Shown: one piece after another, positions 1-64,000 of the stretch
How the letters are laid out: every line of letters begins with the position of its first letter
Numbering within the stretch: the first letter of the stretch is position 1
DNA from: Terriglobia bacterium
Lineage (GTDB): Bacteria > Acidobacteriota > Terriglobia > 20CM-2-55-15
Direction of reading: 5' to 3'
Assembly: GCA_965263045.1 (NCBI GenBank)
Contig: CBDHGK010000005.1
Coordinates: 13,377-77,376 of the forward strand
Length of the DNA stretch: 64,000 bases
The notes under the pieces: generated by a model
What the model was told of the DNA's origin: nothing
Database searches by the model: none
What the model saw: only the letters and a program-made list of their open reading frames with translations
Made by a program: the position numbers and the translations under genes

Positions 1-195
1 ATGCAGAACGGTGGCATCGTGACCCCAATACCGAAACTTAAACTCCTGAAATGCGGGCACGATCTTGCGGTAATAGTCCTCCTTGTTGATCACACACGAC
101 GCAAGAGCAAAAACAGGGAATTCAGAGCTGATGGAGGAAAGACCGTGGTCACCACTTTCATCAACAAATACGATGAAATCTGAGAAATTCGCCAT
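1..195 (-). CDS. DUF3800-family protein, 5' part (runs off window start)
   Basis: Manual translation of the minus strand from ATG at 195 gives MANFSDFIVFVDESGDHGLSSISSEFPVFALASCVINKEDYYRKIVPAFQEFKFRYWGHDATVLH, with the VDESGDH motif typical of DUF3800. Not in the ORF track because it has no stop in the window. Confidence 0.75.
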   Translation of the reverse strand, partial: MANFSDFIVFVDESGDHGLSSISSEFPVFALASCVINKEDYYRKIVPAFQEFKFRYWGHDATVLH

Positions 196-294
196 CCTCG
201 TACCTGCACTCACCACACACCTGTCAGCAACTTCTGCATCAGTCCGTGGTTCGTTATACCACTCCAGCCCTAAGCTTCTCGATCTTGCGTGGAG

Positions 295-342
295 TTAAGG
301 TGGACGCTCACGCCACGCGTAGTACCCGCTCGGGGAGACGCC
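295..342 (-). mobile_element. Tiny IS3-family OrfB remnant
   Basis: Translates GVSPSGYYAWRERPP*, the conserved start of IS3 OrfB. Confidence 0.45.
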
Positions 343-364
343 ATTGGTTGGTTATATCGTCCAT

Positions 365-1228
365 CTAGGCACCAGGAAATGCTGCACGGGCCGCGGCCCA
401 CCAATCACCGGAAGCGAGATGCTGAAAGATGAGTTTGATTGCCTCCTGAACGCCGACGTCACGGATCTTGGAGGCAATGGACGCAAATGCGGAATTCTCG
501 GCGGCCGGGCAATCCCGGCGGATCCGGTCGAGAACAAGCTCAAGAGTGAGGTTCGGCTTGATCACTTGACGGACAGTCGATTCGCCAGTCCCGGAAGAAA
601 ACGCAATGCCAGAATCGGCAATAACAGCGCCGGAGAGATCGTTGATAGTGACGTGAGTGGCACGAGCCGCGTCGGTGCCGACAACGGACTCGTCGACCGA
701 CGAGGCGTCTTCTAGGAAGAGGCCCAGATGTTGCTGAATCGTGTCGGTAAAACGGCGCTCGACCTGTTCGCGAAGAAAGTGGTAACGCATGGACTTCTGC
801 GCGTGGTAGGTGGCAGAAGAGATGCCCAAAGAATCCAACAATTGCTCAATTGTAACTAGCTCGTTAATGTCCCATGCTGGAAGAAGGTCGACCGGATTGC
901 GAAGTTGGACACGGATGAAGAAGCGAACCGAAATGGCATAGAACAGGTAGTCAACATAATAAAGGGACTTAGGAATGAACGGTCGGTGATTGCTAGAAAA
1001 GCGAGCGCCATGATCCTTCCAGCGTTTGAGAAAAACGTCTTTGTCATGGAATAGAGATGTTTCTGAGAAAATGGCGTTGAGCAAGCTAGAGTCACCAGGA
1101 ACAACGGCGTCGATAGCGTAAACAGCGGGCGGGCAGCAGCTTAAGAGATCATTGAATCGATCCCAATAGAAGTCAAAGGCTTGTACAATACGGGACGAAA
1201 TCGCCGGGTTCTGAAACGAGTCAGCCAT
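365..1228 (-). CDS. Hypothetical protein, 287 aa
   Basis: Long ORF with ATG start and protein-like composition; no motif recognised. Confidence 0.55.
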   Translation of the reverse strand: MADSFQNPAISSRIVQAFDFYWDRFNDLLSCCPPAVYAIDAVVPGDSSLLNAIFSETSLFHDKDVFLKRWKDHGARFSSNHRPFIPKSLYYVDYLFYAISVRFFIRVQLRNPVDLLPAWDINELVTIEQLLDSLGISSATYHAQKSMRYHFLREQVERRFTDTIQQHLGLFLEDASSVDESVVGTDAARATHVTINDLSGAVIADSGIAFSSGTGESTVRQVIKPNLTLELVLDRIRRDCPAAENSAFASIASKIRDVGVQEAIKLIFQHLASGDWWAAARAAFPGA

Positions 1229-1389
1229 TGAAACTAGTCAACGGGAGAATAGGACACTGGCTGCCACAGAAATCCTTCGCCGCTGGTTGCAACGCCGTCC
1301 GACTCTGTGGAAAGGCACGTGTCATTCAACGGCATGGTGGGACGTGAGTGATTGCCAGCACGCGCGTCTTGCTAACGCGAACGCCTCGA

Positions 1390-1414
1390 CTCATCCCCGC
1401 GCGTGCGGGGGAAC
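1390..1414. repeat. Isolated type I-E CRISPR-repeat-like palindrome (no array)
   Basis: CTCATCCCCGCGCGTGCGGGGGAAC resembles the reverse complement of I-E repeats. No copy at 61-bp periodicity. Confidence 0.3.
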
Positions 1415-1815
1415 CCCATTGTTGAGCGTCAATCATTATTTCCCTTCAGGGCTGCGGCGTCTGATCAGTGGTCGCCGATCGCCGCACCCTAGACCGAAAT
1501 CCTCTCCCCCAAGCTAACCTCCACATCACCGCGCGGGTGTGGACGGTATTTTCCCATGGACAGGGTAGTTCTCCCCACAGTTTGTTGAAGAAGAAAGCGG
1601 CTTCCAGAGGCGATGGCAGCGGGACATCCCTAATCTGCGGAAGCCGCTGATTCCATCGGTGAAGCGACCGCGACCGCCAGCTCCGGATTTTTCCGGCCTT
1701 GCTCTCTATCTGCGGCTTACCTCGTGAATATGACGGGGGTGGCTGGATCACCCTGATTGAAGGGCCGGGGGGTGCAATGAGCGGACAGGGAGCTCTCGCG
1801 TCGTCGTGGATGGGA

Positions 1816-2052
1816 TCACCAGTCGTGCCATGTACCCCTGGCGGGAGGCAGTCCTTCTACACACGAGGAATGCAACAGGCTCGGCTTCAAACTCCCCCAC
1901 TTTTTCTGATAGCCCACGACGGCTCGGCCACCAGTTGTCGCTGGGGATCCGAGATGGCCACAGTACAGATGCGCGAGTTCGTGTGCCAACGTAGCGTACT
2001 TCTGCTCCGGAGAGTGTTTAGCGTTCAGCAACAACTCGTACCGCACATCCAT
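1816..2052 (-). pseudogene. ImmA/IrrE-like HExxH metallopeptidase fragment, frameshifted
   Basis: YELLLNAKHSPEQKYATLAHELAHLYCGHLGSP continues in another frame as DNWWPSRRGLSEKVGEFEAEPVAFLVCRR; in-frame stop upstream. Confidence 0.65.
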
Positions 2053-2249
2053 CTCTCGGACTTCGGGCTCGGGACGTTAGATACTGACCAGGACGGCGAT
2101 GCCGGATTCCATGCCGTTTCATTCCGTCGCTTCGATTCCAATGACAGTGATGGCTGGAATTACAATTGAAGGACAACCGGTGTTATCGCAACGGGCCCGG
2201 TGTTACCATTCCTCGGCGCGCCGTGTGGCGCACCGGGGGCGGTGAATCG

Positions 2250-2534
2250 ATGAGCGACGATACGGATGAACGGCTAATTAAAGCTCCGGTTGTCGTCGAG
2301 AGCTTCGGCGACCTGGACGAGAAGTCGCGGTCGGCGATCCGACGGGCAGCAGCGGGCGCGGCCGTCGACGTGCTCGCCAACCGGGTGAGAGAGCTGTGTG
2401 CGGCTTTCGACGAATTGGACGCGGATGATCTGGGCGATGCCGCACAGGAGGCGTTCTGGCGGGCCCACGATCTGATGGAAGACGCCTGTTCGGCACTGGA
2501 TCAAGCGGGTGGGGACGGCGAAGAAGGGCAGTGA
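2250..2534 (+). CDS. Small acidic hypothetical protein, 94 aa
   Basis: ATG at 2250 within the 2166-2534 ORF; helical acidic sequence. Confidence 0.45.
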   Translation: MSDDTDERLIKAPVVVESFGDLDEKSRSAIRRAAAGAAVDVLANRVRELCAAFDELDADDLGDAAQEAFWRAHDLMEDACSALDQAGGDGEEGQ

Positions 2535-2638
2535 CTGAACGGTAAGCTGGTCGCTACAGCCAGCGGCTGCACGCACGAGAGCGCCGATAAGAAGCGTTGA
2601 TGTGGCCGACCCAGAAATGGCTTTACATCGCCCTCCGG

Positions 2639-2871
2639 CGGCCCACCTCTACGACGATTTCGCTTCCGACATACGGGACGACCGGCCAGGACTCGACAGT
2701 TACTTGCGCGCCCTGAGGAGGGGCGACGTGCTCGTGGTCTGGAAACTCGCCCGTCTCGGCCGCAACCTCGCCCATCTGTTCCACACCGTGCAGGACCTCC
2801 CTGCCCGCGGCGTGGGCCTGTGGGTGCTCACCGGTCAAGGCGCGCAGATCGACACCACCACCGCGGCCGGC
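2639..2871 (+). pseudogene. Serine recombinase (resolvase) internal fragment
   Basis: HLYDDFAS..DRPGL..LRRGDVLVVWKLARLGRNLAHL..IDTTTAAG; catalytic N-terminus and C-terminus absent. Confidence 0.8.
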
Positions 2872-3019
2872 GCTTTTCGGAAGCCTGTCCAGAGGCGGTC
2901 GCCTCGATGAAATCGTCGATGCGGAAGTCGTGTTTGCGTGCGTACTCGAGGATGGCGAGGCGCTGCCTGCGCACGTCCTGCTGCGCGGTCGAGACCCTCA
3001 GATAGGCAACGGTTTTCAC
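2866..3019 (-). pseudogene. Serine recombinase N-terminal fragment
   Basis: GTG start at 3019, (M)KTVAYLRVSTAQQD..QRLAILEYA, including the catalytic Ser motif; truncated at about 2866. Confidence 0.8.
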
Positions 3020-3092
3020 AGCCTGACCATGTAATACGTCTTCGGGTATTTTATATGACAGATACGAAACATGGAATGCGTCACGTTCCATG

Positions 3093-3164
3093 CTACTGAA
3101 CTGTTAGGTCAAGACGAGCGTTTGTTCCTGACAGAACCCTGCCGGTCTCCGACCCCGACGTCTC
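3093..3164. repeat. 72-bp dispersed repeat, copy 1 (putative res site upstream of resolvase)
   Basis: 68/72 identical to 16626-16697. Contains GGTCAAGACGAGCGTTTGTTCCTGACA about 90-115 bp upstream of the resolvase start. Confidence 0.6.
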
Positions 3165-3184
3165 TCGCCCCCGTCTGATTCGCG

Positions 3185-3706
3185 ATGCCAGCTTTCTCGA
3201 AGCCGGCCGACGCGAGATCGCCCTGCGGCGGGGCCGCCACAATCGATTGGGTTTCGCCTACCCGGTCGCCTTCGTGCGTTGGCTTGCGTCTGGAGGAGTT
3301 GCTGGCCGACGCGCTGCCGACCTCCGGTGCTGTCGCCCTCAGCGGGTCGATGCTGCTGGGTCGCTCGTCCAGGTTGCCCCCGTTCGTGCTGCACGTCAAA
3401 CCCGTGGGTGACTCCCAATCGGAGTACGGAGCGCGGCCCGTCGCTGCGCTGGTCCTGATTGTCGAGCCGGGACGCCATCATCGGATCGATCCGGGCCTGG
3501 TGGCGAGGACCCTCAGGCTGACGCCGGCCGAGAGTCAGGTGGCGGTCTCGTTGGCCGAAGGCAAAAACGTGCGCGACATCGCCCGGGCGACGGGGCTCAC
3601 GGAAGGCGCCATCTACTGGCACCTGAAGCAGATCTACCAGAGACTGCCGATCTCCCGGCAGGTGGACCTGGTGCGGTGGGTGCTGTCGATCGCCGAATTC
3701 CGGTAG
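3185..3706 (+). pseudogene. LuxR-type HTH regulator, 5'-truncated
   Basis: C-terminal LTPAESQVAVSLAEGKNVRDIARATGLTEGAIYWHLKQIYQRL HTH; N-terminal part degenerate. Confidence 0.7.
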
Positions 3707-4086
3707 CCACTCCACTGCTGGCGTCCTCGTTGGGCGGTCTGAATGCTTGCCGCCTTCTTTTTTCAAAAAACTACCACATTTCTTCAAATCCTACCAATCT
3801 TGGTAGCGACTGTAAGACATTGAAAGTACTAACATTTGGCGGATAAAGGCAAGAAGCCCCTCAGGGTCGACCGCTCCGCCACCACCGGCTGTTGCCACAG
3901 TGCGGCGGCCCGATGGGACGCAGGTAACGTTCAAGCACGGTGGGTCCCGGGAGGCCGGACAGATCCGGAAGAAGGTGGGCGAGATCTATGACTACGGTTT
4001 ATCGGATTGCAGTTCGACTGGGCCATCTTTACAATTCTGCCACCCGCCATTTTCGCTATATCGCCACAGACGATCATCCCGGGATC

Positions 4087-7000
4087 ATGAGATTTGTCGT
4101 CCTCCTCACCGTCGCCTGGCTTTACAACGTGGTCCCAGTTGTAGCGGGACCTCCGCAGACCCACGGATCGTTCTCAGTACCGGATCGGGGCGGACAATCC
4201 AACGCGAGCAGCGGAACGGCAGAGACACTGCGCGTCGGCTATGGGCGAATTCGCGCGGACGCGCGTTCGACTACCCCTTCCGGAATCGCGATATTTCAAT
4301 TCAGGGACAGCGATGGCGTCCTGATCTCCGAAGCGGGTGTTCCAGCCGCCGAGCCTGTCGTCGAGGGCCGGATATTCGCTGAAGTGAACGGTCCGGTCAA
4401 TACCGGCCTGGCGATCGCCAATCCGAACGACGTGCCGGCAACCGTCCGTTTCTATTTCACCGACAGCCACGGCGTCAATTCGGGTAGCGGCAGCTTCGAA
4501 CTCGGAGCGCACCAGCAGACGGCGAAATTTCTGGATCAGGCACCATTCAACGGTGGTCCCTCCGTATTGGGCACCTTTACGTTTACCGCATCGGTTCCTA
4601 TCGCCGTCATTGCCCTCCGGGGATTCACCAACGAAGCCGGCGAGTTTCTGATGACGACGCTTCCGGTCGCGCCCCTGTCGTCGACCTCCTCGGATACGGT
4701 CTACTTTCCCCATTTTGCAGATGGTGGCGGATGGGCGACCCATGTCATTCTGGTGAATCCGATGGATCGGACGATTACGGGAACGGTCGGATTCCTGGGA
4801 CAAGGGAGCGATACGGCGCCGGCAGCGCCCGTAGTCCTGACGCTGGACGATGGTTCGACGGGGTCAAGATTCGATTATTCCATTCCTCCCCGCAGCGCTC
4901 AGAGATTCATCACCGCGAACCCTCCCGGCGGACTGGCCGTGGGTTCGGTGAGAGCGACTCCCCACAGCGGGAACGCCGCCCCCTCCGGGCTGGTCGTCTT
5001 CTCTTTTGCCTCCGACGGAAAGACCGTTTCCGAAGCCGGGGTGCCCGCGCTACCCAAAGGGTCGGCATTCCGTGTCTATGTCGAAACGTCGGGAATGCCC
5101 AATCAGCCGGGCTCGATCCGAAGCGGACTGGCTGTCACCAATGCGGGAGCCACAACCAATACGGTGACGCTGGAGGTTACACGTCTGGACGGGTCGCTGG
5201 CGGTGCCCCCGGCCACACTGGCGCTTCCACCGTCGGGTCAGATTGCCCGCTTTATCGACGAGATATTTACACTGCCGGACAACTTTTCCGGGGTGGTCCG
5301 GGTGACCTCCACGGTTGAAGTGGCCATCGTTGGGCTGCGCTTGCGCGTCAACGAGCGAGGGGAATTGAAGGTGACGACGACCCCGCCATCAAACGAAACA
5401 GCTGCATCGACCACGGCGGAAACATTCTTCCCTCATATCGCGGACTCGGGGGGCTGGTCCACACAGTTCATCCTGTTCAGCGGAACGGCAGGCCAGGCCG
5501 CAGCCGGAACGTTGAGTTTCTTCGACTACACCGGGCAACCGCTGTATCTGGAGACGCCCGCCGGAGCCGACAACGGTTCCTTCGTGGGCCAAGTCCAACT
5601 CGCATGCGAGGACTGCGGCGCGTTCGAGGATGTCAATGTCGTGCTGACCAGCGCCGGTGTCCTGGAAACCACCACACCAAATGTCTACAGCCAATTCGGG
5701 TTCTTCGGCTTGACCGCTGGAGACTACATCATTCAGGTTCGGAAACCGGGATTCCGATCCACGCCCGCCCGGTCGTTCCGCGTCGAAGCGGACGGGCGTG
5801 TCTCAACCACGGACAAGACGTTCTTCCTCTATCCGCTCGACTCCGACACGTTCGTGTTCCATTGGGAGGAAGACCAAAGCGCCGCTGGGTATGAGTACTC
5901 GGCCCACATCAACGAACCTCTTGAGGTCGAATTTCTTGATGAGGAAGTCACGAGGGCCGACAGCTCGTCTGCTGACCAACTGTTCCACGACTACAACATC
6001 ACGCTGGTCGATCACGGAGACAATGCCTGGACGCACGAGCACGCCTATCGCCTGTGGCAAACGATGGAATCGATTCCTCAGCGGAAGCGATATTCGTACG
6101 GCGTACAGTCGGTGCTCCCGAGTCAGTGGATCATAGTCTCCGAGCACGTGGCAGACGACATCCGAATCGACGCCGACACCAACGGGTCCCGGACTGTTTC
6201 TATCTCGGTCGATGCTTTCGTCTATGCCACCCCGAGGATTGCCCGCGTCGAGGGGAAGCGAGGAGCCTACTACTCGAAGCGTCTGCACCATGCGGCGGTG
6301 CGGTTCGTTACTGACAATGGCAACGATGCGGATGCGTACGAGAAGATCCTCCAGGAACGATTCGGAGTGACAACGCGGATCACCGATCATACGACCTACC
6401 GTGAATTGAGCGCCGCGACAACCGATGAACCCGCTTGGCGTTTCCAGGAATTCCATGCCGAAGAGATCGTACAGATCATCAACACCCTTGAGGAGATGCC
6501 CGCCGGAATGCACGCCATCGGGGGACTCAAGTACCTAGTGAGACGCCTAGACGGAACCCCGCACCCTCTGTATCCAGGGGCTCCAGCCGTTGCCTGGACC
6601 GGATCCGGTTACATCGAATTCATGGAGCACGCTTTCAACACGTCCTCCATTCTCTCCGTCCACCGCCTGATCATTCACGAGAAGGCGCATTTCCTCTGGG
6701 CATATCTGTTCGGCGATCAGTTGAAGGAGGACTGGACCGAACTGGGGGGATGGTACCCCGATGCGAACGACCCGGACGGGTGGTCCACCACCAAACAAAC
6801 GGAGTTCGTCAGTGCCTACGCCCATCGGAAGAACCCCAACGAGGACATGGCCGAGTCAATCGCCTACTTCGTCATCAACCCGGATAAGCTGCGATCCCGC
6901 TCTCCTGGAAAGTACGAATTCGTGCGAGCTCGCATCATGCAGGGGAGTTTCTACATCTCGAAAATCCGCGAGGACTTGACGTTCGAGGTGTACAACCTTT

Positions 7001-8208
7001 ACCCGGACTACGTGTATCCAGGGAAGATCCGCCGGGTGGACATCGAAGTGACCGGCGCTCCGGAAGAGGACAAGAAGGTCCGAATCGAGATTGAGCTGCA
7101 TGCGCTGGACGGGGAGTTGGAAGGCGCCGTTCACGCGTACACCAGAATATTCAGCGAAATTGGCACGTTCACAGACCTGTACCTCTATCCAGTCGATGTG
7201 CCACGGGGCACGCCAGGCACGGTACTATCCGGGAGCTTCACGCTCAACAAGTATGTCAAGACAGGTTACTGGAGTCCGGATCAGATCCGTCTTTCCGACG
7301 CTCACAGTAACGAGCGGTTCGGGGGCATCAATGACTTCGGTTGGCGCCTCTACGTCAACAACCCGCTGGAAGACGTAACACCCCCTCAGTACGTGAGAAA
7401 CTCGTTGGCCCTCTCCAAATCCAGTGCAATCCTGGAAGGCAGGGAAGTCCAGGTTATCGAGGCAACATGGAAAGTCGTCGAGGAAGATTCAGGGATCGAT
7501 GACTGCGCTGGGTACCTGGTCGTCGAGATCCCCGGCACCTCTACCCGTAGATACAGGCGTGATGGATACAGCTATCGGATGGGGAAGGATTTCCCCTACC
7601 GTTTCGACCCCGAGGAAAGTCTCTGTCGGGCTTGGCGTATCGTGCCGCATTACATGCCCTCGGGGGTGTATACCGTGGTGTACATCGACATGCGTGACCG
7701 GGCTGGGAACCAGCGCGGCATCTATTTCGGGGATCCAAATCATGGTCTCAGACAAGAACAATCCATCATCGATGAAGTCGGTCCTCAGATCGAAATGGTG
7801 ACGGAGAATCCGGACAATGAGCCGCCGGAACTGGACCTCAACAACATCAGCATTGAGGCGCAGCCCACCCAACCGGATGACCCGAACGGCGAGACGTTGG
7901 TGACGCTCAAGTATCGCGTTCGAGACAACATTTCCGGAGTCACGAACGCAAATATATACTTGCGAGACCCACAGGGGGTTGAACACCACTTTTACATGTA
8001 CCCGAAGGTTGGATATCTCCATGGATCGACATGGTTTCCATCTGGAGACCCATCACCGTGGTCTGACGAGACCTGGACCGTGCTGCTGCCTGCGGGGTCC
8101 GCGCCAGGGATCTGGGGGGTCGCGGAGATAGCGGTTTGGGACCGAGCGGATAACTTCAAGCAGTACGACTTCACCGAAATCATCCATTTCGATGTGGAAG
8201 GCCAATAA
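4087..8208 (+). CDS. Large secreted protein: signal peptide, duplicated beta-sandwich module, carboxypeptidase-regulatory-like domain, HExxH zinc metallopeptidase
   Basis: MRFVVLLTVAW signal at 4087; YIIQVRKPGF Ig-like segment; IIHEKAHF and NPNEDMAES zincin motifs. Confidence 0.8.
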   Translation: MRFVVLLTVAWLYNVVPVVAGPPQTHGSFSVPDRGGQSNASSGTAETLRVGYGRIRADARSTTPSGIAIFQFRDSDGVLISEAGVPAAEPVVEGRIFAEVNGPVNTGLAIANPNDVPATVRFYFTDSHGVNSGSGSFELGAHQQTAKFLDQAPFNGGPSVLGTFTFTASVPIAVIALRGFTNEAGEFLMTTLPVAPLSSTSSDTVYFPHFADGGGWATHVILVNPMDRTITGTVGFLGQGSDTAPAAPVVLTLDDGSTGSRFDYSIPPRSAQRFITANPPGGLAVGSVRATPHSGNAAPSGLVVFSFASDGKTVSEAGVPALPKGSAFRVYVETSGMPNQPGSIRSGLAVTNAGATTNTVTLEVTRLDGSLAVPPATLALPPSGQIARFIDEIFTLPDNFSGVVRVTSTVEVAIVGLRLRVNERGELKVTTTPPSNETAASTTAETFFPHIADSGGWSTQFILFSGTAGQAAAGTLSFFDYTGQPLYLETPAGADNGSFVGQVQLACEDCGAFEDVNVVLTSAGVLETTTPNVYSQFGFFGLTAGDYIIQVRKPGFRSTPARSFRVEADGRVSTTDKTFFLYPLDSDTFVFHWEEDQSAAGYEYSAHINEPLEVEFLDEEVTRADSSSADQLFHDYNITLVDHGDNAWTHEHAYRLWQTMESIPQRKRYSYGVQSVLPSQWIIVSEHVADDIRIDADTNGSRTVSISVDAFVYATPRIARVEGKRGAYYSKRLHHAAVRFVTDNGNDADAYEKILQERFGVTTRITDHTTYRELSAATTDEPAWRFQEFHAEEIVQIINTLEEMPAGMHAIGGLKYLVRRLDGTPHPLYPGAPAVAWTGSGYIEFMEHAFNTSSILSVHRLIIHEKAHFLWAYLFGDQLKEDWTELGGWYPDANDPDGWSTTKQTEFVSAYAHRKNPNEDMAESIAYFVINPDKLRSRSPGKYEFVRARIMQGSFYISKIREDLTFEVYNLYPDYVYPGKIRRVDIEVTGAPEEDKKVRIEIELHALDGELEGAVHAYTRIFSEIGTFTDLYLYPVDVPRGTPGTVLSGSFTLNKYVKTGYWSPDQIRLSDAHSNERFGGINDFGWRLYVNNPLEDVTPPQYVRNSLALSKSSAILEGREVQVIEATWKVVEEDSGIDDCAGYLVVEIPGTSTRRYRRDGYSYRMGKDFPYRFDPEESLCRAWRIVPHYMPSGVYTVVYIDMRDRAGNQRGIYFGDPNHGLRQEQSIIDEVGPQIEMVTENPDNEPPELDLNNISIEAQPTQPDDPNGETLVTLKYRVRDNISGVTNANIYLRDPQGVEHHFYMYPKVGYLHGSTWFPSGDPSPWSDETWTVLLPAGSAPGIWGVAEIAVWDRADNFKQYDFTEIIHFDVEGQ
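4168..5550 (+). repeat. 1.38 kb direct repeat, copy 1 (N-terminal module of gene 4087)
   Basis: Aligns without gaps to 10274-11656 at constant offset 6106. Confidence 0.95.
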
Positions 8209-8341
8209 GAGTGGTTCCGCGACTCCGCCGAGGCCGGGCGCACATACTGGACGACCGGTTCCGGCAGATAATTAACACGCCGTTATGGGCCGCACGTGGG
8301 TCCAGAGACCTGGTCAAGGTTCAAAACGGAGGTCTCTCACC

Positions 8342-11300
8342 ATGAACAAGGCGATCCTGTACGTGCTGCTTGGCGCACTAGCGATACTGCTGGTTTCCCT
8401 CGATGGTAGGGGGCAATTTTCGGATGGGCCCATTTCCAACATCATTGGAGGGAATCCGGTCTCAGGCCAGCAATTCCCATTTGTCGTGTACATAGATGGG
8501 GGCGATTGGTTCTGCTCTGGCTCCCTGGTTGCTGATAATTGGGTTCTTACGGCTGCTCACTGTGTAGTGGAACACAGCGGGAACGTCGTCTCCCCGAGAA
8601 GTATTGCGGTTGAACGCGGGTATCCCGACGATCATGAAGTAATAGAGGAAATCGGGCGGATAGTTGTTCACCCGGAATATTACTATGCCGGTGCGGGTTT
8701 CAAAAATGACGCAGCGCTTATCGAACTCCTTGAGCCGTTTCAATCAGAGTTGGCTGTCCCAATTCAGGTATTAACTGCGGAACAGCGGGCCCAGTATGCC
8801 CCTTCCGGCACCCTTGCGACCGCCGTGGGCTACGGGCGAAAAGAGAACAACGAATGGAGTGACGGCATGAGGCAAGTCGATATTCCGTTGTCGACGCCGG
8901 AGGATTGCCGGCAAAACTACGTTTTCGTTGATGAAAATGAAATTACCCATGAGAGTACGCTGTGCGCCGGCGCACCCGGGAAGGGGATCAACGGCGGGGA
9001 TAGCGGCGGGCCGCTTCTGGTGTCGATCCGTGGCGGATGGGGGCAAGTCGGTATCGCTTCAATTCGTGGCCGGTCAGAATCTGGCGACCCCGTCATTGCG
9101 GTCTATACCCGAGTGCCATCAATCTATGACTGGATCACCGAAAACATTACGAACACGGCGACCTGGGCGCAAACTTCAGCCGACTGGACGATCACCACGT
9201 TTGCGGGTAACGGAGAGGATATCAGAGGGTTCGGCAGCCCCGCCGGGGAAGGCGGCCCGGCGGTCGATGCCCAACTATACTTGCCCTCTGATGTGGCGGT
9301 GGACGGTACCGGCAACGTCTTTATCGCCGATACAGGCTGGCGCCGGATCCGCAAGGTGGATTCCTCGGGCACCATCACCCCAATCGCTGGCACCGGAGGT
9401 GGGGGTCCTTTCGGTGGGGACGGCGGCCCCGCGGTCGATGCCCAGGTAAGCAAGGCCTGGGGCGTGGCGATGGACGGTGTCGGCAACGTCTTTATAGCTG
9501 ATACCGGCAACCACCGGATCCGCAAGGTCGATTCCACGGGGACGATTACCACCATCGTAGGCCCGGGAAGCACTGTTATTAACCACAGGGGCGGGTTCAG
9601 CGGGGACGGCGGCCCGGCTGCAGCAGCCCTGCTAAGGAATCCCCATGGCGTGGCGGTGGACGGCGCCGGCAACCTTTTCATCGCCGATACTTACAACCAC
9701 CGGATCCGCAAGGTGGACACCTCGGGTACCATGACCACCATCGCCGGCTCGGGAAGTACTGGTTTAGCCAGGGGCGGGTTCAACGGGGACGGCGGCCCAG
9801 CCACCGCGGCCCGCCTATACGGGCCCACCGGTGTGGCGGTGGATGGCGCGGGCAACCTCTACATTGCCGATAGGGACAACAACCGGATCCGCAAGGTGGA
9901 CACCTCGGATATCATCACCACTATCGCGGGGAATGGACCGAGCGGAGATCACGGCAGCTACGGAGGGGACGGCGGCCCCGCGTTCGATGCCCAACTGTAC
10001 TTACCCTATGGTGTGGCGGTGGACGGCGGCGGCAACCTCTTCATCGCCGATACCGCCAACGACCGGATCCGCAAGGTCGATTCCACGGGGACGATTACCA
10101 CGATTGCGGGGACGGGGGAGTACGGCTTCAGCGGGGACGGAGGACCGGCGCCTGAGGCGCAGCTCAGGCGCCCCAGTGGCGTGGCGGTGGACGGCGGCGG
10201 CAACCTCTTCATCGCCGATACCAACAACCACCGCATTCGCCTGCTGACGCTGCTGACTCCTCCTGAGCCCGAATCGTTCTCAATCCCGGATCGCGGAGGC
10301 ACCTCAACCACGAGCAACGGAACGGGAGAGAGCGTGAGGGTAGGTTATGGGCGAATCCGTGCTGACGCGGGTTCGAGCACGCCTTCCGGGACCGCGATTT
10401 TCCAATTCAGGGACAGTGAAGGTGTCCTGATTTCCGAAGCGGGCGTTTCGGCATCCGAGCCTGTCCAGGAGGGGCGGATATTTGCCGAAGTGAACGGTCC
10501 GGTCAATACCGGGCTGGCGATCGCCAATCCGAACGACGGGTCGGCCTTCATCCAGTTCCATTTTACTGACACTAACGGCACCCGTTTCGCTGAAGGTAGT
10601 TTCGAACACGGGGCGCACCAGCAGACTGCGAAATTTCTGGATCAAGCACCATTCAACAGTGGCTCCTCCGTATTGGGAACCTTGACGTTTACCTCATCGG
10701 TGCGGGTTGCTGTCGTCGCCCTCCGGGGGCTCACCAACGAAGCCGGCGAGTTTCTGATGACGACGCTTCCGGTCGCGCCCCTGTCGTCGACCTCCTCGGA
10801 TACGGTCTACTTTCCCCATTTTGCAGATGGTGGCGGATGGGCGACCCATGTCATTCTGGTGAATCCGATGGATCGGACGATTACGGGAACGGTCGGATTC
10901 CTGGGACAAGGGAGCGATACGGCGCCGGCAGCGCCCGTAGTCCTGACGCTGGACGATGGTTCGACGGGGTCAAGATTCGATTATTCCATTCCTCCCCGCA
11001 GCGCTCAGAGATTCATCACCGCGAACCCTCCCGGCGGACTGGCCGTGGGTTCGGTGAGAGCGACTCCCCACAGCGGGAACGCCGCCCCCTCCGGGCTCGT
11101 CCTCTTCTCTTTTGCCTCCGATGGAAAGACCGTTTCCGAAGCCGGGGTGCCCGCGCTACCCAAAGGGTCGGCATTCCGTGTCTATGTCGAAACGTCGGGA
11201 ATGCCCAATCAGCCGGGCTCGATCCGAAGCGGGCTGGCTATCACCAATGCGGGAGCCACAACCAATACGGTAACGCTGGAGGTGACACGTCTGGACGGGT

Positions 11301-11680
11301 CGCTGGCGGTGCCTCCGGCCACACTGGCGCTTCCACCGTCGGGTCAGATTGCCCGCTTTATCGACGAGATATTTACACTGCCGGACAACTTTTCCGGGGT
11401 GGTCCGGGTGACCTCCACGGTTGAAGTGGCCATCGTTGGGCTGCGCTTGCGCGTCAACGAGCGAGGGGAGTTGAAGGTGACGACGACCGCGCCATCAAAC
11501 GAAACAGCTGCATCGACCACGGCGGAAACATTCTTCCCTCATATCGCGGACTCGGGGGGCTGGTCCACACAGTTCATCCTGTTCAGCGGAACGGCAGGCC
11601 AGTCCTCGTCCGGAACATTGCGTTTCATCGACGCTTCCGGGCAACCGCTGGATCTGACCAACACCCAACCTCAGCCCTGA
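8342..11680 (+). CDS. Secreted S1 serine protease with six NHL repeats and C-terminal duplicated module
   Basis: GGAGG RBS and ATG at 8342; signal peptide; WVLTAAHC, NDAALI and GDSGGP triad; six VAVDG.GN.(F/Y)IAD repeats. Confidence 0.9.
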   Translation: MNKAILYVLLGALAILLVSLDGRGQFSDGPISNIIGGNPVSGQQFPFVVYIDGGDWFCSGSLVADNWVLTAAHCVVEHSGNVVSPRSIAVERGYPDDHEVIEEIGRIVVHPEYYYAGAGFKNDAALIELLEPFQSELAVPIQVLTAEQRAQYAPSGTLATAVGYGRKENNEWSDGMRQVDIPLSTPEDCRQNYVFVDENEITHESTLCAGAPGKGINGGDSGGPLLVSIRGGWGQVGIASIRGRSESGDPVIAVYTRVPSIYDWITENITNTATWAQTSADWTITTFAGNGEDIRGFGSPAGEGGPAVDAQLYLPSDVAVDGTGNVFIADTGWRRIRKVDSSGTITPIAGTGGGGPFGGDGGPAVDAQVSKAWGVAMDGVGNVFIADTGNHRIRKVDSTGTITTIVGPGSTVINHRGGFSGDGGPAAAALLRNPHGVAVDGAGNLFIADTYNHRIRKVDTSGTMTTIAGSGSTGLARGGFNGDGGPATAARLYGPTGVAVDGAGNLYIADRDNNRIRKVDTSDIITTIAGNGPSGDHGSYGGDGGPAFDAQLYLPYGVAVDGGGNLFIADTANDRIRKVDSTGTITTIAGTGEYGFSGDGGPAPEAQLRRPSGVAVDGGGNLFIADTNNHRIRLLTLLTPPEPESFSIPDRGGTSTTSNGTGESVRVGYGRIRADAGSSTPSGTAIFQFRDSEGVLISEAGVSASEPVQEGRIFAEVNGPVNTGLAIANPNDGSAFIQFHFTDTNGTRFAEGSFEHGAHQQTAKFLDQAPFNSGSSVLGTLTFTSSVRVAVVALRGLTNEAGEFLMTTLPVAPLSSTSSDTVYFPHFADGGGWATHVILVNPMDRTITGTVGFLGQGSDTAPAAPVVLTLDDGSTGSRFDYSIPPRSAQRFITANPPGGLAVGSVRATPHSGNAAPSGLVLFSFASDGKTVSEAGVPALPKGSAFRVYVETSGMPNQPGSIRSGLAITNAGATTNTVTLEVTRLDGSLAVPPATLALPPSGQIARFIDEIFTLPDNFSGVVRVTSTVEVAIVGLRLRVNERGELKVTTTAPSNETAASTTAETFFPHIADSGGWSTQFILFSGTAGQSSSGTLRFIDASGQPLDLTNTQPQP
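10274..11656 (+). repeat. 1.38 kb direct repeat, copy 2 (C-terminal module of gene 8342)
   Basis: Near-identical to 4168-5550, especially over the last 900 bp. Confidence 0.95.
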
Positions 11681-11903
11681 ACGTATCGGGGACCGCCACG
11701 ACAAGAATGAGGCAGACTACGATGGCGCGAGGTTGTGGCCGGGTCTGGGCAGCAGGGAGGTCCGTTGCAATGGATCAGACCAAACAGGTTTCGCAGTCGT
11801 TGGGCGCCGCCGCCGCCTGGTCACGATCGGCCTCAGGCAGCTCACCCCGCTGCCCCCCGCGCTCTCGTCAGCAGGGTACTGACCAGATTCGTGTTGGAAT
11901 ACA

Positions 11904-12104
11904 CACCTCGATGAAGTGTTCCTAAAAATCAATGGCGAACGCTCATACCTGTGGCGGGCCGTGGATCAGGAAGGCGAGGTGCTGGAGGCCTTTGTCTCGA
12001 AGCAGAGAGATCGCAAGGCCGCTTTGAAACTCCTCAAGAAACTGATGACGCGCTACACCAGACCGGATGCGATCATCACGGATCGGCTAAGGTCTTACCG
12101 CGCG
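11904..12104 (+). mobile_element. IS6-family transposase fragment (DDE core, first part)
   Basis: HLDEVFLKINGERSYLWRAVDQEGEVL..IITDRLRSYRA. Confidence 0.85.
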
Positions 12105-12252
12105 GGCGAGCGTATTCCGACGCGGAAGGGATACCGGAGCGGGCACTACGTACGCGGAATGCAATACCCGATTACAATAGGGAGTCGATGCTGGTGTCGA
12201 GGACACAGCAAGCCCGGAGGCGGCGCGACCGATCGGGGACTCCCGAACTCAG

Positions 12253-13161
12253 ATGACATCTAGGCTTCACACACACGATCCCTTCCCAGGCTCCGATGAA
12301 CTGAGGAACCTCCGGGAGATCGTCCAGGAAATTGCTCCGCAGCCGGGCGATATCCCCGAGCTGGCAGGGATCGACGTCTACGGTGCGACGATTCCGTTGA
12401 ACGGCGTCGGCGGGGGCGACCATGTCATATACGTCGATTTCAAGAAGCGTTACGATCTGGACGCTCGCATCCGACGTGCCATCGAGCGAGACCAGCCGTC
12501 GATTGTCGACAACCTTGAGCGCTGTCGGAGAATGGCCGGTGTGGCGGTGATCGACGTCTCCGGGCATCAAGTCACGGATGTGACGCTCGCCGCCATGATG
12601 CACCAGGCCTTCCTGTTCGGTGCCCTCTACGAACTCGACTCCTTCGGTCACATCACGAAGCGGCTCTTCGAGAACCTGAACACCCGGTTTTACAACTCTT
12701 CCAGCGTCAACAAATTCGTCACGATGCTATACGGTGAGATCTCCGAAGATGCCACGTTCCGGTTCATCAATGCGGCGCACCCATCCCCTATGGTGTTCTC
12801 GAACACGCGGGACGAGTTCCTGAAAACCCCGGGCTGCACCACGTTTCCGCCGATCGGTACGTTCCCTTCCCGGAACGTCATCGATCGCAATGCGACCGCA
12901 AGTGTGATGGGGTTCAAGGAACGGTACGAGCTGAACGAGTGGAGGCTGATGGGTTCGGGCGACATCCTGCTGTTGTGCACGGACGGCGCCACCGAACACG
13001 CCAACCGGAACGAAGATTACGCGCCGAAGCGTCTGGAGAAGGTTCTTCGAGGATCCAAGAACAGGACCGCACGCGAAATCTTCGAAGCAGTCCACGATGA
13101 TCTGATGGCTTTTGCACCGCCCTCAGACGACGTCACGCTGGTCGTCATCAAGCGACAGTAG
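12253..13161 (+). CDS. PP2C/SpoIIE (RsbU-like) protein phosphatase
   Basis: VGGGD, VIDVSGH, FVTMLYGEI, INAAHP, LLCTDG and SDDVTLVVIK motifs. Confidence 0.9.
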   Translation: MTSRLHTHDPFPGSDELRNLREIVQEIAPQPGDIPELAGIDVYGATIPLNGVGGGDHVIYVDFKKRYDLDARIRRAIERDQPSIVDNLERCRRMAGVAVIDVSGHQVTDVTLAAMMHQAFLFGALYELDSFGHITKRLFENLNTRFYNSSSVNKFVTMLYGEISEDATFRFINAAHPSPMVFSNTRDEFLKTPGCTTFPPIGTFPSRNVIDRNATASVMGFKERYELNEWRLMGSGDILLLCTDGATEHANRNEDYAPKRLEKVLRGSKNRTAREIFEAVHDDLMAFAPPSDDVTLVVIKRQ

Positions 13162-13218
13162 GTAGATCCACCACCTTAGAACGACGCGACCCAGCCCACG
13201 TTCAATCCACGTAATAGC

Positions 13219-13450
13219 CGGCGACGAGAACACGCGATGCTCGGTTTCAGGCGGATGCGAAGCCTCCAGACATTTGCCACTGTCCATTCTGTCGTCTACA
13301 ACCACTTCAACCTGCGACGCCCCCTCTGTTCACGGTACAATTTCAAGCTCAACCGCGCCGCTGCACTTGCCCAGTGGCGTCAACTCGGGGCGGCCTAAAT
13401 CCCTATCTCCAGTGGAGAACTCAGACCTGCTAATTTCCTCTGACAGTGCC
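13219..13450 (+). mobile_element. IS6-family transposase 3' end and right terminal repeat
   Basis: RRREHAMLGFRRMRSLQTF..NRAAALAQWRQLGAA* followed by the end sequence TGACAGTGCC at 13441-13450. Confidence 0.85.
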
Positions 13451-13506
13451 CTCGGCCGGTGGGGAGTTCAGGGGAAACTACTTGAGGGCAGGGGGAGATT
13501 GAACCC

Positions 13507-14289
13507 ATGTCTGTGAATCGCACACATAAGGCAAACAAGACCACGTGCACGCTCCCCCCGAAGACCAGAGCGCGCTTCATGTACAAGTATGGGTGCACTG
13601 AGCGTCTTGACTGGCTTGAAACCATCATTCTCCGACATCAAATTTATTTCCCCACTCCCACTGAGCTGAACGACCCTTTCGAAGCCAGACCACGAATTGC
13701 GAGAGGAACGATGAAAGCGTCCGTGCAAATGCTTTACGCTTTGTTTGTCGAAGCGAATCCCGATGCGACACTAGACGAACGCGCCGAGACCAAAGCCGAG
13801 ATTGAATACAAGCTTCCTCTCTTTGTAATCGAATTGGTTGTCCGGAGGATGGAGCAGTATCTTCACGCCGAGCTTTCCACTCAACGGATATATTCCCTAG
13901 CGAAGCGGCCAAACAACCTGCACTTGTGGAAGAACTATGCCGAGAACCACACGGGATACTGCCTAGAATTCCGCAATGCCGGCCCGTTTTCGGCGGCCAG
14001 AGCAGTCCGCTATCGTAGCGTCGTGCAAATCAACGTGACCGATCCCGGCGAAATCAATCCATACTTCTATTTCTACAAGAAACCACGCTGGAGTAAAGAA
14101 GAGGAACTCCGGATCGTCACTCACCGAAGCGCAAATGCAGTCTATATCCCTTTCGATCCGTCACTATTGACACGCATCATTCTTGGGAGAGACATTGCGT
14201 CGAGAGACGAAGCAAACATTCGAGCCTGGGCCCGGAAGCGTCGTCCAGAGCTCGCCGTAGCATCAGCGAAGGGCCTGCCGCTTCGCTAG
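13507..14289 (+). CDS. DUF2971-domain protein
   Basis: MYKY, LNDPFE, LWKNYAENHTGYCLEF and KKPRWSKEEELRI motifs; start may be 13579. Confidence 0.8.
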   Translation: MSVNRTHKANKTTCTLPPKTRARFMYKYGCTERLDWLETIILRHQIYFPTPTELNDPFEARPRIARGTMKASVQMLYALFVEANPDATLDERAETKAEIEYKLPLFVIELVVRRMEQYLHAELSTQRIYSLAKRPNNLHLWKNYAENHTGYCLEFRNAGPFSAARAVRYRSVVQINVTDPGEINPYFYFYKKPRWSKEEELRIVTHRSANAVYIPFDPSLLTRIILGRDIASRDEANIRAWARKRRPELAVASAKGLPLR

Positions 14290-14422
14290 AATATTCCTGC
14301 CGCGCCGATTCCTCCCAATGATCAGCGACAATGAAAATTCCCGGTCGTATTCCCTCGATTAAAAATGTTATCGAAAGACCGGTCAAATTGAAGGGAGCTT
14401 AAGGGCGGCCCGAGCCTTGACG

Positions 14423-15028
14423 TCAGCCTGGCACGATCTTGCGGGTCTCGATAAAGTGGTGCACGGCGGTCCTGGAGACGTTCAGGATCTTGGCGATCGA
14501 AGCCTTGGAGACCCACTTCTCCAGGAGGATGCGGATTTCGTCTTCCTTGCCGTCGAGCACGGACTTGCCCCGGGCGCCGTTGGGCCGGCCGAGCCGTTGG
14601 CCCGTGGCGCGGCCAGCCTTTCCTTGGTCCGTTCCGAGATCAGATTCCGCTCCACCTCGGCGAAGAGGCCGAACAGGGCGATCATCACCTCGGCCTGCAC
14701 GTCCTGGACCACCCTCGAAGCGGATGTTCTCATTGACGGCCGTGAAGAGGATCTTCCGCGTCACCAACTCCTCGACGATCCGGATCACTTGGCCCAGGCT
14801 GCGGCCGAGCCGCAACAGGTCGCTGACGATCAGATGGTCCCCTGCGGTCAGCGAGTCGAGCAATTCGCCGGTGCGCCCCGGGTCCCGACCCTTCCGGGAG
14901 GAAGCCTGCACTTCGACGAATCGGTCCACGGCCAACTGCTTCTGCCGGGCATAGTCGAGAATGGCCAGCTTCTGCTTGTCGAGGTTCTGAGAGCCGGTGG
15001 AAACGCGCAGGTAGGCCACGGTTTTCAT
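14423..15028 (-). pseudogene. Serine recombinase/resolvase with two compensating frameshifts
   Basis: MKTVAYLRVST and C-terminal HTH are in one frame; the E-helix AEVMIALFGLFAEVERNLISERTKE is in another frame (ORF 14482-14733). Confidence 0.85.
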
Positions 15029-15114
15029 GGTGCTGTCTATGGAAAGATGAAAATGGTGCTTAATTTAATGGATACGGCCACAATAATAATTCAGCGCATT
15101 GGATAGACAGTTAT

Positions 15115-15144
15115 CGTCTGAAATGACGCTCGTTTGATGAGACG
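15115..15144. promoter_or_regulatory. Putative res subsite upstream of resolvase
   Basis: CGTCTGAAATGACGCTCGTTTGATGAGACG has inverted ends and lies at the same distance from its resolvase start as the related motif near 3107. Confidence 0.4.
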
Positions 15145-15185
15145 GTTCCATGCCATCCTGAGCGGCTCCGGTTCCAGACTGAGCC

Positions 15186-15560
15186 TTAGTCGGCCGTTCG
15201 GCGGGCCGTTCCTAGCCGCGCCAGCGCATAGACAATGCCAATGGCCGGAACCACCGAAAATGCGATTGCAAGCTCCCAATCGCCCCGCACGCTACCCGCA
15301 GCAATCAGCCGCGCAAGGCCCAGGTCGGCGATCACGTTCGCCGTCAGGAGCGCCAGCAAGGCGAGGATCGTCTTCGTGGTGAGACGGGGCCGCAACACGA
15401 GCAGAAGCACGCCCGCGGCCCCCAGGGGGTGCAGGAAGATCAGGAGCAGCCGTTGCCAGACGTCTCCACCATTCGCGAATGCTCCAACCATGGACGTGAG
15501 TCCTACGAAGGCAGCGTGGATCACAGCGAGCACCGTCACCGAAATTCGGAAGCTGGTCAT
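15186..15560 (-). CDS. Small multi-pass membrane protein
   Basis: 124 aa with four hydrophobic segments. Confidence 0.65.
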   Translation of the reverse strand: MTSFRISVTVLAVIHAAFVGLTSMVGAFANGGDVWQRLLLIFLHPLGAAGVLLLVLRPRLTTKTILALLALLTANVIADLGLARLIAAGSVRGDWELAIAFSVVPAIGIVYALARLGTARRTAD

Positions 15561-15758
15561 GAAACCATGATCGGTCCCTGATGGGGATCTACCCCATCCT
15601 CTGAACCGGCTGCCAGTTGGCGGGCCGGGTCGGCGACCTTGTCGCAGTATGAAGGGACGCCCCTTATCTGGCGGTTGTTAAGAGAAGACTCCTATGTGGG
15701 GTGAACTCTGTCGCTGAGTCCGGTAGCAAAACTGGGTCTAGTCACACCGGTTTCGGGT

Positions 15759-16409
15759 CTACTTATTGCCAATGAACCACCCAGCCAGCGCTCCGAGGAT
15801 CATGTCGTCGCGACGGGCGCGCCGCTCTTCTTGCACCCACGCATTTTGATGCTCGGCAGCCATCAAATCGTATCTGCGTTTCGACCAACTCGTGAGGCGG
15901 TTCAGTTGACGCGGAGCTTTGATCACCAGATCCAGGTTCACTACACCGCTGCCGTCGGCAGGAAGTCCGCGTTTCTTCACTCCGGCTACGGGGTCATCTA
16001 GGAAGTCCACCACTTCGTCGAGCCAACCTCGAATCTGGTAGAGCGTCTCTTCATAGATTTCCCTCAGAATGGACCAGCCTTCGAAGTCTTCGTCGCTCGC
16101 CTGCAGGCAGCGTAGTTTGTCATAGCCATCCAGAATGCCTTCCAGTTCTGCGCGCATGCGGCTCGCGACACCATGGAAGTGTTCGTCCGGTTCATAGGTC
16201 AATGAACCGAAACCTTCGTTGACCTGTGCGGTGAACGCACTGACATGATCTGTAAGAGTTTGCAGATGTTCATCGACCAGGTCGAAAATGTTGAACACGG
16301 GGCCGGTTTCGAGTGGCGACTCGTCCATACGCGTTCGCAACTCCTCGGCCATGACGCGAAAGGCTCCGCCCAGTATTGTCAGCGGCCGCGGGATGGGTTC
16401 ATCGGTCAT
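15759..16409 (-). CDS. Hypothetical acidic helical protein, 216 aa
   Basis: GAGGTG RBS and ATG start; no motif recognised. Confidence 0.65.
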   Translation of the reverse strand: MTDEPIPRPLTILGGAFRVMAEELRTRMDESPLETGPVFNIFDLVDEHLQTLTDHVSAFTAQVNEGFGSLTYEPDEHFHGVASRMRAELEGILDGYDKLRCLQASDEDFEGWSILREIYEETLYQIRGWLDEVVDFLDDPVAGVKKRGLPADGSGVVNLDLVIKAPRQLNRLTSWSKRRYDLMAAEHQNAWVQEERRARRDDMILGALAGWFIGNK

Positions 16410-16495
16410 GTTGCACCTCTCGCATTCGTATGAACCGGAATAAACTGTTTAGCCTCTCGGCGGTTGAAAGTGTACATCGATTGACATCCTATGCG

Positions 16496-16626
16496 GGCAC
16501 TGTCAAGTTGACGGGAATTCACTCTTTTTCGACGCGGAATCAATTCTAGCCAGGACGACAAAGAAACGACGTAGCTGGCATGTCAATCAGTGGAACCTCT
16601 AGGAAAGCAGTTAGGTTGACAGTACC
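16496..16626. mobile_element. 131-bp MITE with IS6-type ends
   Basis: GGCACTGTCAA...TTGACAGTACC terminal inverted repeats; related copies at 26029-26149 and 43003-43060. Confidence 0.75.
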
Positions 16627-16697
16627 TACTAAACTGTTCGGTCAAGACGAGCGTTTGTTCCTGACAGAACCATGCCGGTCTCCGATCCCGACGTCTC
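16627..16697. repeat. 72-bp dispersed repeat, copy 2
   Basis: Matches 3093-3164; abuts the MITE, with no resolvase gene next to it. Confidence 0.7.
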
Positions 16698-17355
16698 GTC
16701 AACGCATCCTTCGGCATGGCTTCTCCTATTACTCAGGTCTGGTCCGGCACAGCAGCCCGAAGATTGGCCGTCCGGGTTTTCGATAGAATGGTCGCAGGGT
16801 TTAACTCTTTGCCTCCTCCGCAGAATTTGTGGGCAGTCCAAAGGCCTGTGCGCACATAAGTAATTGAAACAAAGTACCTTATTCTTTTGTTCGACGGCGA
16901 ATATTCCAGTACCCACTTCGGTCGGACGCCTACACCCGGTGCCCGGAGCCCCCGCCGGAGGCCCCGTTCCCCATCGCCCACACCAGCCGACACCGCGGAG
17001 CGCAGCCGAGGGTCAAGGCCGGCGCAGCCGCCGAGCTTGCGAGGGAAGCCTTGAGGCTTGGCGAGCACCGTGGTCTCCTCAAACGGCGATGGAAGACGGT
17101 TTTACCCACAAATTCTGCGGAAGACCCAACTCTTTTTGGCCCGGTGAAATCTCCGGGAAGCGATGACGATGGAAGGGATGCAGCAGGAGCAAGGCCTTTC
17201 TCCCGACCGCCAGGCCCGGGACCTCGGTATTGAGCGGATCCAGGAACTCAATATTGAGCGGGGGTGGAACTGGCCGGATATCGGATGATGAGTGTGTTGC
17301 TAAATGGATTTCTAGGCGCGGATCTCCGCGTAGTTCCTGTACTGGAGGCGGGCAG

Positions 17356-17877
17356 ATGAAAATAGATCGGGAGAGGTACGCTACTGATGTTGCCGCTATG
17401 ATTGCAGAACGCTCCTCTGAGATGTCGGCACAGATCAAAACATGGCACATCAGCCATGATATTGGGCTCTCAAACGGCGAGCTAGCCCCTGGCGCGACAA
17501 TGCGTCTCGTGGCAACCATAGAATTTCCGGAAGAGTTTAAAGGCCACGAACTGCTGGCAGAGATCAGAGGAATGCCAAGCCTTCGGCTGTGGGAGGATAT
17601 TGATTCAGATCATCGCTGTCTTGGGAATATAAACTGGTTCGGCGAGGAAGAACCATCGACGTTGTGCCTCGCGGCAGACGTGACTTTAGAAGCGTTTCAC
17701 AATCTCAGCCGACTGCTTTTGGACACTGATTTCAAACACAGGCCAGCACTTCAGGCCGCGGCAATAGGTTTGAGATCGATCGAGTTCTCGGAACGCGAGT
17801 TGAAAAAAGGCGTTGCTGTTATCGATGTTTCGGTCGCAGTTAACGCGCAGCAAGAAGAGGTGGAAAACGTCGAATGA
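17356..17877 (+). CDS. Hypothetical protein, 173 aa
   Basis: GGAGG RBS and ATG at 17356. Confidence 0.6.
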   Translation: MKIDRERYATDVAAMIAERSSEMSAQIKTWHISHDIGLSNGELAPGATMRLVATIEFPEEFKGHELLAEIRGMPSLRLWEDIDSDHRCLGNINWFGEEEPSTLCLAADVTLEAFHNLSRLLLDTDFKHRPALQAAAIGLRSIEFSERELKKGVAVIDVSVAVNAQQEEVENVE

Positions 17878-17895
17878 TGTCGTCAGTATTTTTGC

Positions 17896-19647
17896 TTACG
17901 GCTCGCAGTCCTGGTAGTCCGAGGCCATGCACGTCCGCGCCAGTTCAGTCGCACGGCTGATCTCGGCGCGGGTCAGGTCACGTTCGAGATTGTCCCGCCC
18001 CTCCCTAGCAGCTTCGTGCCCGTTTGCGCCTGCGATGTTCAACCACATGTGCGCGAGCACGGAATCCTTGAGGACGCCCTCGCCTTCGGCGTAACTGACC
18101 CCGAGGTTGTTCTGCGCAGTGGCGTACCCCTGCGCGGCGGCCAGCCGGAACCAGCGCGCGGCTTCGGTATCGTCCTTGAGCACGCCCAGGCCTTCGCTGT
18201 GCATGACCCCGAGGTTGTTCTGCGCACCGGCGAAACCCTGCTCAGCCGCCAGCCGGTACCACTGCACGGCTTCGGCATCGTCCTTGAGGACACCCTCGCC
18301 GTTGGTGTACCTGAGCCCGAGGTTGTACTGCGCACCGGCGTGACCCTGCTCGGCGGCGAGTCGGTACCACTTCACGGCTTCGGCATCGTCCTTGAGGACA
18401 CCCACGCCGTTGGTGTACCTGAGCCCGAGGTTGAACTGCGCACTGGCGAAACCCTGCTCAGCCGCCAGCCGGTACCACCTCACGGCTTCGGCATCGTCCT
18501 TGAGGACGCCCCGACCCTCGGCGTAACTGAGCCCGATGTTGTACTGCGCACCGGCGAAACCCTGCTCAGCCGCCAGCCGGTACCAGCGCACGGCTTCGGC
18601 ATCGTCCTTGAGGACACCCACGCCGTTGGCGTACATGGCCCCGATGTTGACCTGGGCACTGGCGTGACCCTGCTCGGCGGCCAGCCGGTACCACCGCGCG
18701 GCTTCGGCCTTGTCCGCCGGCACACCCATGTCGGTGTCGTACATGACCCCAAGGTTGTACTGCGCATCGGCGTAGCCCTGGTCAGCTGCCAAACGGAACC
18801 AGCGGACCGCTTCAGCATCGTTTTGCGGCATGCCATCGCCGGTGTAGTACATGAACCCGAGGCGCATCTGCGCCTCGGCATCACCTTGATCGGCGGCCAC
18901 TCGGTACCAGAGGTTGGCACCGTCTTTGAGGTAGTCGTTGGGCTGCGACCGGACGATGATCTTCAGAGATTGTAGGTTCCGCTCGGCGGCCAGCCGGAAC
19001 CAGCGCACGGCTTCCTCATCGTCTTTGAGGACACCCTCGCCGTTGGCGTACATGATCCCAAGCTCGAACTGTGCTAAAGCGCTCCCCTGGTCAGCGGCTA
19101 GGCGGTACCAGCGGACCGCTTCCGCATCGTCTTTGAGAACGCCCCGGCCATCGGCGTACCTGCCCCCGAGGGTGTACTGCCCAGAGGCGTCGCCTTGTTC
19201 GGCGGCTAACCGGTACCAGCGCACAGCCTCGGCATCATCCTGCGGCACGCCAAACCCAGCGCTGTACATCGTCCCGAGGCGTATCTGCGCCTCGGCATCT
19301 CCCTGCTCAGCGGCCTGTCGGAACCAGCGCGCGGCTTCCGCATGGTCCTTGAGGACGCCATTCCCGATAAAGTAACTTAGCCCGAGTGTAGACTGCGCCA
19401 AGACGTGGCCCTGCTCGGCAGCGAGCCGGTACCAGCGTATAGCCTCAGCACGGTCCTGGGGAACGCCAATCCCCGTGACATACCGGATGCCGAGGTTGTA
19501 CTGCGCATTGGCGTCACCCTGCTCGGCTTGGCGGCGGAGTTCCGTGATCGGGTCCGGGTCCTGTCCGAACGCCCAAGGCGCGATTAGCGTCAACGCCAGA
19601 ACGGAGACGGCAAGTGTCGTTCGTATTCTTGTTGGCCGCCGTTCCAT
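17896..19647 (-). CDS. Secreted Sel1-like repeat protein (about 14 repeats)
   Basis: Signal peptide; 36-aa AQYNLG..Y..G.GV.KD.AEAVRWYRLAAEQG repeats. Confidence 0.95.
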   Translation of the reverse strand: MERRPTRIRTTLAVSVLALTLIAPWAFGQDPDPITELRRQAEQGDANAQYNLGIRYVTGIGVPQDRAEAIRWYRLAAEQGHVLAQSTLGLSYFIGNGVLKDHAEAARWFRQAAEQGDAEAQIRLGTMYSAGFGVPQDDAEAVRWYRLAAEQGDASGQYTLGGRYADGRGVLKDDAEAVRWYRLAADQGSALAQFELGIMYANGEGVLKDDEEAVRWFRLAAERNLQSLKIIVRSQPNDYLKDGANLWYRVAADQGDAEAQMRLGFMYYTGDGMPQNDAEAVRWFRLAADQGYADAQYNLGVMYDTDMGVPADKAEAARWYRLAAEQGHASAQVNIGAMYANGVGVLKDDAEAVRWYRLAAEQGFAGAQYNIGLSYAEGRGVLKDDAEAVRWYRLAAEQGFASAQFNLGLRYTNGVGVLKDDAEAVKWYRLAAEQGHAGAQYNLGLRYTNGEGVLKDDAEAVQWYRLAAEQGFAGAQNNLGVMHSEGLGVLKDDTEAARWFRLAAAQGYATAQNNLGVSYAEGEGVLKDSVLAHMWLNIAGANGHEAAREGRDNLERDLTRAEISRATELARTCMASDYQDCEP

Positions 19648-19780
19648 TCGAACCTCCGATCTGCGTCACTGCGGCGTGGATTGAGGCTTGATGAATCCTT
19701 CCGTCGCCACTTCGAGTCGGGCTATGCGCCATATCCCATTATCGCCAGGTCCCTTCGCTGTCTGCACCTGAACTCGTCTA

Positions 19781-20362
19781 CTAAACGCATGGCATGGAAA
19801 CATGGGCAATTTTCCACTCACCATGTTCGAGCGCCCAAATGATAAAAATCACTGCGCCATATTCAAGTGGTAACAGGGAAAGGGACGCGTTTGGTGGCAA
19901 TAACTCCTTGAGGTACGCTCCATCTTCGACGTCGTCGAACCATTCATCGAAGCTCGCCTCAATTAGCAGGAACTTATCTTCTCTAAGATCATTAGTAGCC
20001 CGCTGTTGTAAAGCGGGAACAATCTCCGATCGGAATTGTGCCCCGGCCAAGTCCTGCTGTGAGAATTCCTCAAGGAAGTTCCGAATCCACAATTGCCTTG
20101 CTGTCTCGGATTGACGTTCTTCTTCGGAGATATAGCCGAGGCATGGCTCATTCAGCATCACACGATTGGCCATCGCGGTCTGTCCGAAGAACGAAAAGCC
20201 GCGGTCAGAACCCGGATCAACCAATGCTGACAGGAAGCTTCGTACCGCTTCTCCTAGATCCACTGACGCCCCGACCCCTTCCTGTTGCGTTTCGGAAGCG
20301 GCCAAGCAGCTCATTCCCACTCCAAGTCCGAGGCATACAATCAAACTATGCGAGAGGTTCAT
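19781..20362 (-). CDS. Hypothetical secreted protein, 193 aa
   Basis: Hydrophobic N-terminus; lies between the two Sel1 genes on the same strand. Confidence 0.6.
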   Translation of the reverse strand: MNLSHSLIVCLGLGVGMSCLAASETQQEGVGASVDLGEAVRSFLSALVDPGSDRGFSFFGQTAMANRVMLNEPCLGYISEEERQSETARQLWIRNFLEEFSQQDLAGAQFRSEIVPALQQRATNDLREDKFLLIEASFDEWFDDVEDGAYLKELLPPNASLSLLPLEYGAVIFIIWALEHGEWKIAHVSMPCV

Positions 20363-20431
20363 TGCCCTTAGTTCCTGTCCGCGCCGGCGATCCCACCTTT
20401 GACGCTCATCACGTAGGCGATTCTTTGCCCT

Positions 20432-21934
20432 TTACGGCTCGCAGTCCTGGTAGTCCGAGGCCATGCACGTCCGCGCCAGCTCCGTCGCACGGCTGATCTC
20501 GGCGCGGGTCATGTCACGTTCCAAATTGTCCCGCGACGTCCTGGCGGTTTCGTCTCCATTTGCACCAGCGATGTTGAACCACATGTGCGCTAGCACGGGA
20601 TCCTGGAGGACGCCGTCGGAGTACATGACACCGAGGTTGTGCTGCGCACGGGCGTTTCCCTGGTCGGCGGCAAGTCGATACCAGCGTACAGCTTCAGCGG
20701 CGTCCTTGAGAACGCCCACGCCGTTGGAGTAACTGACACCGAGGTTGTGCTGCGCACGGGCGTTTCCCTGGTCGGCGGCAAGTCGATACCAGCGTACAGC
20801 TTCAGCGGCGTCCTTGAGAACGCCCTCGCCGTTGGAGTAACTGACACCGAGGTTGTGCTGCGCACGGGCGTTTCCCTGGTCGGCGGCAAGTCGCATCCAG
20901 CGCACGGCTTCGGCATCGTTCTTGAGGACACCCTCGCCGTTGGAGTAACTGACACCGAGGTTGTACTGCGCGTCGGCGTTTCCCTGGTCGGCAGCAAGTC
21001 GCATCCAGCGCACGGCTTCGGCATCGTCCTGGAGAACGCCCTCGCCGTTGGAGTAACTGACACCGAGGTTGAACTGCGCGTTGGCATTTCCCTGGTCGGC
21101 GGCAAGCCGGTACCAGCGCACGGCTTCGGCATCGTCCTCGAGGATGCCTTCACCGTTGGAGTACATGCGCCCGAGGTTGTGCTGCGCACCGGCGTTTCCC
21201 TGGTCGGCGGCAAGCCGGTACCAGCGCACGGCTTCGGCATCGTCCTGGAGAACGCCCCGCCCGATGTCATACATGAACCCGAGGCTGGACTGCGCACGGG
21301 CGTCGCCCTGGTCGGCGGCAAGCCGGTACCAGCGCACGGCCTCGGCGGCTTCCCGCGGGACGCCGCCGCCGTTCTCGTACATGACCCCGAGAAGCCACTG
21401 CGCATCGACGTGGCCCTGCTCGGCCGCCAGCTGATACCAACGCACGGCTTCGGCAGCGTCTTGCGGTACGCCCTCCCCGTTGACGTACATGACCCCGAGG
21501 TTGAATTGAGCATCGGCGTCACCCTGTTCGGCGTCGGTCAGGAGACTGGGGCCCCTGAACGGGTTCCCTGATCGCGGGCTTTGCCCGGTGGCCGGAGGAA
21601 GCGCCTCGCGTAGCGCAGGTTCGGCGACGTTATCTGTGGCACGTTGAGACCCACTGGGACGCATGCGCCCAAGGAAGTCCTCCGCCTGGATGTGACCTTG
21701 GTCGGCAGCTAGGCGTAACCAGCGTGCAGCCTCCGCACGATCCTGGGGAACGCCAGTCCCCGTGGCGTACCGGTAGCCGAGGCTGTACTGCGCATCGGCG
21801 TCACCCTGCTCGGCGAGGCGGCGGATTTCAGTGATCTGGTCCGGGTCCTGCCCGAGCGCCCAAGGGGCGATTAGCGTCAACACCAGCACGGAGACGGTAA
21901 GTGTCGTAAGTATGCTTGTGGGCCGCCGTTCCAT
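20432..21934 (-). CDS. Secreted Sel1-like repeat protein (about 11 repeats), paralogue of 17896
   Basis: Same MERRPT signal and same ELARTCMASDYQDCEP C-terminus; 108-bp tandem units. Confidence 0.95.
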   Translation of the reverse strand: MERRPTSILTTLTVSVLVLTLIAPWALGQDPDQITEIRRLAEQGDADAQYSLGYRYATGTGVPQDRAEAARWLRLAADQGHIQAEDFLGRMRPSGSQRATDNVAEPALREALPPATGQSPRSGNPFRGPSLLTDAEQGDADAQFNLGVMYVNGEGVPQDAAEAVRWYQLAAEQGHVDAQWLLGVMYENGGGVPREAAEAVRWYRLAADQGDARAQSSLGFMYDIGRGVLQDDAEAVRWYRLAADQGNAGAQHNLGRMYSNGEGILEDDAEAVRWYRLAADQGNANAQFNLGVSYSNGEGVLQDDAEAVRWMRLAADQGNADAQYNLGVSYSNGEGVLKNDAEAVRWMRLAADQGNARAQHNLGVSYSNGEGVLKDAAEAVRWYRLAADQGNARAQHNLGVSYSNGVGVLKDAAEAVRWYRLAADQGNARAQHNLGVMYSDGVLQDPVLAHMWFNIAGANGDETARTSRDNLERDMTRAEISRATELARTCMASDYQDCEP

Positions 21935-21949
21935 TTCACCCTCCGCTAT

Positions 21950-22714
21950 TCAATCGCACTTCTCGGTGGTTAACTGTTCCAACGCGGCAGTTTCTTCGGA
22001 TCGAAGATTTAGATCGTATCGGTCGGCCACACGGTCGAACCGCAACAGGTATTCGCAAGCGAATGCCTCGGAGGGCGGTAGCCATTCGAGGGGCCCCGCC
22101 GCACCCTTCGAGCGATTCGCCATTGCCCCAACCGTCAAGAGATTCGCCGAATCATTGGCGAAGCGCCGTTGCGTATCCGCTTCCCATCGATTCGCTCCTC
22201 GTTCCCATGCGTAGAAGAGCGGAACCACATGGTCGATTTCAATCTCCGTGGCAGAAACATGGATGTTCCCGGTGTAGGGATCCAGCCAGCGGCCACGGAG
22301 AACTTGGCAGCCGTCTTCGGAAAGTTCGACCGGAGCGGCGGATCGTGCCATGAGGCGCTCGTGCCGCGTGTTCTGACAGTCTCCATCCTCGTCGCCCCAC
22401 CCTCCGAACACGCTCCGGTCATAACGGTCCGGTACCCGTATTGATGCGGAATCACCGGAAGAAGATGCCATTGGGCAGTCCCCTTGACCGCGCTGCGGCT
22501 CGCGGCCACCGCTGTCCAAGCAGGCGTCTATGGTCTCGAATTCCGTGAAGTTGGTCGTGCGCTCGTAAAACTGTCCGCCTGGACAATGGCAAATGCCCGA
22601 TGACGACTTCTTGACTCCTTGCGCCGTCGCGTCACCCGGAACGCCAATCGTGACCGCGAGAACGCCTGCCAGCACCCACAATGATCCCAACCCCTTGGTC
22701 TTTGTCTTCAACAT
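21950..22714 (-). CDS. Secreted HNH nuclease (DUF1524-like) with small Cys-rich N-domain
   Basis: Signal peptide from ATG at 22714; VKKSSSGICHC..C..C; IEIDHVVPL, ANLLTV and NRSKG motifs. Confidence 0.85.
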   Translation of the reverse strand: MLKTKTKGLGSLWVLAGVLAVTIGVPGDATAQGVKKSSSGICHCPGGQFYERTTNFTEFETIDACLDSGGREPQRGQGDCPMASSSGDSASIRVPDRYDRSVFGGWGDEDGDCQNTRHERLMARSAAPVELSEDGCQVLRGRWLDPYTGNIHVSATEIEIDHVVPLFYAWERGANRWEADTQRRFANDSANLLTVGAMANRSKGAAGPLEWLPPSEAFACEYLLRFDRVADRYDLNLRSEETAALEQLTTEKCD

Positions 22715-22760
22715 CCCATTTCTAATCCTCATTCCAAGCTTCGGAAATGAGGTTTGACCC

Positions 22761-23178
22761 TTATTCAAACCGGGCGTCGTTGAGCTTCCAGCAAGCATCG
22801 GTTCCTCTGAGACGCTTGTTATCTTTAGCGTAGTCGAAGGGCAGTTTGCCATCCTTGTCCCGCGCCGCAGGGTGCGCACCTGCCTCTAGCAGCGCCATCA
22901 CAACTTCGGCACACCCGACCATCGCCGTCCAATGCAGCGGGGTGAGGCCATCTTCGTCCCGCGCGTCCACGTCAGCGCGCGCTTCTACCAGAGCCGTCAC
23001 GGCTTCGGCCGTCCCGAACTGCGTCGCCCAATGCAGCGGGTTCAGGCCATTTTCGCCTCGTGCTTCAAGGTCCGCACCCAACTGCAAACAACGAGTCACG
23101 TCAGGCACCTCTGCGGCTTCGAAGAAAGCTACTGTGTTCCAGTCCGCGCAATCGACTTGCTCATGGGCCGGGACTGTA
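22761..23178 (-). pseudogene. Ankyrin-repeat protein, 5'-truncated
   Basis: GLNPLHWA, GLTPLHW and GKLPFDYA ankyrin repeats; native start replaced by IS-derived DNA. Confidence 0.85.
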
Positions 23179-23213
23179 GAGTTATTGTCAAAAGTGGTGT
23201 TTGACAATAACTC
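23179..23213. mobile_element. 35-bp fold-back of the IS256 right end
   Basis: GAGTTATTGTCAAA-AGTGGTG-TTTGACAATAACTC. The first 27 nt equal the reverse complement of 25101-25127. Confidence 0.8.
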
Positions 23214-23270
23214 CCGGTTGAACCGTTCGATGTAAGCGTTCTGATTCGGTTCGCCGGGCTCGATGTAGCT
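23214..23270 (-). mobile_element. IS3-family integrase-core remnant
   Basis: YIEPGEPNQNAYIERFNR motif. Confidence 0.7.
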
Positions 23271-23281
23271 GTCGGGCAGAG

Positions 23282-23566
23282 TCAGGCTTTCCGCTTGGAG
23301 TTCGAATTCCAACCGATGAAAAATTTGTCTATAAGAGTTTCAAGAACCTTCCCCACGCTGGTTGGTTCATACCTCTCATCGAAGCCACGCTCCTGCAGCG
23401 CATCGCCACAGTGGTCACGGATCTCGTCTGCATCGTCAGTCCCTATCTGAAGAATCCATCGGTCGCCCATCGGTGTGGAAGCGCAAATTAAGCCCGCAAT
23501 TTGAGCAGGCAATCGCACATCCGAAATCAAGACTTCACGCTCTTCTGTCGTCAGGGAGATTCTCAT
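23282..23566 (-). CDS. Small hypothetical protein, 94 aa
   Basis: ATG start and plausible composition. Confidence 0.55.
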   Translation of the reverse strand: MRISLTTEEREVLISDVRLPAQIAGLICASTPMGDRWILQIGTDDADEIRDHCGDALQERGFDERYEPTSVGKVLETLIDKFFIGWNSNSKRKA

Positions 23567-23743
23567 TGACCTTGTTGTTTGCCCAGCCGCTCAGCCTTCT
23601 TGGTTGACGTCAGATTGACTGAAATCACTCGCTTGGTCTGCGGGCTCACTACCAGATCCGCTTCCCGACTAACGAATCGTTGACTTGGACGCCCTAGTTG
23701 ATCAATTTTAACCGGTCCCTTCACCAAAGGATTTCTAATAGGA

Positions 23744-25127
23744 GAGTTATAACCGAATCTGGTGTTTGAGGGATTGAAGAAAAGCGGCGTATCTGGTTGA
23801 TTTGTTGTTTACGAGACATCAAAGCAACCATAGGAGATACGCCACTGTGAGCAAGAGTAACGTGATTGGACCGGAAGGTCGAGAAACGATTGACGATCCG
23901 GTAACAGAGCTACTACGAGTCGGGGCACAGCAACTGATCCAACGCGCGGTGGAAGCCGAACTGGCAGAGCTGCTATCCCAGCACGGCGATCGGCGAACCG
24001 AGACGGGGAACGCCGGGGTGGTGCGCAACGGTTATCTGCCTGAACGTGAACTGCAGACCGGTCTGGGGCCGGTAACGGTCCAAATTCCGAAGGTCCGTGC
24101 CAAGACGGGTGAAGCAGTGACGTTCCGATCGGCCCTGGTACCACCCTACATTCGGAAGACGAGGTCGCTGGAAGCAGCGGTGCGCGGTTGTATTTGAAAG
24201 GCGTCTCGAGCGGCGAGATGGGTGACGCCCTAAGAGTTCTTGTCGGTCCTCAGGCGCAGGGCCTGTCGGCGAGCACGGTATCGCGCTTAAAACAGGTCTG
24301 GGCCGAGCAGTACCGCCACGGATGCGACCAGCGTTTGGACGCAGACCGTTGGGTCTATGTCTGGGCCGACGGTATCTACAGCGGACTGCGCGCTGAACAA
24401 ACCAAGTTGTGTGCATTGGTCGTGATCGGCGTGAATGAACGCGGAGAGAAACGTTTTCTGGCGATCGAAGACGGTGTCCGGGAATCGACACAGAGTTGGC
24501 GCGAGGTCTTGTTGAAGCTGAAGTCCCGTGGGATGAATATCCCGGAGTTGGCCATCGGTGACGGTGCGATGGGGTTCTGGGCCGCACTGGAGGAAATCTA
24601 TCCCGGGACACGCCAACAACGCTGCTGGATGCACAAGACCATGAACGTGTTGAACTGCCTACCCCAGTCGGCTCAGGCGAAAGCGAAACAGGCCTTGCAC
24701 GCGATCTGGAAGGCCGAGACAAAGGCAGACGCCGAGAAGGCATTCGACCTGTTCATTGAAACCTATGAACCGAAATATCCGAAAGCCACTCTCTGCCTCC
24801 AGAAAGACAGAGAAGAACTGCTGGCCTTTTACGACTTCCCGGCCAAGCACTGGCAGAGCCTCAGAACGACCAATCCCATTGAGTCGACCTTCGCGACCAT
24901 CCGCCACCGGACCAAGCGATCCAGGGGGTGCCTGACGCGCGACGGCATGCTGCACATGATGTTCAAACTGGGACAGTGCGCTCAGAAGAACTGGCGACGA
25001 TTACGAGGATTCGATGATCTGGCCAAGGTGATTACTGGAGTGAAATTCAACGATGGTATCGAGGTGACAAACGTCGATCAGGCCGCCGCTTGAGTCAATC
25101 GTCAAACACCACTTTTGACAATAACTC
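23744..25127 (+). mobile_element. IS256-family element, 1384 bp
   Basis: Imperfect IRs GAGTTATAACCGAATCTGGTGTTTGA / GAGTTATTGTCAAAAGTGGTGTTTGA; no target duplication seen. Confidence 0.9.
23847..25093 (+). pseudogene. IS256 transposase, frameshift near 24182
   Basis: VVRNGY..VPKVR in ORF1 and YLKGVS..WADG..QRCWMHK..LRTTNPIESTF in ORF2. About 1 nt is missing at EAAV/xLYLKG (mutation or sequencing error). Confidence 0.9.
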
Positions 25128-25221
25128 ATTCCGAAGAATGGGGAGCACCTCCATCTCCTCGCATTCTTTTGCCCGAGGACAGCATGGATGGAACTCCGGA
25201 AGTAACCCTATCGCCCGTGCG

Positions 25222-25578
25222 TTATAGATCGTCGGTCCTATTGAGCACCAATAACCGGGCCAATATAACGTGAGTCCAAAAGATCATTGCTAATCCCAAT
25301 GCCGGTATGGCGAATACATACCCCAAAAGCGGGTAGCCTATTGGAGCCCACTCTCGAAATGGCATGCCCTCATCCATCAGGTAGAAACCGACGAACGCGA
25401 GGATAAGTATCGCACTGCTGAACAAGGCACGCCTTGTCGACACCCGGATCTGGGCCCGACATTGGGCTACCATCCGTTTATGAAGAAGCTCCAATTCTTC
25501 TTCCGTTTTCGACAGGCCTTCATTTTCTTCAAGATAGCCTAGGCCCCGAAAGAATTTGAAATCGTCTTTTGGCTTCAT
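25222..25578 (-). CDS. Hypothetical membrane protein, 118 aa
   Basis: Two C-terminal hydrophobic segments; low GC. Confidence 0.55.
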   Translation of the reverse strand: MKPKDDFKFFRGLGYLEENEGLSKTEEELELLHKRMVAQCRAQIRVSTRRALFSSAILILAFVGFYLMDEGMPFREWAPIGYPLLGYVFAIPALGLAMIFWTHVILARLLVLNRTDDL

Positions 25579-25859
25579 GATTCACTCATATTACTGGCAG
25601 CGGTCCGCTATAGATCCGACTCCCTGATATGGTAACAGAAGTACATTCGACGAGCGGCCTTGCGGATCCCTCGCGCGGCGGCTCAGAAGAATCAACCGAC
25701 TGGAAACTGTCAAGATAGGTTTTAGGTACCCCTTCGATTGATGCGTTAACAGCACTTCCAATGACAGTATTGATTACGGCCCTGCTGGACTTGTTCCGGA
25801 CGAAGCGGCGGCGGGCCCGCATCCGGAAAGCGGCAGTGATGGCGATCACCGCTGGAACA

Positions 25860-26024
25860 ATCTCCAATTTAGCGCGTTTCTCCAATCCCAAAGGCGTGGC
25901 GGTGGACGGGGCGGGCAACCTCTATATCGCCCATACTTCGAACCACCTTATTCGCCGAGTGGATCCTGCGGGAACCATCACCACCTTCGCCGGAAACGGA
26001 CAGAGGCAATGGGATATGCGTTAA
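25860..26024 (+). pseudogene. Single NHL-repeat remnant
   Basis: FSNPKGVAVDGAGNLYIAHTSNHLIRRVDPAGTITTFAGNG; ends just before the MITE at 26029. Confidence 0.75.
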
Positions 26025-26028
26025 CCAA

Positions 26029-26149
26029 GGTACTGTCAAATTAACTGATTTCCTGGAGGTCCCACTAATTACCATGCCAACTGAGTCGCTGATTTTAGGT
26101 GCTAGCTAGAATTGATTTCGCGTCGAAAAAGAGTGAATCCCGGTTAACT
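26029..26149. mobile_element. Second IS6-type MITE copy, inverted, one end truncated
   Basis: GGTACTGTCAAATTAACTGATTTCCTGGAGGTCCCACT and AGAATTGATTTCGCGTCGAAAAAGAGTGAAT match the two halves of 16496-16626. Confidence 0.7.
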
Positions 26150-26296
26150 GCTCCCGCCCCCAGTTTCCCTCTTCGATCCTCTGGACATATCGTGATCCTC
26201 CTGTTCTGTAGTTTCTCAAATCACTCTCCAAAGAAATCGTGGGGCGGGGGAGTTCGAATCAGCCGCTGTCAAGCACGGCCGCTTAATGAACGGGTC

Positions 26297-26643
26297 TCAC
26301 TTCGGTTCGACCTTCAGCGTCAGGCCGCGCGCCCCGACGACACGCACACGACTGGCTTTCGGGATCGGCCGATCCGATCCCCGGGTCTCGGCCCGCCAGA
26401 TCTCTCCCCTCACGCGGATGTAGCCAACCGGACGCAGCGGCTTCACAACGTGTCCCTCGGAGCCGACCAAGCGTTCCGCACCCATGCACCGACGAGTCCT
26501 CCGAGGGCCCATCCCGGCAAGCCAAGTCTGGAGCGGACAACAAGAAGGAAAATCCCAAGGAAGAGCCAACCAGGGATCTGGAGGATCAGGTACTTGATAA
26601 ACGTTCGGTTGGGCCGGATGTTCAAGTCTACTTGCACCGTTGG
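26297..26643 (-). pseudogene. NfeD-family membrane protein, frameshifted and cut by IS6
   Basis: TM segment in one frame; GAERLVGSEGHVVKPLRPVGYIRVRGEIWRA OB-fold in another. Confidence 0.7.
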
Positions 26644-27470
26644 GGTTCTGGTGCAGACAGGCAAGAGGATTGGCGATAATGGGTTATGGCGCATCGGAAA
26701 ACTGAACGGAATCCTCTATTTGCCGGACGTTGGTTCGAAGACGACATCATTCTCCTCTGCCTTCGCTGGTATTTTCGCTTCAAACTGAGTTACCGGGATC
26801 TGGTTGCGATTTTAGCTGAGCGGGGTTTATCGATTTCGCACACCACGATCTTGCGTTGGGTCATTCGCTATGCCGAAACCTGCGAAAAGCGCTGGCGCCG
26901 ATTCGAGCGACCGGTAGGTGGGAGTTGGCGGGTTGATGAAACGTTTATCAAGGTGCGGGGCCAGTGGATGTATCTGTACCGCGCCGTGGATGGACAAGGC
27001 AACACCGTGGAGTTCTATCTGAGTCGAACACGCGGCATTGCAGCGGCGAAGGCATTCTTTCGCAAGGCACTGAAGCATCATCGGGAGCCACACAGCATCA
27101 CCTTGGATGGTCACCAGCCGAGCCATAGCGCCCTGCGGCGCATGGGAATGCACGGTGAGTTCAACTTCCGGGGGCGGAACCCGGTGACGATCCGTTGCTG
27201 TCAGTATCTGAACAATGTTGTGGAGCAGGACCACCGACGGGTGAAGGGGCGCTTGCGCCCGATGTTGGGATTCAAGACGTTCTACAATGCGCGACGCGTG
27301 ATTACCGGCATCGAGCTGGCGCAGAAGATTCACAAACGCCAGTTCGCAATTCCGATCCCATGGCAGTCGAATCCCGCGGTGATCTGGCGTCACGTCATGG
27401 CAGCATAGTCCGCATCGCCCTAGCGCACTCCTGGTCTTATCGCTCCGACAATCCTGTCTGCACCAGAACC
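26644..27470 (+). mobile_element. Intact IS6-family element, 827 bp
   Basis: Perfect 18-bp IR GGTTCTGGTGCAGACAGG at both ends; flanks unrelated and no target duplication. Confidence 0.95.
26686..27408 (+). CDS. IS6-family DDE transposase
   Basis: WRVDETFIKVRG, YLYRAVD and YLNNVVEQDHRRVK motifs. Confidence 0.95.
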   Translation: MAHRKTERNPLFAGRWFEDDIILLCLRWYFRFKLSYRDLVAILAERGLSISHTTILRWVIRYAETCEKRWRRFERPVGGSWRVDETFIKVRGQWMYLYRAVDGQGNTVEFYLSRTRGIAAAKAFFRKALKHHREPHSITLDGHQPSHSALRRMGMHGEFNFRGRNPVTIRCCQYLNNVVEQDHRRVKGRLRPMLGFKTFYNARRVITGIELAQKIHKRQFAIPIPWQSNPAVIWRHVMAA

Positions 27471-28244
27471 GTCATCGCACTCTGGTTCCCCTGGGCGATG
27501 CTCAGCTTCTATAACACGCCCCTTCCCGGCTCGACCCTGTCGTTCACGGCCGCCATTACCGAAGGCGGCAACTGGCTCCAGGGCGTGTTAATTGCCAACA
27601 CCGGCGAGGATTATCTCGTGTCCTTTACACGGCTCTCCCAGAACTTCTTTGCCCGCGCCTCGTCCATGGAGCTGGGGTCTGGAAGCGGGATGCTCGACAT
27701 TGTCCTCAATGGCCTCACGAACCTGTCCTACCTGTTCATGGCCTTTCTCCACACCATCATCTTCGAGCTTTTTCTCCTGCGAATTGTCCTGTGTCTCATC
27801 GTGATCTATGCCGTTTCAATGGGACAGGTCATATGGGCGCAGCTCGCCCTGGGCGTCCTCTTGATCCTCGGGCCGCTCTTCATTCCCTTTCTCCTGGTCG
27901 AGCCCCTCGCGTTCCTGTTCTGGGGGTGGTTCAAGGGCATGTTCACCTACACCCTCTATGGCGCGATCGCGGCGGCGCTGATGCGGGTGTTCCTCGCGGC
28001 CAGCATGGGCTGGATCGAGGCCATTATCAATGGTCCCCCGCCCGGTAACAGCTTCTGGTGGCACAGCACGGCATGGTTCCTCAGCATCGTGCCCCTGGTG
28101 ACCGCGGGGCTCTTGTCCTCGCTCATGATCGGCACGCTGGCCTCACAAATAGTCTCCGGCGGCGGGGCGGGCGGCGGCATCATGGGCCTCGTCGGCCAGG
28201 CCGCCAGTGGGATTTCTAAAATCAAAACCGGAGGGGCGGTATAA
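27471..28244 (+). pseudogene. virB6: VirB6/TrbL type IV secretion protein, 5'-truncated by IS6
   Basis: Multi-TM, LILGPLFIPFLL..FLFWGW and Gly-rich tail; immediately upstream of virB8. Confidence 0.8.
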
Positions 28245-28249
28245 ACCTC

Positions 28250-28927
28250 ATGACACAACCCAAAGACAAAGAATCCGACACCGGCAAAGAGTACGCCGAG
28301 ATATGGGGCGAGACGATCCACTCGAACCGCCACCTGCGTGTGTTCTCCATCGTCCTCGGCCTGTTGCTCCTATGCGTCACCATCGCCGTGGTTCGGCTCT
28401 CTTCGGTCGAGCCGCCCCGACCGATTGTTGTTCGGGTGGATGAAGTCGGCCGTGCCGAAGCCCTGGCCTATGAGACGGTCGAGGCTCAGGCCGACCCGCG
28501 CGATCCCACCACCAAGTATTTCCTCAACCGCTTTCTCCATGACCACTTCGGTCGCCGCCGGGCGACGGCGCAGCAATACTGGCCGCGCAGCCTCCGTTTT
28601 CTCACCACCGATCTGGCCAATGCGGCCTTCACCGCCAGCAACGAGGAAATCGCCATGCTGGCCGCCGGGATCACCCTGGAAGAGCTGCGCGTGGAGAATG
28701 TCGTGCTTCGGATTCAGCCCAATCCCACCGAGCCGCACGGGGCGGTGGCCGACTTTGTCCTCGTCCGGACCCGGCAGGAGCGGGAAGTATCTCGGGAGGC
28801 ATGGACCGCCACGATGCAGTTTGTCTTCATGCCGGTCATACCGGCCGACCTGGTCGTCTTTAACCCGATGGGGATCCAGGTCACATACCTGGAAACAGAC
28901 AGAACACTTATCACCGAGACGCCATGA
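28250..28927 (+). CDS. virB8: VirB8/TrbF-family protein
   Basis: Single TM, PIVVRVDEVGRA, and C-terminal NPMGIQVTY. Confidence 0.85.
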   Translation: MTQPKDKESDTGKEYAEIWGETIHSNRHLRVFSIVLGLLLLCVTIAVVRLSSVEPPRPIVVRVDEVGRAEALAYETVEAQADPRDPTTKYFLNRFLHDHFGRRRATAQQYWPRSLRFLTTDLANAAFTASNEEIAMLAAGITLEELRVENVVLRIQPNPTEPHGAVADFVLVRTRQEREVSREAWTATMQFVFMPVIPADLVVFNPMGIQVTYLETDRTLITETP

Positions 28928-29892
28928 TTACTCATTTGCGAGAACGTGAAAAAAACCTGGAGCCGTTCGGGTGGAACCCGCAAGACGCCGAGTGGGTGGC
29001 CCTGGTCTGTCTCCACAGCGGTGTGTTCACACGCGCGCAATACATGGCCTATTGCAACGCGCACCCCGAACAGGCCCGGCGCTTCGTTCAGGGCCTCCTG
29101 GACCTGAAACTTGCCGTGGAAGAACCCATTCCCGTCATTCGCCGCGAGAACCGGACCCGTGCCTGCCGGATCACCCACAAGGGCATCTACCGGCAGCTGG
29201 GCGTTCCCAACATCCGCCACCGCAGGTTCCCCGATCCGGGGGCCTATCTCCGGCGGCTCCTGTCGCTCGATTACGTCATCGAGCACCCAGAGCTGGAATG
29301 GCTCCCGACCGAAGAGGAAAAGGTTTGGTACTGCGGAGACATCGGCATCCCAACCGAACAGATGCCGAAGCGGATTTACACCGGAGCGGCCGGGGCCGTC
29401 ACCCGGTATTTCCCCCTGAAGCTCCCCGTTGCCGGCGGCCCGACCTGCACGTTTGTCTATGTCGATCCCGGCAACGACACCTCCACGGAAATGCAGCATT
29501 GGGGCCGGGTGCACGAGCATCTTTGGGCCAGTATGCGGGAGCGCAATATCAAGATTCATGTGGCTGCAATCGGAGTCAACTCCGACGCCGACAAACGCGC
29601 GCGCGCCGTATTAGACGGATGGGCGCTGGAGGAAAAAAGAGTCGCGGACGGGAGCCCCCAGGAGGCGGCCTTCGAGAAGGAACGGGACACAATCTCCAGC
29701 GCCCTCGATACCTTCGATTCCAAGGTTCTCGCCCGCTTCGGAGGCTTTACGAAGGCCGGGCAGCGCTACCGGGAGTTGGGGGATATTCTGGCACGGCCCG
29801 CGCCTCATGACATCCGGATTGACACGTTCGAGATATGGCGTTCCGGGCGTATTTATCCGGAGGGTGTGCAGATCTACGAGACGCCATCATGA
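28924..29892 (+). CDS. Conserved conjugation-locus protein with predicted N-terminal winged helix
   Basis: ATGA overlap with virB8; LVCLHSGVFTRAQY..RRLLSLDYVI..LPTEEEKV. Confidence 0.75.
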   Translation: MITHLREREKNLEPFGWNPQDAEWVALVCLHSGVFTRAQYMAYCNAHPEQARRFVQGLLDLKLAVEEPIPVIRRENRTRACRITHKGIYRQLGVPNIRHRRFPDPGAYLRRLLSLDYVIEHPELEWLPTEEEKVWYCGDIGIPTEQMPKRIYTGAAGAVTRYFPLKLPVAGGPTCTFVYVDPGNDTSTEMQHWGRVHEHLWASMRERNIKIHVAAIGVNSDADKRARAVLDGWALEEKRVADGSPQEAAFEKERDTISSALDTFDSKVLARFGGFTKAGQRYRELGDILARPAPHDIRIDTFEIWRSGRIYPEGVQIYETPS

Positions 29893-29954
29893 CATCGAAT
29901 CTCGGGTATTTTTTCAAGGAATATACGGCAACAGCCATGAATCGAGCGAATGGG

Positions 29955-30545
29955 GCATTAATTCACAAGGCTAATTCACAGGGTCAATTCACAGTGCTGA
30001 TTCACACGGTTGTTGTCCCATATCCAGCGAAGTCACTTGGGGTTAGGCCATTTCAGGACGCAGTTCCAGAGCTGTTCCAGACGGGGGGTCCAGAACAGTT
30101 CCAGAGGGGGAGTCCAGAGCTGTTCCAGACAGGGTGGCCAGAGCTGTTCCAGAGGGGGTGCAGCGCCAGGGGCGCCCTTATTGAAAATCGGGCACCTGAT
30201 TCACACGCCCGATGCCGCTCCAGCGTGTGTATTGGCTCGGGGGTCTTAATTCACAGCGCTAATTCACAAGGCTAATTCACATGGTTAATTCACAGTGCTG
30301 ATTCACACAGTTGTTGTCCCATATCCCATGCATTCACTTGGGGTTAAGCCATTTCAGGACGCTGTTCCAGAGCTGTTCCAGACGGGGGGGCCGGAACAGT
30401 TCCAGAGGGGGAGTCCAGAGCTGTTCCAGACAGGGTGTCCAGAACAGTTCCGGAGAGGGGGTGCAGTGACGGGAGCGACCCCCCCTTTTTCGTGGGTTTA
30501 TCGTCACCGGACCCCCGTGCTGATTCACATCACGCGTGTCGGTGC
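29955..30545. repeat. Tandem duplication of about 301 bp, with nested 13-bp and 24-bp repeat arrays
   Basis: AATTCACAAGG at 29960 and 30261. Each unit has about four (A/G)ATTCACA at 13-bp spacing and about four CCAGA(G/A)C(T/A)GTTCCAGA-G-rich units at 24-bp spacing. Confidence 0.9.
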
Positions 30546-30624
30546 CGCCCTCCCCAAGGGGGGGGGGCGCTCCCGTCATAGTGATCCTTGCAGGAAGGCT
30601 TGAAGTCTGGAGACGTAAAGGCCG

Positions 30625-31162
30625 ATGAAATGGAGTCACGTTTTTCTATTTGTCCTGGCCGTGGCCGCCTCAACAGCGGTATGTGTGGAGCCCGTTTCCC
30701 TCTGGATCGGAGAATCCTGTCGTCGCGCTGATGGCCCTCGATGCGCCCATGCTTTTGTGGCTGATGCACGGTTGGTATGCCGCCATGCCCGGCGTCATTA
30801 CTTTTATCGGCGGGACGCTCGTTCTGGGTGTGTGGCGGGTCTGGTTCGAGTCCGGTCCACGGAAGAAACAGGGCAAGGGTGAGCTGCCTCCGTGGCCGAT
30901 CGCCGACACGGACGAGAAACCGGCCATCGTCGTCGGGGAGACGCATCACCCGGTCGAGGCGCGGGAGGTTCCCAACCCGGACTGGCTCGTGATCCCGGAA
31001 CGCGGACTCTTTACCGGAGTCGCCATCTTCGGGGCGGTCGGCTCCGGGAAGACCTCGGCTTGCATGCACCCGTTTGCCCGACAACTGCTCGGCTGGCAAG
31101 CGAGGAATCCGAAGCGGCGGGCCGCCGCCCTGATCCTCGAAGTCAAGGGGGATTTCTGCTAC
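30625..31162 (+). pseudogene. Type IV coupling protein (VirD4/TraG-like), 5' part
   Basis: TM segments and Walker A GAVGSGKTS; apparent frameshift near 30680; cut by IS1634 at KGDFCY. Confidence 0.85.
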
Positions 31163-33246
31163 CCCATGTTTACCCATTTGCCGCTTGATCGGGTGCGATT
31201 TTCGCCATTTTGGGCCGAAAACCCCGTAAGTTGTTGATTCCTGGTTGAGGTGACGAATGTAGTGCCATAATCGTTATGTTGGGGTTGAATTCGCTTGCGC
31301 CCCCCGGTATCGTGTTCCCATGTTCGTTCGCCGCACCCAAACCCGCCGCACCGAAAACGGCCAGATCTACTTCTCCCACCGCCTCGTCCGCTCCGAACGC
31401 ATCGGCGCCAAGGTCCGCCAGCGCACCCGGCTCAACCTGGGACGGCACTTCGACATCCCGCAGGCGGACTGGCCCCGGTTGTGCGTCCGGATCGAGGAAC
31501 TGCTTGCCGGACAATACGCCCTCATCCCGGACGATTCGGCCGCCCTGGAGCAGGAAGCCCAACGCATCGCGGCCCTGTTGATCGCCCGCGAAGCCGATCT
31601 CTCCGGCCCCGCCACCGGCGCCGCCCCCGAGACGCGGACCGTGACCGTGGAGGTGGATTCGCTAGAACTGACGCGCCCGCGTTCGGTGGGCGTGGAGCAG
31701 GCCGGCCTGTGGGCGATGGACCGGTTGGGGCTGCGGGAACTGTTCCAACGTCTGGGCATCAACGGCCCCCTGCGCGCCGCCGCGGCGGGATCGATTATCG
31801 GGCGTCTGGCCGCGCCCGCCTCGGAAAGGGCGACGCACCGCTGGCTGCGGGAACGCAGCGGCCTGGGCGAATTGCTGGGGGTCGACTTCGAGACCATGGG
31901 GGCGATGCAACTGTACCGGGCCTCGGACGCCCTGATGGCGCACCGGGACGCCATTGAAACCCACCTGTTCGAGCAGGCGATGAGCCTGTTCGATCTGCGG
32001 CCCACGGTCACCCTCTACGACCTCACCAACAGTTACTTCGAGGGTCAGGCCGAGGAGCAACCCCAGGCGCAGCGGGGACATTCCAAGGACAAGCGCCGGG
32101 ATTGTCCCCTCCTCACCCTGGGGCTCGTGCTCGATGGCAGCGGCTTCGTGCGCCGCTCCCAGGTCTTCGCCGGCAACGTGACCGAGCATCGGACCCTGCC
32201 TCAGATGCTGGAGGCGCTCCAGGCCCCCGGCGACGCCCTGGTGGTGATGGATCGGGGCATCGCCACTCAGGAGCGCGTCGCCTGGTTGCGCGAGGCCGGA
32301 TACCGCTACCTGGTGGTGAGCCGCCAACGCGACCGGCAGTTCGATCCCGAGGCGGCGGTCTCGATCCGGACGGCCTCGGGCGAGGACCTGCATCTGCACA
32401 AGACCGTGGACGAGGATGGCCAGGAAGCCCGCTTGTACTGCTATTCCGAGCAACGGGCCGAGAAGGAACAGGCCATGACCGAGCGCTTTGGGAAGCGTTT
32501 CGAACAGGCTCTGGACCAACTCTCCGAAGGCCTGTCCCGGCCGCGCACTCAGAAACGCCTCGCCCAGGTCTGGCAGCGCATCGGGCGGTTGAAGCAACAG
32601 AGCCGCGGCGCCGCCCAACACTACGACGTCCAGGTCGCCACCGACGACACCGGCGATACCGCGGTCGGGCTGACCTGGACCCGGCGTTCGGTCCCGGGCA
32701 CGATGGCCACCCATCCGGGCGTCTATTGTCTGCGCAGCAGCGAAACCGATTGGGACGAGGAAACGCTCTGGCGCACCTACATCACCCTCACCGATCTGGA
32801 GGCCGTCTTCCGCTCATTGAAATCCGAACTCGGTCTGCGCCCCATCTATCACCGCAAGCCCATTCGCGCCGAGGGTCACCTGTTCGTCACCGTCATCGCC
32901 TACCAACTCGTCCAGGTCATCCGCCGCCGCCTGGCCGCACGCGGGGAACACGCCAGTTGGTCCACCCTGCGCCGGATCCTCGGCGGCCAGCACCGCGTCA
33001 CCGCCACCTTCCGTTGCGCCGACGGCCGCACCCTGCACGTGCGCAAGGCCACCCGCGCCGAACCGCCTCAGCGCGCCATCTATGACGCATTGGACATCCA
33101 CCCCGCGCCCGGAGGGACCCGCAAAACCATCGCCTGATCTCCCCCATATCCCGCTTCTGTGCGCATTTGTAGTGCCACTTGCGCTTTTGAATCATCGTAA
33201 CTGCCTAATATATCAATGCTTTGCAAATCGGCTTGGTAAACATGGG
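31163..33246 (+). mobile_element. IS1634-family element, about 2.08 kb
   Basis: IR CCCATGTTTACC at both ends; (G)CTAC target duplication; excision restores DFCYDIREIL. Confidence 0.95.
31320..33137 (+). CDS. IS1634-family transposase
   Basis: MFVRRTQT, LYDLTNSYFEG, GHSKDKRRD, VVMDRG, LEAVFRSLKSELGLRPIYH. Confidence 0.95.
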   Translation: MFVRRTQTRRTENGQIYFSHRLVRSERIGAKVRQRTRLNLGRHFDIPQADWPRLCVRIEELLAGQYALIPDDSAALEQEAQRIAALLIAREADLSGPATGAAPETRTVTVEVDSLELTRPRSVGVEQAGLWAMDRLGLRELFQRLGINGPLRAAAAGSIIGRLAAPASERATHRWLRERSGLGELLGVDFETMGAMQLYRASDALMAHRDAIETHLFEQAMSLFDLRPTVTLYDLTNSYFEGQAEEQPQAQRGHSKDKRRDCPLLTLGLVLDGSGFVRRSQVFAGNVTEHRTLPQMLEALQAPGDALVVMDRGIATQERVAWLREAGYRYLVVSRQRDRQFDPEAAVSIRTASGEDLHLHKTVDEDGQEARLYCYSEQRAEKEQAMTERFGKRFEQALDQLSEGLSRPRTQKRLAQVWQRIGRLKQQSRGAAQHYDVQVATDDTGDTAVGLTWTRRSVPGTMATHPGVYCLRSSETDWDEETLWRTYITLTDLEAVFRSLKSELGLRPIYHRKPIRAEGHLFVTVIAYQLVQVIRRRLAARGEHASWSTLRRILGGQHRVTATFRCADGRTLHVRKATRAEPPQRAIYDALDIHPAPGGTRKTIA

Positions 33247-33250
33247 CTAC

Positions 33251-34732
33251 GACATCCGGGAGATTCTGAAAAAGGCCGGCCGGGAAGACGATTACATGGA
33301 ACTGAGCATGGACGGGAAATGGCAGTGGAACCCCCTGGCCGCGCACTGGCTCGATGCCTACTCCCTGGCCTATACCGTTTCCTCTCTCCTGAATCAGTTG
33401 TTCGGGAAGGGGAAAGATCCGTTCTGGCAACAGGCCTACACGAATCTGGTGAAGTGGATTATCGAGCTGTACCGGATCTTTCCCGGCCGCTGGGTGACCC
33501 TCCGGGATGTCTACCAGTGCGCGATCAACCCCGACCTGTTCAAGGAAAAAATCGATGAGGCCGGGGTTGTTGTCTACGTCCAGTTGCATGGGGAGATCGT
33601 GATTTCAGATAAGGATTGGAAGGCACACAAGGACGCGCTGCTCGCCTTTGGAAGCTGGAATGAACTTGAAGATGGGGAGTGTAAAGCCATCAAGACCCCC
33701 GCGTTGGAAGAATGGGTGCAAACGGAGGGAATCCCATACCGCATCACAGTGCCCAAGAGTCATACCAAACCGAAACGTTTGCTCGCGCGCTGGCAAAGTG
33801 TAAAGACCTGGTACGACCACGACTGGATGAAGCTGGACCCGAAACTGCGGACTTCGTGTGTCGAGGGGATTTCCAGTTTCCTGTCCCTGTTCGACATGGA
33901 GGACGTCGCTGATATTTTCTGTCCCCAGGCACCGCCGGTAGAGGACGCGGCCGAGCGACCCCAATGGGAGCCGAGAGAAGAAGGCGGAATCTGGAAGCAT
34001 CTGCCACCCCTGGACGAGCTGATCGAGAGCGGAAAAGTCCTCGCGCTCAACATGCCCGCCGGCTCGAATCCGGCCCTGGCCCGCGCCGTAGGCGTGTTCC
34101 TCAAAAACGCCTGGCTCCAGACCCTGCTCCGGCGGCCGGCACAGATGAAAGCGGACACGAAGCGTTACTTCCGGCCCGCCGTTTTTATCTGTGACGAGTA
34201 CCAGTCCTTCGCATCAGTCGGCGAGGACGACCCCTCGGGAGACGAGAAGGCGTTTGCCCTCACCCGGCAGTGCCGCGTCATCCCCATCGTCGCCACCCAG
34301 TCCATATCCTCGCTCCGATCCGTCCTGGGCACCTCCGAGGCTTGGCGCGCGTTGCTTCAGACGCTCCGCACCCGAATCTTCCTCTCCCTCAGCGACGACG
34401 CCAGCGCCGAGCTCGCCTCGAAACTGTGCGGGCAAGTTGCCAAGATCAAGCCGAGCTGGACCGTCACCGAATCGACGCGGCAAGCCGAAGTGTCGCTCCT
34501 GTCCGGCAAGGCCGGGGGCGGCCAGGGCTCGGTCGGAACCAGCAAGTCATTTCGGGAACAATGGGAGGCTTTATTTCAGCCCAGGGAGTTTGCCCTGCTT
34601 CCCAATTGCCAGGCGATTTGCCTGCCTTATGACGGCACCCACGCCACAAGTGCAGTCCGCGTCTATCTCAAGCCGTACTACCTTCCAGAGACGCAGCCCT
34701 ACTGGCGCGCCGTCGAGGCGGGGAAGATATGA
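33251..34732 (+). pseudogene. Type IV coupling protein, 3' part (TraD/TraG C-domain)
   Basis: WNPL, FWQQA, ICDEYQSF Walker B, ATQSISSL. Confidence 0.9.
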
Positions 34733-35724
34733 GCGCGGCAGATAGGGAGGGACGCGGCATGGACTACCTGCGCCCGTTTTTGCCGGGGCTGGAATCGGTT
34801 CTCGAAGATGAGGATGTCAGCGAGATCATGATCAACGGACCGGGCAACGTCTGGGTTGAAAGCCGGGGGAAAATCCGGGAGCATCCTGCCCCCGGCCTCG
34901 ATCGAGCGGCGCTGGATCGGGCGGCCATTCAGATCGCCCGGCCTCTCGGCCTCGATCCGGCTACCGCGCCTATTCTCGATGCCCGGCTGGACGACGGCTC
35001 CCGCGTGGCGATCTGTGTGCCCCCGGCCGCGCCGCACGTCGCCATCACCATCCGGCGCTTCGGCAAGCGGAGCTACTCGCCCGAGGATCTTGTGCGCTTC
35101 GGCTCACTGCCCCAAGAAGTCCTGGACGAGGCGCAGGCCGCGCTGCTGGGGCGGCGAAATATCCTGGTGTCAGGCGGGACCGGCTCGGGTAAGACCACGC
35201 TGCTCAATGCCCTGGTCGAGCTGCTCCCCGCCGACGACCGCATTGTTTCCATCGAGGACACCCTGGAACTCCGCATCGACCGGAAAAACTGTGTCCGCTT
35301 CGAGGCGCGGGGGATCGACAGTAAATCGGTGACGATCCGCGACCTCGTGCGCCATGCCTTGCGCCATCGCCCCGATCACATCGTGGTGGGCGAAGTCCGG
35401 GGCGGCGAGGCCGCCGATCTGCTGCAGGCGCTCAACACCGGGCACGGCGGATCCCTGACCACGATCCACGCCAACAACGCCGAGTCGGCCCTGTCGCGCC
35501 TCGCGACTTGCGCCATGCAGGGCGAGACTGACTTGCCCTGGGAAGTCACCTGTAGGGGCGTCGTGGACGGGATCTCCATGGTGATTCACATGACGCGGCG
35601 CGAGGGGAGGCGGTACGTCGAAGAAGCCCTCCACGTGGGCGATTACGACGCCGCAAAGCGGCGCTGGCACTACAGGCCCGTGGCGTTCGCCGACCCCCAG
35701 CTCAAACTGGCCGAGGTGCGGTGA
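34729..35724 (+). CDS. virB11: VirB11/TrbB/CpaF-family secretion ATPase
   Basis: [46 protein letters not shown]. Confidence 0.9.
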
Positions 35725-35882
35725 TGCCCGACAACGCTGCCAGGACGATGAGGCAGGGGCGAGCCTGGATTGTCCGGGCGATCCTTCTACTGGTTCGTGG
35801 ATACAGCGCGGAAAAGAATCTCTGGTTAACGGCCCCGATCTGGCCGGTAAAACATGATAAGGATATGGAGGCTTGATAGCAC

Positions 35883-36809
35883 ATGAACGATAAATCAAAA
35901 CCTGCACTCTCTCAGGTGACACCACAAGCGCGCCACCACTTCACTCTCTTCGACCAGGTTGATCAGCTTGTAGGGGCCAGCGAAGCGGACGCCGAACTGG
36001 GCTTCATGACGCGGCTGCTGGCACTGTGTAGCTTGCCCCGTATTCACGCGAGCAACCAGACTTACTACAAACGGGTCAACGGGCCATACCGGCTCTACAT
36101 ACAGGCTGGTCCGGAAACAAAACTACCATTCGGCAACATTCCCCGCCTGCTACTGGCCTGGGTATGCACGGAAGCGGTACGGACCCAAAGCCGTGTCTTG
36201 ATCCTAGGCTCCTCGCTTTCGGAGTTCATGCGCAAGATGGGTATGGCTCCCGTCGGCGGTGGTCCTACAGGTGCTCGAACGAGGATCCGCAACCAGATGG
36301 ACCGGTTGTTCAACTCGCACATCGCACTAATCTACGAGGACGAACACGGAAAGGCCACAGTGAACTCGCCAATCGCCGACCGAACTGAACTTTGGTGGAA
36401 CCCCAAGCGCCCCAACGCACCGACGCTGTGGGAGAGTAAAATCGAACTCGGCGAGAAGTTCTTTGAAGAGATCATCAACCACCCGGTGCCTCTGGACATG
36501 AACATTCTCAATGCGCTTAAACGTTCGTCGCTCGGCCTGGATCTCTACATGTGGCTCACCTACCGGACCTTCGCGCTGGCCCACCCCCTCCACCTAACCT
36601 GGCCCCAGCTTTATCGCCAGTTCGGAGCTAACCCTACGCAGGCTACGGACAAAATTACTGTTCAAAACTTCCGGCGCAAGGTTCTCCGTGAGTTGAAGAA
36701 GATCAAGGTGGCATGGCCGGGATTCAAATACTCGACCGGGAAGGGCGTGTTGATTCTCTCGCCCTCCAAGCCATCCATCGCCCCCACAGGGCTTCAGCTT
36801 GTGAAATAG
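35883..36809 (+). CDS. repA: Plasmid replication initiator RepA (RepA_C-type family)
   Basis: LCSLPR, VNGPYRL, LPFGNIPRLLLAWVCTEAV, HPVPLD, LDLYMWLTYR. Confidence 0.9.
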   Translation: MNDKSKPALSQVTPQARHHFTLFDQVDQLVGASEADAELGFMTRLLALCSLPRIHASNQTYYKRVNGPYRLYIQAGPETKLPFGNIPRLLLAWVCTEAVRTQSRVLILGSSLSEFMRKMGMAPVGGGPTGARTRIRNQMDRLFNSHIALIYEDEHGKATVNSPIADRTELWWNPKRPNAPTLWESKIELGEKFFEEIINHPVPLDMNILNALKRSSLGLDLYMWLTYRTFALAHPLHLTWPQLYRQFGANPTQATDKITVQNFRRKVLRELKKIKVAWPGFKYSTGKGVLILSPSKPSIAPTGLQLVK

Positions 36810-36964
36810 GCAGGCCGATCTTCCCTTTCCCTGATCTCTAGACGCCTCCGTCCGCGTGAACGATTTTGCGTGGTAGGTGGGCCATCGAAGCTCTGCGAGG
36901 AATTCTGTGGGCTTAAGAGGCAATACGAATCCACAGTAAGCCTTTGTGTTTTAGCGTTTTGCAG

Positions 36965-37140
36965 GAATAAACGGGACACCTTAAAACTTGGCTTCTCTTG
37001 AATAAACGGGACACTTGCACCGTAATTCTCTTGAATAAACGGGACACCCTACATGTATTAAGAACAAATAGAAGATTAGGACATGTATTAGGCAAGGCGG
37101 GGGTTGTGAAAAAAAACAAGAAACAAGAAAATTATAAGAA
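36965..37140. promoter_or_regulatory. Putative iteron replication origin
   Basis: Three GAATAAACGGGACAC at 36965, 37000 and 37033, then two ACATGTATTA and an A-rich tract, directly downstream of repA. Confidence 0.75.
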
Positions 37141-37197
37141 AGTACTTTCGGCAAGTAGCGTCGGATTCCTTCGCTCCTAAATTGGGAACTAATATAC

Positions 37198-37226
37198 TTG
37201 ACATACCAGGTCGCCTAGCCTAGTAT
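37198..37226 (+). promoter_or_regulatory. Sigma70-like promoter using the IR -35 box
   Basis: TTGACA-17 bp-TAGTAT pointing at the passenger gene. Confidence 0.55.
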
Positions 37227-37232
37227 CCATCC

Positions 37233-38093
37233 TTGGATGCCCGCTTCAGTGAGCGCGGCTTTTCCCATACTCAAGTGCAATACCTAGACGGAATGCGGCT
37301 AAAGCGTCGCCGGACATGGAACCAGATCGACACACTCAAGGCAAAATTTACAGCCTTCATCGAGAGTGACCCTTACGTACCACGGGTCCATTTTGACAGA
37401 CAACCGCAACAACTCATCATGAGGGCCGAAATCAGACGCGAGGCCGATCCAATGTGGGGCGTCGACATCGGCGAGATCATCCACAACCTTCGATCTTGTC
37501 TCGATCACCTCACCCACGAGTTGTTCATTCGGCGTAATGGAGAGCCGCCGCCAATCGGATCCAAGATTCAATTCCCAATCTTCAAATTTATCCAGGGATT
37601 TGACGGGCGTGGAGTGCAGTTTCTGGATAAGATCAGTCCCGCTGCGATCGCCATGATCCGAGCCGAACAACCGTTCACGTCGGATCATGGCGGCACAGGG
37701 GAGGGCATTCAAAGCCCGCTCTGGCTTCTCCGCGAACTCTCGAATACCGACAAGCACCGCACCATCCAACTCACAGGGGCCATGGTCCAAGAATTCAGGT
37801 TCTCGTTCCCACCAGCTCTTCACACATTCAGACACAAGATTCTTGAACGTGCCGAAGTCGGGCCAATACAAAAGAACGCGAAACTTTGCCATGTCATGTT
37901 GGATGGAGCCGAGGAATGGCCCTTCTCCGAGGGTGACATCAATGGCACACTCGCCATTGATGTAGTTTTCCAAAATGGGAGTCCAGAACCGTTGTCCGCG
38001 CAGCCCGTTTTCTCGACACTCGTAGACATTGCGGACCGAACGGACCGAGTCCTGCGGAAATTTTTTGAGGGTATCTGGGACGCCGAATTGTGA
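37233..38093 (+). CDS. IS passenger protein, possibly HEPN-like
   Basis: GEIIHNLRSCLDHL and LRELSNTDKHR motifs; start TTG at 37233 or a later ATG. Confidence 0.7.
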   Translation: MDARFSERGFSHTQVQYLDGMRLKRRRTWNQIDTLKAKFTAFIESDPYVPRVHFDRQPQQLIMRAEIRREADPMWGVDIGEIIHNLRSCLDHLTHELFIRRNGEPPPIGSKIQFPIFKFIQGFDGRGVQFLDKISPAAIAMIRAEQPFTSDHGGTGEGIQSPLWLLRELSNTDKHRTIQLTGAMVQEFRFSFPPALHTFRHKILERAEVGPIQKNAKLCHVMLDGAEEWPFSEGDINGTLAIDVVFQNGSPEPLSAQPVFSTLVDIADRTDRVLRKFFEGIWDAEL

Positions 38094-38149
38094 GTTAGGC
38101 ATTGTCGCAATCCTCCTGGCAATAGTGGTAGACTCTCAATGTGAGAGAG

Positions 38150-38335
38150 ATGGACGCACCACCACAGAGAAGGAAAGCGAAGGCGGGGGGCAACCGCCCA
38201 GCTTCCAAAGGTGGGAGTAAGAAACTGGAAATGGTCGAAGGGTCCGAAGCGTTCAGTCGATTCCGCTCTGCAATGAAAGCTATCGTCAGGGGATGCGGCG
38301 TTTCCCGCGACCCTGCCTCTCGGACTCCTTCTTAG
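38150..38335 (+). CDS. Small basic IS passenger ORF, 61 aa
   Basis: EMVEGSEAFSRFRSAMKAIV; convergent with and overlapping the transposase stop. Confidence 0.45.
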   Translation: MDAPPQRRKAKAGGNRPASKGGSKKLEMVEGSEAFSRFRSAMKAIVRGCGVSRDPASRTPS

Positions 38336-39288
38336 CTAACTGACGCCTGACTAGGCAACCTCCCCGCAAGCTCGTCATAGGTCAACCGCCGACCAACCGC
38401 CCGCATCATAGCGAGAGAGAACCGCTCGAAATCTCCACCCTCAGCCTCACGGTTGTTGAACCGGAACGACTGCTCATCGAGATAGCGGAAAAGGTGGAAC
38501 GGTTCGACTGAGATGTACGTTCCGTTGAGGCCGCGTTTCAGTAGCGACCAGTAGTTCTCCATTCCGTTCGTGTGTACGTTTCCGTTGACGTACTCGACCG
38601 CATGGTTGATGACCTGATGGGCGAAGTCGGTAGCCAGCCCGTGATAGGACAGCAGCTCGTCGGAAAAGAGCGCGGCCCCCGCTTTGACGTGCTCGCGGAT
38701 TTGGGGTTGGATCGACCGCTTGCGCCGATCCTCAATCACGGTGGTCCGCACTCTCCCGTCACGTTCGAGCATCCCGAGTACGGCTGTCTTGTCCTTGCCG
38801 CCAGTGCCGGTGATCCGGCGCTCCCGCTTCGACGTGTGCATGTTCCGGGCCTTGCCGCCGATGAACGTCTCGTCCACTTCGACTTCGCCGCCAAGCTTCG
38901 TGAACGACCCGTCCTGCATGGCCTTCCTGATCCGATGATTCATGAACCACGCGGACTTCTGCGTTACGCCAAGGTGCCTACCCATCTCGTAAGACGAAAT
39001 CCCGTTCTTGCAGTTCACAACCAGCCAGACAGCGGTGATCCACTTGTCCAGGGCAATCGGGGAATCTTCAAAGATGGTGCCTGTCTTCAGCGAGAAGGTA
39101 GGCTGCTTGTGCTTCGCGTAGCACTTCCATACCCGAGCCTTGGCCAGCCACGTGACGCGATCACCGCCACACCGAGGGCACGTGACCGCACCATCGGTCC
39201 AGCGCAGTTCAATCATGAACTCGCGGCAGCGTTCGAAGTCGGAGAAGTATCGAACGGCCTCAATTAATGTCTTGGGATACTCCATCAT
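38332..39288 (-). CDS. IS1595-family transposase
   Basis: CPRCG zinc finger, VEVDETFIGG, VINH..Y, HTNGMENYWSLLKR, YLDEQSFRFN. Confidence 0.95.
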   Translation of the reverse strand: MMEYPKTLIEAVRYFSDFERCREFMIELRWTDGAVTCPRCGGDRVTWLAKARVWKCYAKHKQPTFSLKTGTIFEDSPIALDKWITAVWLVVNCKNGISSYEMGRHLGVTQKSAWFMNHRIRKAMQDGSFTKLGGEVEVDETFIGGKARNMHTSKRERRITGTGGKDKTAVLGMLERDGRVRTTVIEDRRKRSIQPQIREHVKAGAALFSDELLSYHGLATDFAHQVINHAVEYVNGNVHTNGMENYWSLLKRGLNGTYISVEPFHLFRYLDEQSFRFNNREAEGGDFERFSLAMMRAVGRRLTYDELAGRLPSQASVS

Positions 39289-39579
39289 GAGAGTTATAAC
39301 ATCGTGCCCCCGCTGGTATGTCAAGTATATTATTGCCCTAAATTGAACAGTGCAGCACAATTGTGTGGCCAGTCCCCGGCCGGATCCTCCGGAAACAGTC
39401 GCGCCGGACCGCGGTCCTTGCCCTGGGCGTCCGTCACTCTTTTTTGTAGGGGATGGGACCTCCATTCTGTTTCCGGTGGCGGCTTCGCCATTCCTTCCGC
39501 GTCCGGGCTCAGAGGTTGCCGCCTATCCTGAGCGAGCGGCAACGCCCCAGACCCTATAACTCTCAGGAAGAAAAACATT

Positions 39580-40134
39580 ATGGCGAACTCGAAATCCGTC
39601 CCTAAAATCCGCATCGGCTCCCTCAAGGCTGCCATCTCGCCCAACGACACCGAAGGTCGCATCCGCTACACCATCACCTTCTCCCACATCTACAAGGACG
39701 GTGAGCAGTGGAAGACGACACAGACCTTCGATCGCAACGACCTGTTGATCCTGGCGAAAGTGGCCGATCAGGCGCACACGCGGATCTTCAAACTTCAGCA
39801 GGGTAGCGGTGCCCACGAGGAGGAACAAGCGCCGAAAAGCGGCGGCCTGGGCCGCCGCTTTCCATCAATAACGGGCGGGCCAAACCGTGACGCTCACACA
39901 ATCAAAATCCGGGCCATCGATCAGAAACAACACTGCGCTACTCACCACCTGGAACACCCAAGGATGGGGCGCCCACTTTTGCTGGGTCTACAGCGGCACA
40001 CGATGCCATTCAGTGCCCTGCCGTCCTCTGTGCCATCCCGATCCGGTCATCGAATCCACAGTCTAGAAAAACGGTTTTCCGATCCGGGGCCACACCGAAG
40101 CTTCGCCGTTGCCATAGGTACAGAAGAATCCTGA
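39580..40134 (+). CDS. Small ssDNA-binding-like protein, copy 1 (conserved part ends near 39810; stop apparently lost)
   Basis: First 75 aa align with 41038-41301 (IRIGSLKAAI..ITFSHIYKDGEQWKTTQTF..LAKVADQAH); the ORF reads through a hairpin. Confidence 0.6.
   Translation: MANSKSVPKIRIGSLKAAISPNDTEGRIRYTITFSHIYKDGEQWKTTQTFDRNDLLILAKVADQAHTRIFKLQQGSGAHEEEQAPKSGGLGRRFPSITGGPNRDAHTIKIRAIDQKQHCATHHLEHPRMGRPLLLGLQRHTMPFSALPSSVPSRSGHRIHSLEKRFSDPGPHRSFAVAIGTEES
39836..39861 (+). terminator. Probable intrinsic terminator
   Basis: AAAGCGGCGGC-CTGG-GCCGCCGCTTT, perfect 11-bp stem. Confidence 0.6.
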
Positions 40135-40214
40135 AACTTTTCCGGAGTCTTTCCTTATTCCAGGATCGCCTGCCTTATGCGTCGGCCGAGGGGGTGTAGC
40201 CAGCTTGCAGAAGT

Positions 40215-40502
40215 TTATCTTGGGACTAATCCGAACAGTTCCCGGTCTTCCGGCTTCGACAGGAAACCATTGAGATCTTGCAGGATGGCCTCTTTCGCTT
40301 CAGGGTCAGAACTGAATTTCTGCATCATGCAGTGACCTAGAAGTGCCGCTCGCCGTTCATTCAGTTTCCGCTGTTCCTCCCGGATCTCTTTCTTGACGGC
40401 AGAGACTCTTTTCTTGAGCGCATCCCGCTCGTTTCTTTGCTGCTCGAGCAGCTTCTTTTCCTCCGCCACAAGTTCGGCGAGTTGCTTATCGGTATTCGAC
40501 AT
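40215..40502 (-). CDS. MobC/MobS-like mobilisation accessory protein
   Basis: Coiled coil followed by RKLNERRAALLG..LNGFLSKPEDRELFGL, matching the family pattern. Confidence 0.7.
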   Translation of the reverse strand: MSNTDKQLAELVAEEKKLLEQQRNERDALKKRVSAVKKEIREEQRKLNERRAALLGHCMMQKFSSDPEAKEAILQDLNGFLSKPEDRELFGLVPR

Positions 40503-41037
40503 TTCTTCTCCTTGGATTTGTTCCAGGACCGGAGGGCGGAATCACTATCCTCCAGCCTTGATTGACTGCCGCTTCCCTTCTCTTAATCAGCCTATCCCCA
40601 TCATCCCCCATTTTGGATTCGGACTAATGACCGGTTGTCCAGAAGCTTCATTCCGGCCCGCCCAGCAGCCAAAGAATCCGCCGTTACATCGGCACCTGCC
40701 CAAGACTCTTTTCCAGTGGTGGTGCCGGGAAGCGGCAGGTGAGATCCCCCTGGGTTTCCTGTTGTCCGCTCTGACTGACTGGTCCCCGATCCACCGCGCC
40801 GAATGTTGTCTCGCCATTTTCCCGTAGCAGGGGCTTCTCTGGTGGGGACCGGCGCAGGGGCCGCGGCCAGACCGCGGAGCTCGCCCCGGGGGCGTCTGTC
40901 ACGGCCCCTGCTCTTTGGCCGGTGATTCCCCGCCATCTCGCACCGGCGACGGATTCCCCTGGATGAGTTAGTCCGGTGCCGCCTGTCGAGGGTGAGCGAC
41001 ACACGCTCCAAACCCTTAAACCAGGAGGATTCAATCA

Positions 41038-41301
41038 ATGGCTAGCAACTCAAAACCCGCAGCGGAACTCAGGATCGGAACCGTCAAGGCAACCGTTTGG
41101 GAAAACGAGGTCGGCGGCATCACCCGGCACAACGTCACCTTTTCGCGGATCTACCCCGACGGGGGCCAGTGGAAGACCACTCAGAGCTTCCGTTTCAGCA
41201 ACCTGTTCTCCGTTGCCAAGCTCGCCGACCAGGCACACACGCTCATTGCAGAACGCAAAGCCGAGGCGGCCAGTGCGGCTGGCGATGACGCAGCTGCGTA
41301 A
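41038..41301 (+). CDS. Small ssDNA-binding-like protein, copy 2
   Basis: AGGAGG RBS; LRIGTVKATVWEN..HNVTFSRIYPDGGQWKTTQSF..AKLADQAH. Confidence 0.75.
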   Translation: MASNSKPAAELRIGTVKATVWENEVGGITRHNVTFSRIYPDGGQWKTTQSFRFSNLFSVAKLADQAHTLIAERKAEAASAAGDDAAA

Positions 41302-41317
41302 CACGGCCGCACCTTCC

Positions 41318-41349
41318 GGCGGCGGGTTCACCCCCGGCGCCTTTTTTTC
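41318..41349 (+). terminator. Possible intrinsic terminator
   Basis: Imperfect GC hairpin followed by a T run. Confidence 0.45.
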
Positions 41350-41497
41350 TGGACGCCTGAGCTGCCGAGACGACGGATCGAACTTTCAGCGCCGGTCGGT
41401 GAGGGGCGTTTCGGCGGGTACTCTCACTATGGGCCGCGCCGCGAACGGCCGGCATAGCACAATCTGAGGCAGCTTTTTCAGCTCCACCGGTACACCA

Positions 41498-41704
41498 TCA
41501 ACGGTGTCGTATGACAACGAGGCTGAATTGGGCATCGGCGTGTCCCTGTTCGGCAGCGAAGCGGAGCCACTTCACGGCTTCGGCCAGGTTTTCGGGTACG
41601 CCATCGCCTCTGGCGTATATGTCACCGAGGTTCAATTGGGCATCAACATTCCCCTGCTCGGGGAAGCGGCGCACGCAATCCGTTCGTTTCCATTGGTATC
41701 CCAA
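41498..41704 (-). pseudogene. Sel1-repeat remnant
   Basis: EQGNVDAQLNLGDIYARGDGVPENLAEAVKWLRFAAEQGHADAQFSL, with unrelated ends. Confidence 0.75.
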
Positions 41705-42330
41705 CGGCCGATCTCCGTTTCTATCCGGTTGCGCGGGTTGTACCCTTTCAGGACAAGACAGGATCGGGAATCGGCTTTGCAGCAGGCCCCGGACGCGGAC
41801 TTGACGAAGATGATGGGTGTGCGTTGGGCGGGTCTGTGGATGGCTGGAACACCTGCGGAAAACTCTCCTGTCACCGCCTCTGAGGAGTTTGTGGAGGGGG
41901 TAATCTGATACGGCACGGATAATGGGAGGCTATGCAGCTTGACGGTGCGGTAGTTCGGACAATAGCAGGCAAGAGTGAACTCCGGCACCGGGAATGCGTA
42001 GCCGGGGATGTTATCGAGAACGACAGTCCGGTGCTGAGACGTCCTCTACGAAGCGACTTCGCGACTGAGTGGGCTTACACGGACCGGATCGAGCGAGCCC
42101 AAACCTGTACCTATTGCGGCGGGATTATTCCCACCGAAGGGCAACCGACAGCGCCTAAGCGGTTTGGGTGACCTGCGACGCACCCAGTGAAGCCGTGACT
42201 GCCATTGAAAGACGATTCTGAAGCCGGAAAAGACTCTTTTGAGGGGGAAACCGAGGTTTAAGCGACTGGGGCGGGTGGCCAGTTCGGTCTGGACGCTGAG
42301 GCCAGGAAGAAATACAGGGGGAAGGCAAGC

Positions 42331-42804
42331 GTGGCGAAGAGATCCATCAGTGATTGCCGATGGGCAATTCAGATTGCGCGTGGCAGGGACATGACAACTC
42401 TGGGCATGACCGTGACACTGGGTGGGGAGCAGCTGCTCATCACCGACCTTAGAGTCATAGATAAACAATGGGTCAGCGGAGATCGGCGTTTTACGCACAA
42501 GGAGAAGGAACTTCTGACGACACAGGCGAGAGCCATCATCGCGGAAGCCGAAGCGTTCAGGGACCGCTTTCGTACCCCGCCGGTGATCTCCATCAAAGAG
42601 TGTCAGGAGGCGATTGCGATTGCTGGCGGCATCGCCATCACACTGCGTGGCGAGAAGATGCTCATCACCGAACTCAAAACCCATCGGGTGAGCAAGTGGG
42701 TGAGCGGAGATCGGCGCTTTACGCCCAAGGAGAAAGAACTTCTAACGACGCAGGCGAGAGCCATCATTGCGGAAAACGTCCCTCTCCCTGCCCCGCAAGA
42801 ATAG
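42331..42804 (+). CDS. Hypothetical protein built from two 76-aa repeats
   Basis: WVSGDRRFT(H/P)KEKELLTTQARAIIAE occurs twice, 228 bp apart. Confidence 0.6.
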   Translation: MAKRSISDCRWAIQIARGRDMTTLGMTVTLGGEQLLITDLRVIDKQWVSGDRRFTHKEKELLTTQARAIIAEAEAFRDRFRTPPVISIKECQEAIAIAGGIAITLRGEKMLITELKTHRVSKWVSGDRRFTPKEKELLTTQARAIIAENVPLPAPQE

Positions 42805-43002
42805 ACCCTGAGCAAAGAGGCGGAGGCGATCAAGGCCGATAAACCGGCCGTGCGCATCATCCAGTTCAAGCGGGGCGGCGAGTCCGCGCTTGCTGTGCGG
42901 CGGTTCTCGTTCGAGACGCTGCACTGGGACCGGGTGGCCGATATGCGGAAGCTGCGGCAGTTGCGCGGCTCGATTGACGAGGGCGGTCGGGAGATGTTCG
43001 TG

Positions 43003-43060
43003 CTGGCCAGAATTGATTTCGCGTCGAAAACGAGTAAATTCCGGTTAACTTGACAGTGCC
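43003..43060. mobile_element. IS6-type MITE half
   Basis: AGAATTGATTTCGCGTCGAAAA...AACTTGACAGTGCC matches 16496-16550 in reverse. Confidence 0.7.
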
Positions 43061-43295
43061 CTGTCGACGGTATCGAGATGAGACGCCGCGTCCATCCCGG
43101 AGAGGAGACACGCGGTCCCGTGGCCCGTGCCGGTTCCCAGTTCGAGGAATCGGCCGCCCGGCTTTGACGCCACAAGCGCACGGAGCAGCTACAGGCCACC
43201 CGCGGCTCGGACGCCATGCGAAACCCCATAGCCTTGGTGTCGGCGAGAATGGCCTCCAGCGCAGCGGGTTGGCTCTGAGCCTGATTGTCGTCCAT
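43061..43295 (-). pseudogene. SAM-dependent O-methyltransferase, frameshifted and truncated
   Basis: MASEPRV, then in another frame LLRALVASKPGGRFLELGTGTGHGTACLLSGMD; cut at the IS end. Confidence 0.8.
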
Positions 43296-43302
43296 TGATT
43301 CT

Positions 43303-43635
43303 CTATTCCGAGTCTTCCCCGCCCTCCGGGCCGTAGAAGAACACCCAGACTGCAAGGTCGGAGGAAAACTCCTCAAAGCGGTGCGACTGGCCGGCGGCTA
43401 CAAAAAGGAAGGAACCCGGGCCGACCGGGTGGCGGTCGGCGCCATCGAAAAAGATGCCGTGGCCGCGAACGACGACGTAGATCTCATCGCGACTATGAGG
43501 TTTCTGGGGATCGTGATCCTTCGGCGTGTACAGCTCAGCCTCGAGCGATCCGTGGGAGAAGACCGGTACGGCCAGATTCCCGGCGGGCGGTGGCCCCATG
43601 GCCAGTACTTCGTCGGGATGTGTTGCAACTTTCAA
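43303..43635 (-). CDS. Cupin-domain protein (5' end lies in an IS6 terminus)
   Basis: PHSRDEIYVVVRG and HRFE cupin motifs. Confidence 0.8.
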   Translation of the reverse strand: MKVATHPDEVLAMGPPPAGNLAVPVFSHGSLEAELYTPKDHDPQKPHSRDEIYVVVRGHGIFFDGADRHPVGPGSFLFVAAGQSHRFEEFSSDLAVWVFFYGPEGGEDSE

Positions 43636-44140
43636 AAATCAGCAAGAGAGCGACTGGTTGGGTTGACTTGGCTCCGTCTCATGCGGCTACCTCGAAGAGC
43701 TTGTTGATGAACTGAATCTGTTGCCGAACATCCGAACCGCTCACCCACCTCGCCTGCCCCTTCCGGATCATGTGCATGGTCTCATATCCCTGGATCGTTC
43801 GCCGCGCCGCGTGGAATTCACGAAAGCCCTGCTTCGCCTTCACGCGTCGTTTGATCGCCCGATGATCCTGCTCCAGGATGTTGTTCAAGTATTGGACAGG
43901 TCGGTGGCGGCAACGGCGGCGCAGGATTCCTTCCTGCTTCACTCCTGAAATCGCAGAGCCGTAAAGGGGCGCCTGGTCCGTGTTGATGACGCGGGGCTGT
44001 CGATGCGACGGGTTCGCCAGCGCCTTGCGGAACAGGCGTTTAGCCGTAGCGGCATCGCGTAACCCGGAGAGCACAAAATCGATCGTGGCTCCGGTGGAAT
44101 CGATGGCGCGGTAGAGGTAGCACCAACGGCCCTGGACACG
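43616..44140 (-). mobile_element. IS6-family element, 3' half with terminal repeat
   Basis: GRWCYLYRAID..VINTD..YLNNILEQDHRAIKRR; end GGATGTGTTGCAACTTT at 43616. Confidence 0.9.
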
Positions 44141-44499
44141 TCAGAAACGCTCCGCTTAGCGTGCAAAATCGCACCAATCTGCCTGATACCCTCTGATATA
44201 GTCTCCAGTATATCGGCATCCGCCGCGGGCGGCCGTTCTCCCGGCACGAGGCGGGCCGCCACTGCTTCCCGCTTCGGGCCGAGCCGGACGGCAACCGATG
44301 ATGTCGGAACTCGTCCGCGCCGAGTCAGGCGGGAGGTGAGCACCGTGCCGTCCAGCCGCTCGCGATGGGGTCGCATCCTGTTCCCGGTCCTGTTCTCCCT
44401 CGCGTCCGTTAGCGAGGGCAGCGCGCAGCCGGCCAGGACGGAGGGGTGGGTATTCGGTCTGGGTTCCGGAACGACGGCCGTTTACGTCAACACCCTAGT

Positions 44500-44676
44500 G
44501 TCGAGGACGCGCGGAAGGATTATGGCGAACGGCGTTTACGGGTGCTGGGCCACATTGAGGGCCAGCTTCATGCGGCAGTGATCACGGCGCGGGGCGACGC
44601 CGTGCGCGTGATCAGCTTGCGGCGAGCGAACACGAGAGAGGAACGAGCGTATGAGAAAGAACGCCAGTCGCCCTGA
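44500..44676 (+). pseudogene. brnT: BrnT toxin, 5'-truncated
   Basis: EDARKDYGERR..G......VIT.RG...RVISLRRANTREERAY; N-terminal half missing. Confidence 0.8.
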
Positions 44677-44938
44677 CGTAGAGAATCCGGAATGGACCGC
44701 AGAAGAGATTCGCCAAGCACGGCCGTTGATGGACGTGTTGCCCAAGGAAACAGCGGAAGCCGTTCGCCGGTATCGAGGTCAGCGCGGTCCTCAGAAGAGC
44801 CCTACGAAGGAACTGGTCAGCCTGCGCGTCGACCGCGACGTCGTGGAGGCCTATCGCGCGACGGGCTCCGCCTGGCAGAAGCGAGCTAACGAGGCGTTGC
44901 GCGTGTACGCCAAGAAGAGCGGTTTGACTGAAGAATGA
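44651..44938 (+). CDS. brnA: BrnA antitoxin
   Basis: DVENPEWT..RGPQKSPTKELVSLRVDRDVVEAYRATGSAWQKRANEALR. Confidence 0.9.
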   Translation: MRKNASRPDVENPEWTAEEIRQARPLMDVLPKETAEAVRRYRGQRGPQKSPTKELVSLRVDRDVVEAYRATGSAWQKRANEALRVYAKKSGLTEE

Positions 44939-45864
44939 AACCTCCCGCGTCGGGGAACCATGGTGCCGGCGGGTGCTCGGTGGCCAAAGCCGAAATAGAG
45001 AGTCCCAGTATAGCTGGCACTTACATCATCGGGCTGTTCGATATACTCGGGCAGACGCACAAGCTCCGCGACCTACCAAGTTTCCTCGCCCCACCCGGAA
45101 CCCCCGCACGCGCCGAGGCGATCTCCGCCTTAAGCGAAGTGACCCGTGAGGTAGCTGACTTACGGTGGCTGTTCCGGCAGCAGTTCGAGGCTTTCGGCGC
45201 ATCTGTTGCTCGGATGGCCGCCACGTGCGGCCTGGAGGGTAATGAGATCGCACTGTTGGAGCCGAGTTTCAGGCAGTGGGGTATGTCCGACTCGTACGTC
45301 GTAGCCATTCCGCCGCCACGCCACGACGACGAGCGAGTCTCTCGGCTAGCCGATGTGTACCGCCTGCTGTCCGCAGCAGCGTGTACGTGGCTGCACGCCA
45401 TGAGAGTGAACCTGCCCATCCGAGGCGGGATAGAGTTGGGCCTCGCCGTGGCCATAGAGGAGAACGAGGTCTACGGCCACCCGCTGGCTGAGGCTCATCT
45501 GCTGGAGAGCACGGTCGCGCAGTATCCCAGGATAGTAGTCGGGCCGGAGCTCGTGACCTTGCTAAACAGCGCCTGGAGGATCGAGACCCAAGATGCAGGG
45601 CACTCGGCGTTGGCCAGTCTGTTCGCACAGGCGTCCCTGGCCCTCATTCAAAGGGACGAGGACGAGCGGCGGGTGGTTGATGTCACCAGCACAGTTGTAG
45701 TTGAGCACCTACGGGAAGCTATGCCCGATCTGCTGCCGGCCGTGATGCGGAATGTTGAGCAGCAGCTCAGGTGCCACGACGAAGCCGGATGCAAAAAGCT
45801 GGTGGAACGCTACCAGTGGCTGCAGCGCCGCCTAGCCGGGCTCGGTGACAGATATGGCCACTGA
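44935..45864 (+). CDS. Class III nucleotidyl-cyclase-like protein
   Basis: LFDILG, MSDSYVV, IRGGIELG, VYG..LAEAHLLES..YPRIVV. Confidence 0.7.
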   Translation: MKPPASGNHGAGGCSVAKAEIESPSIAGTYIIGLFDILGQTHKLRDLPSFLAPPGTPARAEAISALSEVTREVADLRWLFRQQFEAFGASVARMAATCGLEGNEIALLEPSFRQWGMSDSYVVAIPPPRHDDERVSRLADVYRLLSAAACTWLHAMRVNLPIRGGIELGLAVAIEENEVYGHPLAEAHLLESTVAQYPRIVVGPELVTLLNSAWRIETQDAGHSALASLFAQASLALIQRDEDERRVVDVTSTVVVEHLREAMPDLLPAVMRNVEQQLRCHDEAGCKKLVERYQWLQRRLAGLGDRYGH

Positions 45865-46325
45865 GGCATTCTCCGTACATCATTTGTAGCAGCATCGTCC
45901 AAGGTAGCGTGCGGCTCAGCGCCGGCCTGTGAGCAGGCCCGCACGCCAGAGGACGTACAGGAACGTCCTGCGCGGCGGTTCGGCTCTATGGTGCCTCTGT
46001 CGATCGTCGTTCGGTGACAACGGTGGGGGTGGCGATGGTGCCCCGCAGCGCTGATCAGCGCGTGGTCGTCTCTGCGGTCCACGATCTCAAGCCGTCCACA
46101 CACGGCCTTCAACGCCCGCGGACATCTTATTGCTAACGAGGGATCCGATGAGGGGAAGAGATTACATCTGAAGTTATAAAGTATTTATATGGAATGAGTT
46201 ACCTCGTATCTATGGCAGAGGCCCAGGCGGCTATCAGAAGCCGCCGCCCGCCGCTCGAACCTCAATTGGCTGCCGTTCTTGCAGCTTGGTTCATTCCGCA
46301 GCGCGACCACGGGCCACCCGTCCAG

Positions 46326-46649
46326 TCACGCTGGCGGTCTAACGGCCTTCTCCAGATACCGTGGGGCCGTCTCTCGGATGCGCAAGGCGTGGGAGAAGAT
46401 GTCCCTCACGTCGTCGACGTGCACACGCTCCTCCGACTTGTTCGCGTCGAAGAGCCCGAGCCGCTTTTGAGCCGTGTTGAAGTGCAGCCGGCAGATCGGT
46501 TGCCGGTTCGTATTGTCTAGGAGCCTGTCGGGAATTGGCTCCCTCGAAGCAAGAATCAACAACTTACGAGCCATCCCTGGTCTGTAAGTTGTTGATTCTT
46601 GCTTGCAGACTTCTTATTCCCGACAGGCTCCTAGCAGCACCGAGCAGTA
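46326..46649 (-). pseudogene. C-terminal remnant of a restriction-endonuclease-like (HsdR N-domain-type) protein, split by a MITE
   Basis: Removing the MITE restores YCSVLLDNTNRQPICRLHFNTAQKRLGLFD. Confidence 0.65.
46521..46630. mobile_element. 110-bp MITE with IS5-like ends and CTAG duplication
   Basis: CTAG-GAGCCTGTCGGGAAT...ATTCCCGACAGGCTC-CTAG; internal 20-bp inverted repeat AGCAAGAATCAACAACTTAC. Confidence 0.85.
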
Positions 46650-46651
46650 GG

Positions 46652-46746
46652 GGTTCTGGTGCAGATAGGATTGTCGGAGCGATAAGATCAGGAGTGCGCT
46701 ACGGCGATGCGGACTATGCTGCCATGACGTGCCGCCAGATCACCGC
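46652..46746 (-). mobile_element. Right-end remnant of the IS6 seen at 26644-27470
   Basis: Near-identical to the reverse complement of about 27375-27470. Confidence 0.85.
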
Positions 46747-46802
46747 CCCTCCTGTGCTTCATGAGAACCTAAAAGCTCCAAACTTCGCTACCGACGAGTG
46801 AT

Positions 46803-46932
46803 CACGATGGCCGGAATCGGTGTTCAGGATCACCGGAATCACTGTTCAGGATCCCGGAATCCGCGTTCACGATCCCGGAATCGGTGTTCACGATGGATCG
46901 GAATCAGTGTTCAGGATGGTCCGGAATACGCA
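46803..46932 (+). mobile_element. IS21-family terminus with multiple transposase-binding repeats
   Basis: Five (C/T)CGGAATCnnnGTTCA(G/C)GAT units at 21-23 bp spacing, ending CCGGAATACGCA. Confidence 0.8.
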
Positions 46933-46951
46933 CTACCCAACCCGCTTTCGA

Positions 46952-47938
46952 TTAGTCGCGGCGTAACGGTGACGAAGTGCGTACGAAGTGCGTAGGCCCA
47001 GTTCCTGAGGTGTACGGGTCTCGGAACCCCACCGGCGTTGGATAGACAACTTCACATTCCACAATGGTCGCGATGGCGACCGCAAAACCCACGGCACTAA
47101 GCTTCGATGCGGCAGGCACGACAATCAGTCTGTGGCTGTACTTGTACTTACTGAACACTTCTTCAAGGGCGTTCCTCGACTCCTCGACCGAAGCGGTAGA
47201 GACCGTGATTACTTGGTCTGCAGTATCGAAAGCGAACGCGTTCATTTCTCGGACGGCCTGGTGTCGCCAGCCGTTTTCGTTACCTGGAGGACGACCTTCC
47301 AACAAGACTAGTTTTGACGGTGTAAGTTCGTTAATCAGCGCGCGAATGAAGCGAGGTTCGAAGTTTGGAGATGCTACCAAGATCACTGGCTCTCCGCCCA
47401 TGGCGGCCAGTGTCAAGTCGGGCACTGCCGTGATGCCAAAGAGTCCCGTCGTAAGAAACACCTGACCTGTCTCCTGCCCTTTCCTAGAGTTTGAGTCAGC
47501 CAGCCACTCTGCTTTAGTCGGATGGTACACACTAGGTTCTGTGTATGCGATGACGGGAGGGTTGCGGACCCTCATGAGCCTTGTGACCAGTACGAGGGCA
47601 AGAAATTTCGACATCCCTGAAACATCGAGGACAATGGGCTGCTGTCCGTACGATGCTACCAATGCATCGGCGGTGAGCGCAGTCGATTCGAATGGATGAA
47701 ACCGATCGAACTTTGCCTCGGAGACTCCGGATCCGACGATTGTTGCCAAGTTCAGTGCTTCCTGAAGTCTGTTATTGCCATCGTGCGGCAGGTAATCCAC
47801 GATTACGACTCGGAGATATCGTTTGCCCCTATTGGCGCAATCTTTCAGGTATGCGACCGAGCGTTCTTCAAAGCCAGCGGCGACGAAAAGTACGGCATCG
47901 GTCGTTTCGTGGGGTTCTTCTGACAATAGTGCTGTCAC
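46952..47938 (-). CDS. Tandem Rossmann/CARF-like domain protein, 328 aa
   Basis: Two similar halves: AAGFEERS..LDVSGMSK..AYTEP and SPNFEPRF..VPAASKL..VYPTP; GTGA overlap with the upstream gene. Confidence 0.75.
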   Translation of the reverse strand: MTALLSEEPHETTDAVLFVAAGFEERSVAYLKDCANRGKRYLRVVIVDYLPHDGNNRLQEALNLATIVGSGVSEAKFDRFHPFESTALTADALVASYGQQPIVLDVSGMSKFLALVLVTRLMRVRNPPVIAYTEPSVYHPTKAEWLADSNSRKGQETGQVFLTTGLFGITAVPDLTLAAMGGEPVILVASPNFEPRFIRALINELTPSKLVLLEGRPPGNENGWRHQAVREMNAFAFDTADQVITVSTASVEESRNALEEVFSKYKYSHRLIVVPAASKLSAVGFAVAIATIVECEVVYPTPVGFRDPYTSGTGPTHFVRTSSPLRRD

Positions 47939-50409
47939 GTCTCTTCTTGATCTCGGAAATTTAGGCGCGGCACGTTAGCGTTCTTCTTCTCACGACGTTT
48001 CTTCAGGGCTTGGTTCTTAAAGCCCTCGGGATCGGACAAGAGGCGTTTGAACTCTCTTACCTCCATTCCCACGTTGTCGCGACGTGAGAAGGTCAGTCGA
48101 CAAATAGGGATGAGAAGCCTGCGCAAATATAATCTATCTACCGTAGCCGATCTCAAGCTACGTCCTGTTGAATCGCGAATGAACACTCCGTACCTGAGGA
48201 GTGCTTCATAAACCTGCTTTAGCTTTGCTTCCGAGTCATCGAATTCAAGTGCGTCCCTTAATTCGATGCGAAACGCCTGTTTCGGTGGGGTGCTCCCTTG
48301 GTTAGGGGAGTCTAGATTCATCAGCTCCCAATGCGCCACTTCGCCGAAGGAGTCTGCGATCTTTCGGATCAAAGGGCCATGACTGGGAGCCGCTTCTATA
48401 TTCGAAAGAAAGTCCGCTCCCAGCTTCATAATCGCGCGGTTCTGAATAGAGGCGTCAACAGGAAGATCCCGAGGCTTAGCGTCGGCGATCTTAGCGATCC
48501 CGCCTACTCCAGCTACTATGTCGCGGATCAACCGCAAGGTGTGCGTAATGTCCCCCGAGCACATATCAACGATGACGTCTAGGCCGCGATATTTTAGCTG
48601 CTGGGGTGATCGGAGCTGGCGAGCCATTTCATTGTAGGCGAGTTCACCGTCCCCGAGCAACACCTCCAGTGAAGGCAGCGATTGCCTCTTGACTGCGTGG
48701 AACCTGGTATTTACGACGTCCGAGATAAACTGTCTGCGGGAGTCCGCTTCAGCAGTCATGAAGGATGCACCAAGATCCATCACCGAATACTCGCGATCCG
48801 GTTCGAGCAATTTCCCCGATGAATCATGCGGATGGAGGCTTGTAATATGCTCCGTGGCAACCTTAAAGAACACGGTGTCCCACCGCTGAAATATCGCCCG
48901 GTTCAAACTCGCCTGAAGTTGCTCGGATACTCTCGGCGTAGAGTAATCATCTAGGAATACGAATGATGAGAGTCCTTCTAGCCACGGCACAGCATTTGTG
49001 AATGCTGCTAACATCTCGGGAACAAAATCCAAACCCAAGGCGGGCACGTCCATGACGGAGCCACGCTGCATCGCCAGTTTGGTCGTGAGACGAGCAGAAT
49101 CTACTTGTGCGCGTATGTCAGCAAGGGATGTAGGATTCTTTTCGCGATTTCGAATGTTGGGCAACCGCGATACCGTCCACGACACGATGTTACGCACAAC
49201 TGGACTCTTGAGTTCAACTTCTGTCTGCGACATCGCAATCTGGTCGATGCTCGTTAGCGTCTCGGCAAGTAACGACAGGTTGAAGTAGTGCAGTGTGCCT
49301 TCGAGAAAGTGCCGATCGACTTCGGACGTGCTTGAATACGGAAAGGCGTAAAAGAGGTCGGTGCAGTGATAGTAGATTCCGAATAAATTCAATTCGCTCG
49401 CTTCTTCCGCTCCACCCAATACCCGGGACTTGGAAGCCAAGCTCCTCAATAACATAGTCTTGCCGCATCCACGAGGGCCGGTGAGTACGGTATTGCCTTT
49501 CTCAAGAAAGTCAGGAGCGTTCGGAAAGTTCATCTTGAGAAGACTTTGCAAGAGGACGTGTTGCTGTCCCATCTGCTCGCAACTCATGTAATCGAACGGG
49601 TCGTCCAGATTCGCCGATCTCTGGGATCGAGTCGGCGGTTGTCTCAGGCACTCGCGGAATCCTGTCAGGAGGCCTTGAGCGTTTCGGTAAAGTGGATTCG
49701 ATGGGTTTCCTTCTCGCAGGCGTGGAATAAGCCATTCCTCCATTTGGTCACATTCGAAACGCCCAGATCCGCTTGCCGTGTTCCTGCGCGCAACTGGTGT
49801 AAGGGATTGCAACACTTCGCCGACTGATACGTAGTCATCTTTCGGGGTAAGAGAGTTTAGTGAATTTCCTATGCCAAAGTCAGTCAGCCAAAACTCTTCC
49901 ATAGGTTCTACACGGTCGTCGCCGGGAACTTCTATGAGGATATTCCGGTCATGGATGTCTCCATGGCTGATATGGCGTGCCTCCAGGGCGAACAGGAGCG
50001 ACAATAGCTCTTCTCCTATTCGCACACAGAAGCTATTGGTGACCGACTGAGGGAACAACTCGACGTACTGTCTAAGGTCGTAGCCTTCTATCCATGGCAT
50101 TACGATAAAAACATAAGATGCTGTCTCCCCTGGGAGTGTAATTGTCTGGACTCGTTCAGGCCGAACGACCTTTATAGATTGCGCGAGCAGGTGGGGCTTT
50201 CTTATCTCCTCGTGCCAACCGGCTCTGACGTTTGCATGCGGTATGACCTTGACCGCCACCGGCCTTCCGTGGCCCGCAATGGTCTGCGTGGCTCTATACA
50301 CGAGCCCGTTCTTTCCGCCGCGAAAGAACCCATCGAGCTTGATGCCGGGTTCAAGCGTGTAGCCTTCAAATAGCTCGGGTTTCGGTAGATTTCGTGTAGC
50401 CACGATCAA
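47935..50409 (-). CDS. Ser/Thr kinase fused to P-loop ATPase (ORC/CDC6- or STAND-like)
   Basis: Kinase motifs GGKNGLVY, VAVKVI, HGDIHDRNILI, TDFG; Walker A GPRGCGKT; Walker B VFLDDY. Confidence 0.9.
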   Translation of the reverse strand: MIVATRNLPKPELFEGYTLEPGIKLDGFFRGGKNGLVYRATQTIAGHGRPVAVKVIPHANVRAGWHEEIRKPHLLAQSIKVVRPERVQTITLPGETASYVFIVMPWIEGYDLRQYVELFPQSVTNSFCVRIGEELLSLLFALEARHISHGDIHDRNILIEVPGDDRVEPMEEFWLTDFGIGNSLNSLTPKDDYVSVGEVLQSLTPVARRNTASGSGRFECDQMEEWLIPRLREGNPSNPLYRNAQGLLTGFRECLRQPPTRSQRSANLDDPFDYMSCEQMGQQHVLLQSLLKMNFPNAPDFLEKGNTVLTGPRGCGKTMLLRSLASKSRVLGGAEEASELNLFGIYYHCTDLFYAFPYSSTSEVDRHFLEGTLHYFNLSLLAETLTSIDQIAMSQTEVELKSPVVRNIVSWTVSRLPNIRNREKNPTSLADIRAQVDSARLTTKLAMQRGSVMDVPALGLDFVPEMLAAFTNAVPWLEGLSSFVFLDDYSTPRVSEQLQASLNRAIFQRWDTVFFKVATEHITSLHPHDSSGKLLEPDREYSVMDLGASFMTAEADSRRQFISDVVNTRFHAVKRQSLPSLEVLLGDGELAYNEMARQLRSPQQLKYRGLDVIVDMCSGDITHTLRLIRDIVAGVGGIAKIADAKPRDLPVDASIQNRAIMKLGADFLSNIEAAPSHGPLIRKIADSFGEVAHWELMNLDSPNQGSTPPKQAFRIELRDALEFDDSEAKLKQVYEALLRYGVFIRDSTGRSLRSATVDRLYLRRLLIPICRLTFSRRDNVGMEVREFKRLLSDPEGFKNQALKKRREKKNANVPRLNFRDQEET

Positions 50410-51515
50410 CCTCTTCTGAAAACCAAGACGGTTTCCCGTTTCGTGCCACGCAGGTCTCGCCGGGATCTCCGGATATCTGGGATAACATCGTCGATCCGCT
50501 CCACCAATTTAAATTGCCGAAGTGAAGTTGAAGTAAAGACCTCAGTCAGAATACCGGCTGTATCCGTACGCGTTCCTGAGCGTGTCGCCTCCCCTACGAC
50601 AAAGATGAATGAACTCCCCATCTGCATGCCGCGGGACAGTCGAACGCACACCGCAGTCATGAGGTTCGCGTACCGCTCCACATTGGGACCGCGCAAAGAG
50701 TCTGCAGCCCCGCTGAGCGATCGCAGTAGTAGCCATATCCGGAGGCGGTTATCCCTTACGTAGTCAAGTTCATTCATATATGGCGGACTGGTTACTACCG
50801 AATTGACTACGGGTGGCAGCGGGATCTGGGTTGCGTCGCACATATGGACTCGAATCCGAGGAGCATTTGGAAACCGTGGTCTTCGGTATAGCCGACGGAC
50901 TTTCGCTTCCATTCTCGGAAGGACGTCTCTACGCTCATATAGGCTCGGAAATTCTTCTCGCGGAAATCTTTTATTCCGAAGGTATGGGACGAGGTGGCTG
51001 CTTGGAAAAGAAAGGAAGCCTGGTCGCTGATGATGCAGAATACTCAGGAGGCAAGCCATGAGAAAATAGTCACGCTGTTGAACGCACTCGTCACGGAGAG
51101 CGAGCACATCCCTAAGCGTTTCCGAGTGAAAGAACGACCGCACCCAAGAAGGCACTTGCCTAAGATCTTGATGGCTGCGACGGGCCATCGCACTTTCCCA
51201 GCGCCGTCCGAGCCGACGGAGAGCTGCGTCTTCCGATCTAGGCGCAAAGAGCTTCGCCCGAGTGAGAGTAATACCATAAGGATTGATATCGCTTGCAGCA
51301 ACGCTCCGACCTCTGATCGCAGCCTCGAACGGCACAACTCCGGATCCCGCAAACGGATCAACGACCATCCCACCCGGGTCTGTGTACTGCTCAATCAAGT
51401 ACTGGGCGATGGTAGTCTTCATTCGACCAATGTAAGGAGCGATCTGCTGGAAGGTACTGTCGGTTCTTGTCGTTGCCTCTTTGGACCATGGGATCGCAGC
51501 GACCTTTTCAGTCAT
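50406..51515 (-). CDS. DNA amino-methyltransferase (SPPY type, probably N4-cytosine)
   Basis: PYIGRM, motif I VVDPFAGSG, DINPY, motif IV TSPPY; GGAAGG RBS before ATG at 51515. Confidence 0.9.
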   Translation of the reverse strand: MTEKVAAIPWSKEATTRTDSTFQQIAPYIGRMKTTIAQYLIEQYTDPGGMVVDPFAGSGVVPFEAAIRGRSVAASDINPYGITLTRAKLFAPRSEDAALRRLGRRWESAMARRSHQDLRQVPSWVRSFFHSETLRDVLALRDECVQQRDYFLMACLLSILHHQRPGFLSFPSSHLVPYLRNKRFPREEFPSLYERRDVLPRMEAKVRRLYRRPRFPNAPRIRVHMCDATQIPLPPVVNSVVTSPPYMNELDYVRDNRLRIWLLLRSLSGAADSLRGPNVERYANLMTAVCVRLSRGMQMGSSFIFVVGEATRSGTRTDTAGILTEVFTSTSLRQFKLVERIDDVIPDIRRSRRDLRGTKRETVLVFRRG

Positions 51516-51630
51516 TGTCCGCCTTCCAAGGAAACCTATCTGAGACCTGTCGATGAGGAGACACTCCCGCTGGGATCGACAGCCTTCACAACGACCGCAA
51601 GGTACACACGTTGATCCAGCAGATCGTTCG

Positions 51631-51900
51631 TGTAAGTCCTCAGTGGTCACTTCAAAACCGGCCAACGGGGATGGCCCGGGACGGTGTTGTTCTACCTCTT
51701 TTGGACCGGACTCGGCAAGCCCGTTTTAGTCCTCCAACTCCGAGGGCCGCATTTGAGGATGTGGCCGTGATGGAGCAGCCGGTCCAGCATCGCGGTAACA
51801 GCAGCGCTGTCGCCGAGTAGTTTTCCCCAATCTTCGACCGGCCGATTCGATGTCAGTAGCGTACTGGTCCGTTCATAGCGTCGCATCACGATCTGAAGGA
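51631..51900 (-). mobile_element. istB: IS21-family remnant: istB 3' end and terminus
   Basis: RRYERTSTLLTSNRPVEDWG..AMLDRLLHH; end TGTAAGTCCTCAGTGGTCACTTCAAAACCGGCCA. Confidence 0.85.
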
Positions 51901-51977
51901 GTTCCTCTGGTTACTCTCATACTCGGCCATGCCGACCAGCATATGGCGGAATATCTTCGCTGAAGCACTGTCGCCCG

Positions 51978-52190
51978 TCAGATGCCCGTCTCGTACCGAG
52001 ATGTAGTCGATCTTGCGCTCGTCCTGGTCCTCAAGAAGACCAGTAGCTGGTGGGCGCGCCGACCCATCCGGTCGTTGCGCCAGACGACGACAGTTCCTAC
52101 CTTGCCGGCGATGATGTCCCGTTCGAGCCGCCCAAGAGCTGGACGGTCCAGGGAGCGGCCGCTCTGGGGCTCACGGAAACCCCAAAGAAT
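51978..52190 (-). pseudogene. Serine recombinase fragment
   Basis: SGRSLDRPALGRL..VGTVVVWRNDRMGR. Confidence 0.7.
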
Positions 52191-52299
52191 CAGGACACAG
52201 CCCAATCACTTCAACAAACCCTTCAAGTCGGACACTGCCTGATCGCTCCAGGTCCAGCAGGCCTTAGCGTTGGATTTTGCACCGTTGCTATCGTAAGCC

Positions 52300-52480
52300 C
52301 TAGTAGAGGGATTCGTCGTGGTCGCTGTCGTTGGTGGCGACAAGGCGGCGCTGGCGCGGGAGATGCATGGCTGGGTCGTGCATCAGGCGTTTGATCTTCA
52401 TGTGCTTCATGATCCAGCCGCGATCCCTCAGCGCCGCATGCATGCGGCACCAGCCATAGGCGGCGGGATCGCTTCGATTA
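52300..52480 (-). pseudogene. Degenerate IS3-family OrfB fragment
   Basis: AYGWCRMHAALRDRGW..RRLVATNDSDHD. Confidence 0.65.
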
Positions 52481-52603
52481 CTTATTGGGCGCTGGCAATG
52501 GGGATAGTCCAAGTTCCTTCAGAAACACGTTGTGCTTGGCCGTTGACTCCCGAATCTGCTTCTCGATTTCGACCAACTCCTTGGGCGTGGCCGACAGATC
52601 GAT
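52478..52603 (-). pseudogene. hsdM: Type I RM methyltransferase (HsdM) C-terminal remnant
   Basis: IDLSAT.KELVEIEKQIRESTAKHNVFLKELGLSPLP matches the typical HsdM tail. Confidence 0.6.
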
Positions 52604-52966
52604 CGTGGCTCCGGTGGAATCGATGGCGCGGTAGAGGTAGCACCAACGGCCCTTGACACGAACGTAGGTCTCATCCACACGCCAGGACTTATTGGTTGGC
52701 TTGAGATGACGGCGCAAGCGCTCCTCCAGTTCCGGACCGTAGCGCTGGACCCAGCGCCAGATTGTCGTGTGGTCCGCTTCCAGGCCGCGCTCGTTGAGCA
52801 GCTCTTCGACATCGCGGAACGAGAGTGAGTGCCGTAGGTGCCAGCGCACAGCGCAAAGAATCAGCTCGGGCTCGGTTTGTCGCCACTTGAAGATCGCCGG
52901 TCGGATTGTCTTTTTCATGGTCTCTTCAGGTTACCAGGCACCGTCGGCCAAAGTTGCAACACAACC
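52598..52966 (-). mobile_element. IS6-family element, 5' half with terminal repeat
   Basis: FKWRQTEPELILCAVRW..WRVDETYVRVKGRWCYLYRAID; end GGTTGTGTTGCAACTTT at 52966. Confidence 0.9.
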
Positions 52967-53029
52967 CCTCTAAGTCATTAATTCCTAGTCTCGGCTTCAG
53001 CAGATTCCGCCCACAAACCGGGCGAATTC

Positions 53030-53048
53030 TGCTTAAGTTGACAGTACC
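53030..53048. mobile_element. Isolated IS6-type end
   Basis: AAGTTGACAGTACC, the same terminus as the MITEs. Confidence 0.5.
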
Positions 53049-53221
53049 ACTACGAGGCCCCTTTCATTTATAGCATTAAAGCATTAATGCTATATCTTGC
53101 CATCCTGCCTCCGTCGAAAATGGACTTGTAATGCCAAATATTTGTATTAACATGGTGTTACAGCTGTGGAGCATCAATGCCACCTAGCATTCTCACGACA
53201 AGGCGATATGGGGATAATGCT

Positions 53222-54097
53222 ATGACAATCGCGAACAGAAAGACACACATCATCGCAGTCGGCAATCAAAAGGGGGGAGTAGGGAAGACCACCAACACCG
53301 TGCACATCGCAACGGCGCTCGGCGAGCTTGGCCGTCAAAGCCTGATTTGGGACCTCGACATGAACCATGGCGCAACACGCCATTTCGGAATCGAAGGCAA
53401 TGCGTATCTCGGTTCCTTCGAAGTGCTCATCGGAGACGAGGCTCCAGAAAACGTCATCATGGACGGAAGCAACCAGGAAGTTGATCTACCCAAGGGTGTG
53501 CACCTGCTGCCAGCGAACCGCAAGCTTGAGCAGATTGACGATACGCTTACATCGAAAAACAAGTTCATCATCAAGCACCAGGTGCTCATCGAGCCTCTCA
53601 AACGCCTGAGAGGCAGATACGATTACATCTTTTTGGATACGGCGCCGAATGCAACAACCCCGACAATAGCAGCCTACTTTGCGGCAGAGTGGTTCCTGCT
53701 GACCGCTATTCCAGACCCGTTTGCGATAGAAGGGTTGAACGACGCGCTGCAGGACATCGCAAGCGTGAGAGAGCACGGAAACCCAGATATCACGGTCCTC
53801 GGGGTAGTGCTGACAACCGTGAATCGACGCACTCGACTCGGCCAAACGCTTGCCGAGTATGTCGAGCAGACTTTTACACTACCAAGCGGGTTGTGTCTCA
53901 AATTCGAGACCGAGATAGGGCGCTCAACCATTATTCCAACAGCTCAGAAGATTGGAAAAACAGTATTTCAAACTGAACCGACTCACAAAGTCACAGAGCA
54001 GTATCGAGAGCTTGCACGGGAATTCGAAGCGCAGTTTGAAAAACTGAAGCCACTACTAGATGAAGAGTATCAAGCCTCGACGGTGGCCAACACTTAA
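53222..54097 (+). CDS. parA: ParA/Soj partition ATPase
   Basis: NQKGGVGKTT, DLDMN, YDYIFLDTAP. Confidence 0.95.
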   Translation: MTIANRKTHIIAVGNQKGGVGKTTNTVHIATALGELGRQSLIWDLDMNHGATRHFGIEGNAYLGSFEVLIGDEAPENVIMDGSNQEVDLPKGVHLLPANRKLEQIDDTLTSKNKFIIKHQVLIEPLKRLRGRYDYIFLDTAPNATTPTIAAYFAAEWFLLTAIPDPFAIEGLNDALQDIASVREHGNPDITVLGVVLTTVNRRTRLGQTLAEYVEQTFTLPSGLCLKFETEIGRSTIIPTAQKIGKTVFQTEPTHKVTEQYRELAREFEAQFEKLKPLLDEEYQASTVANT

Positions 54098-54114
54098 CTG
54101 CGGGGAAGTAAGCC

Positions 54115-54582
54115 ATGGCAAAACGCGCACCAGAAGGGGAAAGAGACTTCAATCCGATCCAGGCAACCCTGGTACATGCGGCAGCTGGCCCAGCACGGTC
54201 GACGATTCAAGCTGTTCGGCCCCAGGAACCCCTGCCCGTGACGGATAATGACGGGACAGTTGCTGCAGACTTGCCGGTAGCTGCACCAATAAAGGCACCA
54301 CGTCAACAACGCTTCCTGCTGTCGTGGAAAGACGAGCAGGCACTCGGCGCGTTGACACACGACCTATCTGTGGCTGTGGGCACACCTGTCAAGCTCTCAA
54401 ACGTGCTCCGTTCCTGCGTTCTGCTCATTCGACACTCCGAGGTGGAAATCGTTCGAAACGCCGGTAGAACAGATCCACTCATACGTCCTGCCAACAACGA
54501 CCAAGCAGCTCTGGCGGTGTTCGAACATCGAATCGCACAGGTCTTTCAGGAAGGTTTTCGAGAGGCAAAACGCCTCACGTAA
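54115..54582 (+). CDS. Putative type Ib partition partner (RHH-like DNA-binding protein)
   Basis: Directly downstream of parA with GGGGAAG RBS; unstructured N-terminus followed by a QQRFLLS strand-helix-helix. Confidence 0.6.
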   Translation: MAKRAPEGERDFNPIQATLVHAAAGPARSTIQAVRPQEPLPVTDNDGTVAADLPVAAPIKAPRQQRFLLSWKDEQALGALTHDLSVAVGTPVKLSNVLRSCVLLIRHSEVEIVRNAGRTDPLIRPANNDQAALAVFEHRIAQVFQEGFREAKRLT

Positions 54583-54829
54583 GAATGCTACATGATTCTC
54601 AATAGATCCCGCTGTTTCAGATAGTTATCCTTGATTCCGGGTGGCTTCTCGGGGACCGTTGCAGGTAGTTTGGCCAGCGACAATCGGGATTGTCGCTGGC
54701 CAGTAGTTCTTCCACTTCGTCTTCAGAAGCGCGGAGTTGCGAACGCCCGATGGTTAAAAGCAGTCGCTACTACTCCGACGCGGCTGGGCCTTGAGATCAT
54801 TTCATCGAACTGCCCGCAGTCATGTTCTT

Positions 54830-55059
54830 TGTCACCGTCGAAGGGGATGGCATGATCGTGGCTTTGATGCCGACGGGGGCGAGGGGCGTAGGCGTTGCGG
54901 GTGTGTGGGTTCCGGATATGGGCAGTGAAGAACACGATGATCCGGCGCTCGGCGACGGGGTCGGGCGCCAGAAGCGCTGGAGTCGATCCGCGCCACCGGC
55001 AGTGCGGTGGCGGAGCCGCGGGTAGCCGGCAGGTCCTTGGATGAATCAGTGCCCATCAT
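54830..55059 (-). pseudogene. Tyrosine recombinase N-terminal remnant
   Basis: VAERRIIVFFTAHIRNPHTRNAYA, frameshifted and truncated. Confidence 0.7.
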
Positions 55060-55169
55060 ATGAATGATAATTTCCTTTATCGTTCATATGCGGGCGGGAA
55101 CGCCTCTATTCGGAAAATCATATAATGCCGGATCGCTCCCTTACGTGGAGTATAATCGGAGCCCGCACG

Positions 55170-55466
55170 ATACCTTCCAAACCCACATGATTTCACCGAC
55201 TTCCATAGATTATCTGGGTTCTCCGCAGCATGGACGCCAGCCACGTCGACCGCCTGGCGGTCGAGAAACTGTTCGGCGTGGGGGAGCGCCGCGCCCGACA
55301 GATCATGACCAGTCTGGCTGGCCTGGGGTTCGGCAAGGCCGGCGCGGTGTCGGTTCGCGCCCTGATCGCGCGGGCAGAAGACTCTGCGGGCAATAGTTCC
55401 GATCGGAGAGGTGTCTCTTGGTTTTTCAAGGGATTCTGTCCGGAACGCTTTGAAGGGCTACACTGA
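55170..55466 (+). pseudogene. Integrase-associated hypothetical protein with premature stops
   Basis: KPT*FHRLP*IIWVLRSMDASHVDRLAVEKLFGVGERRARQIM. Confidence 0.5.
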
Positions 55467-55979
55467 AGAAGGAGATATCGAACGCTGATAAAGCACTGGA
55501 AGAATGTTCGGGACAGGAAAGGAAGCTTGATAGAGCCGGAGAATCAAATCAAGGGGAGGTAAGGATGCGGTTACCAGAAGAAGCCAATCGCTGGAAGAGC
55601 GACGGACGGACGATCGAACTCGATTTGAACGACCCGTCGGTGGCTCAAAGCGACACGCCGGGCAAGAAGCCGATGGGCTCCGGTTCGCCGAGTGGCTCCG
55701 CTCGAACGGTTGGACAGTATCGACATAGCACGGCGACCCGCTGCAGACCGGGGGCAGGACTGCGGAGCAGGAAGAGTCTGTGGCAAACATGGAGCTATTG
55801 CTCCTGGATGAGTTTGTCCACTCAGATTGCGTGTATTAGGTAAACCCGGCCCTCCGCGTGGGTCCGGGAACCGCTTGGCGTGCTCAATGATGATGAAGTT
55901 TTCTAAGGGAGGTTCAATGAGCCGATCACCACTACGCCATACTCTTCTTCTGCCAAGCAGGAAGCGCAGGTGCAAATAG

Positions 55980-57113
55980 TTGCCTATTACGTTTATCCAC
56001 ACAGCCGACTGGCAGTTGGGTAAGCCCTTTGGATCAATTGGGGGCGACACAGCAGCCCTCCTTCGTGAAGAGCGCTTCGAAACAGTAAAGCGCATTGCGT
56101 CGCTGGCAACTACGCGTGCAGTGGACGCTGTCCTTGTTGCCGGCGATGTATTCGACAGCGTCACGGTGCCGGAACAGATCGTTCGGCGGGCACTAGAGGC
56201 AATGAAGGCCTTCGCTGGCCCGTGGGTCTTGCTTCCAGGCAATCATGACCCCGGGATCTCTGAGAGTCCCTGGACGCGGATCGAGCGCATTGGGCGGCCT
56301 GACAACGTTATCTGCGCCCTCGCACCCGATCCGGTTCTGCTCGCTGACGGAAAGCTCGCTATTCTGCCTGCGCCGCTTACGCGGAAGCATGAGGCGGATG
56401 ATGTCACACAGTGGATGGACACAGCTGGAACTCCACCTGACTCGATCCGAGTCGGGCTAGCTCATGGTTCTATCTCCAATCGGCTTCCCGAAGGCGACGA
56501 TCAGAACCTCATTTCCGACGACCGCGCTGAGACGGCTACTCTCGACTACCTCGCACTTGGCGATTGGCACGGCACCGTAGAGATCGCTCCCAAAACCTGG
56601 TACAGCGGAACACCTGAGCCCGACCGGTTTCCAAGGAACGAGCCAGGAAATGTGCTTGTTGTCACGATCGACGGCAGGGGCGCTACTCCAGGCGTTGAAA
56701 AGGTTGCCGTCGGCCGCTTCCAATGGCGTAGTTGCAAGGTCGAGTGCGGGGTCAGCGGCGAGGAAGATCCAGCGTTGGGTATTGAGGGCGTCATCGGGAG
56801 TGTTGCGGATCGCCCGACCGATATGCTTGTCCACCTTACTGTGTCAGGTACCGTGGACCTCGCCGGTCGCCGACGGATAGACATTTGCCTCGACACTTGG
56901 CAGGCTAGGCTCAGGTATCTCCACCGCGATCTCGATGAACTTGTCGACGAGCCCAGCCCCGATGACCTGGATATGATTGACCGCAGTGGTTTCGTTCGCG
57001 CCGCCGTTGATCGGCTCAAGTCCAAAGCTGACAATCCAGCCGATCCAGAGAGGGACGTTGCCCGAACGGCCCTGAGACTCCTTTACATTGTGCACGTCGA
57101 GGCAGGGAACTGA
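55980..57113 (+). CDS. Mre11/SbcD-like metallophosphoesterase nuclease
   Basis: HTADWQLG, VAGDVFD, LPGNHD, AHG, ALGDWH, YSGTPE. Confidence 0.95.
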   Translation: MPITFIHTADWQLGKPFGSIGGDTAALLREERFETVKRIASLATTRAVDAVLVAGDVFDSVTVPEQIVRRALEAMKAFAGPWVLLPGNHDPGISESPWTRIERIGRPDNVICALAPDPVLLADGKLAILPAPLTRKHEADDVTQWMDTAGTPPDSIRVGLAHGSISNRLPEGDDQNLISDDRAETATLDYLALGDWHGTVEIAPKTWYSGTPEPDRFPRNEPGNVLVVTIDGRGATPGVEKVAVGRFQWRSCKVECGVSGEEDPALGIEGVIGSVADRPTDMLVHLTVSGTVDLAGRRRIDICLDTWQARLRYLHRDLDELVDEPSPDDLDMIDRSGFVRAAVDRLKSKADNPADPERDVARTALRLLYIVHVEAGN

Positions 57114-57116
57114 GGC

Positions 57117-59792
57117 ATGCAGATCCGGAGCATCGAGATCGCGGCCTTTCGATGCTTTAGGGACCGCATCCTAATCGACAACATCGATGATGGGATTACC
57201 CTGCTGGTTGGCGACAACGAAGAGGGGAAGTCGACCGTGCTTGCTGCACTGCAGACGGTCCTTTTTGAGAAACACACTGTCGGCGGGACCGTAGCCGCCG
57301 CCATGCTCCCATATAGCTCGAAGGTGCGGCCCGAAATTACTCTCCAGTTCGACCACGACGGTGTCCATTATCGTCTTTCGAAAGCCTTTTGCCAAAAGCC
57401 GATAGCTGAGCTCGAAGCTGAAACGGGAACTCGCTGGACCGGGGATGCCGCAGAAGACCAGCTTCGGGACATGCTGGAATTCACACCCCCGCCCAGGGGC
57501 GGGGCAAAGCCCGAACACCGTGGCCTCCAAACCTTGTTCTGGGTCGAACAAGGTTTGGCGTTTGCACAACCACAAATCAACGACACGTCCCATATCAGTC
57601 TTGCTGGAGCGCTGGAAGCCGAGATTGGAACCGTTACCGGCGGGGAGCGGGGCCGGACGCTTATCAAGCGTGTTGAAAGTCGAGTGAGCGAGATGTTCAC
57701 TCCAAAGACCAGGAAGCCGACTGGAGAGTACAAGGGTGCCATCGACCGGGCGACAAAGGCCCTTGCTCACCGCAATGAAATCGCCGACAGACTCAAGAAC
57801 TTCGAAGACAAGGTCGCTACATTAACGGAGGCGCGCCAACGCCTCGCCCAACTCGAGGTGGACGATCCCGTCGGTACCGCAGAGAAGCGTCTCACCGCAG
57901 CCCAGGAGGCTGTCCGCAATATCGAAGGCTTTGAAAGCCAGTTGCAAACAGCCGAAGCGCAACTCAAGACCACCCAATCGGAGTACGAACTGGCAAAGAC
58001 GCGGTTGGAGCGGCGACAGGAGAGCCGCAAGGAAGTCGAGCACGCAGATCTAACATTAGTGGAACGCAGAGCGGCAGAGTTGCAAGCCAAGGAGGCTGTC
58101 AACGACGCCCAGACGACTCACAACAAAGCAGCCGCCGCACATCAAGAGGCGAAAGTGGCCTTGGATAGCAAAAGAGAATTGACGGCAGCCGCCCGTCGAT
58201 TGGCGGATTCGATTCGCAAGAGCGAGGAACTCGTCGCAACGCAGGAACGCTTTAAGAAAGCGCAAGCCGCCGATGAGGTTGCAACCACCCTGATGGCGAA
58301 AGCTAAAGCGAGTGCTTTCACATCGACGGCTCTCGAGGAGCTACGGCGCATTGAGATCGAAGCTCGCGAGGAACGCGTCCGACTTAACGTTATCGCCACG
58401 CTACTCGAACTCACTCCTGACGAAGGCAGGAGTGCCACGATTCAGGGTAAAGCGATCGAGTCGGATGCACTCACACTTACCGAGCCAACCGACATTGATC
58501 TCAACGGATATGGAACGATCCGGGTAATACCCGGCGGTGAAGACCTGTTGATCCGCCGCGATGCGGCGGCTACCGCAGCATCAAAGCTGCAGCTCGCACT
58601 GGATAGCTATGACATAGCCAGCGTCCAGGTCGCAGCCGCACACGCCAACGACCGTGAGACATGGCTCAACGAAGCGGCTATACATGGCACGATAGCTGAG
58701 GCCCATGCGCCTGAAGGTCTGGATGAGCTACGCAACCATGTTGCGACCCTCCAGGCGGCAGTCGATAGCTTCCTGGAAGACGTCAATGTGGCAGATATTC
58801 GCAGAATGACGTCAGTTGAAGCGACTCACCGGGCCAACGAACTGGGGCGTACACTCAGCGAAGTGGAGGTGGTTGAACGTTCCGCGTCAGACACTCTAAA
58901 GGATGCGGAGGGGGCGCTGAAAGAGGCGAAGCATTCGCTTGCAGCCATAACTGTTCAACGAGAGACTGCGGAGAATCAGTCCAATGATCTTCGCCAAGCG
59001 CTTGACAAGGCCGTGGCCGAATATACGGACGACCAATTAGTGCAAGAGCTCCGTAAATCGACGGACTCCCAACAGGCCGCTCAGGAAGCGGTCGATGGGT
59101 TGAAGAAGGCACTCTCGGAGAGCGATCCTACCGGAACTCGTCGGGAGTTAGAGGCTGCGAAGGCGGCTCGTATCAATGTCGAGGCGAATCTCCGTGAAAA
59201 AAGCCGTCAAGTCGATGGCCTGACAATAGAACTTCGCACACTTGGGAAGGACGACGCGGCCGGTGAAATGGAGATAGCAGAGGGTGAGCTTGTACGTGCC
59301 GAAAACCTGAAGGGGAGGCTGAGTCATCAGGCAGACGCGCTCGCCCTTCTCTTGGACACTCTTCTGGAAGAAGAGGAAATCGCACGCGAGACGTTCCTTG
59401 CCCCCGTTAGCGATCGCGTCCAACCCTATCTCAAACGCCTGCTCCCGAATGCTGCGCTCCTGCTGGACGATCAGACACTTCGAATCACTCATCTGCGCCG
59501 TGAAGGTATGGACGAACCCTACGAGCGCCTCAGTATCGGCACGCGGGAGCAACTCGCTGTGTTGGCTAGGTTGGCGTTTGCAGACTTGCTGTATCAGTAC
59601 GGTAAGAAATCACCAATCATTCTTGATGATGCGCTGGTGTTCTCAGACGACCAAAGGTTTGAAGCGATGCAGCGCATTCTTGATGGCGCGGCCGAGAGGT
59701 TGCAGATCATAGTGCTGACATGCCATGAACGTGCCTACTTCGATCGTGGCTGGACGACGAAAAGGGTTCAGGTTTCCCAAGGGCGAGTTTGA
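57117..59792 (+). CDS. Rad50/SbcC/YhaN-like SMC-type ATPase
   Basis: Walker A GDNEEGKST, long coiled coil, LSIGTREQ signature, Walker B IILDDALV, LTCH. Confidence 0.9.
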   Translation: MQIRSIEIAAFRCFRDRILIDNIDDGITLLVGDNEEGKSTVLAALQTVLFEKHTVGGTVAAAMLPYSSKVRPEITLQFDHDGVHYRLSKAFCQKPIAELEAETGTRWTGDAAEDQLRDMLEFTPPPRGGAKPEHRGLQTLFWVEQGLAFAQPQINDTSHISLAGALEAEIGTVTGGERGRTLIKRVESRVSEMFTPKTRKPTGEYKGAIDRATKALAHRNEIADRLKNFEDKVATLTEARQRLAQLEVDDPVGTAEKRLTAAQEAVRNIEGFESQLQTAEAQLKTTQSEYELAKTRLERRQESRKEVEHADLTLVERRAAELQAKEAVNDAQTTHNKAAAAHQEAKVALDSKRELTAAARRLADSIRKSEELVATQERFKKAQAADEVATTLMAKAKASAFTSTALEELRRIEIEAREERVRLNVIATLLELTPDEGRSATIQGKAIESDALTLTEPTDIDLNGYGTIRVIPGGEDLLIRRDAAATAASKLQLALDSYDIASVQVAAAHANDRETWLNEAAIHGTIAEAHAPEGLDELRNHVATLQAAVDSFLEDVNVADIRRMTSVEATHRANELGRTLSEVEVVERSASDTLKDAEGALKEAKHSLAAITVQRETAENQSNDLRQALDKAVAEYTDDQLVQELRKSTDSQQAAQEAVDGLKKALSESDPTGTRRELEAAKAARINVEANLREKSRQVDGLTIELRTLGKDDAAGEMEIAEGELVRAENLKGRLSHQADALALLLDTLLEEEEIARETFLAPVSDRVQPYLKRLLPNAALLLDDQTLRITHLRREGMDEPYERLSIGTREQLAVLARLAFADLLYQYGKKSPIILDDALVFSDDQRFEAMQRILDGAAERLQIIVLTCHERAYFDRGWTTKRVQVSQGRV

Positions 59793-60770
<978 letters not shown>

Positions 60771-60786
60771 GTTAATCGATTCTGCA

Positions 60787-63360
60787 ATGGCGATAAGCGA
60801 CCGCGTTCGGATCTCATTGTGGCGCTGGGGCTCAATTCTTGCCATGGCGGTCATCGGGGCCATTGTTTTCGAAGTCTCGTTGCCCGTTGGTTGGTACTAC
60901 GTGAGCTCCCTGCCCGACCCCCTGGACTGGTACTCCGGCTGGTTCGTGTGTGTCACCATCTTGGCAACACTGCTTTTCTTGGCGTTTCTAGTTGCTGAGC
61001 CGATTCGGTTCCGTCCGCAACAGATTCCTGGCCTACTCCACTACCCTCCGTTCTGGTTCTCGGTTGTGCTTGGCCTCGTGTTCGCTCTGGTGTTCGATAC
61101 CCTACTGCCACCGTTGCAAGCAGCGGTCGTCCCATCGTGGAGGCAGCTTGATGTCCTTATTCCCCTCGCGATTGTTGCTGTCATTGCAGTCGGGATTCGA
61201 GCACTACCGGGGAGTCGGCCTGCCCGACCTGAGGCGGATCCTGATCTCCCCACTACGCTTACGTGGCATGTAATTCAAGAGTGGTCTCGTCGAGAGGGCC
61301 CCCTAACAACGGGTCCGGACCTGCTTGCTCATGAACCAATCGTCGAGCGGATTCGTGATGGGATCACGCTCCATGAAGAAAGAGCAATCGCCTTGGTCGG
61401 CCCTGTCGGTAGTGGGAAGACGAGCATCCTTAACATGCTGAGGCAGACGCTCCTCCGAAGTAAAGGAGACCGACCGCTGGTTATCGCCGAGGTCAATTGT
61501 TGGGCGATGCCCCGCTCCCAGGATGCCCCGCGCGTGGCGCTGGAACGCGCTATCAGCGCTCTAGACGACTTTGTCGACACGCTGGCGCTCAGAAGACTCC
61601 CGGATGCCTACCAGCAAATCTTGTCCGCCGAACCAACGGGCACCATCGCCAAACTGTTCAGTATCGGCCGCATGAGAGACGCGGCAGAGCAACTCAGCGA
61701 CCTGACACCACTGCTGGAGGTTATAGATGCCAGACTCCTCCTTATTATCGAAGACGCTGAGAGGGCGGGGCAGGCCTTCGAAACAAGGCATCTGGAACGC
61801 CTCCTGTGGGCACTCCGCGACGTCGACCGCGTGTCCTTCATTCTGTCGTTCGACCCGGAGCGTGCAAGCTTTGACTACAGTAAGTTGTGCGACAACATCG
61901 AACGGGTGCCACGAATCACCGCCGCTCGGGTAGAAGACATCCTCGCGCGAGCCTATGCACATTGGCAAACAGTAACCGAAGGCTACATCGATCCTCTTCC
62001 GGAACAGCGAACAGATCGACTCGGGCTCTCGAATGTCACCGACCCTCTTAACCGCTACATGCGACGCAAGGACGGCAACAGCGTTGCCCAAGCCATAGCC
62101 GATCTGTTGACTTCGCCGCGCAACCTCAAGCATTTTGTGCGCAACGTTGACCGAGCATGGGAAGTATTGCGAGGAGAAGTAGAACTCGATGACCTGATCG
62201 TCCTCACCGCGTTGCGTCACGGAGCCCCCGAAGCATTCGACTTTATAGTCGTCAATGCCGAGTCGGCCAGATCCGAGACCCCTAGGGACGACCCCATCGA
62301 TGGCACAGCGGTAAAGACAGTGAGGGCTCGCTGGGACATCCTACGTGACTCATTGACGACACCACCCACGGTACAAATGCTTGTCGACGCGCTCGAGCTA
62401 CCGCAGTTGGCGGGTGAAACTCTATTCGCCCAATCCTTGCCACAGGGCATTCATAACGATGGGCCCGTTGACTACCTAGGTCGGATACTGGCTGGACGAA
62501 TCCCTCCCGGAGAGATTCGGGATCAGGAAGTCCTCAAGGACATCGAGAGTTGGAAGAGTTCCGGCTCCGCACAAATGCTGAAGAAACTCGTAGCGTCTAC
62601 CCAAGAGGCGGACCAGTATGTTGACATCTGGGAGCACTACGACCGCCATCTTTCTGATGATCAATTAATCGAGATAGCTACCGGACTGATTGCCGACGCG
62701 CTGAACCGCTTCAAAGCCAATGCATCAATAAATCACCCTGCGATGCACGCCGTATGGCGGAGATGCAACCGTCGCCTTCGGCGCGATACGAAGACGGATT
62801 GGCTCATCGATCAGATTCGAATCGTGCTGCCTATCAGTCTCGGCTTCGCCACCGACCTGTTTTACTTCTGGGCGTCGACTGAGACCGGCAGCGTCTCTGT
62901 GGGGGAACGAAACCGGGTTCGAATTGCATTAGTCGAAGAGACTCGTACATCATTTGTCACTGTTGACGCGCTTCTTTCATCCCTCGGCCCAGAACATGAG
63001 TGTCCCCTGACACGACTGCTCTATCCGCCTCCGCTGCACGAACCGCCGGACCCCATACCGCGGGACAGCTGGGAATGGCTCGTTCCGCTCATCATCGAAG
63101 CTGGCAAGGCAGATGAAGACCAAATTGTTCCTGACGTGGCCATCCTCGTCGGGGACACGGCTGCTGGCGTTAGGACGGGTCAATTCGACCGACGCTATGA
63201 ACTGGAGCGCGATCGAATGTCCGAGTTCTTCGGGGATCAAACCCGTGTGATGCTGGGTATCCTTGCGGAGTACAGCGGCAGTCATGAGCATGCAGTGGCT
63301 GCCAGAGAGGATGCGAAAAAGTGGATTGCCGAAGGGCTCGGAGAGTCAGGCGACCAATAA
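60787..63360 (+). CDS. KAP-family P-loop NTPase with N-terminal transmembrane segments
   Basis: About four TM helices, Walker A GPVGSGKTS, Walker B LIIEDAER, SPRNLKHF sensor motif. Confidence 0.85.
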   Translation: MAISDRVRISLWRWGSILAMAVIGAIVFEVSLPVGWYYVSSLPDPLDWYSGWFVCVTILATLLFLAFLVAEPIRFRPQQIPGLLHYPPFWFSVVLGLVFALVFDTLLPPLQAAVVPSWRQLDVLIPLAIVAVIAVGIRALPGSRPARPEADPDLPTTLTWHVIQEWSRREGPLTTGPDLLAHEPIVERIRDGITLHEERAIALVGPVGSGKTSILNMLRQTLLRSKGDRPLVIAEVNCWAMPRSQDAPRVALERAISALDDFVDTLALRRLPDAYQQILSAEPTGTIAKLFSIGRMRDAAEQLSDLTPLLEVIDARLLLIIEDAERAGQAFETRHLERLLWALRDVDRVSFILSFDPERASFDYSKLCDNIERVPRITAARVEDILARAYAHWQTVTEGYIDPLPEQRTDRLGLSNVTDPLNRYMRRKDGNSVAQAIADLLTSPRNLKHFVRNVDRAWEVLRGEVELDDLIVLTALRHGAPEAFDFIVVNAESARSETPRDDPIDGTAVKTVRARWDILRDSLTTPPTVQMLVDALELPQLAGETLFAQSLPQGIHNDGPVDYLGRILAGRIPPGEIRDQEVLKDIESWKSSGSAQMLKKLVASTQEADQYVDIWEHYDRHLSDDQLIEIATGLIADALNRFKANASINHPAMHAVWRRCNRRLRRDTKTDWLIDQIRIVLPISLGFATDLFYFWASTETGSVSVGERNRVRIALVEETRTSFVTVDALLSSLGPEHECPLTRLLYPPPLHEPPDPIPRDSWEWLVPLIIEAGKADEDQIVPDVAILVGDTAAGVRTGQFDRRYELERDRMSEFFGDQTRVMLGILAEYSGSHEHAVAAREDAKKWIAEGLGESGDQ

Positions 63361-64000
63361 GGTAAGGCGCGGACGGGCTTGATGGTAGTCCGAGCCCGTC
63401 GGACGATTGACCTTTTCAGTTTGCGGCGTGGTCGATACCAAGCGGATCCTGATCGGATAACGGACGCTACGAGGGGCCTATTCGTGACATCGAACTCAGA
63501 GATACTTTGCGATACTGGTTTCCAGCACATGATCAAATTGATTCGACTGGGCGGCTTCTGTCCGATGGGGAGATTTTAATGTGGCTGTATGAATGTCGCT
63601 TCCCGACCATCCTTAGAAGTTCCTTGCGCTTTTGGGCACACGCCGAGGGCAATTTCCCAGCCGATGTCTCAGGAGGCTCCTATTCTGTTAAGCAAAGCCC
63701 TAAGGGCAATTAGCCCTACAGGCACCAAGCGATCGATTTGGCTGCGCCGGGGGGATCCCTCCATTCCTAACCGAAGCGGTGAACGGCACGACCTGACATT
63801 GTCCGTCATCGGCAATGCCGCGGCCCGTGAAACCTTTATCACTGCAACACCTCACATGGCAGCGATATGGACCGACCTGTTCGTGAGCATGCTCGCGCCA
63901 GGCCCCGAATTACGATGGAGCGGTGATGGTCCTGGTATTGGGCGGGATGCACGGATTGCGTATTCGAGCTTGCTCGGGCGTTATATGGCTCGCGCATATT

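Follow-up and report, generated by a model that had tools for sequence, protein, structure and literature searches.

A nested array of short direct repeats, lying within a conjugation gene cluster of a Terriglobia metagenome-assembled genome (MAG), raises the question of what such an array may serve. An earlier note, made from the DNA letters alone, had named a second origin, an oriT or a centromere. To our knowledge, Acidobacteriota are among the most abundant bacteria of soil, and their plasmids and conjugation systems are almost unknown. The array belongs to a large and hitherto undescribed family of conjugation modules of soil Acidobacteriota, which deserves attention on several grounds: each MAG contains dozens of copies of a single conserved transfer module, its key protein (here termed P322) has thousands of homologues and no family annotation, and the signals in the non-coding spacer that follows the P322 gene are unusually clear, with concerted switching of short boxes and strict compensatory changes in a hairpin. 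In this study, we analyzed the window, i.e. the whole stretch of 64 kb from MAG GCA_965263045.1, contig CBDHGK010000005.1 (C5), and compared its spacer with those of sibling modules in the same MAG and of foreign loci from other Acidobacteriota and Gemmatimonadota.

Organization and decay of the conjugation module

The genes surrounding the array, together with the replication region that follows them, are listed below.

26686-27408 (+): IS6-family transposase (NF033587, 1.8e-68), which truncates the 5' end of virB6
28250-28927 (+): virB8 (PF04335, 1.3e-16), 88-99% identical in sibling modules
28924-29892 (+): P322, 322 aa, with N-terminal winged helix and alpha/beta middle domain; start codon and virB8 stop codon overlap as ATGA
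30625-31159 (+): 5' part of virD4 (coupling protein), lacking 2 nt near 30675 in comparison with C22
31160-33249 (+): IS1634-family element inside virD4 (transposase 31320-33137, NF033559, 7.7e-86)
33250-34732 (+): 3' part of virD4 (PF12696 and PF10412); both parts are contiguous in sibling copies
34729-35724 (+): virB11 (TIGR02788, 6.8e-66)
35883-36809 (+): repA (RepA_C family, PF04796, 3.3e-32), a separate replication initiator
36965-37048 (+): iterons with a 33-bp unit, located past repA and not related to the boxes of the array

Within the T4SS operon, translation of P322, the product of the gene at 28924, is coupled to that of virB8. A ParA operon is located at 53177-54582 (ParA at 53177-54097), 23 kb off, with no ATTCACA boxes nearby. 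The alignment of VirB6 proteins from siblings with the window ORF starts only at residue ~90 of the latter, no matches to VirB2-VirB10 were obtained on C5, the upstream T4SS genes virB2-virB10 being missing from the contig, and virD4 is broken both by the 2-nt frameshift and by the IS1634-family element, which is bounded by 15-nt terminal inverted repeats (31160-31174 and 33235-33249). The transfer machinery on this contig is decayed (virB2-B10 absent, virB6 truncated, virD4 broken), so that P322 and the spacer would at best allow an intact sibling, for instance C31, to mobilise the DNA. The array had been placed between the winged-helix (wHTH) gene and the coupling protein, and the spacer does run from P322 to virD4; the large downstream ORF (31320-33137), however, encodes the IS1634-family transposase and not the coupling protein.

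Structure of the repeat array

The repeat search recovered two copies (29959-30158 and 30260-30459) that are 92% identical in a gap-free alignment of 200 nt and spaced 301 nt apart, in agreement with the two units of about 301 bp reported earlier. Each 301-bp unit carries 4-5 ATTCACA boxes at 13-bp period and four 24-bp TCCAGA/G-rich units. The elements of the spacer are as follows.

29958-30009 (+): box array 1, four ATTCACA at 13-bp period; box copies span 29961-30006
30010-30062 (+): conserved spacer segment 1, CCCATATC...CACTTGGGGTTAGG, common to all sibling spacers (17-spacer alignment)
30063-30160 (+): 24-bp repeat array 1, 4 units with TCCAGA alternating at 11/13 nt, plus a G-run
30170-30180 (+): GGGCGCCCTTA, a MOBQ nic look-alike judged to be a chance match
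30181-30232 (+): conserved TTGAAAATCGGGCAC motif, then an inverted box pair ATTCACACGC / GCGTGTGTAT, 14 nt apart
30247-30311 (+): box array 2, five ATTCACA at 13-bp period; box copies span 30249-30307
30312-30363 (+): conserved spacer segment 2 (repeat search and sibling spacer alignment)
30364-30466 (+): 24-bp repeat array 2, 4.2 units
30467-30578 (no strand assigned): conserved branched hairpin, outer stem 30467-30485 / 30560-30578
30584-30598 (+): ATCCTTGCAGGAAGG, i.e. the invariant motif ATCCYTGCRGGAAGG, with a 4-bp mini-hairpin within; candidate nick region

The array holds 11 of the 16 ATTCACA copies in the window, against a whole-window expectation of 5.8 +/- 2.5; single boxes outside the runs are found at 30199 and 30523, and the boxes of both 301-bp units are intact. 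The 24-bp unit, TCCAGAGCTGTTCCAGACGGGGTG, is present in 4.0 copies at 30065-30160 and 4.2 copies at 30366-30466, with its TCCAGA spaced alternately 11 and 13 nt, and GTTCCAGA occurs 9 times in these arrays vs 2.2 expected over the whole window. The G+C content of the spacer is 56%, and the box runs are its only A+T-rich stretches. The repeat region is best read as non-coding, as had been suggested, because most of the length changes among siblings (13, 24, 145 and 301 nt) would break a reading frame, not being divisible by three, and because the variation is box-wise or compensatory. The earlier distinction between these motifs and the repA iterons also holds, the 33-bp iteron unit (36965-37048) being different from the boxes.

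Conservation of the spacer in sibling and foreign modules

A search for the array beside homologues of the 28924 protein had been proposed as a check, and it was run. The gene order virB6-virB8-P322-spacer-virD4-virB11 recurs on ~25 plasmid-like contigs of this MAG and, among 80 loci of other Acidobacteriota and of Gemmatimonadota, at 69, the spacers in both sets carrying a repeated box of their own and the shared hairpin. This recurrence is consistent with a platform for putative protein binding tied to the 28924 gene, as had been proposed. Following P322 homologues of 42-96% identity and ahead of virD4, the spacers are 330-870 bp long and share a common plan, namely a box of 7-9 bp that is specific to the element and present 4-6 times (as an inverted pair, as 2-5 direct copies every 13 bp and once in the hairpin loop), the branched hairpin and the invariant ATCCYTGCRGGAAGG. 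In the basal spacer, a TCGAAAATYGG motif with the inverted pair of the element-specific box precedes 2-5 direct boxes at 13-bp period; then come a conserved segment, either a further box or a G-rich TCCAGA unit, the hairpin and ATCCYTGCRGGAAGG; a single TCCAGAGGGGGAG occupies the place of the 24-bp array of the window. Every sibling spacer of the 17-spacer alignment has the TTGAAAATCGGGCAC motif and the local box as an inverted pair.

The sequence of the box differs from element to element. Sibling versions include ATTCACA, AAATTACA, AATTGACA, AATGCGCA, AATGCACA, AAGTTGCA and TTGCGCA, and foreign versions include TGTGACA, TGGAACA, GGGACA, GTACCA and others. The box switches in concert at all 5-6 positions, inverted and loop copies included, with occasional disagreement between the loop box and the upstream boxes (C18, C34 and L065/L077/L086). 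At least four copies of a non-GC 7-mer were found in 24 of the 27 spacers of this MAG and in 37 of the 69 foreign ones. On their own plasmids the boxes are almost confined to the spacer, and none lies upstream of any other gene.

Copy numbers vary among siblings (2, 3, 4 or 5 boxes and 0-4 24-bp units), and in C19 a 145-bp tandem duplication affects the hairpin part. The four-unit 24-bp variant is also present in C36, C11, L024 and L038. The doubled array is kept at 94-96% identity on six co-binned contigs and was found in two other MAGs as well (L024 and L038, with spacers of 873 and 779 bp and 8 TCCAGAG), where P322 is only 80-81% identical. On C37, C11 and C4, spacer copies persist without any T4SS genes. 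In the window, the conserved non-coding region preceding the coupling-protein gene is present in enlarged and duplicated form, the clade of the window having amplified the boxes and the 24-bp unit and then duplicated the block. A DNA search of PLSDB with the spacer and its flanks, in near and distant modes, gave no match.

The hairpin and the invariant motif

The hairpin region folds well as DNA on both strands (z = -4.1 and -6.0), and the loop of an inner hairpin displays one further ATTCACA box (30523-30529). Among 37 sequences, 98.8% of the outer-stem cells are paired vs ~50% in slid controls, six pairs are altered on both sides and none on one side only, and G-U wobble pairs are absent from all 666 cells, which suggests complementarity at the level of DNA rather than an RNA fold; no Rfam match was obtained on the spacer. 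The stem core AGCGACCCC/GGGGTCGCT is kept directly after P322 homologues of only 23-25% identity. At one such distant P322 locus (L123), a gene for a ribbon-helix-helix protein, a classical type of relaxosome accessory protein, lies between the hairpin and virD4. Searching for the pattern AGCGACCC-N45-75-GGGTCGCT, whose gap range misses most copies in the MAG, located the stem core just downstream of a distant P322 homologue in G018. The same pattern also matches an unrelated palindromic repeat family in one genus.

ATCCYTGCRGGAAGG is invariant in 37 diverse spacers and sits ~5-10 nt beyond the hairpin in the basal ones. The Y/R pair of its mini-hairpin covaries, being CG in 33 spacers, UA in 4 and unpaired in none. 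The virD4 start follows 26 nt past the motif in the window and ~25-70 nt past it in relatives.

Analysis of P322

Comparison of the P322 sequence with Pfam, NCBIfam, PHROGs and PDB sequences gave no match. In the AlphaFold model (pLDDT 83), residues ~19-91 form the wHTH, for which Foldseek returned MarR-type matches with probability 0.85-0.93 but E of at least 0.2, and the middle domain has a weak Foldseek match to the small subunit of the restriction enzyme R.BspD6I (probability 0.38, E 0.38). The canonical PD...ExK spacing of a PD-(D/E)XK domain is not evident. Residues Y89, R98, D116, E132, K133 and D181 are invariant down to 23% identity, a pattern that looks enzyme-like, and the cognate DNA-processing protein of the spacer is likely P322. 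A total of 3,410 homologues were found; 32 copies are present in this MAG, all of them on plasmid-like contigs and none chromosomal, and relatives carry several copies per chromosome. A tblastn search of PLSDB (72,556 plasmids) with P322 detected no relative.

Membership of P322 in the Replic_Relax family (PF13814, which we take to be equivalent to MOBC) was suspected by eye and found no support in HMM or profile-profile tests. No match to PF13814 was obtained at E <= 10 among 35 P322 family members or in a six-frame search of the genome. Alignment by hhalign of the P322 profile with 13 Replic_Relax proteins of the phylum gave a probability of 4.5% and E 0.009, co-linear over 184 columns, with FVYVDPGNDT placed on FxEADRGTE.

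The box class tracks the P322 tree only roughly. P322 residues 1-70 are identical in C3 and C25, which carry different boxes (AATTGACA vs AATGCGCA), C23 and C20a combine near-identical P322 with different boxes, and the P322 of C26a is 93% identical to that of the window and is accompanied by different upstream boxes. RepA was considered as box reader and dismissed, since plasmids with the same box have RepA proteins only 53-72% identical and the RepA iterons are unlike the boxes. In an all-against-all comparison of ORFs from 18 contigs, only T4SS genes, P322 and RepA proved sufficiently widespread, and the box classes are not cleanly separated by any of them. Several apparent families in this comparison proved to be antisense ORFs of conserved genes.

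Relaxase genes and the MOBQ nick motif

GGGCGCCCTTA, at 30170-30180, does differ from the MOBQ nick core TAAGTGCGCCCT by a single mismatch, as had been pointed out. The sequence has no adjacent inverted repeat and is absent at the equivalent position in all other spacer classes, those of five siblings that encode an RSF1010-like MOBQ relaxase included. An oriT of the MOBQ (RSF1010) type was rejected on these grounds and because no MobA_MobL gene was found on this contig; such genes are present only on C16, C6, C10, C35, C40, C1 and C27. An RSF1010-type oriT was looked for near mobA of the MOBQ siblings and was not located. Given the MOBQ relaxase of five siblings, the spacer need not be the sole oriT. 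Within the genome, the canonical relaxases PF03432 and PF08751 are absent, no MOBP relaxase is present and the MOBQ relaxase (PF03389) is confined to 5-7 contigs, with P322 and the hairpin being universal. On C31, a 359-aa protein encoded upstream of ArdC, in the place that MobA occupies on C16, was considered as a relaxase and discarded as a low-complexity coiled-coil membrane protein.

Alternative explanations for the array

It is conceivable, and in our estimate unlikely, that the spacer is a transcription control region or leader for virD4-virB11-repA, in which the boxes would be operators of an element-specific repressor (P322 or another protein) and the hairpin would have a function in the leader or separate the virB genes from virD4 as a barrier. 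The spacer lies directly upstream of virD4 and its ribosome-binding site, an inverted pair with direct repeats of one box is typical of operators, and in L050 ATCCCTGCG is closely followed by a group II intron without an ORF, whose + strand orientation implies transcription of that strand through the 3' part. Such a role would be compatible with an oriT, because many oriTs overlap promoters; the IncA/C oriT, for example, overlaps the mobI promoters (PMC5587640). However, scans of the window and of the basal C16 spacer revealed neither a sigma-70-type promoter nor an intrinsic terminator, a stem without wobble pairs in 666 cells is unlike RNA structures, no Rfam family matches, boxes are absent ahead of other plasmid genes, and spacers are retained where virD4 has been lost. 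An improbable explanation is that only the basal spacer is functional and that slippage and unequal crossing-over in a repeat-prone stretch gave rise to the additional boxes, the 4x24-bp arrays and the 301-bp duplication, which would be neutral. Variable copy numbers among siblings, the hairpin duplication of C19 and the decay of the T4SS on this contig would agree with neutrality, against which stand the intact boxes of both units and the doubled form itself, whose identity of 94-96% on six contigs and occurrence in L024 and L038 indicate persistence through considerable divergence.

Plasmid maintenance, with P322 serving a partition centromere, a second iteron-type origin or a copy-control (handcuffing) array, seems quite improbable as well. 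Short direct repeats at 11-13-bp periods do resemble parC-type centromeres, a wHTH protein beside repeats recalls Rep-iteron pairs, and P322 is limited to plasmid-like contigs in this MAG. The plasmid, however, already has RepA_C with its 33-bp iterons and a box-free ParA operon, P322 is coupled to virB8 in the T4SS operon, and relatives carry several copies per chromosome. An iteron origin was rejected since the boxes measure 7-9 bp at 13-bp period, as opposed to iterons of ~17-22 bp beside a rep gene with an A+T-rich unwinding region, the only A+T-rich stretches of this spacer (56% G+C) being the box runs. A partition centromere was rejected since the array is not adjacent to the par operon, the latter is free of boxes, and six co-binned contigs share near-identical arrays that would make them incompatible, an argument weakened by the fact that binning does not prove one cell. 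Hardly credible, and dismissed after the ends of the IS1634-family element had been mapped, is the proposal that the repeats are subterminal transposase-binding repeats of a neighbouring IS or other mobile element. An IS1634-family transposase gene does lie 700 bp downstream and P322 is multi-copy in the genome; yet the ends of the IS (31160 and 33249) are inside virD4, 560 bp beyond the array, sibling spacers without the IS keep the architecture, and what is repeated in the genome is the entire T4SS-RepA backbone and not just P322.

The array as a putative oriT platform

Of the three functions named in the earlier note, oriT fits best, and the RepA iterons and the ParA operon speak against a second origin and a centromere. 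We lean, with moderate confidence, towards the array being an oriT/relaxosome platform, i.e. the upstream protein-binding half of an oriT in expanded and duplicated form, which would function in the manner of pAD1 oriT2-TraX (MOBC) or pCW3 TcpK. Generic oriT traits are found in the spacer, which is non-coding, lies directly before virD4, contains a covarying inverted repeat and carries element-specific boxes. The oriT reading draws on the fixed position in the T4SS operon directly before virD4 in two phyla, the change in concert of the element-specific boxes, the compensatory hairpin stem kept down to 23-25% P322 identity, the combination in P322 of a wHTH with an alpha/beta domain bearing enzyme-like invariant residues, the absence of canonical relaxases together with patchy MOBQ and universal P322 and hairpin, the survival of spacer copies without T4SS genes (C37, C11 and C4), and a layout shared with pAD1 TraX and pCW3 TcpK. 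Counted against the oriT reading are the lack of a detectable sequence relationship between P322 and any relaxase family, a box class that does not track the P322 wHTH cleanly along with the mismatches between loop and upstream boxes, and the five siblings with a MOBQ relaxase. Anti-restriction genes are usually found in the leading region, and a nick on the + strand would probably let ArdC enter the recipient late, which also counts against an oriT here.

From the anatomy, conservation, covariation and synteny observed for the spacer, we infer binding, nicking, the identity of the binder and a role in transfer as follows. A sequence-specific protein would coat the boxes out of phase, by wrapping or as a filament-like assembly, the prime candidate being P322, encoded immediately upstream, through its winged-helix domain. 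The coating would position or melt the adjoining hairpin region, one strand would be cut, either at the hairpin (within it or next to it) or inside the ATCCYTG motif, and the cut DNA would be passed to the coupling protein VirD4. In the clade of the window, the run of 2 boxes expanded to 4-5, a lone TCCAGA unit multiplied into four 24-bp units, and the 301-bp block was duplicated afterwards, which would give more docking sites.

A bolder version of the oriT reading, which we put forward tentatively and consider rather doubtful, would make P322 the founder of a new conjugative relaxase family with a modular oriT, the deeply conserved, branched hairpin being the catalytic site and the fast-evolving and amplifiable box array the address label. 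Such a protein, a winged helix joined to a nuclease-like domain, might be analogous to MOBC without detectable homology; the box label might sort co-resident sibling plasmids into transfer-specificity groups, and the system might serve a large, so far undescribed lineage of VirB-type conjugative plasmids and integrated elements of Acidobacteriota and Gemmatimonadota. If the region is an oriT and P322 a relaxase or specificity factor, a MOB class that annotation tools lack would be supplied, soil plasmidomes would receive different predictions of mobility, and the box arrays would provide a natural system of transfer-specificity diversification among co-resident plasmids. For the window itself the meaning is more modest, the array being an amplified form of the region in a module with decayed transfer genes.

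Comparison with known systems

According to Francia and Clewell (2002), the oriT of pAD1, a pheromone plasmid of Enterococcus faecalis, reportedly occupies the gap between a TraG-like coupling-protein gene and traX, and is said to combine a large inverted repeat conserved between related plasmids with plasmid-specific short direct repeats of ~11-bp periodicity. These three features are also those of the spacer studied here, i.e. a coupling-gene gap, a conserved inverted repeat and plasmid-specific repeats. TraX (MOBC) consists of an N-terminal winged helix and a restriction-endonuclease-type domain and binds five direct repeats 70-120 bp from nic (PMC12857230); the direct boxes here lie ~100-250 bp upstream of the hairpin and motif; oriT2 of pAD1 is located in the non-coding gap between ORF53 and ORF57 (PMC3084688). 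The present system differs in that P322 has no detectable homology to PF13814/Replic_Relax and lacks the invariant PD of that family, the aligned position being occupied by PxRxY. The host, moreover, is a diderm bacterium whose T4SS belongs to the VirB type and includes VirB11, the hairpin is branched with a box in a loop, and the arrays are much larger (11 boxes and eight 24-bp units).

In pCW3 of Clostridium perfringens, the gene for the wHTH protein TcpK is immediately upstream of oriT and oriented as the transfer genes, and TcpK binds a 9-nt box, tandem at 12-nt period, giving the relaxosome its specificity (PMC6137059). TcpK reads DNA by its wing and loops, not by the recognition helix (PMC6137059), and by analogy a similar mode of reading would explain why the box class need not match the recognition helix of P322. 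TcpK itself is a small, single-domain accessory protein, the relaxase (TcpM) being separate, and pCW3 has only two box pairs in place of the long arrays seen here. Matches of P322 to PDB sequences were only noise and TcpK was outside the top 50 Foldseek PDB matches, so that the resemblance would seem to be one of function and layout only.

IncP (RP4) and other MOBP/MOBQ oriTs are alike in having an inverted repeat followed by a nearby short conserved nick motif beside relaxosome or coupling genes; their loop is small, whereas in the spacer 64-86 nt, including two inner hairpins, lie between the arms of the inverted repeat. ATCCYTGC in the present motif resembles what we take to be the MOBP core, YATCCTG|Y. 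ParR-parC and omega-type arrays likewise consist of many direct repeats at a non-helical period of 11-13 bp, round which a bound protein would spiral along the DNA, in contrast to which the array described here lies inside the T4SS operon and not beside par genes.

Repeat array and gene neighbourhood

The two-block repeat reported in the earlier note at 29955-30545 was confirmed as described. It lies in the non-coding spacer between virD4 and the gene of an unannotated protein (P322), and its blocks (29959-30158 and 30260-30459), spaced 301 nt, are 92% identical in a gap-free alignment. Both blocks open with several ATTCACA boxes in a row and go on to four 24-bp units of consensus TCCAGAGCTGTTCCAGACGGGGTG. 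Eleven of the 16 ATTCACA copies in the 64-kb window (5.8 +/- 2.5 expected) fall within 29961-30529, all on the + strand, and GTTCCAGA is present in nine copies in the two 24-bp arrays versus 2.2 expected in the whole window. TCCAGA spacing inside the 24-bp units alternates between 11 and 13 nt, effectively giving the array two types of short box. The repA iterons (36965-37048) consist of an unrelated 33-bp unit and differ from the array motifs, as had been proposed. One ATTCACA near the 3' end of virB11 (35584-35590) is conserved in position in all ATTCACA-class contigs and is probably merely conserved coding sequence.

Features of the transfer module in the window
26686-27408, IS6-family transposase gene, cutting into and truncating virB6
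28250-28927, virB8
28924-29892, P322 gene, unannotated, 322 aa, its ATG overlapping the virB8 stop
Between P322 and virD4, 732 bp, spacer with the array
29961-30006, + strand, ATTCACA run 1, four copies at an exact 13-bp period, start of block 1
30249-30307, + strand, ATTCACA run 2, five copies at an exact 13-bp period, start of block 2
30584-30598, ATCCYTGCRGGAAGG motif, 26 nt before the virD4 ATG
From 30625, virD4, split by an IS1634-family element
31160-33249, IS1634-family element with 15-nt terminal inverted repeats, inside virD4
34729-35724, virB11
35883-36809, RepA_C replication gene (repA)

The array had been placed between a winged-helix (wHTH) gene and the coupling-protein gene, which holds for virD4 starting at 30625 but not for the next large ORF (605 aa), which was ruled out as the coupling protein because it is the IS1634-family transposase. 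Near 30675, virD4 is two bases short relative to sibling contig C22 and its frame is shifted; this could be a Nanopore error instead of a true frameshift, the assembly being a binned long-read MAG in which small indels and the co-residence of contigs are uncertain. Since virB2-virB10 was not found on the window contig, virB6 is truncated and virD4 is split, the transfer module of the window is a remnant that retains P322 and the spacer intact.

Backbone and spacer plan on the sibling contigs

The window contig is 80 kb long, and the assembly comprises a single 6.47-Mb contig plus 40 smaller, plasmid-like ones (6-123 kb). A total of 32 P322 copies were found in the assembly, none of them on the 6.47-Mb contig. 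The repeated unit is the whole backbone and not P322 alone; it is complete on C16, in the order Ank-ArdC gene, virB2, virB3, virB4, virB10, virB6 (several unknown genes being interspersed), virB8, P322, spacer, virD4, virB11 and repA. About 25 of the 40 small contigs carry the virB-P322-virD4-virB11-repA backbone, in a binned MAG that may pool plasmids of a population. Identity across the copies is ~95% for VirB11, ~89% for VirB8 and only 53-72% for RepA, and the P322 clades are ~94%, 72%, 65% and 45% identical to the window copy. Divergence of RepA against conservation of VirB11 is the pattern expected if co-residence demands distinct replication specificities; it could also be an effect of binning, with population plasmids pooled.

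The full double array was present on six contigs at 94-96% identity, and most other sibling spacers were ~460 bp long with zero ATTCACA. Alignment of seventeen of these short spacers revealed that they share one plan, with a single short word varying in concert. The 5' part contains TCGAAAATTGG, an inverted word pair ~20-25 nt apart and two direct copies at a 13-bp period; the middle contains a conserved CCCATATC...CACTTGTGGTTAG segment, one further word copy and a G-rich TCCAGAGGGGGAG; the 3' part contains a large hairpin with a word copy in its inner loop, and a conserved tail up to the virD4 start. The word reads CAAATTACA (n=8), CAATGCGCA (n=4), CAATTGACA (n=2), CAATGCACA (n=2) or CAAGTTGCA (n=1), and these words are nearly absent elsewhere on their own plasmids. 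The C36 word is TTGCGCA, and this contig also has a 4x24-bp array. By this comparison the window clade is an amplified form of this plan, with five boxes versus two and four 24-bp units versus one G-rich TCCAGA element. Boxes, conserved segment and 24-bp units are doubled as one block, with the conserved TTGAAAATCGGGCAC motif and the inverted box pair in between, at 30181-30232.

On C19 (20540-20835), a sibling with a broken P322 gene, the hairpin part of the spacer forms a 145-bp tandem duplication (2.0 copies, 97% identical), which shows that the spacer is generally prone to duplication. Solitary spacer or hairpin copies, unaccompanied by P322, virD4 or any other T4SS gene, were found at C37:65600-66010, C11:19540-19790 and C4:540-740; in those on C37 and C11, the same foreign sequence is joined to the initial 30-90 nt of virD4.

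Spacers in other genomes

Species-representative genomes were scanned, yielding 80 loci with P322 relatives (42-81% identity), assigned by record name to Terriglobia, Bryobacterales, other Acidobacteriota and Gemmatimonadota. In 69 of the 80, virD4 follows 330-870 bp past the P322 relative (1,400 bp in one, with an intron inserted), usually with virB6 and virB8 upstream and virB11 downstream. The earlier note had suggested looking for the array beside P322 homologues, and spacers with a repeated word of their own and a shared inverted repeat were indeed found there. Of the 69 foreign spacers, 66 contain a perfect inverted repeat (10-18 nt, core ACGnnAGCGACCCC) whose arms are 64-86 nt apart. 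Foreign spacers tend to have a repeated word of their own (for example TGTGACA, TGGAACA, GGGACA, GTACCA, TGCCGCA, GTAACA, TGCGCAC or TTCACA). Four or more copies of one non-GC 7-mer were counted in 37/69 foreign spacers and 24/27 spacers of this genome; in 16 and 21 of them, respectively, the count surpassed that of no fewer than 99 in 100 shuffles. The amplified form is not a one-off, because long spacers with eight TCCAGAG are also carried by L024 and L038, two MAG loci whose P322 is 80-81% identical. The genomes of genus g7 (G032-G034) contain an unrelated palindromic repeat family, AGCGACCCCCTGCCGCC...GGGGGAGA...GGGGGTCGCT, in several copies per genome.

Conserved hairpin and invariant motif

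The 3' part of 37 diverse spacer copies was aligned, and pairs were counted for the 14-bp outer stem and 4-bp mini-stem. Watson-Crick pairing was found in 98.8% of cells versus 47-52% when the partner was slid by 1-3 columns. Both sides changed at six pairs and one side alone at none; one pair occurs in four types (GC 18, AU 15, CG 2, UA 2). G-U intermediates were wholly absent from the 666 cells, which argues that complementarity would be needed in DNA, as a single-stranded hairpin or cruciform, and not in RNA. DNA folds of the window copy were far better than shuffles on both strands (z = -4.1 and -6.0). The outer stem encloses two inner hairpins, a C-run/G-run hairpin and another with the element's box in its loop, and ~5-10 nt past it stands ATCCYTGCRGGAAGG, which is invariant across both phyla apart from its covarying Y and R. 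The stem core AGCGACCCC/GGGGTCGCT was also found directly past the P322 homologue in locus L123 and a G018 contig, in the 23-30% identity range.

Locus L050 contains an ORF-less group II intron (~5160-6087, + strand; RF02005 at 2e-54, and RF00029). Its insertion point follows ...TATCCCTGCG of the invariant motif exactly and lies immediately 3' of the hairpin; this position may reflect intron targeting of the stem-loop in single-stranded DNA.

P322 and candidate readers of the boxes

P322 had no match in Pfam, NCBIfam, PHROGs or PDB sequences and was absent from 72,556 catalogued plasmids; 3,410 homologues, none named, were found in metagenomic protein collections, and the profile search returned 2,348 cluster representatives. 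In its AlphaFold model (pLDDT 83) a winged helix at the N-terminus is followed by an alpha/beta domain in the middle and then by a helical tail. With Foldseek the first domain resembled MarR-type regulators (probability up to 0.93, E >= 0.2) and the middle domain weakly matched a restriction-enzyme subunit. Residues invariant down to 23% identity include Y89, R98, D116, E132, K133 and D181, a pattern that suggests an enzyme, not a mere binder. Distant homologues (23-30% identity) are still located in T4SS clusters, directly upstream of virD4. In L123 (G046:C1), whose homologue is 25% identical, a ribbon-helix-helix gene (~6290-6540) lies between hairpin and virD4; this is the usual fold of relaxosome accessory proteins.

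RepA was rejected as box reader, since plasmids with a common box have very different RepA proteins, and no other widely shared protein tracking box class was found. The P322 tree and box class are roughly, though imperfectly, congruent: C3 (AATTGACA) and C25 (AATGCGCA) have different boxes and identical P322 residues 1-70, C23 and C20a differ in boxes with almost the same P322, and C26a has altered upstream boxes with a 93% identical P322. The few class-specific substitutions (at residues 93, 96 and 100, which directly follow the wHTH, and at 223, 245 and 277) are indistinguishable from shared ancestry. P322 may nevertheless be a candidate box binder, and the missing helix code is no bar to this, because TcpK, the wHTH protein of pCW3, reads its boxes by wing and loops, not by the recognition helix (PMC6137059). 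A hypervariable mosaic patch at P322 residues ~44-52 (29053-29079), the start of the presumed recognition helix, occurs as NAHPEQ, KTYPSR, NAHHSR, NTYHLR, NTHPVR or NVHRSQ, shuffled among clades independently of box class.

Proposed origin of transfer and other possible functions

The spacer layout fits an origin of transfer (oriT) better than any alternative, a function that we infer because a non-coding gap beside a coupling-protein gene combines a conserved DNA hairpin by a short invariant motif, specific direct repeats some distance away and a DNA-binding protein gene immediately upstream. The reading is further supported by the genome encoding no canonical relaxase other than a MOBQ enzyme, which only a minority of siblings carry, and by spacer copies that outlive the T4SS genes (C37, C11 and C4). 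The oriT2 of pAD1 consists of a large conserved inverted repeat and plasmid-specific short repeats of ~11-bp periodicity, by a TraG-like gene. The closest described system is pAD1 oriT2, located in the gap between ORF53 and ORF57 (PMC3084688), with the MOBC relaxase TraX, which combines a winged helix at its N-terminus with a catalytic domain of the restriction-endonuclease type; the sites bound by TraX are five direct repeats, 70-120 bp away from nic (PMC12857230). By analogy, the system would work like MOBC or TcpK-type oriTs; we file it as a member of neither family, because P322 has no match to the PF13814 (Replic_Relax) profile and the profile-profile comparison, co-linear in alignment, gave a probability of only 4.5%.

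The spacer may also be a promoter, operator or leader for virD4, which could coexist with an oriT. Its position is compatible with this, and the L050 intron, whose insertion follows ATCCCTGCG directly in + orientation, implies transcription of the + strand; however, promoter-like and terminator-like sites were looked for in the window and C16 spacers and none was found, and the stem pairing is DNA-like. A centromere or second replication origin, as considered in the earlier note, is unlikely: separate RepA-iteron and ParA modules are present, P322 is embedded in the T4SS operon, and near-identical arrays occur on several co-binned contigs. Amplification of the array may itself be neutral, but the amplified form has persisted across 20% protein divergence.

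The look-alike of a MOBQ nic site is present at 30170-30180 (GGGCGCCCTTA); it is not conserved, even in siblings encoding a MOBQ relaxase, and was dismissed as a chance match. An oriT belonging to that relaxase was sought and not found. The enzyme (RSF1010-like, 336 aa, start MAIYHLNVKTGSR) is encoded at C16:11821-12831 and at equivalent sites on C6, C10, C35 and C40, directly upstream of ArdC and only on these five siblings of the AAATTACA box class.

Follow-up and report, generated by a model that had tools for sequence, protein, structure and literature searches.

A conserved operon of a DNA methyltransferase, a kinase-ATPase and a twin CARF protein is a candidate mobile defence cassette

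Three adjacent minus-strand genes of a Terriglobia bacterium, encoding a DNA amino-methyltransferase (gene 1), a Ser/Thr kinase fused to an ORC/Cdc6-like AAA+ ATPase (gene 2) and a protein with two CARF-like halves (gene 3), form what is, judged by gene order and protein distances across genomes, a real module whose three proteins co-evolve. On balance, the trio probably constitutes a self-contained, horizontally mobile cassette directed against phages or plasmids and belonging to the methylation-associated kind. A function in defence is likely on the strength of these sequence comparisons, and we infer a mechanism in which a kinase is gated by methylation and switched by the ATPase. The operon lies in a stretch of 64,000 nucleotides of contig CBDHGK010000005.1 (hereafter the window), and all coordinates refer to that stretch.

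Results

Organization and genomic setting of the operon

The three ORFs at 46952-51515 are intact and translationally coupled, and a preliminary description of the region had recognized them as intact minus-strand genes (Table 1). Because their lengths agree with those of orthologues and every family-invariant catalytic residue has been kept, chance can be excluded, as far as sequence comparison reaches, as the cause of this intactness. The GTGA overlap that the description gave for genes 2 and 3 is found at 47938/47935. The TTGA overlap that it gave for genes 1 and 2 is likewise present at 50409/50406. The spacing of a Shine-Dalgarno sequence (GAAGAGG), however, favours a GTG at 50403 over the TTG at 50409, and this GTG is the start of the database copy, so that gene 2 encodes either 824 or 822 amino acids, the latter being the length of that copy. 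Genes 1 and 2 are coupled whichever start applies. The longest ORF of gene 1 extends over 50406-51665; since its orthologues start at about residue 51-58 of this ORF and the nearest relatives are 368-369 amino acids long, the ATG at 51515 proposed earlier is the true start.

Table 1. Features of the operon and their positions in the window
Feature	Coordinates	Strand	Description
Gene 1	50406..51515	-	369-aa permuted N6/N4-type DNA amino-methyltransferase (motif I precedes motif IV)
Methylase motif I, DPFAGSG (SAM binding)	51339..51359	-	D, G, G invariant in 30 orthologues
Methylase motif IV, SPPY (catalytic)	50778..50789	-	SPPYM..L.Y.RDNRLR invariant
Gene 2	47935..50409	-	Fusion of Ser/Thr kinase and ORC/Cdc6-like AAA+ ATPase, with a C-terminal wHTH-like region
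Kinase domain, residues ~20-260	49630..50352	-	K54, HGDIHDRN, DFG
Walker A, GPRGCGKT, Arg inside P-loop	49456..49479	-	Invariant
Walker B, FVFLDD	48946..48963	-	D487, D488 invariant (hhhhDD pattern)
C-terminal helical lid and wHTH-like helix/beta-hairpin, residues ~650-800	48010..48462	-	Predicted from secondary structure of the model
Gene 3	46952..47938	-	328 aa, two CARF-like Rossmann halves, no other domain
Half-1 motif DVSGMSK, after beta-4	47606..47626	-	Fits CARF [DN]x[ST]xxx[RK] pattern
Half-2 motif PAASK, after beta-4	47102..47116	-	Family consensus PTGSKMQ; PA[AV]SK specific to the clade of this protein

The operon lies within cargo flanked by IS elements; its contig is plasmid-like, and ParA and the BrnA toxin-antitoxin genes are nearby. 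The preliminary description held that most neighbouring genes are broken, and this was borne out for an IS21 istB C-terminal remnant near the operon (~51692-51892) and a truncated IS6/IS240 transposase ORF (52478-52918). The operon region is bracketed by a 26-nt inverted repeat pair (43607-43632 / 52950-52975) and also by a 63-nt duplicate that is 98% identical (44078-44140 / 52598-52660). None of 60 relatives of the host carries the trio. Elsewhere, the whole trio occurs on two contigs of a virus collection (IMG/VR), and one close relative adjoins a Z1/DUF4420/AIPR island. Flanking genes show only a modest enrichment in defence genes. The majority of homologues are chromosomal; the plasmid database held no near-identical operon DNA and, by protein, a single distant match on a Bradyrhizobium plasmid, and a phage protein search returned no match.

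Two further features of the neighbourhood were considered and set aside. A cyclase-like ORF (44935-45864), a candidate source of a CARF ligand, has no Pfam match and is not conserved at other loci. An array of five 21-nt repeats just downstream of gene 3, a candidate binding site for the ORC-like ATPase, is missing from 63 orthologous loci and thus does not appear to be part of the system.

Conservation of the trio

The preliminary description had made its proposal depend on whether the three genes co-occur in other genomes. In a survey of neighbourhoods around gene 2 homologues, the methylase, kinase-ATPase and CARF genes followed one another on one strand in 72 of 74 informative loci, which decisively disposes of the possibility that their association is not conserved. 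Approached from the methylase side, the same arrangement was found in 56 of 64 informative metagenome loci. The trio is present in Archaea (Bathyarchaeia, Methanoperedens and Natrinema) and in bacteria of more than 12 phyla, and it matched no fewer than 176 species genomes and 542 metagenome loci. Its cultured carriers include Citreicoccus inhibens M34, Natrinema zhouii and Ferriphaselus sp. R-1. No conserved fourth gene was seen in 80 loci, and the surroundings of the trio lack a conserved cyclase or other enzyme of signal synthesis. When the pairwise distances of one protein are compared with those of another, the correlations lie at 0.79-0.95, with r = 0.95 for gene 2 against gene 3.

Gene 1 belongs by homology to the DNA amino-methyltransferases

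Gene 1 scores above the threshold of the Pfam N6_N4_Mtase model (PF01555; 33.3 bits, cut-off 26.7), and its best PADLOC matches are MTase_II models (2.4e-19). The FAGSG and SPPY motifs noted earlier fall within motifs I and IV (Table 1), whose order is permuted relative to the beta-class DNA methylases 2zie and 8s9n. A profile of the gene 1 family matches these two solved N4C/N6A methylases (2zie, 4e-10; 8s9n, 2e-9), and enzymes of this kind outscore RNA methylases by 6-7 orders of magnitude; weak matches to RNA m2G methylases were counted against a DNA-marking role. The most conserved part of the protein is the span between motifs I and IV (0.78-0.90). In the self-marking methylases of R-M and BREX systems this position is commonly taken by a variable target-recognition domain, and it is therefore possible that gene 1 recognizes a fixed DNA motif or acts on a substrate other than DNA.

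Gene 2 combines a kinase with an ORC/Cdc6-like ATPase

The earlier reading of gene 2 as a complete Hanks kinase followed by Walker A and B motifs agrees with matches to Pfam Pkinase (33.2 bits, cut-off 31.7) and ORC-CDC6-like (PF24389; 147 bits, cut-off 27; 1.1e-42) and with intact catalytic residues. K54, H149-G-D151, N156 and D177-F-G of the kinase, which is of the non-RD (HGD) type, are invariant in 24 homologues, and in the AlphaFold2 model (pLDDT 86.7) this domain resembles PknB and other kinases (Foldseek probability 1.0, TM ~0.6). Kinase matches swamped the Foldseek search with the whole model, which yielded no structural match for the AAA+/wHTH part, and a PDB sequence search with the ATPase part gave nothing significant. 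The C-terminal region is rich in invariant arginines (R753, R759 and R763; conservation 0.79-0.82 at residues 741-780), and we assign it provisionally, from the predicted structure, to the wHTH class. A Cys cluster is absent from the N-terminus.

Gene 3 is a twin CARF protein

The AlphaFold2 model of gene 3 (pLDDT 91.4, pTM 0.90) has the two Rossmann-like, CARF-like halves that had been proposed from the sequence, and Foldseek aligns it with probability 1.0 to the CARF domains of Cam1, TtCsm6, Sis0455, Can2 and Csa3. The protein has the six-stranded Rossmann-like fold of the CARF superfamily, together with its conserved motifs after beta-1 and beta-4. As family patterns, half 1 has GFE[DE]R and D-x-S-G-M-S-[KR] and half 2 has [FS]P.F and P-T-G-S-K, each of them invariant or almost so. 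Alignment of the two halves with hhalign was not significant (E = 0.14), and it is the predicted structure that argues for an internal duplication. No solved CARF matched gene 3 significantly in a PDB sequence search, and comparison of the model with viral structures by Foldseek returned nothing at E <= 0.001. No catalytic effector domain can be recognised in gene 3. More broadly, none of the three proteins has a canonical killing domain, nor a nuclease or helicase domain by Pfam, PADLOC or NCBIfam; the last result agrees with the earlier remark that no restriction nuclease is visible and separates the trio from classical R-M types I-III.

Relationship to known systems

The trio resembles a family described by Makarova et al. 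(2014; PMC4012209), in which a Zn ribbon, a Ser-Thr-Tyr kinase, an AAA+ domain with Arg in the P-loop, a CARF domain and a wHTH are fused. A full-length member of this family (1218 aa, 1462 bits) is encoded on another contig (C23) of the same genome. The kinase, the Arg-in-P-loop ORC/Cdc6-like AAA+ (GPRGCGKT) and the CARF family are common to both, but the trio distributes these domains over two genes (kinase-AAA+-wHTH and twin CARF), has no Zn ribbon and shares only 26% identity in the ATPase, and hence falls outside the fused family. The obligatory upstream partner also differs, being a methylase in the trio and a thymidine-phosphorylase-like gene in the fused form (3/3 genomes).

The latter pairing suggests that the first gene may have a role in nucleotide chemistry rather than an epigenetic one. 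In such a scheme, which we consider unlikely for the trio as a whole, the twin CARF would be the key sensor of, or a Rossmannoid effector responding to, a diffusible nucleotide made or edited during infection, and the first-gene enzyme would act on nucleotides, RNA or the signal instead of placing a self mark on host DNA. The scheme accords with the proposal by Makarova et al. (PMC4012209) that CARF domains sense phage-derived nucleotides, with the conservation of the ligand-site motifs after beta-1 and beta-4 in both halves of gene 3, and with the invariance of the methylase inter-motif region. It is opposed by the marked preference of the methylase profile for DNA N4C/N6A enzymes over RNA methylases, by the lack of a signal synthase conserved nearby, and by gene 3 itself, whose Foldseek matches are sensor or ring-nuclease CARFs rather than catalytic effectors.

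BREX type 2 (Pgl) consists of the PglW kinase, the PglX methylase, the ORC/Cdc6-clade ATPase PglY/BrxC and PglZ, with no classical restriction nuclease (PMC12839542). The trio likewise joins a DNA methylase, a Ser/Thr kinase and an ORC/Cdc6-clade ATPase without such a nuclease, but it has only three genes, with kinase and ATPase in one protein, a CARF protein added, and no PglZ, ~1200-aa PglX, BrxD or BrxHI. Pfam and PADLOC give no PglZ match for any protein of the trio, and gene 1, at 369 aa, matches no PglX in PADLOC, so the grounds on which the preliminary description had set Pgl aside, namely the absence of PglZ and of a large PglX, hold. MADS is also methylation-associated, with a kinase (MAD6) and ATPases, but comprises eight genes (mad1-8) and no CARF component. 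The gene 2 kinase weakly matches mad6 (2.6e-9) and PD-T4-6 in PADLOC, and it scores 21.8 bits against the NCBIfam MAD6 equivalog (NF047741), whose cut-off is 460. Gene 3 shares the CARF Rossmann fold of type III CRISPR sensors and ring nucleases (Csm6, Can2, Cam1, Csa3 and Sis0455) but has two CARF folds in one chain and no effector domain. Cas10 (TIGR02577) has no match in the host genome and was found in 6 of 30 trio-bearing genomes (3 over the cut-off), a count from a single model that may miss divergent Csm1. Thus, although the combination of methylase, kinase and ORC/Cdc6-clade ATPase is a theme of Pgl and MADS, and gene 3 has the CARF fold, it is extremely improbable that the trio is a degenerate or minimal BREX type 2, a MADS or a type III CRISPR CARF accessory; the PglZ/PglX, MAD6 and Cas10 results effectively refute these identities, as does the want of a conserved fourth gene.

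The preliminary description could name no known system with this architecture. This stands for the trio as such, in that it is none of the systems above. It does not stand for the parts: gene 2 matches the PADLOC model PDLC01925 (CARF6--CARF_STK_AAA) at 3e-28, over model positions 333-760 only, gene 3 matches PDLC01917 (CARF6--CARF_CARF_CARF) at 1.5e-12 over nearly its full length, and the fused form is in the literature. The CARF6 names presumably derive from the CARF census of Makarova et al. (2020), which lay outside the reach of a literature text search for 'CARF6' that returned nothing relevant. The census may describe the trio neighbourhood; otherwise, the parts of the trio have been catalogued only piecemeal.

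The methylase as a shared module

Gene 1 orthologues also head cassettes of ParA and SIR2 and cassettes of a GmrSD_N (NsnA-like) protein and HEPN. The layout is that of the trio, with a methylase followed by an NTPase or DNA binder and then a third component, but the partners after the methylase differ. In a tree of the methylases, the SIR2 and HEPN partner types are nested among the trio-type enzymes, which argues that partners have been swapped several times. SIR2 and HEPN are classic effectors typical of phage defence. A preprint has described ParA-effector systems with Sirtuin or HEPN and mentions no methyltransferase (bioRxiv 10.64898/2026.10.19.760177); a methylase family that heads both types of cassette, with repeated exchange of partners, is new here. 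That gene 3 occupies the operon slot of these effectors in the sister cassettes is a further point for the nucleotide-centred scheme discussed above.

The association between the methylase and its partners is asymmetric. Three loci, in neighbourhoods judged by eye, appear to have the methylase only, while the single kinase-ATPase/CARF pair found without a methylase is truncated and split; an intact pair without a methylase was never seen in the loci surveyed. Together with the occurrence of the family at the head of SIR2 and HEPN cassettes, this fits a methylase that protects or marks self.

The same asymmetry would be expected of a selfish addiction or epigenetic-regulation module, in which the methylase silences a growth-arresting kinase-ATPase and a cell that loses the cassette is killed or arrested, which stabilises the carrier plasmid or island. 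The plasmid-like contig with its ParA and BrnA neighbours, and the binding of ORC/Cdc6-type proteins to replication origins, are in keeping with such a module. We nevertheless regard it as distinctly unlikely, since homologues are mostly chromosomal, with one distant match in the plasmid database, and sister cassettes carry effectors of phage defence. Moreover, addiction and defence go together in R-M systems, and hence the idea overlaps with the reading of the trio as a defence cassette.

Discussion

An intact, syntenic and co-evolving trio is best accommodated by a defence cassette, and one can envisage how its components might cooperate. Gene 1, by homology an m4C or m6A DNA amino-methyltransferase, would mark host DNA and probably also supply DNA recognition, as in type III R-M or BREX. 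Gene 2 would be both switch and executor: its ORC/Cdc6-like AAA+ domain, with the putative wHTH, may bind DNA or a cue from the invader, most likely through a rapidly evolving helical insert that follows strand 2 and would serve as the recognition surface. The protein would then assemble in an ATP-dependent manner and thereby activate the N-terminal Ser/Thr kinase, which would phosphorylate host or invader proteins and stop infection or growth. Gene 3 would be a single-chain CARF pseudo-dimer serving as a nucleotide-binding regulator or co-sensor, with a ligand whose source is probably not type III CRISPR. It presumably works in physical contact with gene 2, as suggested by the occurrence of both in one polypeptide in the fused sister family and by the close correlation of their distances. 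The preliminary description had likewise proposed that methylation marks self and that the ATPase sensor switches on phosphorylation, with abortive infection as the putative outcome; the strong conservation of the methylase between motifs I and IV, where a variable target-recognition domain would be expected, speaks against this chain.

A more specific proposal, which we advance tentatively as a possibility, is that the methylase is the common 'Mod-first' subunit for specificity and self-marking in a series of plug-in cassettes whose second and third genes are interchangeable. The kinase version would then provide methylation-gated phosphorylation tuned by a cyclase-free CARF, with neither CRISPR nor CBASS involved. 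If this proposal is true, it would reveal a new logic for CARF signalling and for epigenetic discrimination between self and non-self.

If the trio does defend, it would be a compact, nuclease-free system of three genes whose likely output is the phosphorylation of proteins, and it would contain a CARF sensor that operates outside CRISPR and CBASS. As all catalytic residues are conserved, point-mutant tests of these ideas are easy to design. A single methylase family heading SIR2, HEPN and kinase cassettes amounts to a natural experiment on how modification enzymes are coupled to effectors, and the swapping of its partners bears on how BREX-like, nuclease-free and methylation-dependent systems stop phage.

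A three-gene operon on a small contig

The window covers positions 13377-77376 of contig C5, which is 80.5 kb long and belongs to an 8.45-Mb assembly composed of a single 6.47-Mb contig plus 40 small contigs. The three long ORFs of the operon occupy the minus strand within window 46952-51665. Coordinates of every motif in the three genes were verified by re-translation. Within the longest frame of gene 1 (methylase), alignment to orthologues begins only around residue 51-58, and its nearest relatives have lengths of 368-369 aa; the start is therefore placed at the internal ATG, as the preliminary description had it. The TTGA overlap between genes 1 and 2 reported there is present, but the TTG is not favored as the start of gene 2 (kinase-ATPase), which more probably begins at GTG 50403, judging from a GAAGAGG Shine-Dalgarno sequence 7 nt ahead of it and the fit to the 822-aa database copy. 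The GTGA overlap of genes 2 and 3 (twin CARF) was seen as described.

Coordinates of the operon and neighboring features in the window
Feature	Position	Strand	Remarks
Gene 1 (methylase)	longest frame from TTG 51665; start ATG 51515	minus	GGAAGG precedes ATG
Gene 2 (kinase-ATPase)	TTG 50409, possible start	minus	overlaps gene 1 TGA as TTGA
Gene 3 (twin CARF)	start GTG 47938	minus	GTGA overlap with gene 2 TGA
26-nt inverted repeat pair	43607-43632 / 52950-52975		brackets operon, BrnA and other cargo
63-nt direct duplicate, 98% identical	44078-44140 / 52598-52660		copies 8.5 kb apart; brackets same cargo
Truncated IS6/IS240 DDE ORF	52478-52918
IS21 IstB helper ATPase, C-terminal remnant	~51692-51892	minus	...MLDRLLHHGHILKCGPRSWRTK...; by eye from translation
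ParA gene	53177-54097
309-aa ORF	44935-45864
Five tandem 21-22-nt direct repeats	46811-46917		CCGGAATCGGTGTTCAGGAT and variants; 35 nt past gene 3 stop
51-nt inverted repeat	46517-46634		84% complementary, 16-nt spacer

Domain identities and catalytic residues

The domain identities of the three proteins hold, and the catalytic residues are intact across the family. Gene 1 matches Pfam N6_N4_Mtase at 33.3 bits (cut-off 26.7) and PADLOC type II methylase models with E-values down to 2.4e-19. When a family profile built from 30 sequences was searched against solved structures, the top DNA amino-methylases were TTHA0409 (2zie, 4e-10) and an N4-cytosine methylase (8s9n, 2e-9), followed by DpnA, M.MboIIA, M.RsrI, CcrM and M.PvuII, with RNA m2G methylases (e.g., Trm14) scoring only ~1e-3. 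Since motif I (DPFAGSG) precedes motif IV (SPPY), gene 1 is circularly permuted relative to its beta-class relatives. Conservation within the protein peaks in the ~190-residue stretch between these motifs, which holds the invariant HHQRPGFLS.PSSHLVPYLR.

Gene 2 encodes a complete bilobal kinase at residues ~20-260 (Pkinase, 33.2 bits against a cut-off of 31.7; Foldseek matches PknB and many further kinases with probability 1.0). It is of the non-RD (HGD) type, and K54, H149-G-D151, N156 and D177-F-G are invariant across 24 homologues. Residues ~300-800 match Pfam ORC-CDC6-like at 1.1e-42, with a Walker A of GPRGCGKT, in which an Arg lies within the P-loop, and a Walker B of hhhhDD. Conservation is lowest (0.34-0.44) in a ~110-residue helical insert following strand 2, and the C-terminal helix/beta-hairpin region, very conserved and rich in Arg, looks winged-helix-like from its secondary structure.

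Gene 3 has no Pfam family and no sequence relative among solved structures, and matches the PADLOC 'CARF6--CARF_CARF_CARF' models at 1.5e-12 across almost all of its length. A confident AlphaFold2 model built from 40 orthologues (pLDDT 91.4, pTM 0.90) contains two successive Rossmann-like beta-alpha units, which Foldseek matched with probability 1.0 and E-values of 1e-4 to 4e-3 to the CARF domains of Cam1, Thermus thermophilus Csm6, the ring nuclease Sis0455, Can2 and Csa3. In each half, the conserved residues follow beta-1 and beta-4, the positions of CARF ligand sites: GFE[DE]R and D-x-S-G-M-S-[KR] in the first half, and [FS]P.F and P-T-G-S-K-M-Q in the second. The copy in the window has PAASK in its second half, as do its two closest relatives, so this is a clade trait rather than decay. 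The gene 3 family comprises 1747 clusters at 50% identity (E <= 1e-3), and its members are mostly standalone proteins of ~350 aa.

Several known systems share parts of this inventory. Classical restriction-modification is ruled out because Pfam, PADLOC and NCBIfam models found no nuclease or helicase domain in any of the three proteins, in line with the earlier remark that no restriction nuclease is visible. BREX type 2/Pgl is likewise ruled out, the cassette having three genes only; domain searches bore out that PglZ and a large PglX are missing. MADS is ruled out by a MAD6 equivalog score of 21.8 bits against a cut-off of 460. A type III CRISPR accessory is ruled out by the failure of the TIGR02577 model, which may miss divergent Csm1, to find Cas10 in the host genome, and just 6 of 30 trio-bearing genomes have Cas10 matches.

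The trio is an obligately linked module

A gene 2 profile search of one-genome-per-species contigs gave 176 confirmed loci, of which the best 80 were fetched; upstream sequence was sufficient in 74 and downstream sequence in 78. A gene 1 orthologue lies directly upstream of gene 2 on the same strand in 72 of the 74, and gene 3 is present at all 78 loci with room for it. One exception (L021) carries a different, divergent methylase. The other (L054, on the Halosimplex aquaticum chromosome) is the only one of the 74 without a methylase and is a decaying copy: its gene 2 lacks the first ~190 residues and its CARF gene is in two pieces 1.6 kb apart. No other gene cluster recurred in more than 8 of the best 80 loci, whose flanks are heterogeneous, with a few type III R-M, DUF1156 methylase or BrxL genes. 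Hosts include Planctomycetota, Verrucomicrobiota, Acidobacteriota, Nitrospirota, Myxococcota, Proteobacteria, Chloroflexota, Actinomycetota and Spirochaetia, among others, and the archaeal Bathyarchaeia, Methanoperedens, Natrinema, Methanoregula and Thermoplasmatota. Pairwise protein distances at 64 complete loci correlate at r = 0.95 for kinase-ATPase and CARF, 0.79 for methylase and kinase-ATPase, and 0.81 for methylase and CARF. The three genes are obligately linked and co-evolve, and the trio is a real, widespread and strictly conserved module. The original three-gene observation is confirmed.

The methylase is shared with other effector cassettes

Among metagenome contigs, gene 1 was confirmed at at least 542 loci; of the best 80 fetched, 64 were informative. 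The kinase-ATPase accompanies the methylase in 56 of these, with CARF wherever the contig extends far enough, and the remainder comprise GmrSD_N+HEPN (3), ParA+SIR2 (2) and orphan-looking methylases followed by convergent unrelated genes (3). Seven gene 1 loci on IMG/VR virus-collection contigs divide into two full trios, two with GmrSD_N/NsnA-like and HEPN genes, and three with a ParA-like ATPase and SIR2. The HEPN cassettes are L090, L094, L128, L153 and L167, and the SIR2 cassettes L091-L093, L131 and L132. SIR2 and HEPN are textbook defense effectors, and each swapped pair combines an NTPase or DNA binder with an effector. In the methylase tree the orphans form one clade, and the SIR2 and HEPN types are polyphyletic and fall within the trio-type methylases; the methylase has therefore repeatedly recombined with different partner pairs and is a module shared with effector cassettes. 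It can stand alone, and an intact kinase-ATPase/CARF pair was never found without it; a methylase that shields the host from its partners would be expected to leave such an asymmetry, though the numbers are small.

A fused sister family

Genes 2 and 3 are a split relative of the fused Zn-ribbon/kinase/AAA+/CARF/wHTH family of Makarova et al. 2014 (PMC4012209), which is PADLOC PDLC01925; those authors suggested that CARF acts in a kinase-mediated signaling pathway. Identity over the ATPase is 26%, and the split form lacks the Zn ribbon. The same genome encodes a fused 1218-aa paralogue (contig C23:17451-22305, L002/L086; Zn-ribbon/kinase/ORC-Cdc6 AAA+/CARF) that matches PDLC01925 over its full length at 1462 bits. 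Gene-fusion evidence indicates that the products of genes 2 and 3 act together. The fused form is rare, being present in 3 of the 401 genomes of the phylum (in the other two as L085 and L087). In every one the stop codon of the gene ahead overlaps its start; that gene encodes a ~404-aa protein (401 aa on C23, thymidine-phosphorylase-like), with weak thymidine-phosphorylase-family matches (Glycos_transf_3/PYNP_C) in two. The third lacks Pfam matches yet shares 39-40% identity with its two counterparts. A methylase is not among these three proteins.

A mobile setting

The cassette was found in none of 60 relatives from the same genus, family or class. In the window it adjoins an upstream IS21 istB remnant that stops ~180 nt short of the methylase start, a truncated IS6/IS240 transposase, and ParA and BrnA antitoxin genes. 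The bracketing repeats and truncated transposase fit an IS6 element interrupted or duplicated around the cargo. Elsewhere, a close relative (67% identity) adjoins Z1/DUF4420/AIPR abortive-infection-type genes, and another (64%) is inserted amid chromosomal housekeeping genes. The 309-aa ORF has no Pfam match at E <= 0.01 and no counterpart conserved beside the trio elsewhere.

The best plasmid-database matches of the ParA gene are cyanobacterial plasmids, from Nostoc (58%) and Leptolyngbya (48%), and an Isosphaera plasmid (53%). The 21-22-nt repeats are absent from all 63 orthologous loci searched and are therefore a local feature, not part of the cassette; they may be iterons of the plasmid or a protein-binding array on it. 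The 51-nt inverted repeat lies between small ORFs downstream of the operon.

Discussion

How might the three proteins work together? The methylase would mark host DNA and, by analogy with Mod of type III R-M or PglX of BREX, may also supply DNA recognition. The ORC/Cdc6-like AAA+-wHTH of gene 2 would engage DNA or an invader cue, with its variable helical insert as the probable contact, and switch on the kinase, which would phosphorylate host or phage proteins and halt infection or growth. The twin CARF may bind a nucleotide and thereby tune or trigger the switch. That the trio is a defense or conflict cassette in general is likely; the whole reading, of a DNA-marking methylase, an ATPase-switched kinase and a nucleotide-binding CARF regulator, is somewhat more probable than not. 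The main doubts about the mechanism are that the inter-motif region of the methylase is invariant, that the fused family has a phosphorylase-like partner and that a CARF ligand has no evident source.

The preliminary description had proposed a candidate novel defense operon, a reading that is partly supported. Its domain identities and gene coupling stand, and its remark that no described system could be named holds only in part, since two components are already catalogued, in the fused family of 2014 and as CARF6 models in PADLOC. None of the three proteins has an NCBIfam family. No paper on the methylase-linked operon was found, a neighborhood note in the 2020 CARF census being possible; a 2026 BREX survey (PMC12839542) does not describe the trio, and a 2026 ParA preprint (bioRxiv 10.64898/2026.10.19.760177) does not mention methyltransferases at all. 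Within the literature reached, both the methylase linkage and the exchange of this methylase between kinase, SIR2 and HEPN cassettes seem new, and the trio would belong with methylation-associated, nuclease-free defense.

Follow-up and report, generated by a model that had tools for sequence, protein, structure and literature searches.

CARF and SAVED domains are understood almost entirely from type III CRISPR and CBASS, where a dedicated cyclase is combined with a nuclease, protease or similar effector. The question raised by the present locus is what a pair of CARF domains does in a gene that has no such company. The gene (encoding protein P0001) occupies positions 46952-47938 on the minus strand of the window, i.e., the whole 64,000-nt stretch of DNA analysed here, to which all coordinates refer unless another record is named. 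Its frame is open throughout, begins with a GTG codon and encodes 328 aa. The original prediction described twin CARF-like domains in one chain, with no effector domain and no CRISPR. The latter two points hold: 328 aa leave no room for another domain, and the window is devoid of a CRISPR array. The motif strings on which the prediction was built are likewise present in the translation (LDVSGMSK at residues 104-111, AYTEP at 131-135, VPAASKL at 274-280 and VYPTP at 298-302).

Profile searching of 1.84 billion representative sequences (E <= 0.001) yielded 906 clusters at 50% identity, nearly all about 350 aa in length, and 126 of these homologues make up alignment A2; a word-index search retrieved only eight close clusters (33-98% identical, each about 330 aa). 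Folded as a single sequence, P0001 gave a model with a pLDDT of 39.5; with the 126-sequence alignment the pLDDT rose to 93.4 (pTM 0.92). The resulting model displays a Rossmann-like α/β fold with a parallel sheet, composed of two successive β-α-β units with the same order of elements, and its closest structures are known CARF domains, Csm6 and Csa3 being among those compared. The top score (13.0) belongs to Can1 (PDB 6SCE), which carries two CARF domains per chain, over 240 aligned residues (model residues 14-305). The single CARF domains of Can2, Card1, Cam1, VC1899 and Csa3 scored 10.0-11.1, the single-chain Csm6 of Actinomyces about 10 (about 243 residues aligned), and the SAVED domains of CalpL, Cap4, Cap5 and the viral SAVED ring nuclease 8-9 (about 190 residues, covering both lobes). 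Lobe 1 was aligned by Can2 (8bao_B), Card1 and Csa3, lobe 2 (residues 183/184-305/323) by Cam1, Can2 (7bdv_B) and TtCsm6, and both lobes together by the two CARF domains of Can1, by single-chain Csm6 and by SAVED. The predicted presence of twin CARF domains in one chain is thus supported by a structural comparison that CARF structures head, and by a match of residues 10-303 to the PADLOC model 'CARF6--CARF_CARF_CARF' (PDLC01917; E 1.5e-12).

A generic Rossmann-like similarity, e.g., to a tandem universal stress protein (USP) or another nucleotide-binding fold, would account for the Foldseek E-values, which place KCC C-terminal domains and tandem USP near the top, and for the Pfam CARF models falling below threshold (a sub-threshold Csa3_N match was the sole Pfam result for P0001). 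By structural score, the first unrelated fold, a flavohaemoglobin reductase domain, appears at rank 22 (8.1) and tandem USP reaches about 6; we regard this explanation as extremely improbable. The likeness of the two halves is seen both in the order of elements in the model and in a profile-profile comparison that is collinear over 141 columns (P 5.5e-4; the signal is weaker with only nine close sequences). Motifs aligned with one another are GFE[DE]R and SFN; Y-x-P..NR and PP..WR; D-I-S-x-M-S-K and P-T-G-S-K; and Y-T-E-A and Y-P-T-P. On the predicted model, P0001 thus comprises two CARF domains, formed by internal duplication, as a pseudo-dimer in one chain.

The first lobe (about residues 14-175; 47414-47899, minus strand) is the better conserved half, with 13 positions conserved in at least 90% of the sequences, and the second (about residues 183-323; 46970-47392, minus strand) has seven. 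The lobe 1 motifs are G22-F-E-x-R26, Y49/N56, D105-x-S-x-x-S-K111 and Y132-x-E134..Y138-x-P140; those of lobe 2 are F193, W224-R225, P275-x-x-S278-K279 and Y299-P300. Among the 126 homologues in A2, D105, W224 and K279 are invariant, and conservation of at least 90% extends to G22, F23, E24, R26, Y49, N56, S107, S110, Y132, E134, Y138 and P140 in lobe 1 and to R225, P275, S278, Y299 and P300 in lobe 2. The CARF signature of Makarova and co-workers (2014) is said to read [DN]x[ST]xxx[RK], directly after strand β-4. Codons 105-111 (D-V-S-G-M-S-K; 47606-47626, minus strand), which follow β-4 of lobe 1, fit this signature exactly, as does the family consensus D-[IV]-S-[GA]-M-S-[RK]; the individual counts in A2 are 126/126 for D105, 126/126 for S/T107, 124/126 for S/T110 and 119/126 for R/K111, followed by Y132 (121/126) and E134 (116/126). 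The equivalent loop of lobe 2 (codons 275-279; 47102-47116, minus strand) reads P-A-A-S-K here and P-T-G-S-K in the wider family, and keeps of the signature only P-x-x-S278-K279 (P275 116/126, S278 117/126, the invariant K279 126/126), with Y299 (121/126) and P300 (115/126) beyond it. In the model, the signature motifs follow equivalent strands (β-4 or β-5) of each lobe. The proposed echo of the CARF pattern is thus far from a chance resemblance, the strings being conserved across the 126 homologues.

In CARF and other Rossmann-like folds, the loops after strands 1, 4 and 5 line the ligand cleft. Conservation in P0001 concentrates on just these loops (after β-1, β-4 and β-5) and includes the invariant Trp and Lys, a pattern that suits a retained binding pocket better than a scaffold. 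This bears on the possibility that the CARF fold was kept and small-ligand sensing lost, the protein serving as a structural adaptor, a nucleic-acid-binding subunit or a phospho-acceptor of the kinase described below. Such a role would agree with the lack of a conserved signal generator, and the conserved serines of the signature loops (S107, S110 and S278) could be phosphorylation sites. It would also have a parallel in the inactive Rossmann-type subunit of BREX (PMC12839542), to whose BrxB component P0001 shows a very weak PADLOC match (E 0.056). Against it stand the conservation at ligand-loop positions, the exact CARF signature and the invariant Trp and Lys, and we consider the loss of sensing unlikely.

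P0001 is the last gene of a three-gene cassette. The second gene (47935-50409, minus strand) encodes P0002, an 824-aa protein combining a Ser/Thr kinase (about residues 30-190) with an ORC/Cdc6-like AAA+ ATPase (about residues 299-824). Its Pfam matches are ORC-CDC6-like (PF24389; 1.1e-42) and Pkinase (4.6e-08), and language-model features assign the C-terminal 235 residues to the same ORC-CDC6-like family. Both enzymes appear to be under selection to remain active, since their motifs are invariant among 15 orthologues: K54, the helix-C residue E68, H149-x-D151-x-H-x-x-N156 and D177-F-G in the kinase, and Walker A G311-P-R-G-C-G-K317 (with an Arg in the P-loop) and Walker B D487-D488 in the ATPase. 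The nearest defence profiles of the kinase are PD-T4-6 and MAD6. The first gene codes for a DNA methyltransferase (50406-51515, minus strand), with matches to N6_N4_Mtase (6.4e-08) and the D12 class (1.5e-05) in Pfam and to MTase_II (2.4e-19) in PADLOC; motif I (DPFAGSG) is followed about 190 residues on by motif IV (SPPY) in 16 of 16 sequences. The methylase frame is open as far as 51665 (50406-51665, 419 codons), and conservation begins near residue 60. A candidate Zn ribbon in the extension (51516-51665, minus strand; CxxCxxCxxC...C) was rejected, as this Cys-rich segment is not conserved in 15 orthologues; M51 (51515) is accordingly the likelier start, and the extension is probably untranslated. 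The methylase stop overlaps the start of P0002 by 4 nt (TTGA), and the P0002 stop shares 4 nt (GTGA) with the start of P0001, suggesting translational coupling of the three genes.

The PADLOC matches place the CARF pair in a family that has already been delineated computationally. All 126 homologues match 'CARF6--CARF_CARF_CARF', and 103 of them also match the fused 'CARF6--CARF_STK_AAA' model; a few match the Csa3, CasR, CARF3 or CARF4 profiles. These two CARF6 architectures correspond to PADLOC-DB models PDLC01910-01925, the CARF6 label presumably originating in the 2020 CARF census. Pfam and NCBIfam searches returned no model for the CARF pair, and P0001 gave nothing usable in NCBIfam, PHROGs or a PDB sequence-profile search. 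Within the fused model of 1187 positions, P0002 aligns to 333-760 (3e-28) and residues 14-144 of P0001 weakly (E 0.035) to 890-1001, so that the domain order of the profile is the gene order observed here. A fused family with a Zn ribbon, an S/T/Y kinase, an AAA+ ATPase with an Arg in the P-loop, a CARF domain and a wHTH was described earlier (Makarova et al. 2014, PMC4012209). Like that family, the present cassette partners a CARF module with a kinase and an AAA+ ATPase bearing an Arg inside the P-loop; unlike it, the CARF pair forms a separate gene, joined by a 4-nt overlap rather than by fusion, and P0002 lacks an N-terminal Cys cluster or Zn ribbon. As judged from sequence, the cassette is a split form of the fused kinase-AAA+-CARF module. 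No mention of an obligatory methylase was found in the text of that article (PMC4012209). The computational literature and PADLOC thus already contained the assignment of the fold and of the clade, as well as the link to the kinase-ATPase. A literature search, with the 2020 CARF census outside its scope, found no mention of CARF6 or of the gene trio and no experimental study of the cassette.

The constancy of the cassette was assessed by a scan of one genome per species with query alignment A1, which yielded 21 related loci. In all 21, the gene immediately upstream of the CARF gene is the kinase-ATPase, and the methylase lies upstream of the latter in each of the 15 loci whose DNA extends far enough. 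Clustering of flanking ORFs from the 21 loci disclosed no fourth gene in common beyond close relatives. Between loci, the three proteins show correlated pairwise identities (r 0.95-0.98), indicating that the trio moves and diverges as one unit, which is a demonstration of co-inheritance and not of interaction. The loci are found in archaea (Methanoperedens, ANME-2, Methanoregula, Methanophagales, Thermoplasmatales and Natrinema) and in bacteria (Cloacimonadota, Victivallales, Opitutaceae, Myxococcota, Rhodothermales, Geobacteraceae and several Proteobacteria), and the present locus is 24-31% identical to the others. The three-gene cassette is self-contained, horizontally mobile and patchily distributed across bacteria and archaea. 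The flanks of the other loci include six integrases, Gabija, a type III methylase, AbiEii-like ATPases and AriA together with housekeeping genes; because of the latter, the defence-island context is suggestive only.

Several variants of the arrangement were observed. On the Bradyrhizobium quebecense plasmid NZ_CP088025.1 (locus L029; positions 69538-75559 of that record), the same order is retained with kinase and ATPase probably as separate genes, a restriction endonuclease before the cassette and thyX after it; in RefSeq its proteins are annotated as hypothetical except for the methylase. The profile search found a few fusions of P0001-type proteins, and a word-index search for longer, fused relatives found none. 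In the Methanoperedens locus L014 (L014:9881-12010) and in protein P0080, a calcineurin-like phosphoesterase (PF00149, 1e-13) is joined to the C-terminus of the CARF pair, within the same methylase/kinase-ATPase/CARF cassette. The fused domain, for which a PDB sequence search gave no match, could be a nuclease or other effector; it could also counteract the kinase as a protein phosphatase, or hydrolyse the ligand as a phosphodiesterase. In another protein, P0122 (670 aa), an N-terminal tandem CARF is followed by HisKA and HATPase_c; this could be either a CARF-regulated histidine kinase or a gene-call fusion.

The contig that carries the present cassette is plasmid-like, with ParA and conjugation genes. 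About 9.3 kb, including the cassette, is bracketed by an inverted repeat of 26 nt (85%) with IS6-type ends (43607-43632 and 52950-52975) and by a direct repeat of 63 nt (98%; 44078-44140 and 52598-52660). A DDE_Tnp_IS240 transposase fragment is located at 52478-52918, with ParA adjoining; the repeats and the fragment are consistent with a split IS6 element. The cassette copy is hence flanked by IS elements; it represents a divergent subfamily as an intact example, borne on a plasmid and with the genes split.

Other features of the window were also noted. An inverted repeat with 51-nt arms (84% complementary) and a 16-nt spacer (46517-46634) is found some 320 nt past the end of the CARF gene and overlaps two small plus-strand ORFs (46194-46520 and 46535-46801), both without a Pfam match. 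On the plus strand, an SbcCD-like pair (metallophosphoesterase, 55980-57113; SMC/AAA_15-like ATPase, 57117-59792) precedes genes for an rve-family transposase (59829-60740) and for a KAP/AAA_22 NTPase (60589-63360), and the region as a whole (55980-63360) may be another defence module. Long tandem arrays of a 108-nt (36-codon) repeat occupy 18080-21473, two more copies of its 44-nt core being found 20 kb away (41510-41661); the arrays are probably coding sequence for repeat proteins.

The next issue is where a ligand for the CARF pair might come from. The original prediction stated that no source is evident in the operon, and this is upheld on a broader scale: no signal-generating enzyme is conserved with the cassette, nor is any cas gene conserved across the 21 related loci. 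In the genome of the present bacterium, which is 98.6% complete and contains Cas1 elsewhere, neither Csm1 nor Cmr2 matched above cut-off, and SMODS cyclases are absent. Cas10 was above cut-off in none of six carrier genomes (this one and five others), so that the cassette cannot depend on type III CRISPR. In this regard, association with type III CRISPR-cas was previously found not to be obligatory for the CARF superfamily (PMC4012209). SMODS exceeded its family cut-off in three of the five other carriers, at sites away from the cassette.

Closer at hand, a BrnA antitoxin gene (PF14384, 2.2e-20) is present at 44651-44938 (plus strand), and its stop coincides with the start of a 309-aa ORF (44935-45864, plus strand). 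The ORF belongs to unnamed clusters, the nearest named Atlas cluster being adenylate/guanylate cyclase (Guanylate_cyc) at only 0.86. As a ligand source 1 kb from the cassette, this cyclase-like ORF was rejected: it has no Pfam match (E up to 1), and it is absent from all 21 related loci, hence not a conserved partner.

The same observations bear on whether P0001 could be a ring nuclease or a sponge. It would then break down or soak up a cyclic oligonucleotide, serving as an off-switch or an anti-defence factor of the mobile element instead of an allosteric sensor. Such an activity would require a substrate, and none is evident in carriers that lack Cas10, the present genome also lacking SMODS. 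Moreover, the CARF gene was never encountered without the kinase-ATPase and methylase among the 21 related loci, a fused kinase-ATPase-CARF form exists, and no copy of the cassette was found in the phage records searched. We therefore give this role little credence.

The differences from known systems are instructive. The two-lobe arrangement of P0001 resembles that of Can1, single-chain Csm6 and the SAVED domains. Can1 of Thermus thermophilus, a cA4-activated DNA nickase, likewise has two CARF domains in one chain, but it shares 13% sequence identity with P0001 and is associated with type III CRISPR, whereas P0001 lacks a nuclease, an inserted domain and a CRISPR link. Compared with SAVED proteins (Cap4, Cap5, CalpL, TIR-SAVED and the viral SAVED ring nuclease), P0001 gives scores below those to true CARF domains, has no SAVED Pfam match and no effector fusion, and does not reside beside a CD-NTase. 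For the cassette as a whole, the nearest functional analogue is BREX type 2/Pgl, which comprises the methylase PglX, the kinase PglW, the ORC/Cdc6-clade ATPase PglY and the phosphatase PglZ (PMC12839542). The likeness is one of working principle only, namely a methylase, a kinase and an ORC/Cdc6-type ATPase with no evident restriction nuclease. The cassette methylase is a small SPPY enzyme and not PglX, the tandem CARF has no counterpart in BREX/Pgl, and the PglZ, PglX and BrxC/PglY profiles found no match in the three cassette proteins. PglZ, BrxA/B, BrxD/H and the MAD nuclease module, known from BREX/Pgl and MADS, are all missing. The kinase profile matches include MAD6 of MADS; membership in MADS was rejected, as the cassette is devoid of the MAD3/4 or MAD7/8 nuclease modules.

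The cassette might instead serve a non-immune epigenetic or regulatory purpose, controlling replication or maintenance of the element through methylation and phosphorylation while the CARF pair senses a metabolic nucleotide. The lack of a nuclease, the replication-initiator (ORC/Cdc6-like) type of the ATPase, the plasmid-like contig with ParA and conjugation genes, and the adjoining thyX in some relatives would all suit such a module. On the other hand, the cassette is patchily distributed and has spread horizontally among bacteria and archaea, its neighbours include integrases, restriction-modification, Gabija and Abi genes, and the nearest kinase profiles are the defence proteins PD-T4-6 and MAD6, all of which make a purely regulatory module a rather remote prospect in our estimation.

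The methylase/kinase-ATPase/double-CARF cassette is probably an anti-virus system that operates without CRISPR. As to the role of P0001 within it, we lean towards that of a ligand-sensing subunit in a nuclease-free, methylation-linked, three-gene defence cassette with phosphorylation as its output, a reading we hold to be reasonably probable. A single nucleotide-derived ligand, probably asymmetric, would occupy the cleft between the two unequal lobes and thereby turn the kinase-ATPase partner on or off. The part of the methylase would be to label self DNA, and that of the ORC/Cdc6-like ATPase to engage DNA; the cassette would respond by phosphorylating proteins and not by cutting DNA, resulting in a nuclease-free immunity like that of BREX/Pgl, directed against phages or plasmids. 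Possible sources of the ligand are the phage, host stress or the cassette itself. A more far-reaching version, which we consider tentative and on balance doubtful, is a CRISPR-independent CARF pathway in which a nucleotide made by neither Cas10 nor a CD-NTase (e.g., phage-derived or produced by the cassette's own kinase-ATPase) licenses a kinase/ORC-like ATPase that discriminates unmethylated DNA. This would amount to a mechanistically new form of nuclease-free immunity.

The present copy contributes little more than one further intact example, carried on a plasmid and flanked by IS elements. The significance of the cassette resides in its composition: a well-conserved CARF pair without a cyclase, CRISPR or nuclease, tied instead to a kinase, an ORC-like ATPase and a methylase. 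Identification of its ligand would reveal to which signals CARF domains respond outside CRISPR, and whether phosphorylation can be an output of CARF signalling.
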